Of a stretch of DNA of 52,876 nucleotides, positions 1 to 52,876 are shown one piece after another. This DNA is from a virus (lineage: Duplodnaviria; Caudoviricetes), in the IMG/VR virus record IMGVR_UViG_3300030330_000436, positions 1 through 52,876 of that record; one strand, 5' to 3'. Numbering within the stretch: position 1 is the stretch's first letter; every line of letters starts with the position of its first letter. Under the pieces are notes generated by a model that was given only the letters and a program-made list of their open reading frames with translations, searched no databases and was not told the origin of the DNA. The translations under genes were made by a program, and so were the position numbers.

Positions 1-1590
1 GTTAAAGGTGCTGTTTATACAGCAATGTCTATGTCTGAGGGCAATCTAACCACAAAGAGTGGTAATGGTTCTGTTGCTTTAGCAGCAGGTTTTCCAATAC
101 AGGATGGATATTGGTACTACGAAGTTAATTTTGTAGAAGATGCAGCAAATATGGTATTTGGATTGTATAATCCAGCTACAACAGTTACAGCGTCTGATAG
201 TAACCCTACTCTAACTGGTATAAAAGAAAATGGTGGAACTGTAGTCATAGAAGATAATGGTGCTTCAAACTCTATAGCTGGGCCAACTCTTTCAAATCCA
301 TCAGCAGGAGATGTTGTAGGAATTTATATAAGAAAAGTTGGTAACAGCTATGGTATGTGGTTTTCTCTAAACGGCACTGCTATGAACAACACTCCTGCCG
401 CTACTGCAACAGCTACTCCAGATATAGGTTTTGCAGCTAGTATGGAGTTAGTGCCAGCAGCACACTATACCAATCTCGGCACTAAAGAAGCACAAACAAA
501 CTTTGGACAGTTACTGCGATTTGATGGTGGGTCAACTTCATTTGATTCTGACTCTGATGGCAACTGGAAACATGCTCCTGTTACAGGATTTAAAGCTCTT
601 AACCAAGATAACTTAGATGAAACTGCATCTAAACTTACAGCTTGGGCATGGATTAAAAACAGAGATGCTACTGACAATCACATACTTGTTGATAGAGTTA
701 GAGGTGTAGGTAAAGTTTTAAGTAGTAATAATGCATCGTCAGCAGAAGCAATAAATACTAACACTGTACAACGGTTCTTCCAAAGAGGTGTACAAATTGG
801 CAGTGATGCAGAGGTAAACACTGATAATGAAAGTTATGTTCTTTGGCAGTGGTTACTAGGAGATAGTGCTACTACTGGATCAAGTATTACTACTGGTTCT
901 CCTAGCTTGACAACAACAGGTATAGTTGCAGATGCGGATCACTTTAGCATTATAAGTTATACTGGTTCTGGATCAAATGCTACTGTCGCTCATGGGTTAT
1001 CTGCTGCTCCAGAAATGTATATAGTACGAGATCGAACTGACGGTAATGATTGGAATGTGTACCATGAAAATGCTGACGCTAGTCCTGCATCTGGTTCCTT
1101 GCGACTAGATAGTAATGCAGCTTTTCTTGCAGACCCAACTATATGGAACGGTGTACCAACAGCTACTATAATTAATCTTGGAACTTCGGATGAAACAAAT
1201 AAACTAAATAATAATTTTATTACATATTGTTTTAGAAGCATCCCCGGTGTGTGTAAGGTGGGCAGCTACGTTGGAAATGGCGATGATAATGGTGCATATA
1301 TTTCATTAGGCTTTCGCCCCAGATGGATTCTACTGAAATCTACAACTACCGCAAGAGATTGGCCTATTTTTGATACAGCTAGAGACCCTACAAATGTTGC
1401 CGATCAACGTCTTGACGCTAGTTCCAATGCAGCAGAATTTGCCGCCGCATTAGATGTCGATTTTTTAGCTGATGGTTGGAAATTCAGGTCAGATGATATT
1501 GATGGTAATGCTTCTGGAGTAACGTATATCTATCTAGCTATGGCTGATATAGCCGGTAATGGTACGCTACCCCCTATATACGGTAGATAA
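1..1590 (+). CDS. Tail fibre/receptor-binding protein, C-terminal part (SPRY/concanavalin-like domain plus repeats), 5' truncated
   Basis: Frame is open from base 1 (VKGAVYTAMSMSEGNL). SEGNL...GYWYYEV is SPRY-like. The WIKNRD...H.L.D.VRG, FSIISYTGSG.NATVAHGL and GSYVGNG repeats are typical of marine phage tail proteins. Confidence 0.8.
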   Translation, partial: VKGAVYTAMSMSEGNLTTKSGNGSVALAAGFPIQDGYWYYEVNFVEDAANMVFGLYNPATTVTASDSNPTLTGIKENGGTVVIEDNGASNSIAGPTLSNPSAGDVVGIYIRKVGNSYGMWFSLNGTAMNNTPAATATATPDIGFAASMELVPAAHYTNLGTKEAQTNFGQLLRFDGGSTSFDSDSDGNWKHAPVTGFKALNQDNLDETASKLTAWAWIKNRDATDNHILVDRVRGVGKVLSSNNASSAEAINTNTVQRFFQRGVQIGSDAEVNTDNESYVLWQWLLGDSATTGSSITTGSPSLTTTGIVADADHFSIISYTGSGSNATVAHGLSAAPEMYIVRDRTDGNDWNVYHENADASPASGSLRLDSNAAFLADPTIWNGVPTATIINLGTSDETNKLNNNFITYCFRSIPGVCKVGSYVGNGDDNGAYISLGFRPRWILLKSTTTARDWPIFDTARDPTNVADQRLDASSNAAEFAAALDVDFLADGWKFRSDDIDGNASGVTYIYLAMADIAGNGTLPPIYGR

Positions 1591-1611
1591 TTTAAGAAAG
1601 GAAACTAAACT

Positions 1612-2166
1612 ATGTGGGCAAGAATTATGGGCAGTCAGTTGGTAGAGATTATTAAGATACCAAAGTCTATGTATATTAATGATATTCAATACCCTACGTC
1701 TATCTTTAGCTCTTCGTGGACTAACGCAGAACGTAAAGACTTAGGTATTGTGCCTTATGAGTATGAGGGAAGCCGTATAGAAAATATGTTTTATACAACA
1801 TCTGAAGCTGCACCTGCCGTAGAGTCTAACAGAGTTGTTGTAAAAAGAACTCAAACTGCTCGGAATATAGATGATATTAAAGCTACCATGAAAAACTCTG
1901 TGTCTCAAACTCTTAAAAGTTATCTAGAACAAACAGATTGGATTGTAATTCGAGAGCAAGACAATGGTACTGCCAAACCCTCAGACCTTGCTAAGTGGCG
2001 CACAGACTTACGTGCAAAAGCTGCTGCATTAGAAACTGCCATAGACGACAAGACAGATGTAGCAGGACTAGAAGCCATGACAGTGTTTACAGAAGAGATG
2101 GCAGACGCTGGTAAAAAAGCCTCAGAGTTCGATGAGTGGCCTGAAAACCCAAGAGCTTCTACATGA
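1612..2166 (+). CDS. Putative tail fibre assembly/chaperone protein
   Basis: Follows the tail gene. LEQTDWIVIRE...KWRTDLR resembles phage tail-assembly chaperones. AAGGA Shine-Dalgarno (SD). Confidence 0.6.
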   Translation: MWARIMGSQLVEIIKIPKSMYINDIQYPTSIFSSSWTNAERKDLGIVPYEYEGSRIENMFYTTSEAAPAVESNRVVVKRTQTARNIDDIKATMKNSVSQTLKSYLEQTDWIVIREQDNGTAKPSDLAKWRTDLRAKAAALETAIDDKTDVAGLEAMTVFTEEMADAGKKASEFDEWPENPRAST

Positions 2167-2330
2167 CAGAAGAGCTTAAAACAGTAGGAGACGTTGTAGG
2201 TGTAAGTTCTACATTAGCTCTTTTAGCTGGATGGCTTCCTCCTCTTGTATCTTTTGTGACTCTTGTGTGGTTTTCTATTCGTATATATGAAACAAAAACT
2301 ATTCAAAATTTAATTAAGAAAGATAGGTAA
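2163..2330 (+). CDS. Small 55-aa membrane protein, holin-like (not in ORF track)
   Basis: MTEELKTVGDVVGVSSTLALLAGWLPPLVSFVTLVWFSIRIYETKTIQNLIKKDR. ATGA overlap with the upstream stop, hydrophobic core and basic tail. Confidence 0.7.
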   Translation: MTEELKTVGDVVGVSSTLALLAGWLPPLVSFVTLVWFSIRIYETKTIQNLIKKDR

Positions 2331-2332
2331 AG

Positions 2333-4066
2333 ATGTCTGAAGAACAAACTGATGCTGAAGAAGTAGCGGTAGACCCAATAGTAAGTTTACCCGATCCAAA
2401 TATAGTTAACGCACCTATTTTAGCTATTCGTGGTCAGCAAGCTATTGGTGTTCCTAATGTTGTCACTCAGACAGGTCGTACAGACCCTTCTAATGCGGAA
2501 ATGTTGTATGATCCTGTAGCTCAACAAGTACAAGCAGATGAGCTTCTTGCAGATCAAGATAAATTTTTAGACACAAGTGAACAACGAGCGCGTGTTTCTA
2601 GTCCTAATTTAATTACTGGAATACCTGATGTAAATGTGCAAGCTCAAGACGCCGCACAAATACAGAACGTAGAACGCACTTTTAGCAACATGCCTACAGC
2701 TACAGCAGCTACAGGGTCCATTACTCAAAATGATGTAGTAGACCCTAATCAGGTTGTAGACGAGCGTACAAAACAACAGATGCTGGAACGTGGAAGTCTA
2801 GCTGAAGCACAGACACAGACTTTAGCTAACGAAGCTTCTATAGCATATCAGATTGAAAAGCTTACAGAAGGTATGGAGACAGGGCAGTTTCCTCCGTGGG
2901 CTTCTCCTACTGTTCGTAAAGTAAATGAGATTATGCAGCAACGAGGATTAGGTTCCTCTAGTATGGCAGCAGCAGCTTTGGCGCAAGGGCTTATCGAATC
3001 TACTATTCCTATTGCAGCCCAAGATGCACAAGCTAACGCTACTCTTCAACTACAAAACCTAAACAATCAGCAACAAACTGCTCTTGCAAATGCAGCTACG
3101 ATTGCTACAATGGATAGGCAGAATCTAGATAATCGTATGAAAGCTGCACAGCAAAATGCTCAGTCTTTCTTAAATATGAATCTTAAAAATACTACAAATG
3201 AACAGCAAGCTGCGGTATTGACATATCAATCAAAAGTACAATCTTTATTTACAGACCAAGCTGCTGCAAATGCTGCACAGCAGTTTAATGCTACCTCTCA
3301 AAATCAAGTAAATCAGTTCTACGATCAGCTAGGTGCTACAGTCGAACAGGCTAATGCAGCAAGAGATTTATCAATACAAAAATTCAATAGTGAAGAGACT
3401 ACTTCTGTAGAGGAGTTTAATACTAATTTAGATAATATACGTGAACAATTTAATGTTGCTATGCGTAGTCAGATTGACCAATCAAATACAACTTGGCGTA
3501 GGCAGATTAACACGGCAAACACTGCTAATGAAAATGCCGCAAATAAAACAAATGCTGCTATCATGCTTGGCCTGACGCAACAAGCTCAAAATCAACTTTG
3601 GCAGAAATATCGCGATGAAGCTCATCAGTTGTATACTTCTTTAGAAAATGAGACGCAACGAAATCATCAGATAGTTTTAAGTGCTATGGAAAATCAGTTT
3701 AATACTGATATGTTTAACCGTACCGTAGAGTTTAAAAAACAAGTTCAAGCTGGCGCTGCATCTCAACGTCTTTTACAAGATGCAATTTCATTTGGAAAAC
3801 AATTCTTAACAACAGAAGTAAAAGTTGGCGATAAAACAACATCACTTTTAGGAGCTAGTGCTGGAGCTTTACTTGGTGCGATAGGTCTTGGTGGTAGCGA
3901 TAGTAATGTTGACGTTGATCCCGGTTCAGCGCAAGAGGGTTTTGACTTTTTATCTGGAATAGGAACAGTTGACGATGCAAGTTTTGATGAGACTGAAGAC
4001 GTTTTTGATAACATTTTTGAGTTTGAAAATAATATTGTAGAAGATGATGATGTATTTATTATATAA
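2333..4066 (+). CDS. Putative internal virion/ejection protein (Gln/Ala/Asn-rich coiled coil)
   Basis: 577 aa with QRGLGSSSMAAAA and QQFNA repeats. Lies after the tail genes. Confidence 0.6.
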   Translation: MSEEQTDAEEVAVDPIVSLPDPNIVNAPILAIRGQQAIGVPNVVTQTGRTDPSNAEMLYDPVAQQVQADELLADQDKFLDTSEQRARVSSPNLITGIPDVNVQAQDAAQIQNVERTFSNMPTATAATGSITQNDVVDPNQVVDERTKQQMLERGSLAEAQTQTLANEASIAYQIEKLTEGMETGQFPPWASPTVRKVNEIMQQRGLGSSSMAAAALAQGLIESTIPIAAQDAQANATLQLQNLNNQQQTALANAATIATMDRQNLDNRMKAAQQNAQSFLNMNLKNTTNEQQAAVLTYQSKVQSLFTDQAAANAAQQFNATSQNQVNQFYDQLGATVEQANAARDLSIQKFNSEETTSVEEFNTNLDNIREQFNVAMRSQIDQSNTTWRRQINTANTANENAANKTNAAIMLGLTQQAQNQLWQKYRDEAHQLYTSLENETQRNHQIVLSAMENQFNTDMFNRTVEFKKQVQAGAASQRLLQDAISFGKQFLTTEVKVGDKTTSLLGASAGALLGAIGLGGSDSNVDVDPGSAQEGFDFLSGIGTVDDASFDETEDVFDNIFEFENNIVEDDDVFII

Positions 4067-4087
4067 TCTAGTAGAGGAATAAAAACA

Positions 4088-4543
4088 ATGGTTTCTTTTG
4101 CATCTTTAGCAGGTAAAGCAATTACAGCAGCAGTTACAAGCGGAGCAAGTACTTTAGCAAAAGTAGGTGCGGCCAAAGCAGGGCAAGCTCTTTTTGGTTC
4201 TTCATCAGGGCGATCTGTTGGTGTAAGTGCTGCTACATCAGGAGCAGACATAACAAAAATTATTGAAGATGATGATTTAGATTTTCAAAAAACAAGCTTG
4301 GGAGCAGCAGGTTTCGTAAAAGGTATTCCAGACTATCGTCGCGTAGGTGCTACAGACGCGAATGCTCAAGCACAATCTATCGCTGACTCTGGATTACAAA
4401 GAGTTATTGCAAGCATGATGAACAGTCCTCCTGCATCTCCTGATGTTCGCGCAAGCATACTAGGCTCTATGGCTTCTCCTCGCTCTGTTGTATCTAATTC
4501 TGATTCTAAAAAATTTAAAAAGTATTTAAAAGGACTTTCGTAA
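4088..4543 (+). CDS. Hypothetical Ala/Gly/Ser-rich virion-module protein
   Basis: 151-aa ORF with GAGGA SD in the late operon. Confidence 0.55.
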   Translation: MVSFASLAGKAITAAVTSGASTLAKVGAAKAGQALFGSSSGRSVGVSAATSGADITKIIEDDDLDFQKTSLGAAGFVKGIPDYRRVGATDANAQAQSIADSGLQRVIASMMNSPPASPDVRASILGSMASPRSVVSNSDSKKFKKYLKGLS

Positions 4544-4544
4544 T

Positions 4545-5087
4545 ATGGAAACTTTGACACAAAAACTGCAAAATGATCCTCACATAGGAAAACCTATACC
4601 GGGGCAGTCTCTTACTGCTACTCCCGGCTCTATGCCGTATGAGAATCCTCCTCAGACTTCTTCTGTTGAGAAAGCATTTCTAACTCTGAAAGCAGGTTTG
4701 TATCAAAAAAATACTCAGCGTGAAATAGGTGAAGTTACAAAAGCAGGAATATCTTGTGAAACATTAGCATCTTCATTAGTTATGATGGGTTTTTCTCAAG
4801 GCATGTTTAATCCTGATGTTGCAGAACTAATCAGACCTTTTTTAACTATTGAAATTTTTAAAATAGCTAAAAATCAAGGAGTAGATAAGGTAATACTTGA
4901 AAATAAACCCGTGAGAAAAAATTTAGATACGGATGCTTTACGAGATTTAGAAGACGAAGCGTTACCTGATAATACATTTAATATTGAATTTACACCAGAA
5001 GAAGAAGAACTAATGAAAATTCCTTCAGAACCAGAACAGTTTCCTGAACCAGAGGGCTTTATGACAAAACCAAGAGAGGTAGCATAA
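4545..5087 (+). CDS. Conserved phage hypothetical protein (PIPGQSLT...PYENPP motif)
   Basis: 180 aa. Motif recognised from marine podovirus virion modules. Confidence 0.6.
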   Translation: METLTQKLQNDPHIGKPIPGQSLTATPGSMPYENPPQTSSVEKAFLTLKAGLYQKNTQREIGEVTKAGISCETLASSLVMMGFSQGMFNPDVAELIRPFLTIEIFKIAKNQGVDKVILENKPVRKNLDTDALRDLEDEALPDNTFNIEFTPEEEELMKIPSEPEQFPEPEGFMTKPREVA

Positions 5088-5088
5088 G

Positions 5089-8000
5089 ATGGCATTTATA
5101 GATCGAATCGGAGAAATTGCTTCTAAGGTTGTTGCTAAAACTTTATCTGATCCTGAAAAATCAGGTGAGCTACTACGTTTAGGTTTAACCGCTGCAACTT
5201 TGCCTGATAGAGAAGATACCTCTCAATCTGCTTTTGATTTAGGAAGGTTTAGGCAATACAACATTTCGAGGCAGCAGGAGGATCAGGCTAAAGCTGCTGC
5301 ACTGGAAGCTCAAAGAAAAGCTGCCGAAGAACAGAGAAAACGTATTTTTGAAATAGAAAAAGAAGATAGAAAACTTCGGTTTGACGCTGACATGAGAGTA
5401 GCTGAACACATAGCAGAACGTCAGAAAGAAAATCGAGAAAGATTCGATAAGTTTTTAACTGAATTTGATAATTTTAGAGCAGATGCAGAAAATCGTCATT
5501 GGAGTATGTACGCGAATAAAGTAGGTAATAAATACGTGCCTAATGAAAGAACTTTAGATGCGTTTAGATTTCATAAAATGTTTGGACAAGGGCGTAATAG
5601 TCTAGAGGACGAAGCTAAAGGTGGTAGAGCTTTTGATAAACTTATAAGAGCAGCGGCTGAACGATATAAACTTAACACAAAAAAACGAGAATTAGAGTCT
5701 CAACAAAAATTAAGCCAAAAAGATCAAGTGTCTGTTCTTCCGGGTGTTACTACTTTCGGTGAAAATATGGGCATACCTGTTAATTTTTTTCATGTTCCTT
5801 ATAATAGTTATTCAAAAGAACAAAAAATAGGCCCTAACGGAGAAGTACTTAGAAGCACACAAGACAATATGATAGATGCTCATCACAGTGTAGCAATTAA
5901 CGGAATGACAAACTTTGCAAGAAGTTTTTTTACAGATAAAAATTTTCAAAAGGCATCTGAACTAGGTTTTACTCAAGGCGAATATGCAGGTATTTTAGAT
6001 GCTTATAAAAATCTTGACTATTTAATGCTTAATCCTGAAAAAAATACAGAAAAAAATGATAGTCCCAAAGTTATAGCAAACGGCATTGCAAAACTTCTAG
6101 TAGGTTTAGGAGAGGCAGATGCCTTTAGAAAAGCTCTTGTTCGAGTAAAAAATGGAAGAAATACTGACGGAGCAAATAATGCAGAATCTAGTAGAGTAAA
6201 AGGTAGTGGAAATATATCTTACAAATATGATTTAAATTTTTACAGAAACAATCCTATAATGACACAAGTTGCTTTAAAATTAGGTGCTTTAAGTAATTTC
6301 GAGCTACAGGCAATTGAAGCAGAGCGTTTAAACGCAGGAGGAGAAAGAAACACAAAGACAGTTACTGAAACTCCAGAAGGAGACACAAATGTAGTCTATG
6401 GTTTTGAGCACAATTCAGATAAAATATCACAGGCACTTGCTGACCAAGATCGAAACATGAGATATTTATTAAAACGAGCAACAGATGACCAGAAAGACGA
6501 ATTTAAAGCTATAGATGAAGAAATTCAAAAAAAATACGCAGAAGCTGGTGATGAAGAGAGAGAAGATTTATTTTTTAGAAGGCAAGCTTTAATACAGCGA
6601 ATACAAGGTGGTTCTCGTTCGCAAAAAAACGAGTACTTAGCTGCTGCTTTGTATCTTGCAGCAGGTCGTCCTACTTCTAAGACAATTAGAAACGGATTAA
6701 ATTTTTCAATTTATCACATGGACAATCCGGGTATTGCTTTAAAAGATAAAAACAATAATGCTACAAAACTTCTTCTAAATTTACAAAGTAATTTAAATAA
6801 TGTAAATGATCTTTTAAGAAGTTTTCAACGTATACGTACTCTTGCTGAAGTTAGTGAAGCTGATTTTAATAGATTCGGAGGATTAGATTTTAATGTTCAG
6901 ACTGTAAAAAGAACAGAAAAACCCCCTATAGCGGGTTATGCGGGTGAACTTGCTGGTCGTTTTGAAAGTGCTGTAAAATTTTTCCATGAAGCATTTGCAG
7001 CAATTCGCGGTGAAGGTGTTGCACAATTTAAAGGAGGTTCTCTTGCAGGTAACTTAGAAATAGGAACTAGGCTTCAAGAATTTAAATTAGACCCAGAAGC
7101 ATTTGAAAAAAAGTATGGTTATAGAATTGATCTTGACCCAGACAATATGGGGCGTGTTACAGGAATTAAAGATCAAATGATAGACGGTTTTAACCAAATA
7201 GACCTAGATTATGCTGAAGCTATGAAAAGCGGCACCCTTAAACAACAAGAACAAGCAAAACGACTGTACCTCCGAAGAACAGCTATGATGTGGGAAAAAG
7301 CTGCTTTAACTTATAAATTAGCAGGATACGTTCAAGGAGAGCAGACAGGTGGTCGAACAATTTCTAACCAAGACTTTGACAACATCTACAAAGCTTTGTG
7401 GGGTGGAAATTTTTCTAGTGAAGAATCTGCTATAAATGCTGTTCGATATCTTAATTTTACAACTAAAGAAATAAGAGATCGTAATCTAGGTGAAATATTT
7501 CTTTTACAAACAACAGGAAAAGGTTTTAGTCTTGACTTAGCTGCTAATAATTATGCAGAAAGACTTTATCAACAAAGGTTAGATAGGTTTTTCAAAAATA
7601 ATCCACAAGTAGAAAAATTTCTAAAAAATAATAGCGTGGAATTAGAACGAAGCGATACTACAGTACGAGCTACAGAAATGGCTAAAATTGCTCAGTATGC
7701 TCAATCGAATAACATGGGTGGTACTATAAACTTTACGTTAGCAAATTTAGAACGTGAAGGTATTGCAAGGTTAACAAAGAATACTCAATCTTTATATCGA
7801 GTTATGGGTCGTAAGAATAAAATAAGTCAATCTAAATTTCCTTTAGCTTATAATGATTTTGAAGAAATGTACAAAGCAGTGCTTGGTCAATCTGGAAAAC
7901 TTTCTGATTCTGTCAGTTCACTTGTTTTTAATTATGACGAATTAGAGAAAGCAATGAATGAAAAAACTAATAACGGAAAGCCAACCGAAAGAGCAGAAAA

Positions 8001-8277
8001 AGCTGCTATGATAGTAACTCGCATAAGTGACAAACTTCCTCGTATATCACAAACGAATACTGTACTAGAAAATATAGGTACTATTTTAGAAATTTTTAAA
8101 GATCCTAAAAGACCTTTTGAATATTTAGGTGACGGATCAAATCAGGGTATTGATAAATTAGAGAGTGAGTTTGTAAGTAAGGTAGGTTCTACAAATTTAT
8201 CCATACTTAAATTTTTCAGAGACGATCCTTCTTTCTTAGAATACATTTTAAGAACTTATCATGGAGATGAGGGATAA
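5089..8277 (+). CDS. Large putative internal virion protein
   Basis: 1062 aa, helical and charged. Carries a GGRTISNQDF motif. Position matches podovirus ejection proteins. Confidence 0.55.
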   Translation: MAFIDRIGEIASKVVAKTLSDPEKSGELLRLGLTAATLPDREDTSQSAFDLGRFRQYNISRQQEDQAKAAALEAQRKAAEEQRKRIFEIEKEDRKLRFDADMRVAEHIAERQKENRERFDKFLTEFDNFRADAENRHWSMYANKVGNKYVPNERTLDAFRFHKMFGQGRNSLEDEAKGGRAFDKLIRAAAERYKLNTKKRELESQQKLSQKDQVSVLPGVTTFGENMGIPVNFFHVPYNSYSKEQKIGPNGEVLRSTQDNMIDAHHSVAINGMTNFARSFFTDKNFQKASELGFTQGEYAGILDAYKNLDYLMLNPEKNTEKNDSPKVIANGIAKLLVGLGEADAFRKALVRVKNGRNTDGANNAESSRVKGSGNISYKYDLNFYRNNPIMTQVALKLGALSNFELQAIEAERLNAGGERNTKTVTETPEGDTNVVYGFEHNSDKISQALADQDRNMRYLLKRATDDQKDEFKAIDEEIQKKYAEAGDEEREDLFFRRQALIQRIQGGSRSQKNEYLAAALYLAAGRPTSKTIRNGLNFSIYHMDNPGIALKDKNNNATKLLLNLQSNLNNVNDLLRSFQRIRTLAEVSEADFNRFGGLDFNVQTVKRTEKPPIAGYAGELAGRFESAVKFFHEAFAAIRGEGVAQFKGGSLAGNLEIGTRLQEFKLDPEAFEKKYGYRIDLDPDNMGRVTGIKDQMIDGFNQIDLDYAEAMKSGTLKQQEQAKRLYLRRTAMMWEKAALTYKLAGYVQGEQTGGRTISNQDFDNIYKALWGGNFSSEESAINAVRYLNFTTKEIRDRNLGEIFLLQTTGKGFSLDLAANNYAERLYQQRLDRFFKNNPQVEKFLKNNSVELERSDTTVRATEMAKIAQYAQSNNMGGTINFTLANLEREGIARLTKNTQSLYRVMGRKNKISQSKFPLAYNDFEEMYKAVLGQSGKLSDSVSSLVFNYDELEKAMNEKTNNGKPTERAEKAAMIVTRISDKLPRISQTNTVLENIGTILEIFKDPKRPFEYLGDGSNQGIDKLESEFVSKVGSTNLSILKFFRDDPSFLEYILRTYHGDEG

Positions 8278-8282
8278 CAACA

Positions 8283-11200
8283 ATGAGTGAAAACATGAAC
8301 AATCAAGAAATGCAAGAACTTTTTGGTGTAGACCCTACTGAAGAGAAACGAGGGGTTTTATTTGAAAATATAGTAAGCGGTGATAAAGCTTTTACTATAT
8401 TTCAAAATATCTCTGAAGACAAGAAAGCTGATTTTGAAAAATTTATGCAAACAGAAGGTAGCGTAGGACCGACAACTGGAATAACAACAGGTGTTGAAGA
8501 TAGGGCTCTTCAAGCTGTACAGAGAGACTTTGGAGATTTTAGTGGAATTGCTGACCCTACAGGAATGATGAGAACTGGCGATGCCCTTGAAGACATACAA
8601 CGTTCAGATTTAGATTTATTAGAAAGCCGTAAAACCTTAGAGGGTGGAGACGTATTTATACCTGCTTTTCGTGATCCAGAAGAAGCCTCTGAAGAAATAT
8701 TTGCATACCAAGACCCTTTTGAAGAATTGACATTTAAAACATCTGACGAGAGAAAATCTCTCTCAGAACAACTTGCTGCTCGAAATATAAGAAAATTTGA
8801 AGAGGATAGTATTTTTGATAGATTTGCAGACATAGGTATTTCTGTGTTAGGAGGCACATCACCTGAAACAGGGAAACCTCGTACTATACGTACTCAGGCA
8901 GGTCTTGCATCAGCACTAGAAATATTTCCAGAATTTCTAGTAGCGTTGTTTCAAGAAAATGCAAGATCAAGTTATGGTGCATATCAAACTATATTTAACA
9001 AAACAACATATTCTAATATTCTTGATTCATTTAAACGAGGTTTTTCACCTCTTAAAGCTGAACGCAATTTTCTTCCATCTAACAAAACGGCTGCACTTAC
9101 TTTTTTACAAGGTAGACAAGATGCAGAAGCAGTTTTAGACGTAGCCGCAAAAGTTCTACGAGATAATGTCAGAAAACAGCTAGGCATGGATGATGATGTA
9201 TCTTTTAGAAGATTTTATAATAACGTTAGAGGCGTTATTGAAATACCAGCAGAGAGAGAAACTCCTTTTACTAAAGCTGCTGCTATAGGCGGTATGTTGA
9301 CTCTAAGTGGAGGAGTTATACCAGCAGGAAGAACTGGTATGCAGCTTGTCAGAAACGCTGGCAGAGTGTATGCCGCAGCGCATGTAGCTGGTAGAACAGG
9401 TGGTATAATTGGTAAAGGAGTCAAGGGTACTATTGAAAAATTAGGAGATACTTTTTTCAATCGACAAGTGCTAAATGTCGATTTTGGAAAAACGTATATA
9501 CCTGATAGGTTTTATAAAGCTCTTACAGAAGGAGAAAGCATCGAACACGCGGTAAAAGCTTTTCAATTTGCAGGAGTTCCTAGAGACAAAGCTGTTAGAA
9601 TGGCTAAAAATGCTAGGCGAGATTTTCACTCAGCGGTATTTGGAGGCGTTCTTTATAGTATGTTTGATTCTATTTTTAATGATGAATTAATTTCTATGGG
9701 TGGCGCTTTTCTAGGAAGTATTTTAGGTAATCAAACTGCTGCAACCGGACGCGCACTATTTTCAAGAGGTTTCTTAAATGCCGTAACACGACTTGCAAAT
9801 GTTTATGAAGGTGATTTTAGAAAGTCTATTGAAGCTTTTAGAAATTCTGATTTTAAAGGAATGAATACATTACGTAGAACATTCTTGAGAGTTCATGGGC
9901 TTGAAACAGCAGATATAAATGCAGCAAGACGTTCGTCTTTTACTCAAGGTGAAGAGGTTTTAGCTAAAATTAGAAGTTTAGAGGAAGAAGGTAATACCTC
10001 TCAAGCCATCAGAGTAAAAAATAAAGCTATGAATGAGGGTCTTTTGGATGACAAAGGACGCGCTCACGGTTGGTTCGTACTGGGTACAATACTAGAAAGT
10101 GGATGGACTAAAAATAATATTAATTACGGTGCAACTTTTCATAAGCTAGTTCTTGAAGGCAATGAGCAAGATGCTAATCAGTATCTAGCAAGCGTATCTA
10201 GAATACAGCAGCTACTAGATGACTTGTATACAAAAGCACCAAAAGCTATGGAAAAATTTCCGTTGCTTTTTGAGCAAGTCACTGGCTTTGCACAACTGCA
10301 AGCTATGCGAAATGCTCTCATGTCAAATCTTGAGTTTTCTTCACTTGAAGGAAAAGTTATATCTGGTGCATTAATTAGTGAAACCGAAAAGTTTCAAGAA
10401 TTGTTAAGCGATCAAGCTATAAAACTAAAAGAAGCTCTTAAAGAATTTACAAAAGCAGGAGACAGTGATCGATCTGCTGCTCTACAAGAGATTAAAGACG
10501 ACATTAATAAATTAATCTCCGAAAAGAATTTGGATTTTGATATTGAAAGACTGCAAAAATTAAAAAGACATTCTGAAACTCCTTTAAATGTTAAGAACTC
10601 AGCAATTCAAGAGAACATAGGTGCTTTAAAACAATTAAGTGCAATAGAAAATGTAGGAAATGAAATAGTTAGAAAAGAAAGAGGTAACGCAAATATATCA
10701 CTTCTTCAAAATGGTTTTTCTGTTTTACAAAAAAGAGCTAAAAAACCCTTTGAAGATATAAAAATAAAGCACTCAGATTTAGAAATGGATGTTTCTGATT
10801 TTGTAACGGCTTTACCCGCTACAGTTGAAAATATAGAACCCAATGTTCGTTCATTACTTATTAATTTTGGTAAGTTTGACAACGCAACTATGTATCGTTT
10901 GTATCAAAAGGTTAGTACTGATTTCTTCAAAAAACAAATGGGTTTATCCTCAAGAGAAGCTATCTCTACACCTGAACAGTATCAAGTTTTTCAAACTGAA
11001 ATACAGAAATTTATTAATCAAAATCCTGTTGTTGGAGGGCAAGGCACTGCTGAAGAAAAGAAAGCGATCTTTAATGATGTAATGCAAAACGCTAGAAGGA
11101 TAGAACAATCAGGAGAACCTGTAAATTATTCTGATCTGGCTAACATGGTTGTATCTAACATGATGGTTAAATATGAGATACCTGCAAAATTAAATGTAGA

Positions 11201-13073
11201 AACTCTTATGACTATGCGATCTGCCATGGGAGATATGGCAAGACAAAGATTTAATGCTAATGACTTTGATGAATACAGAGTTATAAAAGAACGTATCGAT
11301 CAGTTTGATACAACTTTACAACAAAATGCAGGTATCTTTGGAGAAGATTTTGTAAAAGAGTATGCAAACGCTAGAAAACATTATGCTGATGTATTTGAAC
11401 CATATCTAGATGTAGAAAGCCCGTTTTCTAAAATTGCAAATACAGGAGGTCCAAATAAACGACAACCTGTCCCTCCATCACAACTGTTTCAAATGTTTTT
11501 TACAAGAGGAGATGATACAGCAGCAAACGCTCGACAGTTTGCAAAAGTATTTTCTGACGTAGATGGAAATATTCAACCAGAATCCATTGATGCTTTGCTG
11601 TTTTCAATAACAGATTACATGGTTGATAGTTATAATAATTTAAATTTATCTAGCTTAGACAAGGTTATTAAGGATGTTGTAACTGAATTTGCTCCTATGA
11701 TTAGGCAAGCAGGTAAGGGTAAATATGTCGATACGTTAGAAGATATGGCAAGTGTTTTATCTAAAGATTCAGAGGAAGTAATAAAAGCTAGAGAAGATTT
11801 TGGTAAAGTAGTTCGTACGTATATGAACAATACTATAGAAGAAAGAAAAAAGGTTTTTGAAACAACGATAGTTGCTCAGTTTGGTAATCCTCGTTTTGAT
11901 AAATATGGTATTAATATTACTTCTGGAGTAAACAAACATTTCGATGATTATCAAAACGAATTACTTTCAATAGCTGGAGGCGATCAAAGTATTGCTTTTG
12001 ACAGTTACGAAAATTTTATTGTTAGTTTTAAAAACTCTGATGAATATGCAGATATTATAAAGAAAGTTCCAGTAGAATTACGTGACTCAATGAAAAGCGA
12101 ATTAGATGCTGTATTGTCAAATCCTGAATTTGTGCAAACTTTTCAAAAAATAGGAGAAGGTCCAAGAGTTAAAGGTGGTAATCCAACTATCAAAGTAATT
12201 GTAGAAGATGCAAAAAGCGCACTGGATAAAGGTTTTATGTCTCAATCAGACTACGACAATATTATAGAAAATGCAGGTATTCTCATAGATGATAATTTTA
12301 TGAGGCATATGTTTCCGTATATAAACAGATCAAGACAACAATTACCAGATGCTGCTGCTGCAACGCAAGAAGCTTCTAAAAGTCTATCAATTGCTTTAAG
12401 AAAAATAGCTGGCGATAGAAATATATCTTATACGCGAGTTTTAAACCAACTTAGGTTAAGAGACAGTGAGATTATGTTGGAGCTAAATCGAAGAGGTTTT
12501 ACAGATGTAGATCAAAGGTTAGGGGCTTTACAAAGAAAATTTAAGTTTAATGTAGAACACGAATATGATATGGTTTCTGCTCAAAACTGGTGGGATAAAA
12601 ATAAAGAAGCCTATGCTTTAGTTAAAGATAAAGAACATATGGAGTTTATCGAAACTTTAATGGAGCTAGGCTCTGCTACGAGAGGACTATCTGGTGGAGC
12701 AACTAGAGCAGGAAACGTTCCTAGAGACTATACCATAGCGCAAGGTTTAGGTCGTTTGTATAATACTTTTGGTAAACACGTTGTATCACCTGCATACATT
12801 GGTATGGAAAAAGCTGTAATAGATTATAGAGTAGCTAGAGCTAATATCGTTAAAGATTTATTAACAAACAAAGAGTCTGCTAACGTTCTAAAAAACGTAT
12901 TTGCACAAGGTTTGTTTGAGCCTAGAAAAGTAAGAGATTATATTAAAAGAATGGCTTTTCAATTAGCTTTAACAGGTCATAAGTTAACTAGCCCCAACGC
13001 AGTAGATGAAATATATAAAGAATTAGAAAGAACAGCAAGTGAAGTAAGGAAAGAAAAAGAACAGGAAACATAA
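8283..13073 (+). CDS. Very large putative internal virion protein
   Basis: 1596 aa with Gly/Ala-rich hydrophobic segments. Last large gene of the virion module. Confidence 0.55.
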   Translation: MSENMNNQEMQELFGVDPTEEKRGVLFENIVSGDKAFTIFQNISEDKKADFEKFMQTEGSVGPTTGITTGVEDRALQAVQRDFGDFSGIADPTGMMRTGDALEDIQRSDLDLLESRKTLEGGDVFIPAFRDPEEASEEIFAYQDPFEELTFKTSDERKSLSEQLAARNIRKFEEDSIFDRFADIGISVLGGTSPETGKPRTIRTQAGLASALEIFPEFLVALFQENARSSYGAYQTIFNKTTYSNILDSFKRGFSPLKAERNFLPSNKTAALTFLQGRQDAEAVLDVAAKVLRDNVRKQLGMDDDVSFRRFYNNVRGVIEIPAERETPFTKAAAIGGMLTLSGGVIPAGRTGMQLVRNAGRVYAAAHVAGRTGGIIGKGVKGTIEKLGDTFFNRQVLNVDFGKTYIPDRFYKALTEGESIEHAVKAFQFAGVPRDKAVRMAKNARRDFHSAVFGGVLYSMFDSIFNDELISMGGAFLGSILGNQTAATGRALFSRGFLNAVTRLANVYEGDFRKSIEAFRNSDFKGMNTLRRTFLRVHGLETADINAARRSSFTQGEEVLAKIRSLEEEGNTSQAIRVKNKAMNEGLLDDKGRAHGWFVLGTILESGWTKNNINYGATFHKLVLEGNEQDANQYLASVSRIQQLLDDLYTKAPKAMEKFPLLFEQVTGFAQLQAMRNALMSNLEFSSLEGKVISGALISETEKFQELLSDQAIKLKEALKEFTKAGDSDRSAALQEIKDDINKLISEKNLDFDIERLQKLKRHSETPLNVKNSAIQENIGALKQLSAIENVGNEIVRKERGNANISLLQNGFSVLQKRAKKPFEDIKIKHSDLEMDVSDFVTALPATVENIEPNVRSLLINFGKFDNATMYRLYQKVSTDFFKKQMGLSSREAISTPEQYQVFQTEIQKFINQNPVVGGQGTAEEKKAIFNDVMQNARRIEQSGEPVNYSDLANMVVSNMMVKYEIPAKLNVETLMTMRSAMGDMARQRFNANDFDEYRVIKERIDQFDTTLQQNAGIFGEDFVKEYANARKHYADVFEPYLDVESPFSKIANTGGPNKRQPVPPSQLFQMFFTRGDDTAANARQFAKVFSDVDGNIQPESIDALLFSITDYMVDSYNNLNLSSLDKVIKDVVTEFAPMIRQAGKGKYVDTLEDMASVLSKDSEEVIKAREDFGKVVRTYMNNTIEERKKVFETTIVAQFGNPRFDKYGINITSGVNKHFDDYQNELLSIAGGDQSIAFDSYENFIVSFKNSDEYADIIKKVPVELRDSMKSELDAVLSNPEFVQTFQKIGEGPRVKGGNPTIKVIVEDAKSALDKGFMSQSDYDNIIENAGILIDDNFMRHMFPYINRSRQQLPDAAAATQEASKSLSIALRKIAGDRNISYTRVLNQLRLRDSEIMLELNRRGFTDVDQRLGALQRKFKFNVEHEYDMVSAQNWWDKNKEAYALVKDKEHMEFIETLMELGSATRGLSGGATRAGNVPRDYTIAQGLGRLYNTFGKHVVSPAYIGMEKAVIDYRVARANIVKDLLTNKESANVLKNVFAQGLFEPRKVRDYIKRMAFQLALTGHKLTSPNAVDEIYKELERTASEVRKEKEQET

Positions 13074-13091
13074 CAAGGAGGAAAAATATAA

Positions 13092-13352
13092 ATGCTTGAT
13101 ATGTTATCTACACATTGGCATCAGATAATGTTTATCGGTTTTTTAATTGTGTGGGCGACAAGAAGCAGAGAACAAATCTCAGAGCTACAAAAAGACGTTT
13201 GCACTCTTCAAAAAGAACTAGATAAAAACATTACTTGGACACAAGATCAACAGGAAAGACTTGTTCAACTTAGAGCCGAACAAGACGTGGCAAACAAACA
13301 GATAACAAGTTTGTGGGATTTATTTAATAAGATGAGAGAAAAGATACATTGA
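13092..13352 (+). CDS. Membrane-anchored coiled-coil protein (lysis region)
   Basis: N-terminal hydrophobic stretch followed by heptads. Strong AGGAGG SD. Confidence 0.55.
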   Translation: MLDMLSTHWHQIMFIGFLIVWATRSREQISELQKDVCTLQKELDKNITWTQDQQERLVQLRAEQDVANKQITSLWDLFNKMREKIH

Positions 13353-13362
13353 AAGGAAAGAT

Positions 13363-13635
13363 ATGTACCAAAGCTTTGATGTAGACGGTGACGGCAGCGT
13401 GACTGTCGAAGAAATACAAGCCATCTCTAACGTAGAGAAAACAGACTCTCAACGTAGAATGGCTTGGACGGCTATGATTGTAATGATTGTGTTTACTGCG
13501 CTTTTGTTTCTACCGATCTTTCCAGACGGTCGTATCAAAGCTCTATCTGATCTCTTCGGATTATTTTATGTAGGCATGGCAAGCGTAGTCGGTGCGTATA
13601 TGGGCATGTCTGCTTGGATGAGTAAGAAAAAATGA
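13363..13635 (+). CDS. Two-TM holin-like protein with an N-terminal EF-hand-like loop
   Basis: DVDGDGSVTVEE followed by two hydrophobic helices and a KKK tail. Confidence 0.55.
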   Translation: MYQSFDVDGDGSVTVEEIQAISNVEKTDSQRRMAWTAMIVMIVFTALLFLPIFPDGRIKALSDLFGLFYVGMASVVGAYMGMSAWMSKKK

Positions 13636-14129
13636 TATCACTTATAGGAACACTTATCGGTTTTGGTACATCAATTGTACCTGAAGTTTTAGGGTACTTC
13701 AAACAAAAACAAGCAAACGAGCAGGAGCTACGAATGCTTGAGGCAAAAGCGAAGTACGCTTCACAACTTTCAGAATTACGTATTAAGGAACTTGACGCAG
13801 AAGCTGAGATACAAGAAACAAAGAGTATTTATGAACATGATAGAACTATCGACTCTGGCCCTATTATCAATAGTCTTCGGGGTTCTGTGCGCCCTGTCAT
13901 TACTTATCTGTTCTTTCTAATGTTTGCAGCAGTCAAAGGCACGTTAATCTATGCCATGATTACTACACAAAACATGGATTGGACTATCGCAATACAGATG
14001 GCGTGGGACAACGAGACAGCAGCTATCTTTAGTGCTATTATAGCCTTCTGGTTTGGTAATCGTGCAATGGGCAAAGCTAGAGCGCATATCTATTCAGACA
14101 AACCTAATTCATCAATCGCATCTAAATAA
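13632..14129 (+). CDS. Holin (3TM, gene-transfer-release-like family)
   Basis: LRGSVRPVITY and IIAFWFGNR motifs with hydrophobic segments. Confidence 0.7.
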   Translation: MISLIGTLIGFGTSIVPEVLGYFKQKQANEQELRMLEAKAKYASQLSELRIKELDAEAEIQETKSIYEHDRTIDSGPIINSLRGSVRPVITYLFFLMFAAVKGTLIYAMITTQNMDWTIAIQMAWDNETAAIFSAIIAFWFGNRAMGKARAHIYSDKPNSSIASK

Positions 14130-14311
14130 TCTTTGGTAATAACATCTAAATCTTTCATATAGTTTTTAAGAGTGGATAAATAAACGTAGTCTGGATATTC
14201 TTTTTCAAACAAATCTACAAGGTCTGTAACGGGAACATTGTTGTACGAAATAGCAATGTTCCCGTCTTCTCTTAGAGCCACGTTGACTTGAGAGATTACA
14301 GACTGCTTCAT
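14090..14311 (-). CDS. Hypothetical protein
   Basis: 73-aa ORF coupled to the nrdJ stop (ATGA overlap). Confidence 0.6.
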   Translation of the reverse strand: MKQSVISQVNVALREDGNIAISYNNVPVTDLVDLFEKEYPDYVYLSTLKNYMKDLDVITKDYLDAIDELGLSE

Positions 14312-16236
14312 GCGCCGATGTCCACGATCTCACAGACGCCGCCCGTACAGGCTAGTTCCTGCGATCCGCTGGTCGTGTCACCTCGCTCAAACATCTGTAG
14401 CTCTGTCCAATCAATGTCCGGTGGCATGGCTTCTAAAGCCTTCTCATACGCTGTCTGATCGATGTCTTGATAGGGAGCTTGCTTGTACGAGTGATCTGAG
14501 AAAGGCAGAAAGGATATGCCTGACAGAGCGTCAAAGTTGTTCCAGCACCATGCGCCTACATCTAACCACTCATGCTCTTTAACTGAGATCGTAACAGATG
14601 GTTTGTGTTCACAATAGTTCTCTGCAATCTTATGCCACAGTTCTAGCTGTTCGATGGCAGACATATCGTGACGACACACAGCACCTTCTGGGCTTTTCAT
14701 AGGAAATGAAAACACCGTAACACTTTCAGGTGCCGTAAAGTCTGGCTCGTTGGGTATCTGTTTATCTTTCATAAACATCGTAAGAGGGTCTTTGTTATCG
14801 CCACGTACCGTACGAATGTAGTACGGATTGTGTCTAGCGTGAATACCTGACGCAGCGTCCACAAGTTGCGACACTGTGCCTGATGGTTTGACACACGTAA
14901 CAGCAGCACTCTGATTGATACCAATCTCTTCGCAAAGCTTCTTGTTGGTCTTTACAGCTACGTTGCGTAGCTCTTGCAGCGTACCCTCACTGGCCTCGTA
15001 TATAGCAGGACAGTCCATAATACCCGTAAGAGACACACCTAGCAGACGTTCTTCCTCTGTTGTGTCCTTCCAACGCTTACGAAGATAATTAAAGTTAGTT
15101 AACGTAGCTTGAAACGTACCAAGAATAGTAGCAAGGCGAACTTTTTCACGTAACGTATCTAGCGTATCGTCTGCACGGCAGATTACCTCTGATAGATTAC
15201 AGAACTGATATGGACGTAATATAATCTCACAACAGGGGTTTGTACCAAAGTCTATATTGCCATCACGCCGCCCATTTGAGGCGGCTTTTTGCTGTGCGGA
15301 TACACGATTAAAAATACCACGCTCACCACTTTTGCTTTCGTACAGAGAAAGCCACTCCTTCATAAAGATACCAATATCCGGTTTCTCTGTGTAGCATACA
15401 GAGTTGTTAGCAAGCGCACGTTGCTGATTGTCTACCCACCACTCACCGCTCTTTGCCATACGCATACGGTCATCGTTTAGATTAGACAAAGATATAAGAG
15501 CAGACCTACGAACACCACCCACAACGACTACCTGTCCTATCTTACACATGATGTCGTGACATTCTATAGAGGTTAGCTTACGTCCTTGTGCTTTACAAAA
15601 TGTTTGAATAACAAAATCAAACAACTCCTCAAGAGGCTCTGGCCCAGAGGCGCGGCCACCAAATGTTTTCAGACGCTCACCAGCGGGGCGTACTTTTGAT
15701 GTGTCTATTTTAGGAATACGGTTTGTATACAGTAAAGAAATAAGATCACGTAATGCTCTGGCCCAACCCTCTTTGGAGTCAGCTACGGATATAGCGTCCT
15801 CTGTGTGTTCAAAGGTTACATCTGGAACAGTAGGAAGTTTCTCTGTGTACTGTTCTTCTACACTGAACCCTACGCCTGTACCATTCATAAGAATGTACAA
15901 CGCTTCGTCAAAGGACCGTGGAGAGTCGATAGGAAGATATGAACAGTTGTATCCTGCAACATGCTCACGCCTTAATGCAGGACCAGCAGTCATTAAAGCT
16001 CTCATGGAACCTAACACTTTTAGATTAAGCATGGAGTCACGTAACTCTGCATACGTTTTATTAGAAACATCGTAGTTATAGCTTTCGTACAGATGTTCCT
16101 TTATAAACATCATAAACCGATCTACGGTTTCTTCCCAAGTCTCTCGACGCTGTTCGTCATCAAGCCAACGTGAGTATCGAGACATATGTATAAAGGCCTG
16201 ATAGTTGGTTGGCAGGGTTACTTCATTAGATGTCAT
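14308..16236 (-). CDS. nrdJ: Class II (adenosylcobalamin-dependent) ribonucleotide reductase
   Basis: SRYSRW, YNCSY, VVVGGVRRSA, GTNPCCEI, TCVKPSGTVSQL and C-terminal ACTGGVCE motifs. No beta-subunit gene nearby. Confidence 0.93.
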   Translation of the reverse strand: MTSNEVTLPTNYQAFIHMSRYSRWLDDEQRRETWEETVDRFMMFIKEHLYESYNYDVSNKTYAELRDSMLNLKVLGSMRALMTAGPALRREHVAGYNCSYLPIDSPRSFDEALYILMNGTGVGFSVEEQYTEKLPTVPDVTFEHTEDAISVADSKEGWARALRDLISLLYTNRIPKIDTSKVRPAGERLKTFGGRASGPEPLEELFDFVIQTFCKAQGRKLTSIECHDIMCKIGQVVVVGGVRRSALISLSNLNDDRMRMAKSGEWWVDNQQRALANNSVCYTEKPDIGIFMKEWLSLYESKSGERGIFNRVSAQQKAASNGRRDGNIDFGTNPCCEIILRPYQFCNLSEVICRADDTLDTLREKVRLATILGTFQATLTNFNYLRKRWKDTTEEERLLGVSLTGIMDCPAIYEASEGTLQELRNVAVKTNKKLCEEIGINQSAAVTCVKPSGTVSQLVDAASGIHARHNPYYIRTVRGDNKDPLTMFMKDKQIPNEPDFTAPESVTVFSFPMKSPEGAVCRHDMSAIEQLELWHKIAENYCEHKPSVTISVKEHEWLDVGAWCWNNFDALSGISFLPFSDHSYKQAPYQDIDQTAYEKALEAMPPDIDWTELQMFERGDTTSGSQELACTGGVCEIVDIGA

Positions 16237-16450
16237 CTTCTACTTCTCCAATTAGTTTATCAAGATACCACCGTGCTTTCTTTAAATCAACATCAGGGCA
16301 ACCTTTATGTTTATAACGAATAAGATATTTTAAAATATTACCTTTGAGATAACCTTTAAACTCTTCTGCTGTCATAGAGGCAGATATAATATCAATCGCC
16401 TCTAAAGAGTTGGTATTATAATGTTGTGGATGATTAATTTGGTCGTCCAT
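16226..16450 (-). CDS. DUF3310 family protein
   Basis: INHPQHY...EAIDII...GYLKGNILKYLIRYKHKG...DLKKARWYL. Confidence 0.88.
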   Translation of the reverse strand: MDDQINHPQHYNTNSLEAIDIISASMTAEEFKGYLKGNILKYLIRYKHKGCPDVDLKKARWYLDKLIGEVEDDI

Positions 16451-16793
16451 TTGGCTTTTTCTTATGCTCCATAAAATTTACAATGTTATCAGTATCAGCG
16501 TTCTCTTCTAGATCATTGTAGTAGTTTTTCATAATCATGTCAACGCCCTCATCGAACACATACATGGGAGAGTTTGCCATGATAGAGAACAGACCGTTAG
16601 CTACAACAAAAGACGTAGACTTGTTTCCTATATCAGCGTCAGCAGTGTCTTCACTGTCTGTTGTGTCAAATATCATTACTTTAAAGAACCCGTGCTTTTC
16701 AAAATCTTCTTTTGTTTCTGAGTCTTCAAGAACGATATACACTCTACCCTTTTTTAAGTTTTTAGTTTCTTCCTCGAACTCGCTTTGATCCAT
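16434..16793 (-). CDS. Hypothetical acidic protein
   Basis: 119-aa ORF overlapping its neighbours in the operon. Confidence 0.6.
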   Translation of the reverse strand: MDQSEFEEETKNLKKGRVYIVLEDSETKEDFEKHGFFKVMIFDTTDSEDTADADIGNKSTSFVVANGLFSIMANSPMYVFDEGVDMIMKNYYNDLEENADTDNIVNFMEHKKKPNGRPN

Positions 16794-17155
16794 TCTTTAG
16801 GTATCCTTTCTTCTGCAAATTGAAACCCATGTTCTTCGCACCAAGAGGCGTATGTCGTAGAAGACTTTCTATTTATTTTAGTGAACGGGTTCATAAAAAC
16901 AAAACGTATATCAACATCAGGATGCTGTTCTTTAATCAATAGATGTTTTACTCTATCAGCAACGTTAAAAAATCCTTTTGTCTCAACAAATAAATCAAAC
17001 TCAGGCATATAAAAATCAGGAGTATAAGTCTTAATTTTAGGTTGGTAAGAAAATTTATGTTTTTCATAATCGAAAACTATCCTACGTTGTTTTAAATCAG
17101 CGGCGAACCGTCTTTCAAACCTTGATTTATATTTGTATTCCGGTATGTCACTCAT
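16754..17155 (-). CDS. T7 endonuclease I-like Holliday junction resolvase
   Basis: YKSRFE...YTPDF...VETKG...KHLLIKEQHPDVDIRFVF...TTYASWCEEHGF. Start moved to ATG 17155 (ATGA overlap). Confidence 0.9.
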   Translation of the reverse strand: MSDIPEYKYKSRFERRFAADLKQRRIVFDYEKHKFSYQPKIKTYTPDFYMPEFDLFVETKGFFNVADRVKHLLIKEQHPDVDIRFVFMNPFTKINRKSSTTYASWCEEHGFQFAEERIPKEWIKASSRKKLKT

Positions 17156-17547
17156 GTTCCATATATCCTTAAACAAGATGCAAGACTTTTTCTAAAGTAT
17201 TTATAAGAACGTGGACAGAACTCTAGAAGTTTATCTTCTCTGCATTCATCTAAATCTGACTTCACTATAACGACTATTTTATTTTCACGCAACAGGTCTT
17301 CCACAGAACCTATATCTTCTTTTACTTTTATTCTGTTGACATCGAACTCATCGTCTGTCCAGTAGGCTCCCCGCTCATCGCCGGGAGCCTTTTTGATACG
17401 CAGTCCTATACCTCTTTTGTGTCTGGACAGAAAGACTGCGCCCTGACTTACTGGTTGTCTTTTATCATTATCTAGAAAGACATAATGCACACCTTTGTTG
17501 ATGTCTACGTCTTGTGTAGATAATATCTGTTGCATTAACAACGGCAT
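17152..17547 (-). CDS. Hypothetical protein, possibly a degenerate macrodomain-like phage family
   Basis: YVFLDN..RQ...QGA...GIGLRIKKAPG...AYWTDD loosely recalls the FGDN..R.G.GGQA...AIGI.TKK.P phage family. Function uncertain. Confidence 0.45.
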   Translation of the reverse strand: MPLLMQQILSTQDVDINKGVHYVFLDNDKRQPVSQGAVFLSRHKRGIGLRIKKAPGDERGAYWTDDEFDVNRIKVKEDIGSVEDLLRENKIVVIVKSDLDECREDKLLEFCPRSYKYFRKSLASCLRIYGT

Positions 17548-19127
17548 TAAACTAGCTCATTGTTGTGTGACATGACCTCGCGAAGGCGGTTAGTATCATT
17601 ATCAAAGAACAACGTACTACACAGTCCTGTCATACCGCTAAAACGGTTTTTAATGACACGCACCTTTGTAGTGTTACGCTCTACGGGACAGTCAGCTTGT
17701 CCATTACGTTCCAAGCCTAGAACAAGATCACTTAGCTGTCCGATGCTATGAGAACCACGCAGATGGTTCAGAGATAGCTCCTTACCTTCCTCATGCGATC
17801 CATCCGACACTCTGCGTAGGTGGGTAGCTATAATCATGCAGATACCTAGCTCCTGCACTAGCGTACGCAGTTTAGTCATACACTCGTCAATCGTACGCCT
17901 TTCATCAAAGCCGTGTTCCTGTGAGCTAACAAGAATGCTGATATGATCTAGTACGATATACTTACACTTTAGAACCTTTGCCATGTAGCGCATACGTCCA
18001 ATGATATTTTGTATGGAGTTGCTACCAAAGTGGTCAAAGAAAAAGATACGTCCACTACCTACAGTATCATCAAAGGCTTTGCGATACTCTTCCTGTGTAT
18101 ACTCTGTATCAGGTAGGTGGTAAGGCTTACTGCCGTGTATGCCCATCAAAGCCTTTGCAGTAGTCTTTACGGACTCTTCAAGAAACATTAAGCCTATGTT
18201 CTCTTCTGTAGATGAAAACACATGATACACAAGCTCACGTAGAAAGCCGCTCTTGCCTATACCTGTACCAGCACAGACAGTTATAAGCTCACCCGGACGC
18301 ATACCGTATGTATATTTGTTCAGTCCAGCATAGGGATACGTTGCGATAGACTTCTCTGGACCCTTGTTGATCTCATCCCATAAGTCTGTGCCTGACACAA
18401 TACCTTCTGGAGTGTGTGTCGTAGCGTTCCACCAATCTTGTTTAAACTGCGCTACAGCACTCTTTTCAAGATATTCGTTAGGGTCTTTGTATCGCATGTT
18501 GACAACAGAAGCTTTTGGTGCCAGTAGCTCTGCTGCTTTTCTAGCTGCTGCTTGACCTACCTCATCGTTATCAAAGCAAATACGAATGTTATCGAACTGA
18601 TTTAGAAAATCATAGTTCTCATTAATGTCCTTCTCTACAGATTGTGCGCCAGACCTTATGGATACAACAGGCCACTGACTGTCGAACATTTGATAGACAG
18701 ACATAGCGTCTATCTCGCCTTCAACTAACGTAATGTATTTACCACCGTTACCGAATATTTGCTGACCAAAAAGACCACAGTCTGCGATGCTGCCCTCTGT
18801 AAAGAACTGCTTATTATTTGTTCTTATTTTGTTGGCAACGTGTGAATTACTTTTATTGTAGTAAGGGTAAATATGCTCACCCTTGTTATTGAGCGTAACG
18901 CCGTATCGAAAACATACATCTTTTCGTATATTTCGGTCGTTTATCGAGTCTGAATACCCTTGAGATAGTTCAAGGTTGTTGTCAAACGGCACGATATTTT
19001 CTCCTTTGTGAGTAGTATTGCAAGAGAAGCAATGAGTACCCCCATCCATATAAACAGAAAGGGCATCGCTAGAACCACAGTCGGGGCAGGGTTGATGTGT
19101 CTTGACATATTTTGCATTCGCTGTCAC
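17547..19127 (-). CDS. T7 gp4-like DNA primase-helicase
   Basis: Zn finger CPDCGSSD...HCFSC, TOPRIM EGEID and FDND, Walker A AGTGIGKS, LDHISI, LRGS and KNRFSG. Confidence 0.95.
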   Translation of the reverse strand: MTANAKYVKTHQPCPDCGSSDALSVYMDGGTHCFSCNTTHKGENIVPFDNNLELSQGYSDSINDRNIRKDVCFRYGVTLNNKGEHIYPYYNKSNSHVANKIRTNNKQFFTEGSIADCGLFGQQIFGNGGKYITLVEGEIDAMSVYQMFDSQWPVVSIRSGAQSVEKDINENYDFLNQFDNIRICFDNDEVGQAAARKAAELLAPKASVVNMRYKDPNEYLEKSAVAQFKQDWWNATTHTPEGIVSGTDLWDEINKGPEKSIATYPYAGLNKYTYGMRPGELITVCAGTGIGKSGFLRELVYHVFSSTEENIGLMFLEESVKTTAKALMGIHGSKPYHLPDTEYTQEEYRKAFDDTVGSGRIFFFDHFGSNSIQNIIGRMRYMAKVLKCKYIVLDHISILVSSQEHGFDERRTIDECMTKLRTLVQELGICMIIATHLRRVSDGSHEEGKELSLNHLRGSHSIGQLSDLVLGLERNGQADCPVERNTTKVRVIKNRFSGMTGLCSTLFFDNDTNRLREVMSHNNELV

Positions 19128-19129
19128 CT

Positions 19130-19978
19130 TTAAAACAACTCCTCTACTTTCGGCTCTGCTACGACTTTTGTAAAGTATTTAATACCGTTAGCATATTTGA
19201 ATTTACGCAATCCTTTACCATCATTCGCATCCTGCCAGCATCTAGTTTTAAAATCACAATAGCGACATGGAAAATCAATAATGTAATTACCACTAGTTCC
19301 CATTGGAACGGGATCGTAGCATTTCTCAGGCGCATCGTCAAGGTCGATAACTTTCTTGAGGTGGTCGATACGAGCCGATGCGTCGATCTTTGTAAGTTCG
19401 TCAACCATCAACAAAGCGATCTCTCCGGTGCTTTTATCGTATGCTAGAAAGCCACCTTCGTCACAATCTTCAGCTTCCATGTATCCTGATATTTGTCCGA
19501 TATACCCAAAAGCGTCTTCCTCAAACAATGTACCTTGTTTAAACTTTTTAAATCCTTTGTTTGATGCAGATTTAACATCAATAATACAGCCATCGATCTT
19601 AGCATCAATGTGTCCTTTTATACCTCGCAGATTAACTTCTTTCTGTTCATCTTCGACAGTATGTCCAGACTCTGCAACAAGAAACAAAAGCAAAGCTTCT
19701 ACAATATTACCATAAAAGAATTTTAAAAGTAACTCTGGTGGATGTTTTATCGGATCAGAATGCATCTCATACCAAAGTTTACGATCTTCTCTGCCTATAT
19801 TGGACATACGAAGCTTTGATGAACGTGTACGCTCTTCAGGATCAAGAAAACGTAAAGCTTCTTCTTTTAAAGTATCAACAAATTTCTGTAAATTTTTAGG
19901 ATCAACTTTGTCTTTACCATCAGTAATTACATTACGAACATCTGGTAGCAGTGTGTATATTGATTTTTCATGTGACAT
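19130..19978 (-). CDS. Cas4-like PD-(D/E)XK exonuclease
   Basis: LRMSNIG...RKLWY, GHIDAKID...DVKSAS, YIGQISGY and C-terminal CRYCDFKTRC. Confidence 0.85.
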   Translation of the reverse strand: MSHEKSIYTLLPDVRNVITDGKDKVDPKNLQKFVDTLKEEALRFLDPEERTRSSKLRMSNIGREDRKLWYEMHSDPIKHPPELLLKFFYGNIVEALLLFLVAESGHTVEDEQKEVNLRGIKGHIDAKIDGCIIDVKSASNKGFKKFKQGTLFEEDAFGYIGQISGYMEAEDCDEGGFLAYDKSTGEIALLMVDELTKIDASARIDHLKKVIDLDDAPEKCYDPVPMGTSGNYIIDFPCRYCDFKTRCWQDANDGKGLRKFKYANGIKYFTKVVAEPKVEELF

Positions 19979-19993
19979 AAATAATCCTTTATA

Positions 19994-20345
19994 AAAATAG
20001 AGAGTCTTTCTTGTGAAGGCACTCCCTCTTTTCCCCTAGATAACACAGAGACGGTTACTCTGCACATAAACACACGGTATTGAGTGCATCACAGTTTGCT
20101 ATATTTTACTCCGTGTTAGAACTTCGCCGTAAAAGTATCATTTGCAACTGATAATCTTTAGTCGGGTCTAACTCGCCGTATGCAAAATAGGGAGTCTTTC
20201 TTGTGAAGGCACTCCCTCTTTTCCCACCAATTTTTATTTTGTGTCGTTATTGGCTTAACCGCTCGAAAGCTCGACATTGTATCTAGCACCCGCTCCTCAC
20301 ACTAGATACCGCAGAGACGGTTACTCTGCACCCAATAGACTATTG
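19994..20345 (-). ncRNA. Putative structured RNA cassette with duplicated hairpin modules
   Basis: ORF-free ~365-nt spacer made almost entirely of stems. Module A at 20302-20331 and 20036-20065 (28/30 identical). Module B at 20184-20225 and 19994-20035 (41/42). Stem differences are G-C to G-U on the minus strand. Confidence 0.65.
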
Positions 20346-20771
20346 CTAGTCTAACTCGTCGCCACCGCCTTTTACATAATCTGGCTCTGGCTCAAGGTCT
20401 TCATTGCCTTCATACTGGACCCATTCCAAAACCATAACTTGATTAAGTCCAGCACCTACACCTGACTTATTTTTATAAGTCCAATTATAAGGATTAATAG
20501 AAGCTTTTACTTTACTTCCATTACCGATAGCGCGGGTTTCATCCCACGGATTACCAGCAGCGTCTACGACACGAATACGTCGTCCTGACTTTGCCGTAAT
20601 AAAATCACCGTGATCTTCCTTTTTGCCTTCGCCTGTCTTAACTTCAAGACCTGCTCCGGTCAAATCACGGATAGCATCCTTATCCAACTGTCCAATGTTC
20701 ATTTCAAACTTATTCGACATTTGGTTTGGTTGAAACAAATTAGGGTAAAAAGCTGTACCATATACAATCAT
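20346..20771 (-). CDS. ssb: Single-stranded DNA-binding protein (T7 gp2.5-like)
   Basis: IRVVDAAGNPW...IGNGSKV...GVGAGLNQVMVLEWV with an acidic tail. Start ATG 20771 follows AAGGAAGGA. Confidence 0.8.
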   Translation of the reverse strand: MIVYGTAFYPNLFQPNQMSNKFEMNIGQLDKDAIRDLTGAGLEVKTGEGKKEDHGDFITAKSGRRIRVVDAAGNPWDETRAIGNGSKVKASINPYNWTYKNKSGVGAGLNQVMVLEWVQYEGNEDLEPEPDYVKGGGDELD

Positions 20772-20808
20772 GGATATTCCTTCCTTCTTGATAAGAGTTA
20801 ATGTAGTC

Positions 20809-20837
20809 GTTTTAGACGATCCGATCTTCTGTGTCAA
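20809..20837 (-). promoter_or_regulatory. Sigma70-type promoter for ssb and the downstream RNA cassette
   Basis: TTGACA-N17-TAAAAC on the minus strand in the polA-ssb gap. Confidence 0.45.
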
Positions 20838-20841
20838 CACC

Positions 20842-22563
20842 CTAATGTGTGTCGGCCCAAGAAAATCCGATCTTTGCTTCAGCATCCATCTGAACACGTA
20901 ACTTCAACAGATGCCCTGCTTCGCGAATAGAGGACTGTGCCAGTTCTGCTACTCGCTCCGCATCTTGGTGATGAACTTCAAACTGTAGCTCATCGTGAAT
21001 AGTATTTACTAATTTAGCGCGTAGGCGCTCTTTTTCGATGGCTTTGTCCATACAAATAGACCACTGTTTACACAGTATAGCACCACCACCTTGCAACAGC
21101 GTGTTTAAAGCTGCGTGAGAGCTTCGTACGTACAGTCTACGCCCGTCGATACCTCGAATGTACCCACGATCTGAAACTTGCTCTACACGCGCTAAAAGGT
21201 TTTGTAGGCTAGGCATGTTGTTTAGAAACCGCTGGCGTATTACACCACCCTGTGACTGACTTAGGTTAAGTATGGAGCCTAACTTAGAAGGGCTGGCACC
21301 ATACAAAAATGCATAGATAAACGTCTTTGCCAAAGCTCTGTCATCTATATCCAAAGCTTGCATAGTCACAGTGTGCGGATCACCGTTCACAACCTCTTCA
21401 GCGTACGCGTCGTCTTGCATGTAGTGAGCAAGCATACGAAGTTCTAAACCTTGAGCGTCCATGCCGCAGATACGGTAGTCGTTGCTTGGCACAGTCCAAC
21501 ACTCTCTACTTTGCTTACCATATGGTTTGTATACAGCAACGATGTTTGCCATGTTAGGGTCAGCATGTGTCATGCGACCAGTAACTGCACCTAGAGTAAA
21601 TACTTTACCGTGTACACGACCATCGTTGCCTAACGCATTTAGCCAAGACTCTACAGTTTTCCAGCGTGTCTCAAGCATCTTCCATTCAGATAACTTCTTT
21701 GCAGGTTCCGGTGCAGTGTCTGGCAGTGTCGCTAGATTAGCTTCGGATACTTTCGGTGCGCCTTTTGGTGTAAACTCTGTGGGTTTCCAGCCAGCCTTAT
21801 CCATGCGCTCTACTACTTGTTTGTGTGATGCAGGATTAAACTCCTCAAAGTCGATAGACCAAAAGGGTCCACCGATATCGTTGTACTGAAACTGGCGTAG
21901 ACCTACTTTAGATATGTCGCCATTCTTTGTGTACTTTGGCAGATCAGTACGTAGAACTTTTACTTTTGGTGCGAAGTACTTTTTGATGTTCGCTTTAATT
22001 GTGTCTGCTTTAGATTGAGTTTCAACAAGCAGGTCCACAGCTTTCTTTTGATCCAAGTAGAAGCCGTACCTTGATTGGCGGGAAATAATGTCAGCGATAG
22101 CATGTTCTAACTCTATACTTTGTTGTGAAAAATCTACACCCTCTTGTAAAAGGTGTTTATATAACTGTACTGTGATGTATACATCTTGTTCACAATACTC
22201 TCGCATCTCCTCAGAGTACGCATCAAATTTATTAAAATCTATCTTGCCATAACCAAGACGCTCGCCCCATGCGCCAAGACTATGCCCACCAGAACGGTCA
22301 GGATTAAAAAGTCTGGATAGCACAAGAGTGTCAACTTTACTTTTAATCTCAAGGTGCCAAAGCTTCTCCAGAACCGGGAAATCAAAGTCAATACCATTGT
22401 GAGCAATGAACGTATCCTTTTCTAAATCAACAGCAGCAACAAAAGACGCAGCATCACGAAAGGAGCGTATGTCTTTATCATTATCCACATCGCAGATACA
22501 AACAACCCAAATACGGGTAGCATCTAAACTATCTGCTTCAAGATCAATAACATAACGTGTCAT
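20842..22563 (-). CDS. polA: Family A DNA polymerase with 3'-5' exonuclease (Tyr762 type)
   Basis: IDLEAD, AHNGIDFD, YCEQDV, DAQGLELRMLAHY, RALAKTFIYAFLYG and TIHDE motifs. Confidence 0.95.
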   Translation of the reverse strand: MTRYVIDLEADSLDATRIWVVCICDVDNDKDIRSFRDAASFVAAVDLEKDTFIAHNGIDFDFPVLEKLWHLEIKSKVDTLVLSRLFNPDRSGGHSLGAWGERLGYGKIDFNKFDAYSEEMREYCEQDVYITVQLYKHLLQEGVDFSQQSIELEHAIADIISRQSRYGFYLDQKKAVDLLVETQSKADTIKANIKKYFAPKVKVLRTDLPKYTKNGDISKVGLRQFQYNDIGGPFWSIDFEEFNPASHKQVVERMDKAGWKPTEFTPKGAPKVSEANLATLPDTAPEPAKKLSEWKMLETRWKTVESWLNALGNDGRVHGKVFTLGAVTGRMTHADPNMANIVAVYKPYGKQSRECWTVPSNDYRICGMDAQGLELRMLAHYMQDDAYAEEVVNGDPHTVTMQALDIDDRALAKTFIYAFLYGASPSKLGSILNLSQSQGGVIRQRFLNNMPSLQNLLARVEQVSDRGYIRGIDGRRLYVRSSHAALNTLLQGGGAILCKQWSICMDKAIEKERLRAKLVNTIHDELQFEVHHQDAERVAELAQSSIREAGHLLKLRVQMDAEAKIGFSWADTH

Positions 22564-22612
22564 CGTTTATTCCTGTTAAAAAAGGTACTAGTAATGACGA
22601 GGGTAGGTGGGG

Positions 22613-22885
22613 TCAAAGGGGAGGAGCTACCTCTATGAGATCATCTATGTACTCTTGGAAATCTATAGCACTTTCATATTGGTCCTGTCTACCCTTTTTG
22701 ATGTAGGATACCTCTTCCTTGTTTGGGCCTATCAGAGTATGTACATATACAAACCTGTACAAACCCGACTCTTGATTAAATTTTAACCTTCTATATCCAC
22801 GATACGAGAAACCTTTGTAATCTATTGTTACCTCATAATCTTTTTCTCGTTTCATAAAAGGAAACTCTATTTGTTTTTCATACAT
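22613..22885 (-). CDS. Hypothetical protein
   Basis: 90-aa ORF in the operon, with GAGGAG-like upstream signal. Confidence 0.5.
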   Translation of the reverse strand: MYEKQIEFPFMKREKDYEVTIDYKGFSYRGYRRLKFNQESGLYRFVYVHTLIGPNKEEVSYIKKGRQDQYESAIDFQEYIDDLIEVAPPL

Positions 22886-23397
22886 TCTTCTATTAGCTCC
22901 TTTATCGTTTGTAATTCATTTATTTTTATATTATAACAATCTGCTTTTACCTGATATCCGTTTGTAGGGTCTATAGTTCCCTTCTTCCAAAACTTAGCAG
23001 TGTCAAAGAATTGTTCTTTAACCACACCGCCAAGTATAAACCCTCTGTCAAAGCTGTGCATAACTCTACAAAATACATAAGCGTCACACTTTTGTTTTGT
23101 ATTATATGCAGGAATTGTACAATCATACTCACCTTTCGGCGTAACACTTGTTGACTTCGTTTTAACGTCGATACGTACAGCTTTATCTACCATAAAATCA
23201 TAATCGTACGTGTCATGTGTGTCTACTTTATAAAATGGAGAAGCATATTTTTTAAACATAGCTTCGCCTAAGTAGCCATACATATTACCTTTACCTTTTG
23301 CTATCGAGTGTTTAAGAACACCTAGCTCTTTTGATTTATTAGACGCACCATCTCTCATTTTAGAAGTAATATTCATAGTAACAAAATCTTCACTCAT
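22867..23397 (-). CDS. Putative PD-(D/E)XK-fold nuclease-like protein
   Basis: GYLGE...YDYDF...RIDVKTK...CDAYVFCRV. Start set at ATG 23397. Confidence 0.55.
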   Translation of the reverse strand: MSEDFVTMNITSKMRDGASNKSKELGVLKHSIAKGKGNMYGYLGEAMFKKYASPFYKVDTHDTYDYDFMVDKAVRIDVKTKSTSVTPKGEYDCTIPAYNTKQKCDAYVFCRVMHSFDRGFILGGVVKEQFFDTAKFWKKGTIDPTNGYQVKADCYNIKINELQTIKELIEECMKNK

Positions 23398-23575
23398 TTT
23401 GAGGATACTCCACAGTTTCACCAAATGATTTTATTTTACCAATAAAGTTTGCATGGTCCATAAGCATATTCATAAGTGCCTGTCTAGTTACTTTTACTTC
23501 TTTTGCGTTTTTACGTGCTTTATCTACAGCAAGGTGTAGAGAGTCGAAGTCTGTATCGCTTGTGTATATTTTCAT
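23390..23575 (-). CDS. Conserved small phage hypothetical protein
   Basis: 61 aa (LHLAVDKARKNAKEVKVTRQALMNMLMDH), coupled to its neighbours. Confidence 0.6.
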   Translation of the reverse strand: MKIYTSDTDFDSLHLAVDKARKNAKEVKVTRQALMNMLMDHANFIGKIKSFGETVEYPQNE

Positions 23576-24078
23576 TATATCGTAAACTCGTTAGGGTTTT
23601 CCCACCACCACGGCGTTTCAGAGTATTGCCATTTTGCAAAGTCTGCTTTCTCTCCTTTGTAATAATGACGATACGCTACTACAGAATTACCCTTTACCTT
23701 ATATTCATCAGGCATACATTGTGGTGGTTCAGTGAAAGGTTTAGTCTCTATGTCTGTAGGACACAGTTCTAGTTCTGCACGTAGTCTTTCACATGCATGT
23801 ATCTTACCATATCTTTTTGTGTATTCTGTCAACAGCTTTTCATAAAGATTGTACAGCCATCTGTATTGCACATACGACTCTCTAGCCCATTTTGTGCTAG
23901 GATGGTTTTTATATGCAAGTTTATACAAACCTTTATCATTGCAGTAATCTTCACCACTAAGAAGTCTGTGCGCTGTACATAACATCTGTGCTGATTCTAG
24001 TATCATTTTTACAACGTGTTTGTCGCAATGATATTCAGCAGCACGTACAGGGTCTTTGTCTAGATAGAAGATATTCAT
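23575..24078 (-). CDS. Pyrimidine-dimer DNA glycosylase / endonuclease V-like protein
   Basis: MNIFYLD...HCDKHVVKMILESAQML...NHPSTKW...PPQCMPD...AYRHYY. Start ATG 24078. Confidence 0.8.
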   Translation of the reverse strand: MNIFYLDKDPVRAAEYHCDKHVVKMILESAQMLCTAHRLLSGEDYCNDKGLYKLAYKNHPSTKWARESYVQYRWLYNLYEKLLTEYTKRYGKIHACERLRAELELCPTDIETKPFTEPPQCMPDEYKVKGNSVVAYRHYYKGEKADFAKWQYSETPWWWENPNEFTI

Positions 24079-24079
24079 G

Positions 24080-24268
24080 TCACGTTTCCTGTTCAGTCTC
24101 GTTGTAGATTTTGTCAATCTGATCTTTTGTCAATCGCTTACGTTTATGCTTTATCTTTTTTGATTCCACAACACGCTTACGAAACATAGGATCAGATAGG
24201 CTTGCCGCTGAAAGATTACGTCTTTTCTTTTGGCGCTGCAAGTCTTTTTGCACTCTTCGATAACCCAT
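24080..24268 (-). CDS. Small basic hypothetical protein
   Basis: MGYRRVQKDLQRQKKRRN...PMFRKRVVESKK. First gene after the leftward promoter. Confidence 0.55.
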   Translation of the reverse strand: MGYRRVQKDLQRQKKRRNLSAASLSDPMFRKRVVESKKIKHKRKRLTKDQIDKIYNETEQET

Positions 24269-24292
24269 TGTTTTCCCAACTATTTTTTTTGG

Positions 24293-24340
24293 TTGACAAG
24301 GACTTGTAGGATAGTATACCCTATGGGATCGATTTGTCAA
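24293..24340. promoter_or_regulatory. Overlapping divergent sigma70 promoters separating the replication and early modules
   Basis: Plus strand TTGACA(24293)-N16-TATACC. Minus strand TTGACA(24340)-N16-TATACT. Both -10 boxes overlap the GTATAC palindrome, exactly at the strand switch. Confidence 0.7.
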
Positions 24341-24352
24341 CTGGAGTTAATT

Positions 24353-24487
24353 ATGTTGATTAACTATTATTATTTTCTTTTCCGTTTCTATCTGTTATTG
24401 GGTAGGCAGATGGCAAGAATAGATAGTTATCTTTATCGTAAACAAAAAACTTATCTTGATCTATACAGAGAAAGGAAAGACAAATGA
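24353..24487 (+). CDS. Small hypothetical protein (44 aa)
   Basis: GGAG SD, ATG 24353, ATGA coupling to the next gene. Confidence 0.45.
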   Translation: MLINYYYFLFRFYLLLGRQMARIDSYLYRKQKTYLDLYRERKDK

Positions 24488-24729
24488 TTGTCAACGGTGT
24501 TACAACAGAGATCAAAGAACGTGCAGACGGTATGTTTAATGTGTGGCAAAAACATGCTCTCTCTTGGTACGATGCAGACTTTGAGGAGTGGCTACGAGAA
24601 AGCGATAACGGCCACGACCCAGAGATGTGGGTTGTGACTGATGTTCTTACCAAAGAACAGAAAGAACTTGTAGACTTTGTACAGGAGTCTGACGTTCCCG
24701 TAAAGTTTGAATTTACCTTAGAGAATTAG
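24484..24729 (+). CDS. Hypothetical protein
   Basis: 81 aa with AAGGA SD. Confidence 0.6.
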   Translation: MIVNGVTTEIKERADGMFNVWQKHALSWYDADFEEWLRESDNGHDPEMWVVTDVLTKEQKELVDFVQESDVPVKFEFTLEN

Positions 24730-24731
24730 GC

Positions 24732-24896
24732 ATGTGGTTGAGAAATATATTGTTGTGTATGCCATGCCTAATTGCTCTTGTTGTAATGGTGTGGACATAT
24801 CATTTTATGACAAGCTGTAAAGCTAATCTTGACACTATCTATGAACGGTATGATGACCTTTACAGAAATTATTATCACTTTCCGAAGGAGCCTTAA
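24732..24896 (+). CDS. Small membrane protein (54 aa, not in ORF track)
   Basis: MWLRNILLCMPCLIALVVMVWTYHF...; fills the gap between neighbours. Confidence 0.45.
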   Translation: MWLRNILLCMPCLIALVVMVWTYHFMTSCKANLDTIYERYDDLYRNYYHFPKEP

Positions 24897-24900
24897 TAGT

Positions 24901-25071
24901 ATGGTTAAAGGACATATAGAAGGTAAGCGAAGGTTACGTAGAATAATATGTGGTTTTGAACAAGATACGTTTGACCATATCGTAAGAGTAGCAGAGACTG
25001 CTGGTGTCAGTGTGTCTGAAGTAATCAGAACTTATGTAGAGTGGGGAATGGAAAGTGAACAGAATGACTAA
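24901..25071 (+). CDS. Ribbon-helix-helix (CopG-like) DNA-binding protein
   Basis: RIICGFEQDTFDHIVRVAETAGVSVSEVIRTYVEWG fits an RHH pattern. AAGGAG SD precedes ATG 24901. Confidence 0.6.
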   Translation: MVKGHIEGKRRLRRIICGFEQDTFDHIVRVAETAGVSVSEVIRTYVEWGMESEQND

Positions 25072-25243
25072 ACGTCATTGTATTTTATTGGTTGTTTTGT
25101 CAATGATAATTCTTTTATCAGCGGGATGTATGGTGCTTACAACTGGTGTATCGATTATTTCGTCAGTAATAGACAGGTATGAGAAATACAAAATAGAAGA
25201 ACGTCTTGAGGAGTTGGAGTCTTTGTCAACAGATAAAGAATAA
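25064..25243 (+). CDS. Small putative lipoprotein
   Basis: MTKRHCILLVVLSMIILLSAG-C: basic N-terminus, hydrophobic core and lipobox. Confidence 0.5.
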   Translation: MTKRHCILLVVLSMIILLSAGCMVLTTGVSIISSVIDRYEKYKIEERLEELESLSTDKE

Positions 25244-25267
25244 GCTTTTGTCAATTCAGGAAGGATT

Positions 25268-25528
25268 TTGTCAACGATGACTAGCCCAGAGCATGTATTT
25301 TTTGTCAACTGTAAATTTTGTCAATTGTACATTCCAACATCGAGAGCGCGTGACTTTACTTTTATGAATGATAAAAAAGAGTTAAGCCATGTTATTATTA
25401 GCAGCAAGACTGTAAAGTTTACTTGTAACGAATGCAACTACAGATCAGAATCTTTGATGTATACAAAAAGCTATGTAGAGAAAGCATTGCGTAGACTTTG
25501 TACAAAGAAAACTCTTGACAACTCTTGA
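25268..25528 (+). CDS. Hypothetical protein with two CxxC pairs (possible Zn ribbon)
   Basis: CKFC...CNEC. Start uncertain. Confidence 0.45.
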   Translation: MSTMTSPEHVFFVNCKFCQLYIPTSRARDFTFMNDKKELSHVIISSKTVKFTCNECNYRSESLMYTKSYVEKALRRLCTKKTLDNS

Positions 25529-25543
25529 TTACTAATTTATAAA
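25515..25543 (+). promoter_or_regulatory. Sigma70-type promoter
   Basis: TTGACA-N17-TATAAA upstream of ATG 25576. Confidence 0.55.
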
Positions 25544-25575
25544 GATTGACCAACTACTTAAACGGAGTAATAGAT

Positions 25576-25782
25576 ATGAAATACACAGAAATGGCTCAAC
25601 GTGAGATTTATAATCTTGTCTCAACTTATGTATGGCAACTACAAAAAGGCACAATTACCTTAGATAAGTTTGACGATAAAGAATTAACAGAAGCACAACA
25701 GGAAAGACTTGTTAAAGCGTTAGCAAAGGAGGTTGACAAGCTAGGTTATAAGTTAGAGAGTATTGGTGTTGTCGTAGTTTAA
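25576..25782 (+). CDS. Hypothetical protein
   Basis: GGAG SD then MKYTEMAQRE... Confidence 0.6.
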   Translation: MKYTEMAQREIYNLVSTYVWQLQKGTITLDKFDDKELTEAQQERLVKALAKEVDKLGYKLESIGVVVV

Positions 25783-25797
25783 ACAGGAGTGCAAGTT

Positions 25798-26493
25798 ATG
25801 CAGACAGTACACATAAGCAAGCTTAATGGTAAGCTTCAAGATTTTCAAGCAATTAGTGTAAACACTATCACTAATAAATTTTGCCAAGACATGCACAATA
25901 CAAAGCGTGACGACGTTATTTGTAGAAAGTGTTACAGCTTCGCTACGCTTGAAAGTAAACGCTTTGGAAACAATCTAGAGAATGCATTGCAGCGCAATAG
26001 CGATCTATTATCTAAGCCTTTAGATGAAGATTGTGTACCTTTTATAAATGCAGCTTACTTTCGTTTCAATGCTCATGGTGAGCTTATCAATCGTGTACAC
26101 TTTGAGAACCTTATATTGATTGCAAGGAATAATTCTCACTGCAAGTTTGCATTGTGGACAAAGCGTAAAGATATTGTAAACTTAGTTAAACGTGATTTGG
26201 AACAAGAAGGAAGGCGCTTTCCTAATAATCTTATTCTAGTATGGTCTAATCCCATTGTTAATGACGTACACTTTAACCCGCCACAAGGTTTTGATTATGT
26301 GTTTAATAATGTAACGTATGACGAGGCAGATATTATATATAAAGATCGTGTGAGAGGTGGGTATGCGATGGCTATAAACGCTGTAGCTGATAAACATTAT
26401 AAGCCATGCACGGGTCAGAAGTGTAAAGACTGTTTAAACTGTTATGAATTTCACGGCAATCCCTGCGTTATAGAAAAAGTAAAGAATAGATGA
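25798..26493 (+). CDS. GP88-like Cys-rich phage protein
   Basis: NGKL...C...ICRKCYS...YFRFNAHGE...FALWTK...CTGQKCKDCLNCY. Confidence 0.6.
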   Translation: MQTVHISKLNGKLQDFQAISVNTITNKFCQDMHNTKRDDVICRKCYSFATLESKRFGNNLENALQRNSDLLSKPLDEDCVPFINAAYFRFNAHGELINRVHFENLILIARNNSHCKFALWTKRKDIVNLVKRDLEQEGRRFPNNLILVWSNPIVNDVHFNPPQGFDYVFNNVTYDEADIIYKDRVRGGYAMAINAVADKHYKPCTGQKCKDCLNCYEFHGNPCVIEKVKNR

Positions 26494-26744
26494 CGACTAA
26501 AAAACGCATTCATGTTAATATGCATAAAGTTAGAGCCAACAAAAAAAACGGAACTAATGATCCAGTGATTACTGTGAAAACATCAAAAGAAAACATTTAT
26601 GGTTCTGATGTAACGATATTAGGAGAGAGTCGGGTTGTATACAGTCCTGATAAACCTTTATCGTGTGGTGCTAGAGTGTGGATAGAAACTACCTCTGAAG
26701 TAATCATATCAAACGAACAGAATGAAAAAAGGAGTTTAAAGTAG
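26490..26744 (+). CDS. Conserved phage hypothetical protein
   Basis: RIHVNMHKVRANKK...PVITVK...VVYSPDKPLSCGARVWIET. Confidence 0.7.
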   Translation: MTTKKRIHVNMHKVRANKKNGTNDPVITVKTSKENIYGSDVTILGESRVVYSPDKPLSCGARVWIETTSEVIISNEQNEKRSLK

Positions 26745-26748
26745 TATC

Positions 26749-26997
26749 ATGAATAATTGGCGTGTAGTACACGAACGTAGTGGCTGGTATGGTTATACCG
26801 ATACGGACAAAGAAGTTTGTAAGTTCCTTAGAGAACAATTGCAATCTATCTTAGATCACAAGTATGGTTTAGGCGAAGTGTGGTCGAAACATTATGCAGA
26901 AACAATCGTTGACGAAGCGTCACATGTTCTGCTAGACATGTCGCAGGAGATAGCTGAACAAAGAGAAAGGGATGAGAAAGATGATTACTCGTACTGA
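26749..26997 (+). CDS. Hypothetical protein
   Basis: 82-aa ORF in the operon. Confidence 0.55.
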   Translation: MNNWRVVHERSGWYGYTDTDKEVCKFLREQLQSILDHKYGLGEVWSKHYAETIVDEASHVLLDMSQEIAEQRERDEKDDYSY

Positions 26998-27319
26998 TAA
27001 AGATATGACTTTCGCAGAATACGTCGCCTCGAATGTAGGCGATAAGTTCTTCACTGTTACCTTTGTAAAGGCTAACGGTGAGGAGCGGGTATTAACTGGC
27101 AGGCTTGGCGTGACTAAACATACAGTCAGCGGCAAGACTAAGGACATACACAATAATTATTTGTGTGTGTATGATGTTAATAAAAAGGGTTATCGCAATG
27201 TCAATCTTAACACTATTCGTAAGATTGAATGCGGTGACTTTAAGATATCGTGTCCGTTTGGCTATAGGCAAATGACGCACGAAGAGTTTAGCGTTTTGTC
27301 AGACATGGAGGCTATATAA
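26981..27319 (+). CDS. SH3/WYL-like beta-barrel phage protein (DUF2693-like)
   Basis: FFTVTFVKANGEERVLTGRLGV...VYDVNKKGYRNVNL. Confidence 0.6.
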   Translation: MITRTDKDMTFAEYVASNVGDKFFTVTFVKANGEERVLTGRLGVTKHTVSGKTKDIHNNYLCVYDVNKKGYRNVNLNTIRKIECGDFKISCPFGYRQMTHEEFSVLSDMEAI

Positions 27320-27516
27320 TGGCTGGCGAAAGATTAACTTTTATATGGAACGATGACTATGGTGATGCTAGGCCATCTAAAACTACGAGTGACATTTTTA
27401 AAAGATGGAATACATTTTGTGAACAAGACCCTAATTATTCTGTATACTGCACAGACTTTTTGTCAGATGTAATCTGTGAACTACAGGAAAAGTATGATTA
27501 TTTTTGTCAACGATAA
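27319..27516 (+). CDS. Hypothetical protein
   Basis: 65 aa, GGAGG SD, TAATG coupling. Confidence 0.55.
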   Translation: MAGERLTFIWNDDYGDARPSKTTSDIFKRWNTFCEQDPNYSVYCTDFLSDVICELQEKYDYFCQR

Positions 27517-27551
27517 CTTTTGTCAATGCTAACTTTTGTCAATGCTAACTT
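27502..27551. repeat. Three 16-bp-period tandem units containing TTTTGTCAA
   Basis: TTTTGTCAAcgaTAAC TTTTGTCAAtgcTAAC TTTTGTCAAtgcTAAC. Confidence 0.9.
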
Positions 27552-27586
27552 AAAAGGGCCGGGTGATAATTCTTCCCGGCCTTTCT
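27552..27586. terminator. GC-rich hairpin, probably a bidirectional intrinsic terminator
   Basis: AAAAGGGCCGGG-loop-CCCGGCCTTT. Confidence 0.65.
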
Positions 27587-27595
27587 CATGCCGGG

Positions 27596-27652
27596 CGGCT
27601 CGGCTCGGCTCGGCTCGGCTCGGCTCGGCTCGGCTCGGCTCGGCTCGGCTCG
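27596..27652. repeat. Pentanucleotide microsatellite (CGGCT)11
   Basis: Eleven perfect copies at 27596-27650, plus CG. Confidence 0.95.
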
Positions 27653-27688
27653 TCTTCGCTTGTGTTCAATGTCTACAAAAATAAACGC

Positions 27689-27717
27689 TTGCAATCGCTT
27701 CGCACCGCCCCTATTCT
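27689..27717 (+). promoter_or_regulatory. Sigma70-type promoter of the DUF932 gene
   Basis: TTGCAA-N17-TATTCT with an upstream A-tract. Confidence 0.55.
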
Positions 27718-27760
27718 ATGCTCGTACCCATTAACCGTAATAAACAGGAGAAATCGAAAG

Positions 27761-28888
27761 ATGGTACACGCAGTAGAAAACATGGCATTCGTAGGCGACG
27801 TTCCATGGCATGGTCTTGGCACATCGATCACAACAGATACGCCGCTCAAAGAGATACAAGCTGCCGCCGGTCTTGATTGGGAAGTGCAACTTGCGCCTAA
27901 TCATAAAGCTGACGGAACGCCTATCGATGCCAGCTACTATATCGAGCGCATCTCGGATGGCGCTATTCTCGGAAAGTGCGTTACTGAGATGTACAAGCCG
28001 GTTCAGAACTCGCAAATGTTCGATTTCTTCGAGCCATTTGTAGAAGCTGGTTCACTTCATATTCACACCGCCGGGTCTCTTTTCGATGGTCAAAAGGTTT
28101 GGGCGATGGCTTCACCAAATGAAGGCTTCACGCTGAATGGTGATGATACCGTCGTGTCTAATCTTGTCTTTACGTTAGACCATCGAGGCATCGGAGCGAA
28201 CTCTTGCATGTTCACGCCGATAAGAGTGGTCTGCAATAACACTTGGACGCTTGCGCGCGATACTGCGAAAGAGATCATTAAACACAATCACAAGGTGCCG
28301 TTCGACAGCGAGGCAATGGTGACGGCGCTGGGTCTCTTTCAAAAAGAGTTTAGCGACTTTGAGAAGCTTGCCAAGAAAATGGCAAAGCGCGTTCTTACTG
28401 GTGCAGAGGAGCTTGAATACTTTCGGACTGTCTTTGGTGGTAAGGAAAAGACTGACGATAGCGGAAAGGTTATACACTCTCGGGCCGTGCAAAAGGCTAT
28501 CGCATTGGCTCGTGGCAAGGATATTTCTGCGAAGTCAACAAGCGATGCCAAGCTGAAGAAGGATCGTCTGGCTGCTCTCGAAAGACTGATGCAGGAAGCC
28601 GTCAATACTGGCAACACAACCATCGATCTATCGAACGTCGAGACGGCTATTGAGGAACCAGCGGCAGGTGATCGAGTGTTGAACGCCGGACACGATCTTA
28701 AATCAGCCCGTGCAGATGATGACGCGATCACTGTTTGGGGAGCGTTTCAGACTGTCACCAATATCGTTGACCATAACCCAATTAAGGATACCGGGCGGGA
28801 TCGACGCTTCGACGTTGCGCTGTATGGTGGGCAGCGGGATAACAAGGCGAAGGCTCTTGACGCTGCTCGCGAATTGATTGCTGCTTAG
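27761..28888 (+). CDS. DUF932 / TIGR03299-like phage-plasmid protein
   Basis: MVHAVENMAFVGDVPWHGLG...AAGLDWEV...YKPVQN...TAGSL...TPIRVVCNNT...WGAFQTVT. AGGAG SD before ATG 27761. Confidence 0.85.
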   Translation: MVHAVENMAFVGDVPWHGLGTSITTDTPLKEIQAAAGLDWEVQLAPNHKADGTPIDASYYIERISDGAILGKCVTEMYKPVQNSQMFDFFEPFVEAGSLHIHTAGSLFDGQKVWAMASPNEGFTLNGDDTVVSNLVFTLDHRGIGANSCMFTPIRVVCNNTWTLARDTAKEIIKHNHKVPFDSEAMVTALGLFQKEFSDFEKLAKKMAKRVLTGAEELEYFRTVFGGKEKTDDSGKVIHSRAVQKAIALARGKDISAKSTSDAKLKKDRLAALERLMQEAVNTGNTTIDLSNVETAIEEPAAGDRVLNAGHDLKSARADDDAITVWGAFQTVTNIVDHNPIKDTGRDRRFDVALYGGQRDNKAKALDAARELIAA

Positions 28889-28975
28889 GTGGTTTTCAAT
28901 TTCATAATGCTCGCTTTTAGATTGTCGGTGATCTTTGTTGTGATTGTCGCTCTTCTAATTCTCTTCAACATCTAA
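28889..28975 (+). CDS. Putative 28-aa single-TM peptide
   Basis: GTG directly after the DUF932 stop: MVFNFIMLAFRLSVIFVVIVALLILFNI. Confidence 0.4.
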   Translation: MVFNFIMLAFRLSVIFVVIVALLILFNI

Positions 28976-28982
28976 CCAAGAC

Positions 28983-29012
28983 GGGCGAGCTTTGATCGGC
29001 TCGCCCTCTTTC
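28983..29012 (+). terminator. Intrinsic terminator
   Basis: GGGCGAGC-tttgatcg-GCTCGCCC then TCTTTC. Confidence 0.6.
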
Positions 29013-29033
29013 GTTCTAAAGGAGGTTTATAGT

Positions 29034-29114
29034 ATGGGAATGATCTACTTAGGATTATGTGCGATAGGTCTCGCAATATATGTTGTGCAAGCTTCGCATA
29101 TGTGGTTATATTAA
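29034..29114 (+). CDS. Putative 26-aa hydrophobic peptide
   Basis: AAAGGAGG SD then MGMIYLGLCAIGLAIYVVQASHMWLY. Confidence 0.5.
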   Translation: MGMIYLGLCAIGLAIYVVQASHMWLY

Positions 29115-29155
29115 TCATCGTTGAACACAACAAACTTGAAACGAGGAAAAGACAA

Positions 29156-29419
29156 ATGGCTAAAACAGAATATCACAAGATTCGCGACATGATTAAACCG
29201 CCGCGCATTGCACCTGCCGAAATTCTATCAGATGGAATTTACATGCACCGCCCCCGCGCAATTCCTACTGTATCAGTTCGCAACGCAGCGGGTATTTATG
29301 TTGAGCCGCTCGACAAGGAGTATGGCTACAATATACGCACCGTGAAGGTTGTTGATCCAGACGGGGAAATCTTGTTTGAAATGACAATGCACGCGGCGCA
29401 TTACGAGAAAGAAGACTAA
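29156..29419 (+). CDS. Hypothetical protein
   Basis: GAGGA SD and ATG 29156 (MAKTEYHKIR...). Confidence 0.6.
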   Translation: MAKTEYHKIRDMIKPPRIAPAEILSDGIYMHRPRAIPTVSVRNAAGIYVEPLDKEYGYNIRTVKVVDPDGEILFEMTMHAAHYEKED

Positions 29420-29446
29420 GCAACACCCTGTTTCCTCCCCCAACTT

Positions 29447-29480
29447 GGCCCCCGGTCTCACAGCCGGGGGTTCTTTTTTG
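29447..29480 (+). terminator. Intrinsic terminator ending the early module
   Basis: GGCCCCCGG-tctcacag-CCGGGGGTT then CTTTTTT. Confidence 0.85.
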
Positions 29481-29910
29481 TGTTCGACATGAATAATTCG
29501 CTAATTAATCAGCAAGCCATTGTGCGCCATAGTCTATTGCGCTTTTCGCTGTGCGTCTGTTTGTGCGCCATGCCCCCCTCGACAGTGTAGAAAATTTGTC
29601 AGTCTGCCTATGGGTCTATGACGTATGCGCGACCCTTACCCATAGTCTGCAAAGGACTGCAAGCGGGTGTCCCCGACAAGACTACATAGCTAAACCTTCG
29701 GCGAGCATTTTGTCACGAATATAGAAAAAATAAGGCGCGGGGCGCGGGATGGGCCACCGGCCACCCCTATACATGTATATACCCATAGACGAATTTTATT
29801 TTATTTTTAGTATGTGAATCATTCGACTACATAGCCCTATGAACTATGTGAATCATTTGTCTATACGATCTCTTAGTATCCTATAGATATCCTTTTGCCA
29901 ACGGAGTATC
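29481..29910. other. Probable physical genome terminus / terminal-repeat region
   Basis: Long non-coding stretch with short repeats, a GC spike at 29734-29767, the palindrome TATACATGTATA and an abrupt switch to AT-rich DNA. Lies just upstream of the TerS/TerL block. Confidence 0.55.
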
Positions 29911-29914
29911 TCCT

Positions 29915-29943
29915 ATTATACACCTAGATTTGCAAGTTGTCAA
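29915..29943 (-). promoter_or_regulatory. Perfect-consensus sigma70 promoter, leftward
   Basis: TTGACA-N17-TATAAT on the minus strand. Confidence 0.85.
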
Positions 29944-29973
29944 GAAAAAAATGCACAAAATACAAAAAAAGTG

Positions 29974-30002
29974 TTGACAACATGGCTAACAGCCTGTATA
30001 AT
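29974..30002 (+). promoter_or_regulatory. Perfect-consensus sigma70 promoter, rightward
   Basis: TTGACA-N17-TATAAT with an A-tract UP-like element at 29945-29970. Confidence 0.9.
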
Positions 30003-30148
30003 AGTATATATAGTGGTGCTATTGTATGTTCACACTTTGCCGACCTCTTGTGTATACATAAACAAAGTACGTGACGGAACACTCAGCACCTCTTACTTAT
30101 CTTTGTGCCACAACGGGCAAAGAACATACAACAAAAGGAGATACAAGT

Positions 30149-30595
30149 ATGCCTAACTTTTCTTTAAACGAACTTCTAGGTTCTCGTTACTTTAATCAAG
30201 CAATCGGGTTCGATCCGTTTCTAAAAACAATTGACTCTGTATTGCTCAACGCTACAGCAGCAAGTTATCCACCGCATGACATTGTAAATCAAAAAGATGG
30301 CTCACACGCTATCATACTTGCACTTGCTGGATTTAACAAAGATGACTTAGACGTATCGGTAAAGGGTCAGACGTTGACTGTATCCAGTGACGTACACAAC
30401 CAAACTGATGAAGATGAAATTTTAGAATACAATCATCGTGGCATCGCACGACGTAATTTTAAAAAGGTCTTTGCGCTTGGACGCAACATAGAAGTCGAGA
30501 ACGTAGTTTTTAAGAACGGTCTTTTGACTGTACATCTCAAAGAGTCTGTACCAGAGTCAGAGAAACTACGTTCATTAGACATTCTAGGCGACTAG
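30149..30595 (+). CDS. Small heat shock protein (Hsp20/IbpA family)
   Basis: IGFD...SYPPHDI...LALAGF...L.VS...YNHRGIARRNF...NGLLTVHL...PE. AAGGAG SD before ATG 30149. Confidence 0.92.
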   Translation: MPNFSLNELLGSRYFNQAIGFDPFLKTIDSVLLNATAASYPPHDIVNQKDGSHAIILALAGFNKDDLDVSVKGQTLTVSSDVHNQTDEDEILEYNHRGIARRNFKKVFALGRNIEVENVVFKNGLLTVHLKESVPESEKLRSLDILGD

Positions 30596-30597
30596 CC

Positions 30598-30996
30598 ATG
30601 AAAAAGGCAGCTTTAGTATTTTGTATATTTTTATTTTCTCTAGCCGCATGTAAGCATACAAACAGTGACATAGGTACTATTCAGTCATCTTCTTTAGAAG
30701 CACCGCCTGAAAAAATAGTGCTTTTAAGTTTTTTGTGTCGTCACGAAGAAACGATTATGAAACTAGCTTACTATGACAGTCAATCAAAATCATTAGCTGC
30801 ACAATTCTTTTTTATGAACATAATGGCAAAAGAGTGCGTTAAGTTTGAAGACCCTGTAAAATTTGTAATTGACAAAGTAATGACAGAATACACAGATTAT
30901 GAAGATGAAGACATTGTAGTACTAAAGGTAAAAAACCAAGCCGTAACGGGCTACGTATTAGTTATAAAAAATAAATTAATTCAAGGTATGATTTAG
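30598..30996 (+). CDS. Putative lipoprotein
   Basis: MKKAALVFCIFLFSLAA-C signal peptide with lipobox. Confidence 0.65.
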   Translation: MKKAALVFCIFLFSLAACKHTNSDIGTIQSSSLEAPPEKIVLLSFLCRHEETIMKLAYYDSQSKSLAAQFFFMNIMAKECVKFEDPVKFVIDKVMTEYTDYEDEDIVVLKVKNQAVTGYVLVIKNKLIQGMI

Positions 30997-30998
30997 AT

Positions 30999-31226
30999 AT
31001 GACTATGAAATCACAGAAAGACGATATGGCTACAAAGACCTACGCTTATGGTGGGCGTGTAGCTGCCGCCGGTTCGATGGAAAAACCAGAGAAGCGTGAG
31101 ATGTACGAAGGTGGCGGCATGGTGATGAAACCTCGCGAACCATATACGACAAAAGAAGCAGAGGAAGAACGTAAAAAGCAAGCCATGTCGTTTATGTCGC
31201 CTATTATGAAAAGAATGATAGGTTAA
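30999..31226 (+). CDS. Small Met-rich hypothetical protein with YxxGGxV motifs
   Basis: YAYGGRV and YEGGGMV. Confidence 0.6.
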   Translation: MTMKSQKDDMATKTYAYGGRVAAAGSMEKPEKREMYEGGGMVMKPREPYTTKEAEEERKKQAMSFMSPIMKRMIG

Positions 31227-31233
31227 CCTTGCC

Positions 31234-31677
31234 GTGTCCGGTAAAGCAGTAGCAGGAACCGCCTTTCGCACAGACCCTAGCCGCAAGCTGACAGAAAAGC
31301 AAGCGGCATTCTTGGATGCGCTATTCGAGAACGGTGGTCGTGTCGGAGAGGCCATGAAGACAGCGGGATACAATTCGTCCCGCTCAAGTCTTATGAAGTC
31401 TCTGCGTGAAGAGATTGCTGCAAGGACCAAAGATTATTTAGCCGTGAATGGCGTAAAAGCTGCGACACGTATCGTAGAAGGTTTGGACGCTGATGGCACA
31501 ACTCCGCTGAACCAGATGGACATGCGTATTAAATCCGCTGAGTCCATTCTGGATCGTATCGGAGTTTCAAAAAAGCAAACCACAGAAGTTACGGGGCAGG
31601 TTGTTCACGGTGTTGTATTACTCCCTGCTAAAAAAGAAGTTGATAAAACTATTACTATAGAAAACGGGGAGATTTAG
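31234..31677 (+). CDS. terS: Terminase small subunit (putative)
   Basis: KLTEKQAAFLDALF...AMKTAGY HTH, then AESILDRIG...GVVLLPAK. Upstream of TerL. Confidence 0.75.
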   Translation: MSGKAVAGTAFRTDPSRKLTEKQAAFLDALFENGGRVGEAMKTAGYNSSRSSLMKSLREEIAARTKDYLAVNGVKAATRIVEGLDADGTTPLNQMDMRIKSAESILDRIGVSKKQTTEVTGQVVHGVVLLPAKKEVDKTITIENGEI

Positions 31678-31679
31678 AT

Positions 31680-32018
31680 ATGAACTTAGACGACTTTTTT
31701 CGTGATAAAGCAGCGCAACGTTCAGGAAAGCTGCCTTCAGACGAAGACATGAAAAGGTTTATGCGTATTAAAAAACTTTTGGATAAAGGTGGAGATGAGG
31801 CACGCACTGTATCAAACAAGGATAAAGAATTTTATGATTCTTTAATGAAAAAAATGGACACGACAGGTGGTCGAACGGTATCAGATCAAGACGCTCAAAA
31901 TAAAATGGACGGCGGCATGGTAATGCCAAAGAAAAAGAAGAAAGTAAAAGCTAAAAGGATGATGGGTGGCGGTAAAGTCTACTCACGCGGATCACGAAAG
32001 GCTAACTACAATGGCTAA
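31680..32018 (+). CDS. Small protein with shared C-terminal tag
   Basis: Ends MMGGGKVYSRGSRKANYNG. Confidence 0.7.
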   Translation: MNLDDFFRDKAAQRSGKLPSDEDMKRFMRIKKLLDKGGDEARTVSNKDKEFYDSLMKKMDTTGGRTVSDQDAQNKMDGGMVMPKKKKKVKAKRMMGGGKVYSRGSRKANYNG

Positions 32019-32364
32019 AGATAAATATATTGGACATGATTCTGAAGAAGTAACAAAGGCTATGTACAAAAGATTTGGAAGAATCTTTGGAAATAAAAAA
32101 CTTTCTGAAGTCAAAATACACAATGCTTATGTTAATATGATGAGTAATAAAAATTTTTCTAACCATGAAATCTATGAAATGGCAGGATTTAAGTTTGACG
32201 AAAAACCAAAATCTAGTGTTCACCCAGTACCTGAAGCTGAAGGAGACGTAGGTGGAATGCCTAGATATGCAAAGAATCCTTTTAGAAAGAAAAAAGCTCA
32301 AAAGATGATGGGTGGCGGTAAAGTCTACTCACGCGGGTCTAGAAAAGCTAATTACGGTGGCTAG
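32011..32364 (+). CDS. Small protein with shared C-terminal tag
   Basis: ATG 32011 overlaps the previous stop. Ends MMGGGKVYSRGSRKANYGG. Confidence 0.7.
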   Translation: MAKDKYIGHDSEEVTKAMYKRFGRIFGNKKLSEVKIHNAYVNMMSNKNFSNHEIYEMAGFKFDEKPKSSVHPVPEAEGDVGGMPRYAKNPFRKKKAQKMMGGGKVYSRGSRKANYGG

Positions 32365-33196
32365 TAAAAAAGAAAAAGTGGCAGAACTAAGCCCCTACGA
32401 TTTCCCACGCAGGTTATTAAAAAGCACTGTTACAAAAGAGGGAGTTCCTTTATTTGCAGAAGATTCTCCAAGTGCTGCTACAAATTTAATGGATGCTGCT
32501 CTTTTAAAAATAGATTTAATGGAAAAGGGAACGCCTGATCCTAAAAAATACAAATATAGTGCAGCACAAAAGAAACGACCTTCTACACAGAGATTCATAG
32601 CAGACTGGAACTACGTACACGAAGCAGAAAAAAATAAAAATTTTACCGAAACTTATAAAAAAGCTAGAAAACTTTATAGGCAAGCTAAATCAGAAACCTT
32701 TAAAGAAACAGGAAGACGTTCTTTAAGAAGTTATGATACTTCAAAAAAACCTGACATAGACACTAAAATAAAATTGTCAAAGGAAAGAGACCCCATAAGA
32801 GAATCGTCTATCACAATAAATCTAGATGAAGACACAGGGCAACCTGCAACTTCGTTTGATAGAAAAAAAATGAGACTCGTCAAAGAACGACGCGCTCCAG
32901 AAGTTATGGCAGAACAAAAAAGACTAGAAGAATTGAATAGAAAAAAAGGTAGTTTGCCTGAATATTTAGAGATGTTGCAAGATCAATATGAGCGATCATC
33001 GTACGACGTTTATGGGCGACGGACAAATGAATTTGATCGAAGGTATCTTGCTCCTACCATAGAACGCATACGAGAAGAAATATCTAATTATAATGAGGGT
33101 GGCGTAGTAAAACGTAAGACAAAACGCAAAAATAAACCTAAAGTAACAAAGAAAACCTACTCACGCGGATCAAGAAAGGCTAAATACAATGGCTAA
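32357..33196 (+). CDS. Charged protein with shared C-terminal tag
   Basis: GTG 32357 overlaps the previous stop. Ends YNEGGVV...TYSRGSRKAKYNG. Confidence 0.7.
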   Translation: MASKKEKVAELSPYDFPRRLLKSTVTKEGVPLFAEDSPSAATNLMDAALLKIDLMEKGTPDPKKYKYSAAQKKRPSTQRFIADWNYVHEAEKNKNFTETYKKARKLYRQAKSETFKETGRRSLRSYDTSKKPDIDTKIKLSKERDPIRESSITINLDEDTGQPATSFDRKKMRLVKERRAPEVMAEQKRLEELNRKKGSLPEYLEMLQDQYERSSYDVYGRRTNEFDRRYLAPTIERIREEISNYNEGGVVKRKTKRKNKPKVTKKTYSRGSRKAKYNG

Positions 33197-33371
33197 ACCC
33201 GGTCTATATTCAAATATTCATGCGAAACGTAAACGTATCGCCGCTGGTTCTGGTGAAAAAATGAGAAAACCCGGAGCAAAAGGCGCACCTACTGCTGCTA
33301 ACTTCAAACGTGCTGCTAAAACTGCGCGTAAAAGTAACAAAAGTCGTAAAAGCAGCAAAAAAAGAGGTTAA
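33189..33371 (+). CDS. Small highly basic protein
   Basis: KPGLYSNIHAKRKRI...EKMRKPGAKGAPT; a family common near terminases of marine phages. Confidence 0.75.
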   Translation: MAKPGLYSNIHAKRKRIAAGSGEKMRKPGAKGAPTAANFKRAAKTARKSNKSRKSSKKRG

Positions 33372-33372
33372 C

Positions 33373-33552
33373 ATGGCAAAAGGTGTCCCACATTATTTTA
33401 AAGATGGAACAAAGCACTCTGGAGGTATGCATAAAATGCCAAACGGGCATGTGCATTCAGGTGCAAGACACTCCAAGACTAGTAAAAGGCTGTATCATTT
33501 TAAAGATTTAAGCGAAACGGCTAAGAAAAAAGCAAAGAAAAAGGGTAAATAA
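33373..33552 (+). CDS. Small His/Lys-rich protein
   Basis: MAKGVPHYFKDG...HKMPNG.VHSG..H...SKRLYH. GAGG SD. Confidence 0.75.
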   Translation: MAKGVPHYFKDGTKHSGGMHKMPNGHVHSGARHSKTSKRLYHFKDLSETAKKKAKKKGK

Positions 33553-33554
33553 AT

Positions 33555-33683
33555 ATGCCGTACTCAAAATATAGCCCAAAACAAAAGAAACTTGCTGCTG
33601 TGGCACCTCCTCGTAAGAAAATTACAGGTGCAGACCTTAAAAAGTTAGCAAAAAAACGTAAACCTCGTACAAAACGAGCGTAA
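33555..33683 (+). CDS. Small basic protein (42 aa, not in ORF track)
   Basis: MPYSKYSPKQKKLAAVAPPRKKITGADLKKLAKKRKPRTKRA. Confidence 0.7.
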   Translation: MPYSKYSPKQKKLAAVAPPRKKITGADLKKLAKKRKPRTKRA

Positions 33684-33684
33684 G

Positions 33685-33963
33685 ATGGCTCAAAAAGCGA
33701 TTCCTCGCACAAAAAAGAACTATCGTGCTACTAAAAAGGGTGCAGGAATGACACGCGCTGGCGTAGCAGCGCATCGTAGAGCAAATCCGGGCAGTAAACT
33801 CAAGACGGCAGTGACAGGAAAGGTCAAACCGGGAAGCAAAGCAGCAAAACGGCGTAAATCGTACTGTGCTAGAAGTGCAGGACAGCTAAAACGATCCTCT
33901 GCCAAGACACGAAACGACCCTAATTCAAGAATACGCCAAGCTAGAAGGCGTTGGAAATGCTAA
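33685..33963 (+). CDS. Small Arg/Lys-rich conserved phage protein
   Basis: GAGMT..GV...RRANPGSKLKTAVT...RRKSYCARS...DPNSR....RRRWKC. Confidence 0.8.
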   Translation: MAQKAIPRTKKNYRATKKGAGMTRAGVAAHRRANPGSKLKTAVTGKVKPGSKAAKRRKSYCARSAGQLKRSSAKTRNDPNSRIRQARRRWKC

Positions 33964-34106
33964 TTCAGCAAAGTCCGCCGACAGATTCTTTTTACAGGTT
34001 TGTATTATATCGAAATAGATTAAATTTTACAAAATCATACGCTAAAACGGCAAAGTATACGGTTATTCAGTCTCATCATGCTGTGGACGTATGGGTATAG
34101 TTTTTT

Positions 34107-35771
34107 ATGACATCAGAGGCATCAACAAACAAAAAGAGGCGCAGAGGAAGACCGCCCTTGCAACCCGGCGAAAAAGGGCGCTACCAGTACTCAAGAGTAC
34201 AAAAAAAGAAAGTAAGCGAGCGCCAAAAGATCGCAGCGCAGAAACAGAGCTTAGAGAGAGCGGAGAAACGGCTACAGAAGCTGAACAAGAAGTCGGAAGC
34301 GTTACGGACATCGGATCGTATCGCTGGCAAAGGTGGCGTACTTGACGAAACAACGATATCTCAACTTCCGGCACAGGTACGAGAGCAACTACAGGAAGAT
34401 ACAGAACTTATCTTCAGTCCAAACGAAGGTCCACAAACGGACTTTCTAGCATCACCAGAAAAAGAAGTATTGTATGGTGGCGCAGCGGGTGGTGGAAAGT
34501 CCTATGCAATGTTGGTAGACCTTTTACGGTATGCTGACAATCCTAACCATAAAGCTTTACTTTTACGACGTACACTTGCAGAGCTAACAGAGCTTATAGA
34601 ACAATCACGCAAACTCTACCCTCGCGCCTTTAACGGTGCAGTATTTAGAGAATCAAAATCAACATGGATGTTTCCGAGTGGCGCTACAGCACTTTTCAGT
34701 TATGTAGATAAAGACCACGACGTTACACGATATCAAGGACAAGCTTTTACATGGATAGGCGTCGATGAACTGGGACATTACCCCACCCCCTATGTTTGGA
34801 CTTACCTTCGTAGTCGTCTCAGAACCACCGACCCCACGCTGGAAACGTATATGCGAGCATCTGCGAATCCGGGTGGTTCAGGTGGTTGGTGGATTAAAAA
34901 GATGTTTATTGATCCTGCGCCACCGAACACGCCGTTCTGGGCCGTCGATCCTGACACGGGAAGAACACTTAAAAATCCAAAGACACAACAACCGCTGTTT
35001 CAGCGCAGGTTCATACCAGCAAGACTTACAGATAACCCTTATCTAGCAGAGTCTGGTGAATATGAAGCAATGCTTCTTAGTTTGCCAGAAGTAGAACGCA
35101 GAAGGCTTCTAGAGGGTGATTGGGACGTAGCAGAGGGAGCAGCATTTAGTGAATTTGACAGAACTGTACACGTTGTTGAACCGTTTGAGATTCCGTATAA
35201 TTGGCCCCGTATACGGGCAATGGATTACGGATATAGTAGTCCTTCTTGCGTTCTCTGGGGCGCGGTAGATTGGGACAACAATCTTTGGATATACCGAGAA
35301 CTTTACGACAAGGGACACACTGGAGAAAGTATCGCAGAACTCATCATGTCTTTAGAGTATGACGATCCTCCAATGACACAATCAGTTTTAGATGGTTCTT
35401 GTTGGTCAAGACATGGCACAGGACCAAGCATAGCAGAGACAATGATTCGCAGAGGCGCACGGTTTACGCCAGCGGACAGAAATCGCATAGCCGGGAAAAT
35501 CGAACTTCACCGTAGACTAGCAATAAAAGATGGAAGAGAACCCGGTTTACGAATTTTTGGCACTTGTACAAATCTAGTACGCACACTGCCTACGTTACCA
35601 CTTTCCAAGACACAATCAGAGGATGTGGACACAAAGGCAGAAGATCATGCGTACGATGCTTTACGGTACTTGTGTATGACTCGTCAGACCGGCTATGCAA
35701 CAAGTTCTATGTTTAATTCTATCAAACAGCAAGAAAGCTATCAACCAGTTAACTCAACATTTGGATATTAA
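34107..35771 (+). CDS. terL: Terminase large subunit
   Basis: PNEGPQ, Walker A YGGAAGGGKS, Walker B IGVDE, ASANPGG, nuclease AMDYG and EDHAYDALRY. Confidence 0.95.
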   Translation: MTSEASTNKKRRRGRPPLQPGEKGRYQYSRVQKKKVSERQKIAAQKQSLERAEKRLQKLNKKSEALRTSDRIAGKGGVLDETTISQLPAQVREQLQEDTELIFSPNEGPQTDFLASPEKEVLYGGAAGGGKSYAMLVDLLRYADNPNHKALLLRRTLAELTELIEQSRKLYPRAFNGAVFRESKSTWMFPSGATALFSYVDKDHDVTRYQGQAFTWIGVDELGHYPTPYVWTYLRSRLRTTDPTLETYMRASANPGGSGGWWIKKMFIDPAPPNTPFWAVDPDTGRTLKNPKTQQPLFQRRFIPARLTDNPYLAESGEYEAMLLSLPEVERRRLLEGDWDVAEGAAFSEFDRTVHVVEPFEIPYNWPRIRAMDYGYSSPSCVLWGAVDWDNNLWIYRELYDKGHTGESIAELIMSLEYDDPPMTQSVLDGSCWSRHGTGPSIAETMIRRGARFTPADRNRIAGKIELHRRLAIKDGREPGLRIFGTCTNLVRTLPTLPLSKTQSEDVDTKAEDHAYDALRYLCMTRQTGYATSSMFNSIKQQESYQPVNSTFGY

Positions 35772-35785
35772 AAAAACCTCTACAC

Positions 35786-38203
35786 ATGGCAGAACTAGAA
35801 GACGAAATAAAAGCCGCAGCTAAAATTATAGATTTTCTTGGCCTAGCTCAAGAAGGTTTTGACCTTTTTAGGTATAAAGAAGCATTAAAACAAAAAACGT
35901 TGGACGGTGCTTTAACGTTAAGAGATGCTTTGTTTATTACATTAAATGAAAAAGGTTTAAAGATATTAGAAAAATCTTTTGTGCAAGACTCTAATTTAGA
36001 AATGGTAGCTAAAATTTTTCCATCTACTACAAATATAGATATACCGGGTGGAGGAACTTTGGCTGTATCTCCTGAACCAACCTCTGCTATGGCAAATTGG
36101 TCTACTCTGATAAATAAAATTAAGAAAAAAACCGGACAAGATGAAAAAGAAATTTTAAATACTCCTATTCAAAGTTATATAAGAGAAGGAGTACCTAAAG
36201 AATTTGATATGGAAAGCGCAAAGGGAGGTGCTTCTGCTTTACGTCAAGGTATTTTTTATGCAAGAAAACAACTTGGATTTTCAGAAAAAGAAAAGAAGAT
36301 AATTCGGGATACATATCTTGACGATATCGCTCTGAGGCAAGAATTAGGTGGTTCAAAAACTTATGGACAAAAAAGATTAGAGGGTAGAGCGCTTTCTACA
36401 CGAAATATACGACCTTCTGATGCACCTTTAATAACACAAGCTGTAAAAGAGGGAATGAGTGTTATAACAGACGCTGATGCTAAAGCAGCTATTATGTATA
36501 ATATTCTTATTCCACACAGAACAGTGCAAGTTTCTCGTTTAAGAATAAATCCTGAAAGAGATGCTAAAGGAAATATTTTAAAAGATGCTACTGATCCGTA
36601 TTTAGACGGAGATCAAATTGTTGTGCCTCAAGAAGGTGCGAAAAAAGGTCAAAAAAGATATACTACTGTTAAACTAACTCCGTTCATGCAAAATTTTCTT
36701 GGACAGATCGCAGCAAATAACCCAGATAGGACATTTCTGTTTCGAGATAATAATGTAGCTAAAACAACGTTTGAAGCTAGAATAAATAACGCACTTCAAC
36801 TTCCGGGCGGTGTAGGAGAAAAAACTCAAGCATTGGTAGACAAAGGTATATTTAGAGGGGCCGTAAGCACTTTTGGAATGCTAAGAAAACTTTCAGCTAC
36901 GTCAACTGCTCTTTATGTTCCGGGTTCTTTTGGTAACTTACGATATATTATGGGGCATACAAGTTTAAAACAAGTTGCTTCAGAAACAGGTATAGATGAA
37001 CAGCAAAAAATATTCTATATAGGAGATATTCAAGAAGGACGTTCTGATTTTGAAGTTATGAAGTTATACGAAGATGAACTTCAAAAAAATTCAGGAGCAT
37101 CAAGTAAAAGAGACCTTTTAAGAAACACCTTTAATATTAGTGAAATTGATCTTCCTAATAGTTTTACAGACCCAGCAATAACAGAAACTCAAGGTAGAGA
37201 TTTAGCAAAAAATGTCTTACAAGAAGTAGAATTTGACACACAACTGAATAATCGTCCTGATTTATCTTTTGAATCTAAATTATGGATAATAGAAAATTTG
37301 AAAACACCAGAAGCATTTAAAGCTTTTGAAGATCAAATAGAACAAGCTCAAAAGGCAGTCGGTAGTGAGTCAGTTGATTCTTTGGATCAAATAATACAAA
37401 GAAAAATAAATCCAGAGTTAAAAGTTGACAGTTCTGTACAAGAAGTTATCAAGGAGCTAGAGGCTCCTGAAGCACCTTCAAAACCCTCTGTAATGCCAGA
37501 ACCTGTTGTTACTTCTCCTGAAAGTGACTTTGATTTTACCGATACACCACAAGAAGATATTCCACAAACAGCACAAGATGCACGTAGACGAGCATCAGAG
37601 TTTTTTGAAGACGAACAACAAAAAAGAGATTTTCTTAGTAGAATGGGTAAAGGTGTTACAAAACTTGGATTAGCTGCGCTAGGAGGCGGTGCAGGTGTTT
37701 TAGCAACTATAGGAGACGCAGCAGCAGATGTCGCGCTAAGTCCAACTGAAGTAGCGTACGGTGGTCTTGATCCAGCAGAGGAGATCATGGGTAGGGCTGA
37801 AAGACGTTCTTTGTTTGCTTCCGATGACATGAGTGACACAGAACTTTTAGAAAGAATGCAAGCTGCATCATCTCAAAGACTTTCTCCTGATATGGCAGAA
37901 CGCACAACTGCTCTTGCAGATATAGAAGCAAACAGAGGGCGTCTTGAGGAGAGAGGTTTTAGTCCTATTGCTCGACAACAAGTAGAACAATCTCAGCGCG
38001 ATCAAAGAGAAAGCGGGTTAGGAGATTATGGAGAAACAACACAAGCAGAATCTATGAGACAACTATTTAGTGAACTGCAAGATGTAGATACAAGTGAAGC
38101 ATTTACACAAGAAGCTAGAAAAGCACGGATAGATGCAAGCATAGATGAAAGAATACAACGAGCAAAAATAGCAGCAGAAGCTGCACAGATATTTAACCGT
38201 TAA
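35786..38203 (+). CDS. 805-aa protein with an internal tyrosine-recombinase-like catalytic domain
   Basis: ILIPHRTVQVSRL...AKKG..R...VKLTP...FLF...TFGMLRKLSAT...IMGH...KIFY matches the R-K-(H)xxR-H-Y order and spacing. Confidence 0.7.
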   Translation: MAELEDEIKAAAKIIDFLGLAQEGFDLFRYKEALKQKTLDGALTLRDALFITLNEKGLKILEKSFVQDSNLEMVAKIFPSTTNIDIPGGGTLAVSPEPTSAMANWSTLINKIKKKTGQDEKEILNTPIQSYIREGVPKEFDMESAKGGASALRQGIFYARKQLGFSEKEKKIIRDTYLDDIALRQELGGSKTYGQKRLEGRALSTRNIRPSDAPLITQAVKEGMSVITDADAKAAIMYNILIPHRTVQVSRLRINPERDAKGNILKDATDPYLDGDQIVVPQEGAKKGQKRYTTVKLTPFMQNFLGQIAANNPDRTFLFRDNNVAKTTFEARINNALQLPGGVGEKTQALVDKGIFRGAVSTFGMLRKLSATSTALYVPGSFGNLRYIMGHTSLKQVASETGIDEQQKIFYIGDIQEGRSDFEVMKLYEDELQKNSGASSKRDLLRNTFNISEIDLPNSFTDPAITETQGRDLAKNVLQEVEFDTQLNNRPDLSFESKLWIIENLKTPEAFKAFEDQIEQAQKAVGSESVDSLDQIIQRKINPELKVDSSVQEVIKELEAPEAPSKPSVMPEPVVTSPESDFDFTDTPQEDIPQTAQDARRRASEFFEDEQQKRDFLSRMGKGVTKLGLAALGGGAGVLATIGDAAADVALSPTEVAYGGLDPAEEIMGRAERRSLFASDDMSDTELLERMQAASSQRLSPDMAERTTALADIEANRGRLEERGFSPIARQQVEQSQRDQRESGLGDYGETTQAESMRQLFSELQDVDTSEAFTQEARKARIDASIDERIQRAKIAAEAAQIFNR

Positions 38204-38231
38204 TTGACAATCAACATAAGGAAACTATATT

Positions 38232-38465
38232 ATGCCTACAGGAAACAAACAAATGTACGGTGCTAATTACATTTCGGGTCAGATGTCGAAGCAGGGCGAA
38301 ATGTCCGATGCTAACGAATCGGCTCTCTATCGCGAACCGCTTGAGTTCGACACTGTAATTAAGCGCAACTACCCTTTGACTGAATCCTTTCCGTCAGAAG
38401 CTGGTAGCAAGCACATGGACAAAAGCGTTCTTGGAAAAATGGCTGAGTCCAGCCCTCACAGTTAA
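38232..38465 (+). CDS. Conserved small hypothetical protein preceding the portal
   Basis: 77 aa, AAGGA SD. Confidence 0.65.
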   Translation: MPTGNKQMYGANYISGQMSKQGEMSDANESALYREPLEFDTVIKRNYPLTESFPSEAGSKHMDKSVLGKMAESSPHS

Positions 38466-38496
38466 TTTTGTATTACACAACGAAAGTTGCATTTAA

Positions 38497-40557
38497 ATGA
38501 AGCAAGAAGACAAGTATGAACTTGTTGGAACCATTCAGTCTCGTTTTGAAGACGCTGAAACTGGAAGGCTTCCCGATGAAGAAAGATGGCTACAGGCTTA
38601 TAAGAATTATCGCGGTATCTATGACTCTTCTACACAGTACCGTGAGAATGAACGAAGTCAAGTTTTTATTAAGATTACAAAAACAAAAGTTCTTGCCGCT
38701 TACGGTCAGATCGTAGACATTCTTTTTTCACAAAATAAGTTTCCCATTTCAGTCGAGTCAACTCCAGTGCCTGAAGGTATTGTGGAGTTTGCTCATTTGT
38801 CTAAAAACCCATCACCTCAACCTGAACAGGAAGAAGACCCTATTGGTTTTCCGGGTGATGGACGAGAACTGCTTCCGGGTGCTATGGAAGCTACACCTTT
38901 AGCAGGTTTAGAAGATCGTTACGAAGGAGCAAATCTAGAAGAAGGCCCAGCCCGTGCAGGAGAACCACAAATAGCTCCTGCCCGTGAGTCTGCACGTTTT
39001 CTAGAAAAGTGTATTCAGGATCAGCTTTTAGACACAAACGCTGTAACTGTAATGCGACACGCTTTGTTTGAATGTGCTTTGCTTGGCACAGGTATTATTA
39101 AAGGACCATTTAACTACAGTAAAACTGTACATAACTGGTCTTTAGATGAGAACACAAATGAAAAAACTTACGCTCCATACGACAAGTCTGTGCCTCGTAT
39201 CGAGTCTGTAAGCTGTTGGGACTTCTATCCTGATCCCTCTGCAACCTCCACACACGATTGCGAATATGTAATTCAACGTCATCGTTTTAATCGTGAACAA
39301 CTTTACGATCTACTCAATCGACCTTTCTTTGACCAAAAAGCTATCGAAGCCGTTCTAGAAGAAGGACCAAACTATGAAGAACGTTATTTTGAAAGTACGC
39401 TCTACAATAACGAAAAAGATACACAAAATGAAAGATTTCGTTACGAGGTGCTGGAGTACTGGGGTATCATGGATACGAACAGTGCCGAAGACGCTGGTCT
39501 TGAAATACCAGCAGATGCGGGACCGTCTATTCAAGTAAACGCTTGGATTTGCGGAAACGAAATTCTTCGTATTGTATCCAATCCGTTTCTACCGACACGC
39601 CTTCCATTCTACTCATTTCCTTTTGAACTGAACCCCTACCAAATCTTTGGCGTGGGTGTAGCGGAGAACATGGAAGATAGTCAGCTTCTTATGAACGGAC
39701 ACGTTCGTATGGCTATAGACAATCTGGCTCTAGCAGGAAATCTTGTGTTTGATATTGACGAAACGCAGCTTGTTCCCGGTCAGTCCTATGATGTATATCC
39801 GGGTAAGGTCTTTCGGCGTCAATCTGGTGTTACGGGTACAGCAATCAACGGTATTAAGTTTCCGAATACTGCTGGAGAAAATATACAGATGTACGACAAG
39901 GCTCGTCAGCTTGCAGATGAGCAAACAGGTATTCCCAGTATCGTACATGGTCAGACAGGCGTAACAGGCACAGGACGTACAGCAGCAGGTCTTAGTATGC
40001 TGATGTCGAGTGCAGGACTCAGTATCAAGACTGTTATTAAAAATATTGATGACTTTCTTCTCAAGCCGATGGGCGAAGCGTTTTTTCAATGGAACATGCA
40101 GTTCAACGACAAGATGACTGAGATACATGGTGATCTAGAAATTAAACCTCGCGGTACAAGCGCAGTTATACAAAAGGAAGTACGTAGTCAACGTCTGACT
40201 GCACTGTTGCAAACAGTAGCTAACCCGATGCTTGCACCGTTTATTAAGATTCCTAATCTGGTACGTGAATTAGCTATCAGTCAAGATATCGATCCTGATC
40301 TTCTTGTAAATGATGTAAATGATGCTGCTGTTTTTGCAGAAGTATTGAGAGGACTAAATGAACGCACAACAGGCGAAGAAGCTTCTCCCGCTGGTCAACA
40401 ACCCGGAGGCATGGGAGCCGCTGGAGGAACACCTACAACAGTTGGGCCAAATGATGCAACGGCAGTTGGTGGTGGCGGAATCGGAATTGGAGATGCGCCG
40501 CTTGCAGGGCAAGCTGGCTTTACTGGAAACACTTCAGAGCCTGAAGGTATCGGTTAA
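38497..40557 (+). CDS. Portal protein
   Basis: EERWLQAYKNYRG...SQVFIKITKTKVLAAY...GTGIIKGP...WDFYPDP...IDNLALAGN...RTAAGLSMLM. Size and position fit. Confidence 0.88.
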   Translation: MKQEDKYELVGTIQSRFEDAETGRLPDEERWLQAYKNYRGIYDSSTQYRENERSQVFIKITKTKVLAAYGQIVDILFSQNKFPISVESTPVPEGIVEFAHLSKNPSPQPEQEEDPIGFPGDGRELLPGAMEATPLAGLEDRYEGANLEEGPARAGEPQIAPARESARFLEKCIQDQLLDTNAVTVMRHALFECALLGTGIIKGPFNYSKTVHNWSLDENTNEKTYAPYDKSVPRIESVSCWDFYPDPSATSTHDCEYVIQRHRFNREQLYDLLNRPFFDQKAIEAVLEEGPNYEERYFESTLYNNEKDTQNERFRYEVLEYWGIMDTNSAEDAGLEIPADAGPSIQVNAWICGNEILRIVSNPFLPTRLPFYSFPFELNPYQIFGVGVAENMEDSQLLMNGHVRMAIDNLALAGNLVFDIDETQLVPGQSYDVYPGKVFRRQSGVTGTAINGIKFPNTAGENIQMYDKARQLADEQTGIPSIVHGQTGVTGTGRTAAGLSMLMSSAGLSIKTVIKNIDDFLLKPMGEAFFQWNMQFNDKMTEIHGDLEIKPRGTSAVIQKEVRSQRLTALLQTVANPMLAPFIKIPNLVRELAISQDIDPDLLVNDVNDAAVFAEVLRGLNERTTGEEASPAGQQPGGMGAAGGTPTTVGPNDATAVGGGGIGIGDAPLAGQAGFTGNTSEPEGIG

Positions 40558-40582
40558 ATCAGATGCTAAACAAAAAGAATAA
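40358..40582 (+). CDS. Conserved small protein after the portal (alternate frame overlapping the portal's low-complexity tail)
   Basis: GAGGA SD. LLPLVNN...W...EMRRLQGK motif is typical of post-portal genes. Confidence 0.7.
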   Translation: MNAQQAKKLLPLVNNPEAWEPLEEHLQQLGQMMQRQLVVAESELEMRRLQGKLALLETLQSLKVSVKSDAKQKE

Positions 40583-40586
40583 TTAA

Positions 40587-42920
40587 ATGTCAACTACTGA
40601 AGACAGCAGAACAGATAGAGAGTTTCGACGTTTTCTCCAGTGGGCAGAAAGCAAAGGCGGTCTGGACAAACAGATGCGGCAATCAAGAGGTGACATTGGC
40701 GCGTATGATACTGGACATTCTGACGCAGGAATTGAATATTTTACAGTAAATGCAGAAGGACAAGAAGGCGCAGGTTTATACGACGATCAACCCGGCGATT
40801 ATTTTGACTTTCCGTGGGCCTATCGTGAGCATCCAGACTATAGAAAATATTGGGGCAGAGGTAACGCATACGTAGGTTTTATTCCTGAACGTCAACCATT
40901 TGTACCACCAGAGCCTCCAGAAATTAGACAAAGTGTTCTATCAACTTTAGGAAGTGATTCTTTAATTGAAGATACTAATCAGTCTTTTGTTTCTAGAGTT
41001 TCTGATGCTAGTAACGTTCAAAATCAGTTAACTGCCTCTACTCAATCTGCTTTACAAGAAATTAAAAAAGACCCTTCTCTTCCCTTTGTAGGTGCAGTAC
41101 GACAAAGTTTTTTAGAAGATGAGGATGAAGATGTAGAGCCTCTTTCTTCTCCACAAGCAAATATTTTAAGAAGTTTTTTAGAACAAGCACAACAACAAAG
41201 AGTTCAAGATTCTCCAGCTTTTCAACAACGACGGCAAGCAATTGCAAGTATTTTGCAAACAAATCCAGCTTTTCTTTCTAGACAGTTACAACAAGTAACA
41301 AGTGCAAATGTTGAGCAGACTGAACCAAAATTTACAAACATACTTGAAGAGATTGCAACAGACCCTGTTGAAGCTTTACAGCAAACTACTACACCTGTTG
41401 ATTTTGTTCGCACATTTGAAGAAGTAGATGGTGGAGGTTTTGATGAAGATGGAGAGGATTCTTTTACATCTACATCTACAACTTCTTTAGGTGATGCTTT
41501 CGGAGGTTTATTTGGCGAAGAGGACTCTGAACCTGCTTTTGGAGATTTCAGCAGCGCACAAATGTCTCAAGCTGCACAGACCATAAGTCAGTCAGAGACA
41601 ACATTTTCTAATGAACAATCAAGTATGCCTACTCCTGCCGAAATTGCAGCGGCAAAAGCAGAGGGTAAAAATACACTTGCAATGCAAGCGGAAAGAACAG
41701 CCTCACTTTTCGGTACAAGAGCTAGTATATTTGGTGACAAGATGAATAATCCACAAACTCTAGGCACCATGATTGCTCAAAATGTTGCAGAGGGTTTTGT
41801 AATGGGTGCAAATCCTGCTTTAGCCGCTCCCATTGCAGGAGGATTGCTTACTCCTGCTGGACTCATTGTAGCCCCTGTTATTGCGGGTATAGGTGCTGCC
41901 GCAGACATAGCTAACTCTACTTTTTCAGGATTTGGTTTTGGTAATTTTATGTCTGCTCTTTTCAATGGTTTAACTTTTGGACTTATAGGAGACAGTATTG
42001 AAGATCAGGAAAACGAACAGGCAGAAAAAGATCTACTTGTAGAAGATATCTTTTCAAATCCATTTCAAACTAAAGATAAAGATCAGGAGTTTGGTAAATT
42101 AGTCGATCAAACCAAGACTGAAGAAGCCATCCGAAGCGAGATTCAACTGGCAAAAGAAATACAAAAATACGAACAAATCGCTAAAGATATTAGAACATAT
42201 AAAGAAAAAGAAAGCTATCAAGACCCCGCAGGAGGCGATCCGGGTGGAATATCTGGACCTACAGCAGGTATGTCAATAGACGAAGGAACATTTGGAGTAT
42301 TTGGTCTGGATACAGGAGACTATGAGAATGGCGACAGTCCCAGTGATGGTGATGGTGATGGTGATGGAGACGGCGCTGGATCAGCATGTTGGGTCGCAGG
42401 AACTCAGATACTTATGGCCGACAATACATATCGTAATATCGAAGATTTAAAAATAGGTGATATGGTTATGTCTTATCCTGAAACTAAAAAGACAAGACGT
42501 TGGAATACACCGCTAGAAGCTAGACCTATTGTATCTCTTCTCGTAGATGTACACCCTGAAATTTGGCATCTAAATGATTCGATGGTATCTGGAACTGAAT
42601 GGATGATTAAAGGCGATGGAACAGCAGCTATTGTACAATGGCTAAATGTAGGCGACACAGTTCTTGGACCTGACAACAATCTAGTAGAAATTACGCGAGT
42701 TGAACCTGCTGAAGGACAGCTAAAGAAACAAGTTATTTACAACTTTGAGACTGAAAATAACTATACTTACATTGCAGACGGTATGAGAACAATACGCGGA
42801 CGCGCTGTAAGAGGAGAGCAATGGGGTAAATCTTATCTGTCTGGAGATACAAATTCCTACGAAGGAAGTATGAAAGATGAATATGTTAGAAAATTTGATA
42901 CAATAAAAAATGCAGCTTAA
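40587..42920 (+). CDS. 777-aa protein with a C-terminal Hint-like domain
   Basis: C601 starts CWVAGTQILMADNTYRNIEDLKIGDMV...LNVGDTV...VIYNFETENNYTYIADG. Confidence 0.8.
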   Translation: MSTTEDSRTDREFRRFLQWAESKGGLDKQMRQSRGDIGAYDTGHSDAGIEYFTVNAEGQEGAGLYDDQPGDYFDFPWAYREHPDYRKYWGRGNAYVGFIPERQPFVPPEPPEIRQSVLSTLGSDSLIEDTNQSFVSRVSDASNVQNQLTASTQSALQEIKKDPSLPFVGAVRQSFLEDEDEDVEPLSSPQANILRSFLEQAQQQRVQDSPAFQQRRQAIASILQTNPAFLSRQLQQVTSANVEQTEPKFTNILEEIATDPVEALQQTTTPVDFVRTFEEVDGGGFDEDGEDSFTSTSTTSLGDAFGGLFGEEDSEPAFGDFSSAQMSQAAQTISQSETTFSNEQSSMPTPAEIAAAKAEGKNTLAMQAERTASLFGTRASIFGDKMNNPQTLGTMIAQNVAEGFVMGANPALAAPIAGGLLTPAGLIVAPVIAGIGAAADIANSTFSGFGFGNFMSALFNGLTFGLIGDSIEDQENEQAEKDLLVEDIFSNPFQTKDKDQEFGKLVDQTKTEEAIRSEIQLAKEIQKYEQIAKDIRTYKEKESYQDPAGGDPGGISGPTAGMSIDEGTFGVFGLDTGDYENGDSPSDGDGDGDGDGAGSACWVAGTQILMADNTYRNIEDLKIGDMVMSYPETKKTRRWNTPLEARPIVSLLVDVHPEIWHLNDSMVSGTEWMIKGDGTAAIVQWLNVGDTVLGPDNNLVEITRVEPAEGQLKKQVIYNFETENNYTYIADGMRTIRGRAVRGEQWGKSYLSGDTNSYEGSMKDEYVRKFDTIKNAA

Positions 42921-42938
42921 TTGAAATAGGGAAAAACA

Positions 42939-43658
42939 ATGGCACTTATTCAACCTAACATTCCTGAAATGGAAGCACCTCCTTTAGAAGCTGGTGTAGT
43001 AAACGAACCTATGGGCGATCTACCTACGGAGGGTGGCGTAGAGTCCGTAGAGGACGATATTCCTACAACAGCAAAAGAAGGTGACTTTATTCTTCCATAT
43101 GAGTCTGTTCTTTTTGTAGGGCTTAACAATATTAATATCGAAGTTAAGAAAGCTATGAAACAAGCACAGCAAGAGGGTGTGCAGATTGAAGGTGCTGATC
43201 CTGACGCAGATATTCCGATTAAGATTTCTAACTTTGAATACCGTATTCCGAAAGAACTTGTAGAGTATATTGGTATACAGCGACTTGAAACCTATCGTGA
43301 GAAGGGCTTAGAGCTTCGCGCACAACTCGAAAAGAACAGAGGCGACAAAGAAAAAGCTTTTGTGCCACCTCCACAAGAACCGCAACAGATGGCACAGGCA
43401 GAGATGCCTCCTATGCAAGTTCCACAAGAACAGGCCATGCCGCCACAAGCTATGCCGCCACAAGCTATGCCGCCACAAGCTATGCCGCCTATGATGCAAA
43501 CGGGCGGCATGATACAAAAGCCTAGCGGTGAAACGTTGCACTCTCCGGGTCAGGGCAGTCCTCTACAAAGCCCATCTCCAATGCAGAAAAAGAAAGAAGA
43601 AGAGAAAAATCTTCTTGATATGAGCGAAGGTGGTCTTGTAAAGAAAAAGAATAACTAA
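42939..43658 (+). CDS. Conserved virion-module protein (DDIP..xxEGxFI motif twice) with PPQAM repeats
   Basis: DDIPTTAKEGDFILP...VG and DIPIKISNFEYRIP...IG. 15-bp tandem repeats near 43437-43490. Confidence 0.65.
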   Translation: MALIQPNIPEMEAPPLEAGVVNEPMGDLPTEGGVESVEDDIPTTAKEGDFILPYESVLFVGLNNINIEVKKAMKQAQQEGVQIEGADPDADIPIKISNFEYRIPKELVEYIGIQRLETYREKGLELRAQLEKNRGDKEKAFVPPPQEPQQMAQAEMPPMQVPQEQAMPPQAMPPQAMPPQAMPPMMQTGGMIQKPSGETLHSPGQGSPLQSPSPMQKKKEEEKNLLDMSEGGLVKKKNN

Positions 43659-44044
43659 TGGGACAAAACTGGGAATATTTTACGCACGACGAATTAAAGT
43701 GCAAATGTGGTTGCGAAGACGCGCCCATGAGAGACGACTTTATGAATATGCTTATTGCAATTCGCGAAGAGTTTGATCGTCCTATGATTATTACATCTGC
43801 ATTTCGATGCGTAACGCACAACAATAAAATTGGTGGAGCAAAGGACTCTCCACACTTACACGGCAAAGCTGTAGACGTTGGTGTAAACTACGAAGATGCC
43901 TACGATCTTTTAGGCATAGCTTTACAACACGGTATGACAGGTATTGGCGTAAAACAAAAAGGATTAGCGTCTGGACGTTTTATACACCTTGATAACATGG
44001 TGTCTGCAAAAGGGCGTCCACGACCAACAGTTTGGAGCTACTAA
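43658..44044 (+). CDS. Peptidase M15A (endolysin-like Zn peptidase)
   Basis: YFTHDELKCKCGC...ITSAFRC..HN..IGGA..SPHL.GKAVD...FIHLD. Confidence 0.9.
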   Translation: MGQNWEYFTHDELKCKCGCEDAPMRDDFMNMLIAIREEFDRPMIITSAFRCVTHNNKIGGAKDSPHLHGKAVDVGVNYEDAYDLLGIALQHGMTGIGVKQKGLASGRFIHLDNMVSAKGRPRPTVWSY

Positions 44045-44059
44045 ACGCTTCATTACCGG

Positions 44060-44140
44060 AGCGGCTACCCGATACAAATCGGCCCCGCTATTTAACTACT
44101 CCTCCGCACGGCTACCCGAATATATAACATTCGGCCCCGC
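44060..44140 (+). promoter_or_regulatory. Two tandem operator-like hairpins upstream of the scaffold gene
   Basis: CGG-CTAC-CCGA-(variable loop)-TCGG-CC-CCGC occurs twice. Confidence 0.6.
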
Positions 44141-44160
44141 GAGAGAAAGGAGATACAAAC

Positions 44161-45018
44161 ATGACTGACAACGAAAACATTACAGAAGAAGAGGCACTTG
44201 AGCCTACCCCATACGAAAATGCGTATAGGCGAACCCTGAACGAACCTGACGAAGAAACTTTGGACCCCGTTGTAGAAGAAGCGGCTACTCCTCAACTTAC
44301 AGAAGGTATTGTTCAAAAAGAAGATCACGATTACAAGAAACGGTATGATGATCTAAAGAAGCACTATGATACGAAACTTAACGAGTGGAAACAAAACCAA
44401 GAAATTCTTGAAGCCAAACTCAAGATGGTTGACGCTCCGAGAGTAGATCAGCTTCCTAAGACAGCGGAAGAACTTGAAAATTTCCGTAATCAATACCCTG
44501 ATGTGTATGATGTGGTTGAAACTATTTCTTCGCTAAAAGCTAATGACCGAGTTTCACAAGTCGAAGAACATCTGGAAGTACTGCGACAAAAGGAAGAAGA
44601 GGCAGAACGAGTTACTGCTGAAAAACAACTTACTGCATTACATCCAGACTTCATGGAACTCAAAGAAAGTGACGACTTTCTACAGTGGCTAGAAGAACAA
44701 CCATCAAGCATTTCTGATGGTGTCTATCGCAACAATACGGATGTTCGTTGGGCCGCAAGAGTAATCGATCTGTACAAAGCAGATGTTGGTCAGACCACTA
44801 CTAAGTCGAGGCGATCTGGTTCTAAAGGGAATCAACGTGCAGAAGCAGCGCAAGCTGTAACACGCACAGCATCAAATCGAGGCTTAGAAACTCTAGGACC
44901 GGATAAAAAAGTCTGGACAGTAGAGGAAATCTCCCGGCTTAAACCGTGGGAATTTGAGAAATACGAGAAAGACATTGACGCTGCTTCCCGTGAGGGACGT
45001 ATTGTTGATTCAATTTAA
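44161..45018 (+). CDS. Capsid scaffolding protein
   Basis: Acidic coiled coil with DYKKRYDDLKKH, HPDF and C-terminal EKDIDAASREGRI. Immediately before the capsid gene. Confidence 0.8.
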   Translation: MTDNENITEEEALEPTPYENAYRRTLNEPDEETLDPVVEEAATPQLTEGIVQKEDHDYKKRYDDLKKHYDTKLNEWKQNQEILEAKLKMVDAPRVDQLPKTAEELENFRNQYPDVYDVVETISSLKANDRVSQVEEHLEVLRQKEEEAERVTAEKQLTALHPDFMELKESDDFLQWLEEQPSSISDGVYRNNTDVRWAARVIDLYKADVGQTTTKSRRSGSKGNQRAEAAQAVTRTASNRGLETLGPDKKVWTVEEISRLKPWEFEKYEKDIDAASREGRIVDSI

Positions 45019-45046
45019 CTTTTAACCATAGTAAGGAGAAACCGAA

Positions 45047-45994
45047 ATGGCTTTTACTCGCGCTGGTGGTTATCAGAATCTACCGTCAGGTAATTTTGTA
45101 CCCACTATTTTCAGCCAAAAAGTTCTCAAGTTTTTCCGTCGTGCGTCGGTTGCTGAAGCGATTACCAACACCGACTACGCTGGAGAAATTGAAAACTTTG
45201 GCGATACTGTGAACATTATCAAAGAACCTGCAATTACGGTTCGCGATTATGCTCGCGGTACTACCGTGAATACGGAAGACCTGTCTGACGATCAAATTCA
45301 GTTGACCGTCGATCAGGGCAACTACTTTGCTTTCAAAGTTGACGACATCGAAGAGCGTCACAGCCACCTCAACTTTGAGGCGCTGGCTACTTCGTCTGGT
45401 GCGTACAGCTTGAAGAAAGCTTTCGACTACAACGTTCTCAAGAACATTTACGACAACGCCGCTGCTTCGTCCGGTACGCTGAATACGCAAGGCACTTCAG
45501 CTAACACGGGTGATGAGGTTGCTGATCTCGTTGCACAAGCTGCTCGTAATCTTGACGAGAACGACGTTCCAGAAGAAAACCGTTGGCTTGTGGCTCCTCC
45601 GCAGTTCTACGAAGTACTGCGTGGCGCATCGTCCAAAATTATGGATGCGTCTGTCACGGGTGCAGGTTCTCCGCTTCTGAACGGCAAAGTTACGGACAGG
45701 CCGCTTCACGGTTTTGATCTGTATCAAACTAATGCGATTGCAGTTGGCTCCACGGGTTCGGCAGCTTCGCACACTTTTGGCTCATCTTCTTCAAGTGGTC
45801 AGACGCTTATTCTGTACGGGCATAAGAGCGCGGTCGTTACGGCTTCGCACATTGCCAAGACGGAAGTGATTCGCGATCCCGATAGCTTCGCTGACGTTGT
45901 TCGTGGCCTTCACGTTTTCGGACGTAAGGTTCTCAAGGGCAGCGGCACGGGCTTCAAGGGCGTGTTCAAGGGTCTGATGGACTTGGATAGTTAA
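45047..45994 (+). CDS. Major capsid protein
   Basis: NFVPTIFSQKVL...ITNTDYAGEI...GDTVNI...LDENDVPEENRW...RDPDSFADVVRGLHVFG, with codon bias suggesting high expression. Confidence 0.9.
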   Translation: MAFTRAGGYQNLPSGNFVPTIFSQKVLKFFRRASVAEAITNTDYAGEIENFGDTVNIIKEPAITVRDYARGTTVNTEDLSDDQIQLTVDQGNYFAFKVDDIEERHSHLNFEALATSSGAYSLKKAFDYNVLKNIYDNAAASSGTLNTQGTSANTGDEVADLVAQAARNLDENDVPEENRWLVAPPQFYEVLRGASSKIMDASVTGAGSPLLNGKVTDRPLHGFDLYQTNAIAVGSTGSAASHTFGSSSSSGQTLILYGHKSAVVTASHIAKTEVIRDPDSFADVVRGLHVFGRKVLKGSGTGFKGVFKGLMDLDS

Positions 45995-46009
45995 GGGGAG
46001 GACTAGAAC

Positions 46010-46483
46010 ATGGCTACTTATACTATTACGGGCGGTGGTTCTACGGGTATCTCCGCAAATGCTGTAGACGTTAAAGTTCTCAGTGTTGTCGTGGACTTTA
46101 GCTCTACGACGAACGCTTCGGGGGATGTCTTTGAATGCATTGAACTTCCTGCCAATACGTATGTCGTTACTGCCGGACTCGAGGTAATGACTGCTGACAC
46201 GGCAGGAAATAGTGGTACGGTGTCGTTGGGTGACGGTGATGATGTTGACCGTTACGTTTCGGCTCAGACCATTGCAAACACCAACCTTGTTCCAATTCGC
46301 GCTCAAGCGGGTGCGGGTTCGCAAGGTACTACGTCGATTGGCTACGGTAACTATACCGCTGCTGACACGATTGACATTGTGGTTGGAACGGGAGCGATTA
46401 ACGCTGTTGTTCGCGTGTTTGCCATCGTTGCTGACTATGACGGGCTTGGTGGAAACGAAGCTCAGAAGGTCACCTTCGCTTAA
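46010..46483 (+). CDS. Putative capsid decoration/minor capsid protein
   Basis: Beta-rich 157 aa directly after the capsid gene, strong GGAGG SD, followed by a terminator. Confidence 0.6.
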   Translation: MATYTITGGGSTGISANAVDVKVLSVVVDFSSTTNASGDVFECIELPANTYVVTAGLEVMTADTAGNSGTVSLGDGDDVDRYVSAQTIANTNLVPIRAQAGAGSQGTTSIGYGNYTAADTIDIVVGTGAINAVVRVFAIVADYDGLGGNEAQKVTFA

Positions 46484-46492
46484 TATATGTTT

Positions 46493-46527
46493 AGTGAGAG
46501 AGAGGGCTTTTCTTCTCTCTCACTTTA
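46493..46527 (+). terminator. Hairpin terminator after the capsid genes
   Basis: AGTGAGAGAGAGG-gcttt-TCTTCTCTCTCACT followed by TT. Confidence 0.65.
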
Positions 46528-46551
46528 CATACTTTCAATATAGGGAAAATA

Positions 46552-47610
46552 ATGGCTACTTTTTTACAACTAACAAATAGAATACTTAACGAACTAAATG
46601 AGCCTGAACTTACTTCAAGCAACTTTTCTAGTTCGCGAGGCATTCAAACTGTTGCAAAGAATATGGTAAATAAAAGTATTCACGATATTTACAATTCTGA
46701 AGTACAGTGGCCTTTCCTTCATAGCGATCAAACAGATGGGCTTACGGCAGGAACACAAGAGTATGGTTTTCAGTCTGATGCTCGACAAGCCAACATGAAT
46801 ACTTTTGTATTAATACCGTCTAATTTAATTACAAACGGTACTTTTACATCAAACATCACTAGCTGGAGTACTACTTCAGGAAGTCCTGCTAACGCTTCTG
46901 AACGTCTACGTCTTAATAACGCTGGGGCTGAACAGTCTATTAGCACAGTCGTAAACAAAGAGTACGTTCTTAGGTGTCGTACGTTTGGTGGAGATATTAC
47001 ACTAAACATTGGTACAGGGTCTGGTGGCACTCAGATATCCACACAGACACTATCCATCTCAAACTTAGGAGATGGTGAGTTTCATACGGTTACCTTTACA
47101 GCTACTACTACTTCTACATTTATAGGTTTTTCTAACTCTGCTTCTGCAAACTACGACGTAGATAGTGTGGAGGTATCTGAAAATATATCTCCTCGCAAGC
47201 TTGTATTTCTTTCTTACAATGAGTGGCTAGACAAGTTTTCTGATCGTGATCTCAATCCTACAGACACAGATCAGTTTGGCATACCATACTATGTATATGA
47301 AACATTTGATGACAAGTACGGACTTACACCTATACCTGATAGAGGCACGTTAAGTGTGCGTTATGAATATTATAAAACACACACTGATCTTTCAGCGCAC
47401 GGTGACAGTCCTGATCTACCCTCACGTTACGATGATGTAATTGTAAACCGTGGTAAATATTATTGCCACATATTACGAGCAAATGTACCTGCTGCACAGT
47501 TATCTGAAAAGGACTACAAAGAAGGTTTAGCTCGTATGCGTATCGAACTTATTAACACAAAAGATTATTTCTACCCAGCAGGAATGAGGCTTTATAATAC
47601 AACGCCATGA
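46552..47610 (+). CDS. Head-tail adaptor / tail tubular protein A-like, with an inserted beta-sandwich domain
   Basis: TFLQLTNRILNELNE...WPF and PIPD...YEYY...PDLPSRYDDVIV flank a CBM-like insert (NLITNGTF). Confidence 0.7.
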   Translation: MATFLQLTNRILNELNEPELTSSNFSSSRGIQTVAKNMVNKSIHDIYNSEVQWPFLHSDQTDGLTAGTQEYGFQSDARQANMNTFVLIPSNLITNGTFTSNITSWSTTSGSPANASERLRLNNAGAEQSISTVVNKEYVLRCRTFGGDITLNIGTGSGGTQISTQTLSISNLGDGEFHTVTFTATTTSTFIGFSNSASANYDVDSVEVSENISPRKLVFLSYNEWLDKFSDRDLNPTDTDQFGIPYYVYETFDDKYGLTPIPDRGTLSVRYEYYKTHTDLSAHGDSPDLPSRYDDVIVNRGKYYCHILRANVPAAQLSEKDYKEGLARMRIELINTKDYFYPAGMRLYNTTP

Positions 47611-49100
47611 CACAAGAAATAACCTCAAGTATTGTTACGACTTCGGGAGGTCTTATTTTAGATCAGGATGTATATTCCATGCCACCCGGAGCAGCTACAA
47701 AATTACAAAACTTTGAACCGTCTGTATTGGGCGGTTATCGCCGTCTAAGCGGAACAGAAAAGTATTCTTCTAGCCAGCCAAACGGAACAAATACTGTTCA
47801 AGGTGTGTTTATTTATAAGGAACGTGTTTATGCTGTTTCTGGAGGAAGCTTAGTATACGGAACTGGAAGTTCTTGGACAAGCCTGACAACAGGTCTATCC
47901 TCTTCAGCAAGAGTGTACTTTGAAAGATACAACTACGAAAATACTGAAAAGGTAATCTTTGTAAACGGGTCTGACGCTCCGAGAGTAGTTAATGATACTT
48001 CTGTATCTACCATATCTGAAAGTTCTGTAAGTGGTGCTAAGTTTGTAGCGTCTTTTAGAGAACATATGTTTTATGCAGGAATGTCGGGTACACCTCAAGA
48101 ACTTGTATTTTCTGCACCGTTTAACGAAGATGATTTTAATTCAGGAAATGGTGCAGGATCAATCAAAGTTGATGATGCTATTACAGGATTAAAAGTATTC
48201 CGCGATAGCCTGTTTATATTTTGCCAAGATCGTATATTTAAAATTACTGGTAGTACAGTATCGTCTTTTGCAGTAGCTTCAGTCTCTCGTACTTTAGGAT
48301 GTCTTGATGGGTTCAGCATTCAGGAAATAGGAGGTGATCTCGTTTTTCTAGGCCCAGACGGTATTCGTACAGTTCAAGGTACAGCGCGTATCGGTGATAC
48401 AGAACTTGGTGTTATTTCTAAACCTATTCAACGTAGATTTCAAAACATTATTTTAGACAGAATTTCTTCTGTAGTCATACGAGACAAAAGTCAGTACAGA
48501 ATTTTCACTCCTTCGTCTGGCGGTGTAGAGTCTGCATCTCCCGGCATTATCGGAGTTATTAAAGGTAATCCACAAGGCCAAGTAGGTTGGGAGTGGTCTG
48601 ACATACGTGGCATTAAACCTTCTTGCTCAGACTCACAGTTTATTAACGATGATGAGTTGGTCGTGCATGGAGGTTTTGACGGATATATATACAAGCAAGA
48701 ATCTGGAAATACTTTTGCGGGTACAAATATTCAAGCCAGCTACCGCTCTCCTGATCTGACATTAGGTGATGCGGGTATTCGTAAAAACATGCAACGCATT
48801 AACGTTAACTACGATGCAGAAGGATCAGTCGCTCTTTCGCTTGGCGTAAAGTTTGATTTTGAAGACCCTGCAACTCCACAACCAGCAGACTATTCTCTTA
48901 CTACACAAAGCACACAAGCCATCTACGGCTCTGCTTTGTATGGTACAGGTGTTTACGGTTCTGACGGTTTTCCAATTATACGACAATCTATAGAGGGCAG
49001 CGGATTTACTGCTGTTGTGAAAATAGATGATATTTCAAGCAATCCTCCAATCACACTTAAAGGTTTTCAACTAGAGTTCACACCGGGAACAAGGATGTAA
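47607..49100 (+). CDS. Tail nozzle/stabilisation protein (tubular protein B-like)
   Basis: GGL...PGAATKLQNFEPSVLGGYRR and GC...SIQEIGGDLVFLGPDGIR. Position fits. Confidence 0.75.
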   Translation: MTQEITSSIVTTSGGLILDQDVYSMPPGAATKLQNFEPSVLGGYRRLSGTEKYSSSQPNGTNTVQGVFIYKERVYAVSGGSLVYGTGSSWTSLTTGLSSSARVYFERYNYENTEKVIFVNGSDAPRVVNDTSVSTISESSVSGAKFVASFREHMFYAGMSGTPQELVFSAPFNEDDFNSGNGAGSIKVDDAITGLKVFRDSLFIFCQDRIFKITGSTVSSFAVASVSRTLGCLDGFSIQEIGGDLVFLGPDGIRTVQGTARIGDTELGVISKPIQRRFQNIILDRISSVVIRDKSQYRIFTPSSGGVESASPGIIGVIKGNPQGQVGWEWSDIRGIKPSCSDSQFINDDELVVHGGFDGYIYKQESGNTFAGTNIQASYRSPDLTLGDAGIRKNMQRINVNYDAEGSVALSLGVKFDFEDPATPQPADYSLTTQSTQAIYGSALYGTGVYGSDGFPIIRQSIEGSGFTAVVKIDDISSNPPITLKGFQLEFTPGTRM

Positions 49101-49105
49101 TAAAA

Positions 49106-51139
49106 ATGGGTACAGCGTATTCAGCAAGACAAAGCTCTTACAGTGATGGCGACACTATCGATGCCGCAGATTCTAATGATGAATTTAATGCCATTCTAAG
49201 TGCTTTTGGTACAAGTGGTCACACGCATGATGGGACTGATGGTGAAGGCGGCAACGTTACTGCGCTTCGCGGACATGCTTTGACGTTTGGTCTAGGTACG
49301 GCAGGAACTGATGTTGTACTGACGTTTGACGGTGAGACTAGTGATGGTGTGCTTTCTTGGATGGAAGATGAGGATCACTTTAAGTTTGATGATGATGTTA
49401 AAATTATTGATGATAAAAATATAATTTTAGGAACTAACGATGACATCACTATAAAATATGATGAAACTACAAATAACTCTCTAGAGATTGCAGCAAACGT
49501 AGAAGGCGCTGCTTTGGGCGTAGTTCTGAAAGCAGATCAAGGTGATGACGCTGGCGATGAATGGAAACTTAATATTGCTGATGGAGGAACGCTTACACTA
49601 GGTAATGATATAAACAGTGCAGGTACGTATGTAACGCATATGACCTTAACTCCTAACGCTACTGTAGCTAACTCTACGGCAGCGTTTGCAGGAAACGTTA
49701 CAGTTGCAAATGCTCTATCTATCGGTGGAACAGCTTTAACAGTTACAGGCGCAGAGCTTAACATCGTAGATGGAGGAACCTCTGCAACCGCTACGACAGT
49801 TGCGGATGCTGACCGTGTTGTATTTAACGACGGTGGCACCATGAAGCAGGTCGCTGTTACAGACCTAGCAGCGTACTTTGACGATGAAATTACAGCAATG
49901 CCTAACCTTACATCTGTAGGCACTCTAACAACTCTTACTGTAGACAATGTAATTATTAACGGAACCACAATCGGTCATACAGGAGATACAGACCTGATGA
50001 CTGTAGCCAGTGGTGTTCTTACAGTTGCTGGTGAGGTCTCCATGACCACGCTAGACATTGGAGGTACAAACGTAACCTCTACTGCTGCTGAGATTAATCT
50101 TCTTGACGGTGGAACGTCTGTAGGTGGTTCGATCACAATTGCAGACTCTGACGGGTTTATTATAAATGACGGTGGAACTATGAAGACAATTCCAGCGTCT
50201 GACATTAAGACCTATGCTGCAACTACTACTGCTGCTGATGACATTGCTGCTGGTGATGCTGCAATTAATCTTACGACTACTTCTGGCAATATCACCATCG
50301 ATGCTCAAGGTAACGATACAGACATCATACTGAAGGGTACAGACGGTAGTTCTGACACAACGTTCTTAACGATTGACGGTAGTGACGCTGGCACAGCTTC
50401 GTTTAATCACGATGTAAAACTAGCTTCTGACGCTTCTATTTTAGGGTTTGGTGCGGACAATGATGTAACTCTTACACACGTACACGATACAGGGCTTCTT
50501 CTTAACGGCACGATGGCTCTTCAGTTTAATGATGCTTCACAGTCTATTAACGCTCCAAGTGCTACTGTTCTAGATATTAATGCTACTGACGAAGTAGAAG
50601 TCAACGCTACTTTGATGGACGTAAACGCAAACCTAGATGTTTCGGGTACGTACACTGGTGGCGGCACAATGACCACTGGTGGCAATATTGTAATACCAAA
50701 TGCTGGCACGATTGGCAGTGCGTCTGATACTGATGCTATAGCAATTACATCAGGAGGTAACATTGGTATTAATACAACATCTCCTGCAAAGAAGCTTTCA
50801 GTTAACGGTCCTGCACTAGCAACAATTAGTGCGCTTACAGACGGTTCTACAATTACACCTGACTTTGATACTGCACAAAATTTTTCTGTAACTTTAGGTG
50901 GAAATCGTACACTTGCAAACCCAAATAATATTGACGCTGGACAAACTGGCTCTATATTTGTTACGCAGGACGGAACAGGTAGTCGTACACTTGCTTTTGG
51001 TAATAAGTTTGCGTTTGCTGGTGGAACTGCACCTACGCTAACGACTACAGCATCGGCTGTAGATCGTATTGACTACATTGTTATGAGTTCTTCAATTATA
51101 CATGCTGTTGTATCACTTGACGTAAAGGTGCCTTCGTAG
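49106..51139 (+). CDS. Tail fibre protein
   Basis: N-terminal RQSSYSDGDTIDAA.SNDEFN...GHTHDGT anchor, Thr/Gly/Asp repeats and C-terminal VTLGGNRTLANP...QDGTGSRTL domain. Confidence 0.8.
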   Translation: MGTAYSARQSSYSDGDTIDAADSNDEFNAILSAFGTSGHTHDGTDGEGGNVTALRGHALTFGLGTAGTDVVLTFDGETSDGVLSWMEDEDHFKFDDDVKIIDDKNIILGTNDDITIKYDETTNNSLEIAANVEGAALGVVLKADQGDDAGDEWKLNIADGGTLTLGNDINSAGTYVTHMTLTPNATVANSTAAFAGNVTVANALSIGGTALTVTGAELNIVDGGTSATATTVADADRVVFNDGGTMKQVAVTDLAAYFDDEITAMPNLTSVGTLTTLTVDNVIINGTTIGHTGDTDLMTVASGVLTVAGEVSMTTLDIGGTNVTSTAAEINLLDGGTSVGGSITIADSDGFIINDGGTMKTIPASDIKTYAATTTAADDIAAGDAAINLTTTSGNITIDAQGNDTDIILKGTDGSSDTTFLTIDGSDAGTASFNHDVKLASDASILGFGADNDVTLTHVHDTGLLLNGTMALQFNDASQSINAPSATVLDINATDEVEVNATLMDVNANLDVSGTYTGGGTMTTGGNIVIPNAGTIGSASDTDAIAITSGGNIGINTTSPAKKLSVNGPALATISALTDGSTITPDFDTAQNFSVTLGGNRTLANPNNIDAGQTGSIFVTQDGTGSRTLAFGNKFAFAGGTAPTLTTTASAVDRIDYIVMSSSIIHAVVSLDVKVPS

Positions 51140-51140
51140 A

Positions 51141-52876
51141 ATGGTATTTCAAAATAATTTGCTGGCTGGAGTTTCTGGAGCTACTGGCACAACACCGTTT
51201 GACACAACTCTGATTGGCAATTCAGCTTGGTTTAACGGTACTGATTCGCGAATGGACAGTCCGTCATTTTCAGCACAGGTTGACCCTACTTGTTTTACTT
51301 TTGCAACTTGGGTTAAGATAAATTCTTTTTCGGTTACCAATGGGCAATACATTTGGTCAGCAGAGAGAAGCGGAAATTATGCAGCAATAGGTTTTGATGC
51401 AAATGATAAACTATTTGCGTATTCTAATCCTGCCACATTTACCAGCGATATGGTGTTTAGGGATATAGGCTGGTATCACATTATCTGTTCCTACAAGGGT
51501 GCAGCAAACACTGTTCGTATGTTTGTGAATGGTGTTGAAATTACAAATACAGCATCTAATACACTCGCATCACCAAACCCTGAACCTGTTGCACATTCTC
51601 ATACACAACGTATTGGAGCATATTATGTAGGTGCTACTGGTGGAGATTTATACGAAACAGATGCATACTTAGCCCAGACTGTTTTCTTGGATGGTTTTAG
51701 TTTTCAAGATGGTGATATCAGTGTTACTGACTTTCTTGACACATTTACTTTTGGCACAAACGGTTCTCAGTTTATTCCCAAAAAAGATTCTGAATTAGCT
51801 ACACTTGCTGGCACTGCTGGCGCTAACAGCTATGTTTTGGACTATGCAGATAGTTCTGCTTTAGGTAACGATATTAGCAGCAAAGATAATAATTTTACTC
51901 TCACAAATTTGAGCAGTGCTAATCAATCTGAAAGCACACCTAGTAATACCTATGCAACTTGGAACCCTATTTTTGGCCCGTTTGCAGGACATACTCACAC
52001 AGCAACATTGACAGAAGGAAATCTAAGACTGGCAAGCTCAACGAGTAATTACAGCGTCACTACAAGCTCACTGGCGATGCCTGCGGGGTCTGGGAAATTT
52101 GCAGCAAAATTTACAGTCAACACTCTTGGCGGTATTTATCCAGTCATCGGTGTTTTTGACATGGACGGCGACACAACAAGTTCTTTTACAGGTTCTAGTG
52201 ATAGCGTTGGACTAAGAATGGATGGACAAAAGTATGTAGATGGTTCTTCTTCAAGTTATGGTTCAGCAGTTTCAGCAGGTAATACAGTTGAGGTTGAACT
52301 TGATTTGGATAATAATACTGTTGAATTTCTAATCAACGGATCAGCGCAAGGAACTATTAGTAAAACATTTACTGGAACTGTTGTCTTTATGGTGCAAGAC
52401 GGTAGTAACGGAAGCGCAATCGATGTTACAGCGGAGTTTGATTATACTCCAGATGACTCAAGTTTTAAAACTTTAAACACTGCAAATCTTACCGCACCAG
52501 ACTATCAAGGAATAGACTACTTTGATGCTACTATCTATGAAGGTAACGGCGCTGGGCAAAGAGTAGGTGATTTTGTTCCGTTTACAGATGTAGGAACAAT
52601 TACAAAATCATTTTTATGTGATGGTAATACAAATAGCGGCACAACTGATTTAACTATTAGTACCAGCGTATCCACTGCACCTACTGACGTACAAGTTAAA
52701 ACTTTATCTTTTTGGATAAAGCCAGTAAGTGTAAGGGAACAGCATGTTTATAATGCAAGTACAGATGCTACTGATAGCACAGATAGTTCTGAAAGAATTT
52801 ATATTGCAACTAATGGTGAAGTTGCCTATCAAACAAGACAAACTGGCAGTGCTGTAGCACTTGCATACACAGCAGG
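51141..52876 (+). CDS. LamG/SPRY tail protein, 3' truncated (not in ORF track)
   Basis: ATG 51141 MVFQNNLLAG...FTFATWVK...FRDIGWYHI...TLTEGNL. No stop seen before the window end. Probably the same gene as 1-1590. Confidence 0.75.
   Translation, partial: MVFQNNLLAGVSGATGTTPFDTTLIGNSAWFNGTDSRMDSPSFSAQVDPTCFTFATWVKINSFSVTNGQYIWSAERSGNYAAIGFDANDKLFAYSNPATFTSDMVFRDIGWYHIICSYKGAANTVRMFVNGVEITNTASNTLASPNPEPVAHSHTQRIGAYYVGATGGDLYETDAYLAQTVFLDGFSFQDGDISVTDFLDTFTFGTNGSQFIPKKDSELATLAGTAGANSYVLDYADSSALGNDISSKDNNFTLTNLSSANQSESTPSNTYATWNPIFGPFAGHTHTATLTEGNLRLASSTSNYSVTTSSLAMPAGSGKFAAKFTVNTLGGIYPVIGVFDMDGDTTSSFTGSSDSVGLRMDGQKYVDGSSSSYGSAVSAGNTVEVELDLDNNTVEFLINGSAQGTISKTFTGTVVFMVQDGSNGSAIDVTAEFDYTPDDSSFKTLNTANLTAPDYQGIDYFDATIYEGNGAGQRVGDFVPFTDVGTITKSFLCDGNTNSGTTDLTISTSVSTAPTDVQVKTLSFWIKPVSVREQHVYNASTDATDSTDSSERIYIATNGEVAYQTRQTGSAVALAYTA

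Follow-up and report, generated by a model that had tools for sequence, protein, structure and literature searches.

An HMO-2011-type marine podophage without lysogeny genes encodes, between its large terminase and its portal, an 805-residue protein (here called X) whose residues 196-417 are shown by structural modelling to adopt the catalytic fold of the tyrosine recombinases, and whose gene is a hypervariable, swappable cassette, a feature newly recognized here. X founds a new, highly divergent family in the tyrosine-recombinase/type IB topoisomerase superfamily. We propose, with a probability of roughly 0.4, that it breaks and rejoins DNA as a polymorphic enzyme expressed late in infection and probably carried as virion cargo. 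The window, that is, the whole stretch of DNA analysed, is IMG/VR record IMGVR_UViG_3300030330_000436 (52,876 nucleotides; CheckV completeness 100%). The open reading frame of X lies exactly where a preliminary description of this DNA had placed it; it has an ATG start 14 nt past the stop codon of the large terminase (TerL) gene, and is followed by a 77-aa ORF and then by the portal gene:

34107..35771, + strand: large terminase (TerL), directly upstream of X (phrog_979, 5.6e-59; PF03237).
35786..38203, + strand: gene X, a two-module protein with a recombinase-like N-module and a conserved acidic C-module (ORF call; 20 homologs; architecture).
38232..38465, + strand: 77-aa ORF between X and the portal, outside the variable cassette and kept in all loci.
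38497..40557, + strand: SU10-type portal (PF23899, 1.1e-29; phrog_332/1216).
40587..42920, + strand: post-portal protein of 777 aa, the second replaced block flanking the portal (blastn gaps).

X was modelled with AlphaFold2 and its recombinase-like part compared with known structures. Two regions can be delimited in the N-module:

35786..36370, + strand: helical N-terminal region, residues 1-195, possibly a core-binding-like domain (moderate-pLDDT helices in the full model).
36371..37036, + strand: tyrosine-recombinase catalytic-domain fold, residues 196-417, basic with a pI of 9.7 (VIA, Foldseek, hhalign, pI).

The model has pLDDT values of 85-95 across about residues 205-405. Every Foldseek match listed against the PDB is a tyrosine recombinase, with XerA (5hxy, E 6.3e-5) at the top. 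A VIA comparison of model residues 196-417 gave 69 chains with Z of at least 8, led by Brujita Int (5vfz; Z 12.0, rmsd 3.2 Å, 158 residues aligned), XerA (4a8e; Z 11.8) and lambda Int (1z1b; Z 11.3), with lower matches to SroF (9rd5 and 9rgl; Z 8.2 and 8.1), variola Topo IB (2h7f; Z 8.3) and TelA (4e10; Z 7.7). Lambda Int, Brujita Int, XerA, P2/HP1 Int and Cre thus have the same predicted catalytic fold as X (Z 9-12), and in the structural comparison that the preliminary description had called for, integrase-type recombinases (Z 10-12) rank above Topo IB and TelA. At the sequence level, hhalign to lambda Int gave an E-value of 3e-4, with the alignment stopping at E400. The recombinase core assigned to X in the preliminary description is therefore upheld, since model confidence, Foldseek, VIA and invariant residues agree; its start has to be moved to about residue 196, from the 230 given earlier. 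Residues 1-195 folded in isolation reached a pLDDT of 35.7 and were unusable for fold searches; when the full-length enzymes XerH, lambda Int and Cre are aligned by Foldseek, the match spans 320-380 columns and reaches into this region.

Standard annotation does not reveal this fold. Pfam returned a chance-level AAA_8 match to X and no PF00589, PHROGs gave no match, and a PDB sequence profile search with alignment A1 found nothing better than E 1. Across the family, the best PF00589 scores are 18.2-18.9 bits (P0013, P0017, P0018, the L004 protein and P0042), against a gathering threshold of 27.1 bits; the more canonical alleles give weak E-values (0.002 in 3 of 20 members, 0.0014 for L004, 0.0022 for P0042). 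Conversely, the family profile retrieves no canonical integrase.

The active site was examined by counting residues over HMM-aligned family rows (42-47 per column, and 23 at the hairpin lysine):

36518..36520, + strand: codon of R245, the box-I arginine (PHR), corresponding to lambda Int R212; Arg in 45/45 rows.
36641..36643, + strand: codon of K286, the beta-hairpin lysine, corresponding to lambda Int K235; Lys in 19/23 rows.
36875..36889, + strand: GMLRK, in which G364 occupies the place of the canonical His-I, with R367 corresponding to lambda R311 (47/47 rows) and K368 (46/47 rows).
36956..36958, + strand: codon of H391 (IMGH), corresponding to lambda Int H333; His in 46/46 rows.
37016..37018, + strand: codon of Y411 (KIFY), the candidate nucleophile; Tyr in 42/42 rows, invariant in A2.

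The motif positions given earlier (R245 at 36518, AKKG at residues 285-288, R367 at 36884, H391 at 36956 and Y411 at 37016) are all exact. Arg-I, the hairpin Lys, Arg-II, the His and a Tyr are, as the alignments show, maintained across the family; the lysine is the least constant, and rows that lack it have another Lys or Arg close by. In the model, strands 277-281 and 292-296 flank the AKKGQKR hairpin. The N-modules of the family have diverged to less than 20% identity, with indels around the Tyr, and the catalytic residues are kept; the invariance of R245, R367, H391 and Y411 despite such divergence would be difficult to account for if the chemistry were not under selection. The catalytic R-K-R-H-Y series proposed at the outset therefore stands as far as all five residue types are concerned, with a reservation about the Tyr, which lies off the canonical position. 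Compared with lambda Int, where Arg-I, the hairpin Lys, Arg-II and the His align, the conserved Tyr of X is found downstream: the canonical position is occupied by E400, and Y411 lies 11 residues beyond it, in a low-confidence loop (pLDDT below 50 over 406-418). The spacing from H391 to Y411 is 20 residues, against 9 in lambda Int, and ranges from 11 to 23 across family members.

The His of the HxxR motif (His-I) is missing at R-3 in every one of the 47 rows. G364 aligns to lambda H308, and the residues found at this position are G (14), K (13), N (9), R (4), Q (4) and S, A and T (1 each); 14 of the 47 rows have a His at R-4. X thus departs from the phage and Xer recombinases in having no His-I, a longer His-Tyr spacing and a sub-threshold PF00589 score in every member tested, as well as in its length of 805 aa with a 345-aa acidic tail, its TerL-portal locus and its lack of an att/xis/repressor context. 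One protein, that of locus L015, could not be aligned by HMM. Its pairwise alignment to P0033 shows a Trp in place of Arg-I and a Lys in the His column, yet the protein has retained its full length and genomic position, which indicates that the gene can persist with a degenerate active site.

The X family is small, with 25 cluster representatives among 1.84 billion. The gene order TerL, X, portal was found in 9 of 9 related metagenomic loci, including two in which TerL is only 71% identical, which bears out both the synteny and the membership of X in the packaging/head gene block suggested in the preliminary description. A tblastn search of X against 50,697 phage records gave no match, and in cultured HMO-2011-type relatives, which have no X, the TerL-portal junction is empty or holds small ORFs only. 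Portal, TerL, DNA polymerase and helicase are listed as core genes of these phages in the sections available of Qin 2022 (PMC9038755). A pattern search for the C-module (from A1) in the genomes of 185,579 species, limited in sensitivity, gave 30 pattern matches and 0 relatives. A TerL search of the same collection found 5 loci. The one close locus, L017 (66%), is an all-phage contig that lacks X; the remaining four, with 38-39% identity, belong to Clostridia/Oscillospiraceae MAGs. Of the distant relatives used to scan IMG/VR, only P0040 led to loci; P0032, P0033 and P0035 led to none.

Comparison of near-identical phages showed that X behaves as a swappable cassette. In L003, TerL is 99.6% identical to that of the window and the N-module of X only 34%; in L004, TerL and portal are 99.3% and 99.0% identical and the N-module 20%. 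Similarity by blastn ends at 35786-35794, i.e. at the start codon of X, and resumes at 37158, 37684, 37832 or 38078. An independent contig (run X10) departs from the window at 35791 and continues as the N-terminus of allele P0016. Of the loci adjoining the portal, X and one other vary most. The replaced block is wholly coding and begins at the start codon, with no non-coding flank, and a repeat search of the window found no site-like repeats flanking or pairing with X. Long-range inverted repeats in the window are 70-91% complementary and none lies next to X, so that they offer no candidate recombination site. The differing right breakpoints inside X point to homologous exchange through the conserved C-module and away from site-specific insertion. 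The GC3 of X is 0.16, against 0.31-0.37 in the neighbouring genes, which is compatible with a horizontally moving cassette, whatever its function. Contigs of run X7 have near-zero cover of X at 90% likeness and cover its flanks, a depth that is not readable as absence of the gene; a joint from 35771 to 38671 in the same run was discarded, as it had only 20 letters on one side.

The remainder of the protein comprises the following regions:

37037..37465, + strand: acidic helical region, residues 418-560 (model; pI 4.45).
37466..37825, + strand: low-confidence acidic, Pro-rich linker with a hydrophobic segment, residues 561-680 (pLDDT 24-37; composition).
37664..37714, + strand: Lys-flanked, Gly/Ala-rich uncharged stretch LGLAALGGGAGVLATIG, residues 627-643, followed by DAAADVALSPT (hydrophobicity).
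37826..38203, + strand: most conserved C-terminal helices, residues 681-805 (RTTALADIE ... DVDTSEAFT ... FNR), with nearly invariant columns.

The boundary of exchange between N- and C-module lies at about residue 457-463, and blastn similarity in L003 resumes at 37158. An acidic C-terminal part had been noted before and exists, its extent being 461-805 (345 aa; pI 4.45, net charge -28) and not the approximately 390 aa first given. The Gly/Ala stretch is the top hydrophobic window in 35 of 37 full-length family members, and its motif is also present in distant relatives. All 23 holders of the C-module examined also have the N-module. The C-module has no sequence similarity to known virion proteins (no PHROG match); its best BLASTP E-value against the post-portal protein is 3.4, and an ESM Atlas search with residues 461-805 gave a best score of 0.76, under the quoted chance level. 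A complex prediction of the portal with X residues 600-805 gave ipSAE values of 0.38, 0.00 and 0.00, which speak neither for nor against binding.

The context of X was examined for lysogeny genes. The whole record has no PF00589 match and no tRNA, and repressor, Xis and integrase are missing from the 33 PHROG-scanned and 45 Pfam-scanned ORFs; the earlier statement that no lysogeny module is visible holds for this CheckV-complete record. The available sections of Qin 2022 (PMC9038755) state that most HMO-2011-type subgroups have no identifiable lysogeny-related genes, that some members are temperate, and that int lies upstream of the replication module. The annotation of CRP-3 places int likewise. 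Integrase cassettes are highly mosaic among related temperate phages, so the hypervariability of X does not exclude an integrase. X might accordingly be a divergent integrase for lysogeny, with alleles targeting different attB sites, attP in or near the gene and the C-module as a regulatory or oligomerization add-on. We consider this rather unlikely. It would account for the integrase-type structural matches, the conserved catalytic residues, the weak PF00589 scores of the more canonical alleles and allele swaps between near-identical backbones that resemble int-att mosaicism, and, in the portion of Qin 2022 at hand, the group does include temperate members. It fits poorly with the lack of a repressor, Xis or tRNA fragment, with a swapped block that is purely coding and adjoins no non-coding attP, with the different position of the known int of the group (as described in that portion), with the 345-aa acidic tail that is invariably attached, and with the genome collection, where the C-module patterns, limited in sensitivity, found no X relative in 185,579 species and the sole close TerL relative is the all-phage contig without X. 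A selfish mobile cassette, in which the recombinase serves to insert or exchange itself between TerL and portal without benefit to the phage, would explain the sharp left breakpoint, the GC3 far below that of the neighbours and the cultured relatives in which the same junction is empty or holds small ORFs. This is highly doubtful, given that there are no flanking repeats or target-site duplications, that the right breakpoints vary within the gene, that X is fixed in all 9 loci, from lineages whose TerL identity spans 71-99%, and that a selfish recombinase would not be expected to keep a long conserved C-module.

Loss of catalysis was weighed in the same way. X could be an exapted, non-catalytic fold that serves head assembly or packaging as a structural or sequence-specific DNA-binding accessory, or that acts as a regulator, which we regard as distinctly unlikely. 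The L015 protein (full length and in the same position without Arg-I and His), the family-wide lack of His-I, and a Tyr off its canonical position in a loop of pLDDT below 50 all speak for it. There are also precedents in SroF, a DNA-bound repressor of the same fold (Z 8.2), and in VLF-1, a nucleocapsid component of the tyrosine-recombinase superfamily according to the excerpted text of PMC11654684. Against these stands the invariance of R245, R367, H391 and Y411 in all HMM-aligned rows despite less than 20% identity; SroF, the integrase-like repressor of phage phi3T, uses the recombinase fold for DNA binding, and X keeps R-R-H-Y in these rows. A housekeeping enzyme of replication or packaging (telomere resolvase, concatemer resolvase or swivel-type topoisomerase) is very improbable. 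X adjoins TerL, its fold is common to TelA (Z 7.7) and Topo IB (Z 8.3), and group-B alleles have Lys at R-3, as in poxvirus Topo IB; but same-group relatives with shared DNA polymerase, helicase, TerL and portal lack X, and integrases match better than either enzyme. An essential enzyme of this kind is not expected to be hypervariable or swappable, and the hairpin capping, concatemer resolution and relief of packaging torsion first considered for X are disfavoured on the same grounds.

The reading of X as a polymorphic breakage-rejoining enzyme would work as follows. The catalytic domain would still make a 3'-phosphotyrosyl DNA break and then reseal it, using an unusual active site: His-I is missing, Arg-II is followed by an invariant Lys, and the Tyr, on a longer and flexible segment, might even be supplied in trans. 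X would be co-transcribed with the late packaging genes, as its start on the same strand 14 nt after TerL suggests. The variable N-module may set allele-specific DNA recognition, and the acidic C-module, with its Gly/Ala hydrophobic stretch and terminal helices, may tether X to a conserved partner in the procapsid. X would then be carried in the virion and act upon genome entry on a putative DNA target, either the ends of the phage genome itself or a site in the host, as a polymorphic injected effector and not as the classical integrase of the phage. The fullest version of this proposal is a recombinase packaged in the capsid through its C-module, injected, and cutting and rejoining at an allele-specific site on entry, with phages otherwise alike exchanging their specificity modules under frequency-dependent selection; we offer it tentatively, as somewhat unlikely in all its parts. 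Possible targets would be phage ends, leading to circularization, a site in the host, leading to immediate integration in the style of retroviruses, or DNA of the host or of a competitor.

Known systems resemble parts of this proposal. MuF-toxin fusions are polymorphic, virion-delivered effectors encoded beside the portal. X resembles them in combining a conserved module (of presumed head association) with a sharply variable enzymatic module beside the portal and in the identity breaks at module boundaries. It differs in that the variable module is N-terminal (the opposite polarity), that there is no MuF domain and that the variable module is always one fold and not one of assorted toxins. The poxvirus type IB topoisomerase is encapsidated in the virion and has Lys at R-3 (K-x-x-R). 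It shares the superfamily fold with X (Z 8.3) and sets a precedent for virion packaging of such an enzyme; Lys at R-3 is found in 13 of 47 family rows, group-B alleles among them, and Gly (G364) in the window allele, and the structural match is weaker than that of integrases. The telomere resolvase TelA (4e10; Z 7.7) likewise falls below the integrases at 10-12. P1 Cre, annotated 'cyclization recombinase', is a phage tyrosine recombinase whose role includes acting on the infecting genome, cyclizing terminally redundant DNA as it comes in, and not chromosomal integration. It has 343 aa and an adjacent lox site and is not hypervariable, while no lox-like site was found for X; to our knowledge, Cre is not a virion component. 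VLF-1 of baculoviruses and nudiviruses is described, in the excerpted text of PMC11654684, as a tyrosine-recombinase-superfamily protein of a dsDNA virus tied to the capsid and genome packaging. Beyond the common fold, X has no specific sequence or structure closeness to it (OrNV Vlf-1 is at rank 39 of the BFVD matches, E 1.3e-2), and VLF-1 is a conserved core gene, in contrast to X, which is lineage-restricted and hypervariable.

HMO-2011-type phages are a dominant, broadly distributed marine viral group, according to the sections available of Qin 2022, and a sub-lineage of them carries a predicted DNA breakage-rejoining enzyme invisible to standard annotation. If X is active, phages assumed to be strictly lytic would have an unrecognized DNA-rearranging capacity. 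No report of a phage virion-associated or TerL-portal tyrosine recombinase was found in the literature; the supplements of Qin 2022 may list the gene as hypothetical. The excerpt of PMC11654684 considered here states that, baculo-like viruses apart, tyrosine recombinases have not been linked to packaging or virion formation, a restriction that X would counter if it is virion-borne. X would then be the first tyrosine recombinase implicated as tailed-phage virion cargo. It would also be a counterpart, in a virus of prokaryotes, of baculovirus VLF-1 and poxvirus Topo IB. The allele panel, with one chemistry and N-modules only 20-34% identical, might supply recombinases of novel specificity.

Some further observations concern the neighbourhood of X and its occurrence. 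The 77-aa ORF (38232..38465) is similar to small pre-portal ORFs of HTVC033P. In the post-portal 777-aa protein, a Hint match fell below threshold, and the L015 counterpart of this protein carries PF07486, a cell-wall hydrolase domain. Domains of this kind are typical of ejected virion proteins. A promoter and terminator scan of the window gave counts not above those of shuffled sequence; one 11/12 promoter-like site at 38204-38231 adjoins the start codon of the next ORF and may be due to chance. Rfam gave nothing at gathering thresholds over the window and nothing at E<=1 over 33500-38600. An RNA-library run, in which DNA carry-over is possible, contained two pieces of X without errors, along with pieces of TerL and portal, which is a weak hint that X is expressed. 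The stretch of the window is present in seawater metagenomes of several studies, dating from 2014 to 2025.

Gene X is a real open reading frame of 805 codons on the plus strand, situated between the genes for the large terminase (TerL) and the portal protein:

34107..35771, +: large terminase (TerL), phrog_979 at 5.6e-59
35786..38203, +: X, 805 aa
38232-38465, between X and portal: 77-aa ORF, kept in every related locus irrespective of the X allele
38497..40557, +: SU10-type portal, PF23899 at 1.1e-29
40587-42920: post-portal 777-aa gene, which like X is exchanged as a block among near-identical backbones

X starts 14 nt past the TerL stop codon, and downstream of it come the 77-aa ORF and then the portal gene. 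The short gap and shared strand suggest late co-expression with TerL, and an RNA library contained two error-free pieces of X, a weak hint of expression. The motif positions assigned in the preliminary description were all exact (R245 at 36518, R367 at 36884, H391 at 36956 and Y411 at 37016). Residues 196-417 of the protein are basic (pI 9.7) and residues 461-805 acidic (pI 4.45, net charge -28). The GC3 of X is 0.16, compared to 0.37 for TerL and 0.31 for the portal gene. Two codon-composition classes can be seen in the window: GC3 is low in X and the post-portal gene (0.215), against 0.31-0.37 in portal and TerL and 0.50-0.57 in the genes of the DNA polymerase and major capsid protein. The 77-aa ORF resembles two small pre-portal ORFs of Pelagibacter phage HTVC033P, and a sigma-70-like match (11/12) at 38204-38231 abuts its start codon.

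Searches with X gave no match in PHROGs and only a chance-level AAA_8 match in Pfam, and a PDB sequence search with a profile of 20 X homologues returned nothing under E 1. An AlphaFold2 model, made from a 20-sequence family alignment (A1), had pLDDT values of 85-95 across about residues 205-405. With this model, Foldseek retrieved tyrosine recombinases throughout among the PDB matches listed, the top one being XerA (5hxy, E 6.3e-5), followed by XerH, lambda Int, IntI, Cre, Tn1549 Int and P2 Int. VIA-align of model residues 196-417 gave Z scores of 12.0 for Brujita Int (rmsd 3.2 A, 158 aligned), 11.8 for XerA, 11.3 for lambda Int, 10.8 for P2 Int, 10.6 for HP1 Int, 9.4 for Cre, 8.3 for variola Topo IB, 8.2 for the SroF repressor, 7.7 for TelA and 7.6 for Flp, and among the viral models of BFVD only ordinary integrases were matched (E about 1e-4). 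Because of these three sets of matches, the core of X, as modelled, is a genuine recombinase, nearest to integrase/Xer-type enzymes, and the model shows a very divergent tyrosine-recombinase catalytic fold. The core proposed in the preliminary description is thereby borne out by Foldseek, the comparison suggested there, and by the Z scores.

To locate the active site, 24 family N-modules (the recombinase-like N-terminal part of X) were aligned by hhalign with five canonical enzymes drawn from annotated phage records, namely Cre and the integrases of lambda, HP1, P2 and CRP-3. Residues 232-399 of the window protein correspond to lambda Int 199-341 (E 3e-4, probability 39.5%), which pairs R245 with lambda R212, K286 with K235, G364 with H308, R367 with R311 and H391 with H333. 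The alignment ends one residue short of lambda Y342, where X has E400; Y411 lies in a loop with pLDDT <50, 20 residues beyond H391 compared to 9 in lambda Int. Column counts were taken from an HMM alignment of 51 family members, rows gapped at the position being left out of the count: Arg occupies the R245 column in 45/45 and the R367 column in 47/47, Lys the K368 column in 46/47, His the H391 column in 46/46 and Tyr the Y411 column in 42/42, while the canonical position of the first His of HxxR (His-I), three residues before R367, is His in 0/47. The catalytic columns are kept although N-module identities fall below 20% and indels make the distance between His and Tyr range over 11-23 residues. 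Because the R/R/H/Y columns are invariant despite this divergence, we read the chemistry of X as being under selection in nearly all lineages, with a putatively atypical active site. The sole exception is the protein of the related locus L015, alignable solely via the family protein P0033 (28% identity across 818 aa), in which Arg-I is replaced by Trp and the conserved His by Lys, with R-K and Tyr retained.

By its modelled fold, X belongs to the tyrosine-recombinase superfamily and would work in the same way. It differs from the phage-integrase family in scoring under the PF00589 thresholds, in missing His-I and in its displaced Tyr, and for these reasons we file it as a new family, a variant of tyrosine recombinases and not a phage-integrase family member. 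Among its nearest functional precedents are poxvirus Topo IB, which is packaged in the virion, and P1 Cre, annotated as a cyclisation recombinase. Baculovirus VLF-1, described in PMC11654684 as a capsid-associated protein of the tyrosine-recombinase family, is another. In the literature searched, no phage gene of this kind was described.

A word-indexed search yielded 20 X-family proteins, and exhaustive searching with a profile of the N-module (alignment A2) yielded only 25 cluster representatives (E<=1e-3) among 1.84 billion, none of them a canonical integrase. The conserved acidic C-module (residues 600-805) always accompanies the N-module (23/23 proteins, 693-851 aa). In distant relatives the C-terminal sequence differs and the layout is constant, comprising a charged linker, an uncharged stretch rich in Gly/Ala and flanked by Lys/Arg, and often the motif ...A[LI][SE]PT..GG. 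In 35/37 full-length members this uncharged stretch is the top hydrophobic window, lying 93-222 aa before the C-terminus. The two-module architecture is fixed, and the R-R-H-Y set is invariant in the HMM-aligned rows. The order TerL, X, portal was found in 9/9 related IMG/VR loci, wherever flanks exist (seven close relatives plus L015 and L016, from a lineage with TerL only 71% identical); placement in the packaging/head block is conserved. Catalytic conservation and synteny, both named as checks in the preliminary description, agree with its recombinase core and with the position of the gene.

The window is the entire IMG/VR entry (CheckV 100% complete) and represents an HMO-2011-type marine podophage, as judged by portal tblastn: the best match is HTVC033P (54%), followed by HTVC103P/104P/115P, Roseobacter CRP phages and HMO-2011 (48.6%). 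The record opens and closes inside ORFs (1-1590, tail-fibre-like and 5'-open; 51141-52874, 3'-open), and contigs encoding an identical X protein reach 54,533 nt; ~1.6 kb may be absent from the record, probably within a tail-fibre gene. For P0005, P0045 and L015, which carry other X alleles, there are contigs of 52-56 kb. The earlier remark that no lysogeny module is visible holds: the record contains no PF00589 match, tRNA or Rfam element, and no repressor, excisionase or integrase was found among its 33 PHROG-scanned and 45 Pfam-scanned ORFs. Qin et al. 2022 (PMC9038755) place int, if present in this group, upstream of the replication module, as does the CRP-3 annotation, and report no identifiable lysogeny genes for subgroups IV-X. 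TerL is directly followed by portal in HMO-2011 and CRP-3, and four small ORFs separate them in HTVC033P. A tblastn search of 50,697 phage records with X gave no match, and its family profile matched 0/477 ORFs in the examined stretches of cultured relatives.

A finding new here is that X is a hypervariable cassette, swapped between near-identical phages.

Protein identity of related IMG/VR loci to the window
Locus: TerL; portal; X; N-module
L003: 99.6%; n/a; 53%; 34%
L004: 99.3%; 99.0%; 35%; 20%
L007: 91%; 93%; 27%; 22%
L015: 71%; 73%; 23%; 23%

The C-terminal 200 aa of the L004 protein are 75% identical to the window. Nucleotide similarity of 85-99% extends until 35786-35794, at the X start codon, is then lost, and is back at 37158 (L003), 37684 (L004), 37832 (L005) and 38078 (L007); in L001 the N-module is kept and 37652-38212 is replaced. 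Independent confirmation came from the seawater run X10 (runs were examined as assembled contigs only), in which a contig follows the window until 35791 and then continues in frame with the N-terminus of another family protein, P0016. Since the post-portal gene is likewise a replaced block (blastn gaps 40603-42930), the portal gene is flanked by two variable large genes. Residues 601-629 of the post-portal protein have a sub-threshold Hint match (PF05203, 23.6 bits vs cutoff 32.1), and its L015 counterpart (L015 11056-13827) ends with a PF07486 cell-wall hydrolase domain (52 bits).

We tentatively propose, with a probability of about 0.4, that X is a polymorphic DNA breakage-rejoining enzyme, which its conserved C-module would dock to a conserved partner; because this partner is probably in the procapsid, X would be delivered together with the DNA, as predicted virion cargo. 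The central idea of the preliminary description is thus retained. Hairpin capping, concatemer resolution and torsion relief, which it also suggested, were dropped, as such housekeeping functions fit poorly with the hypervariability of X and its absence from same-group relatives. The core genes of the group are given in Qin et al. 2022 (PMC9038755) as DNA polymerase, helicase, TerL and portal.

Allele mosaicism and the integrase-type enzymes as best fold matches would also suit a true but divergent integrase whose alleles each use their own att sites, a reading that we nevertheless regard as doubtful: X has no attP-capable flank and an obligatory acidic tail, the record has no lysogeny genes, and pattern-based bacterial-genome scans, of limited sensitivity, found no integrated copies. 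That X was exapted as a DNA-binding or structural accessory protein working without catalysis is unlikely given the invariance of the catalytic residues outside L015, even if the degeneracy of the L015 allele, the lack of His-I and the displacement of the Tyr speak for it. That X is a selfish cassette seems improbable, and that it is a telomere resolvase or topoisomerase highly improbable.

The 650-nt non-coding stretch at 29420-30070, cited in the preliminary description, begins with a hairpin and T-run (about 29440-29480) and contains an imperfect inverted repeat (29907-29943/29974-30010, 70% complementary); no link between this stretch and X was found. Within a DUF932-family ORF (27563-28888) is a (CGGCT)n pentanucleotide run (27586-27665), a possible slippage-prone tract. 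Between the genes for a Cas4-like exonuclease and a Gp2.5-like SSB lies a 42-nt direct repeat (19994-20035 and 20184-20225, 98% identity, 190 nt apart). Paired TTTTGTCAA(T/C) motifs (family D4) in the early region, at 24103-24134, 25294-25325 and 27496-27543, could be early promoters or operators. Upstream of TerL, three consecutive very basic ORFs each end with a copy of a 72-nt repeat (31946-32017, 32292-32363 and 33124-33195, the second and third 88% and 64% identical to the first) and hence share a C-terminal tail (..YSRGSRKA.YNG); they may be paralogues that make up a small family of basic proteins.
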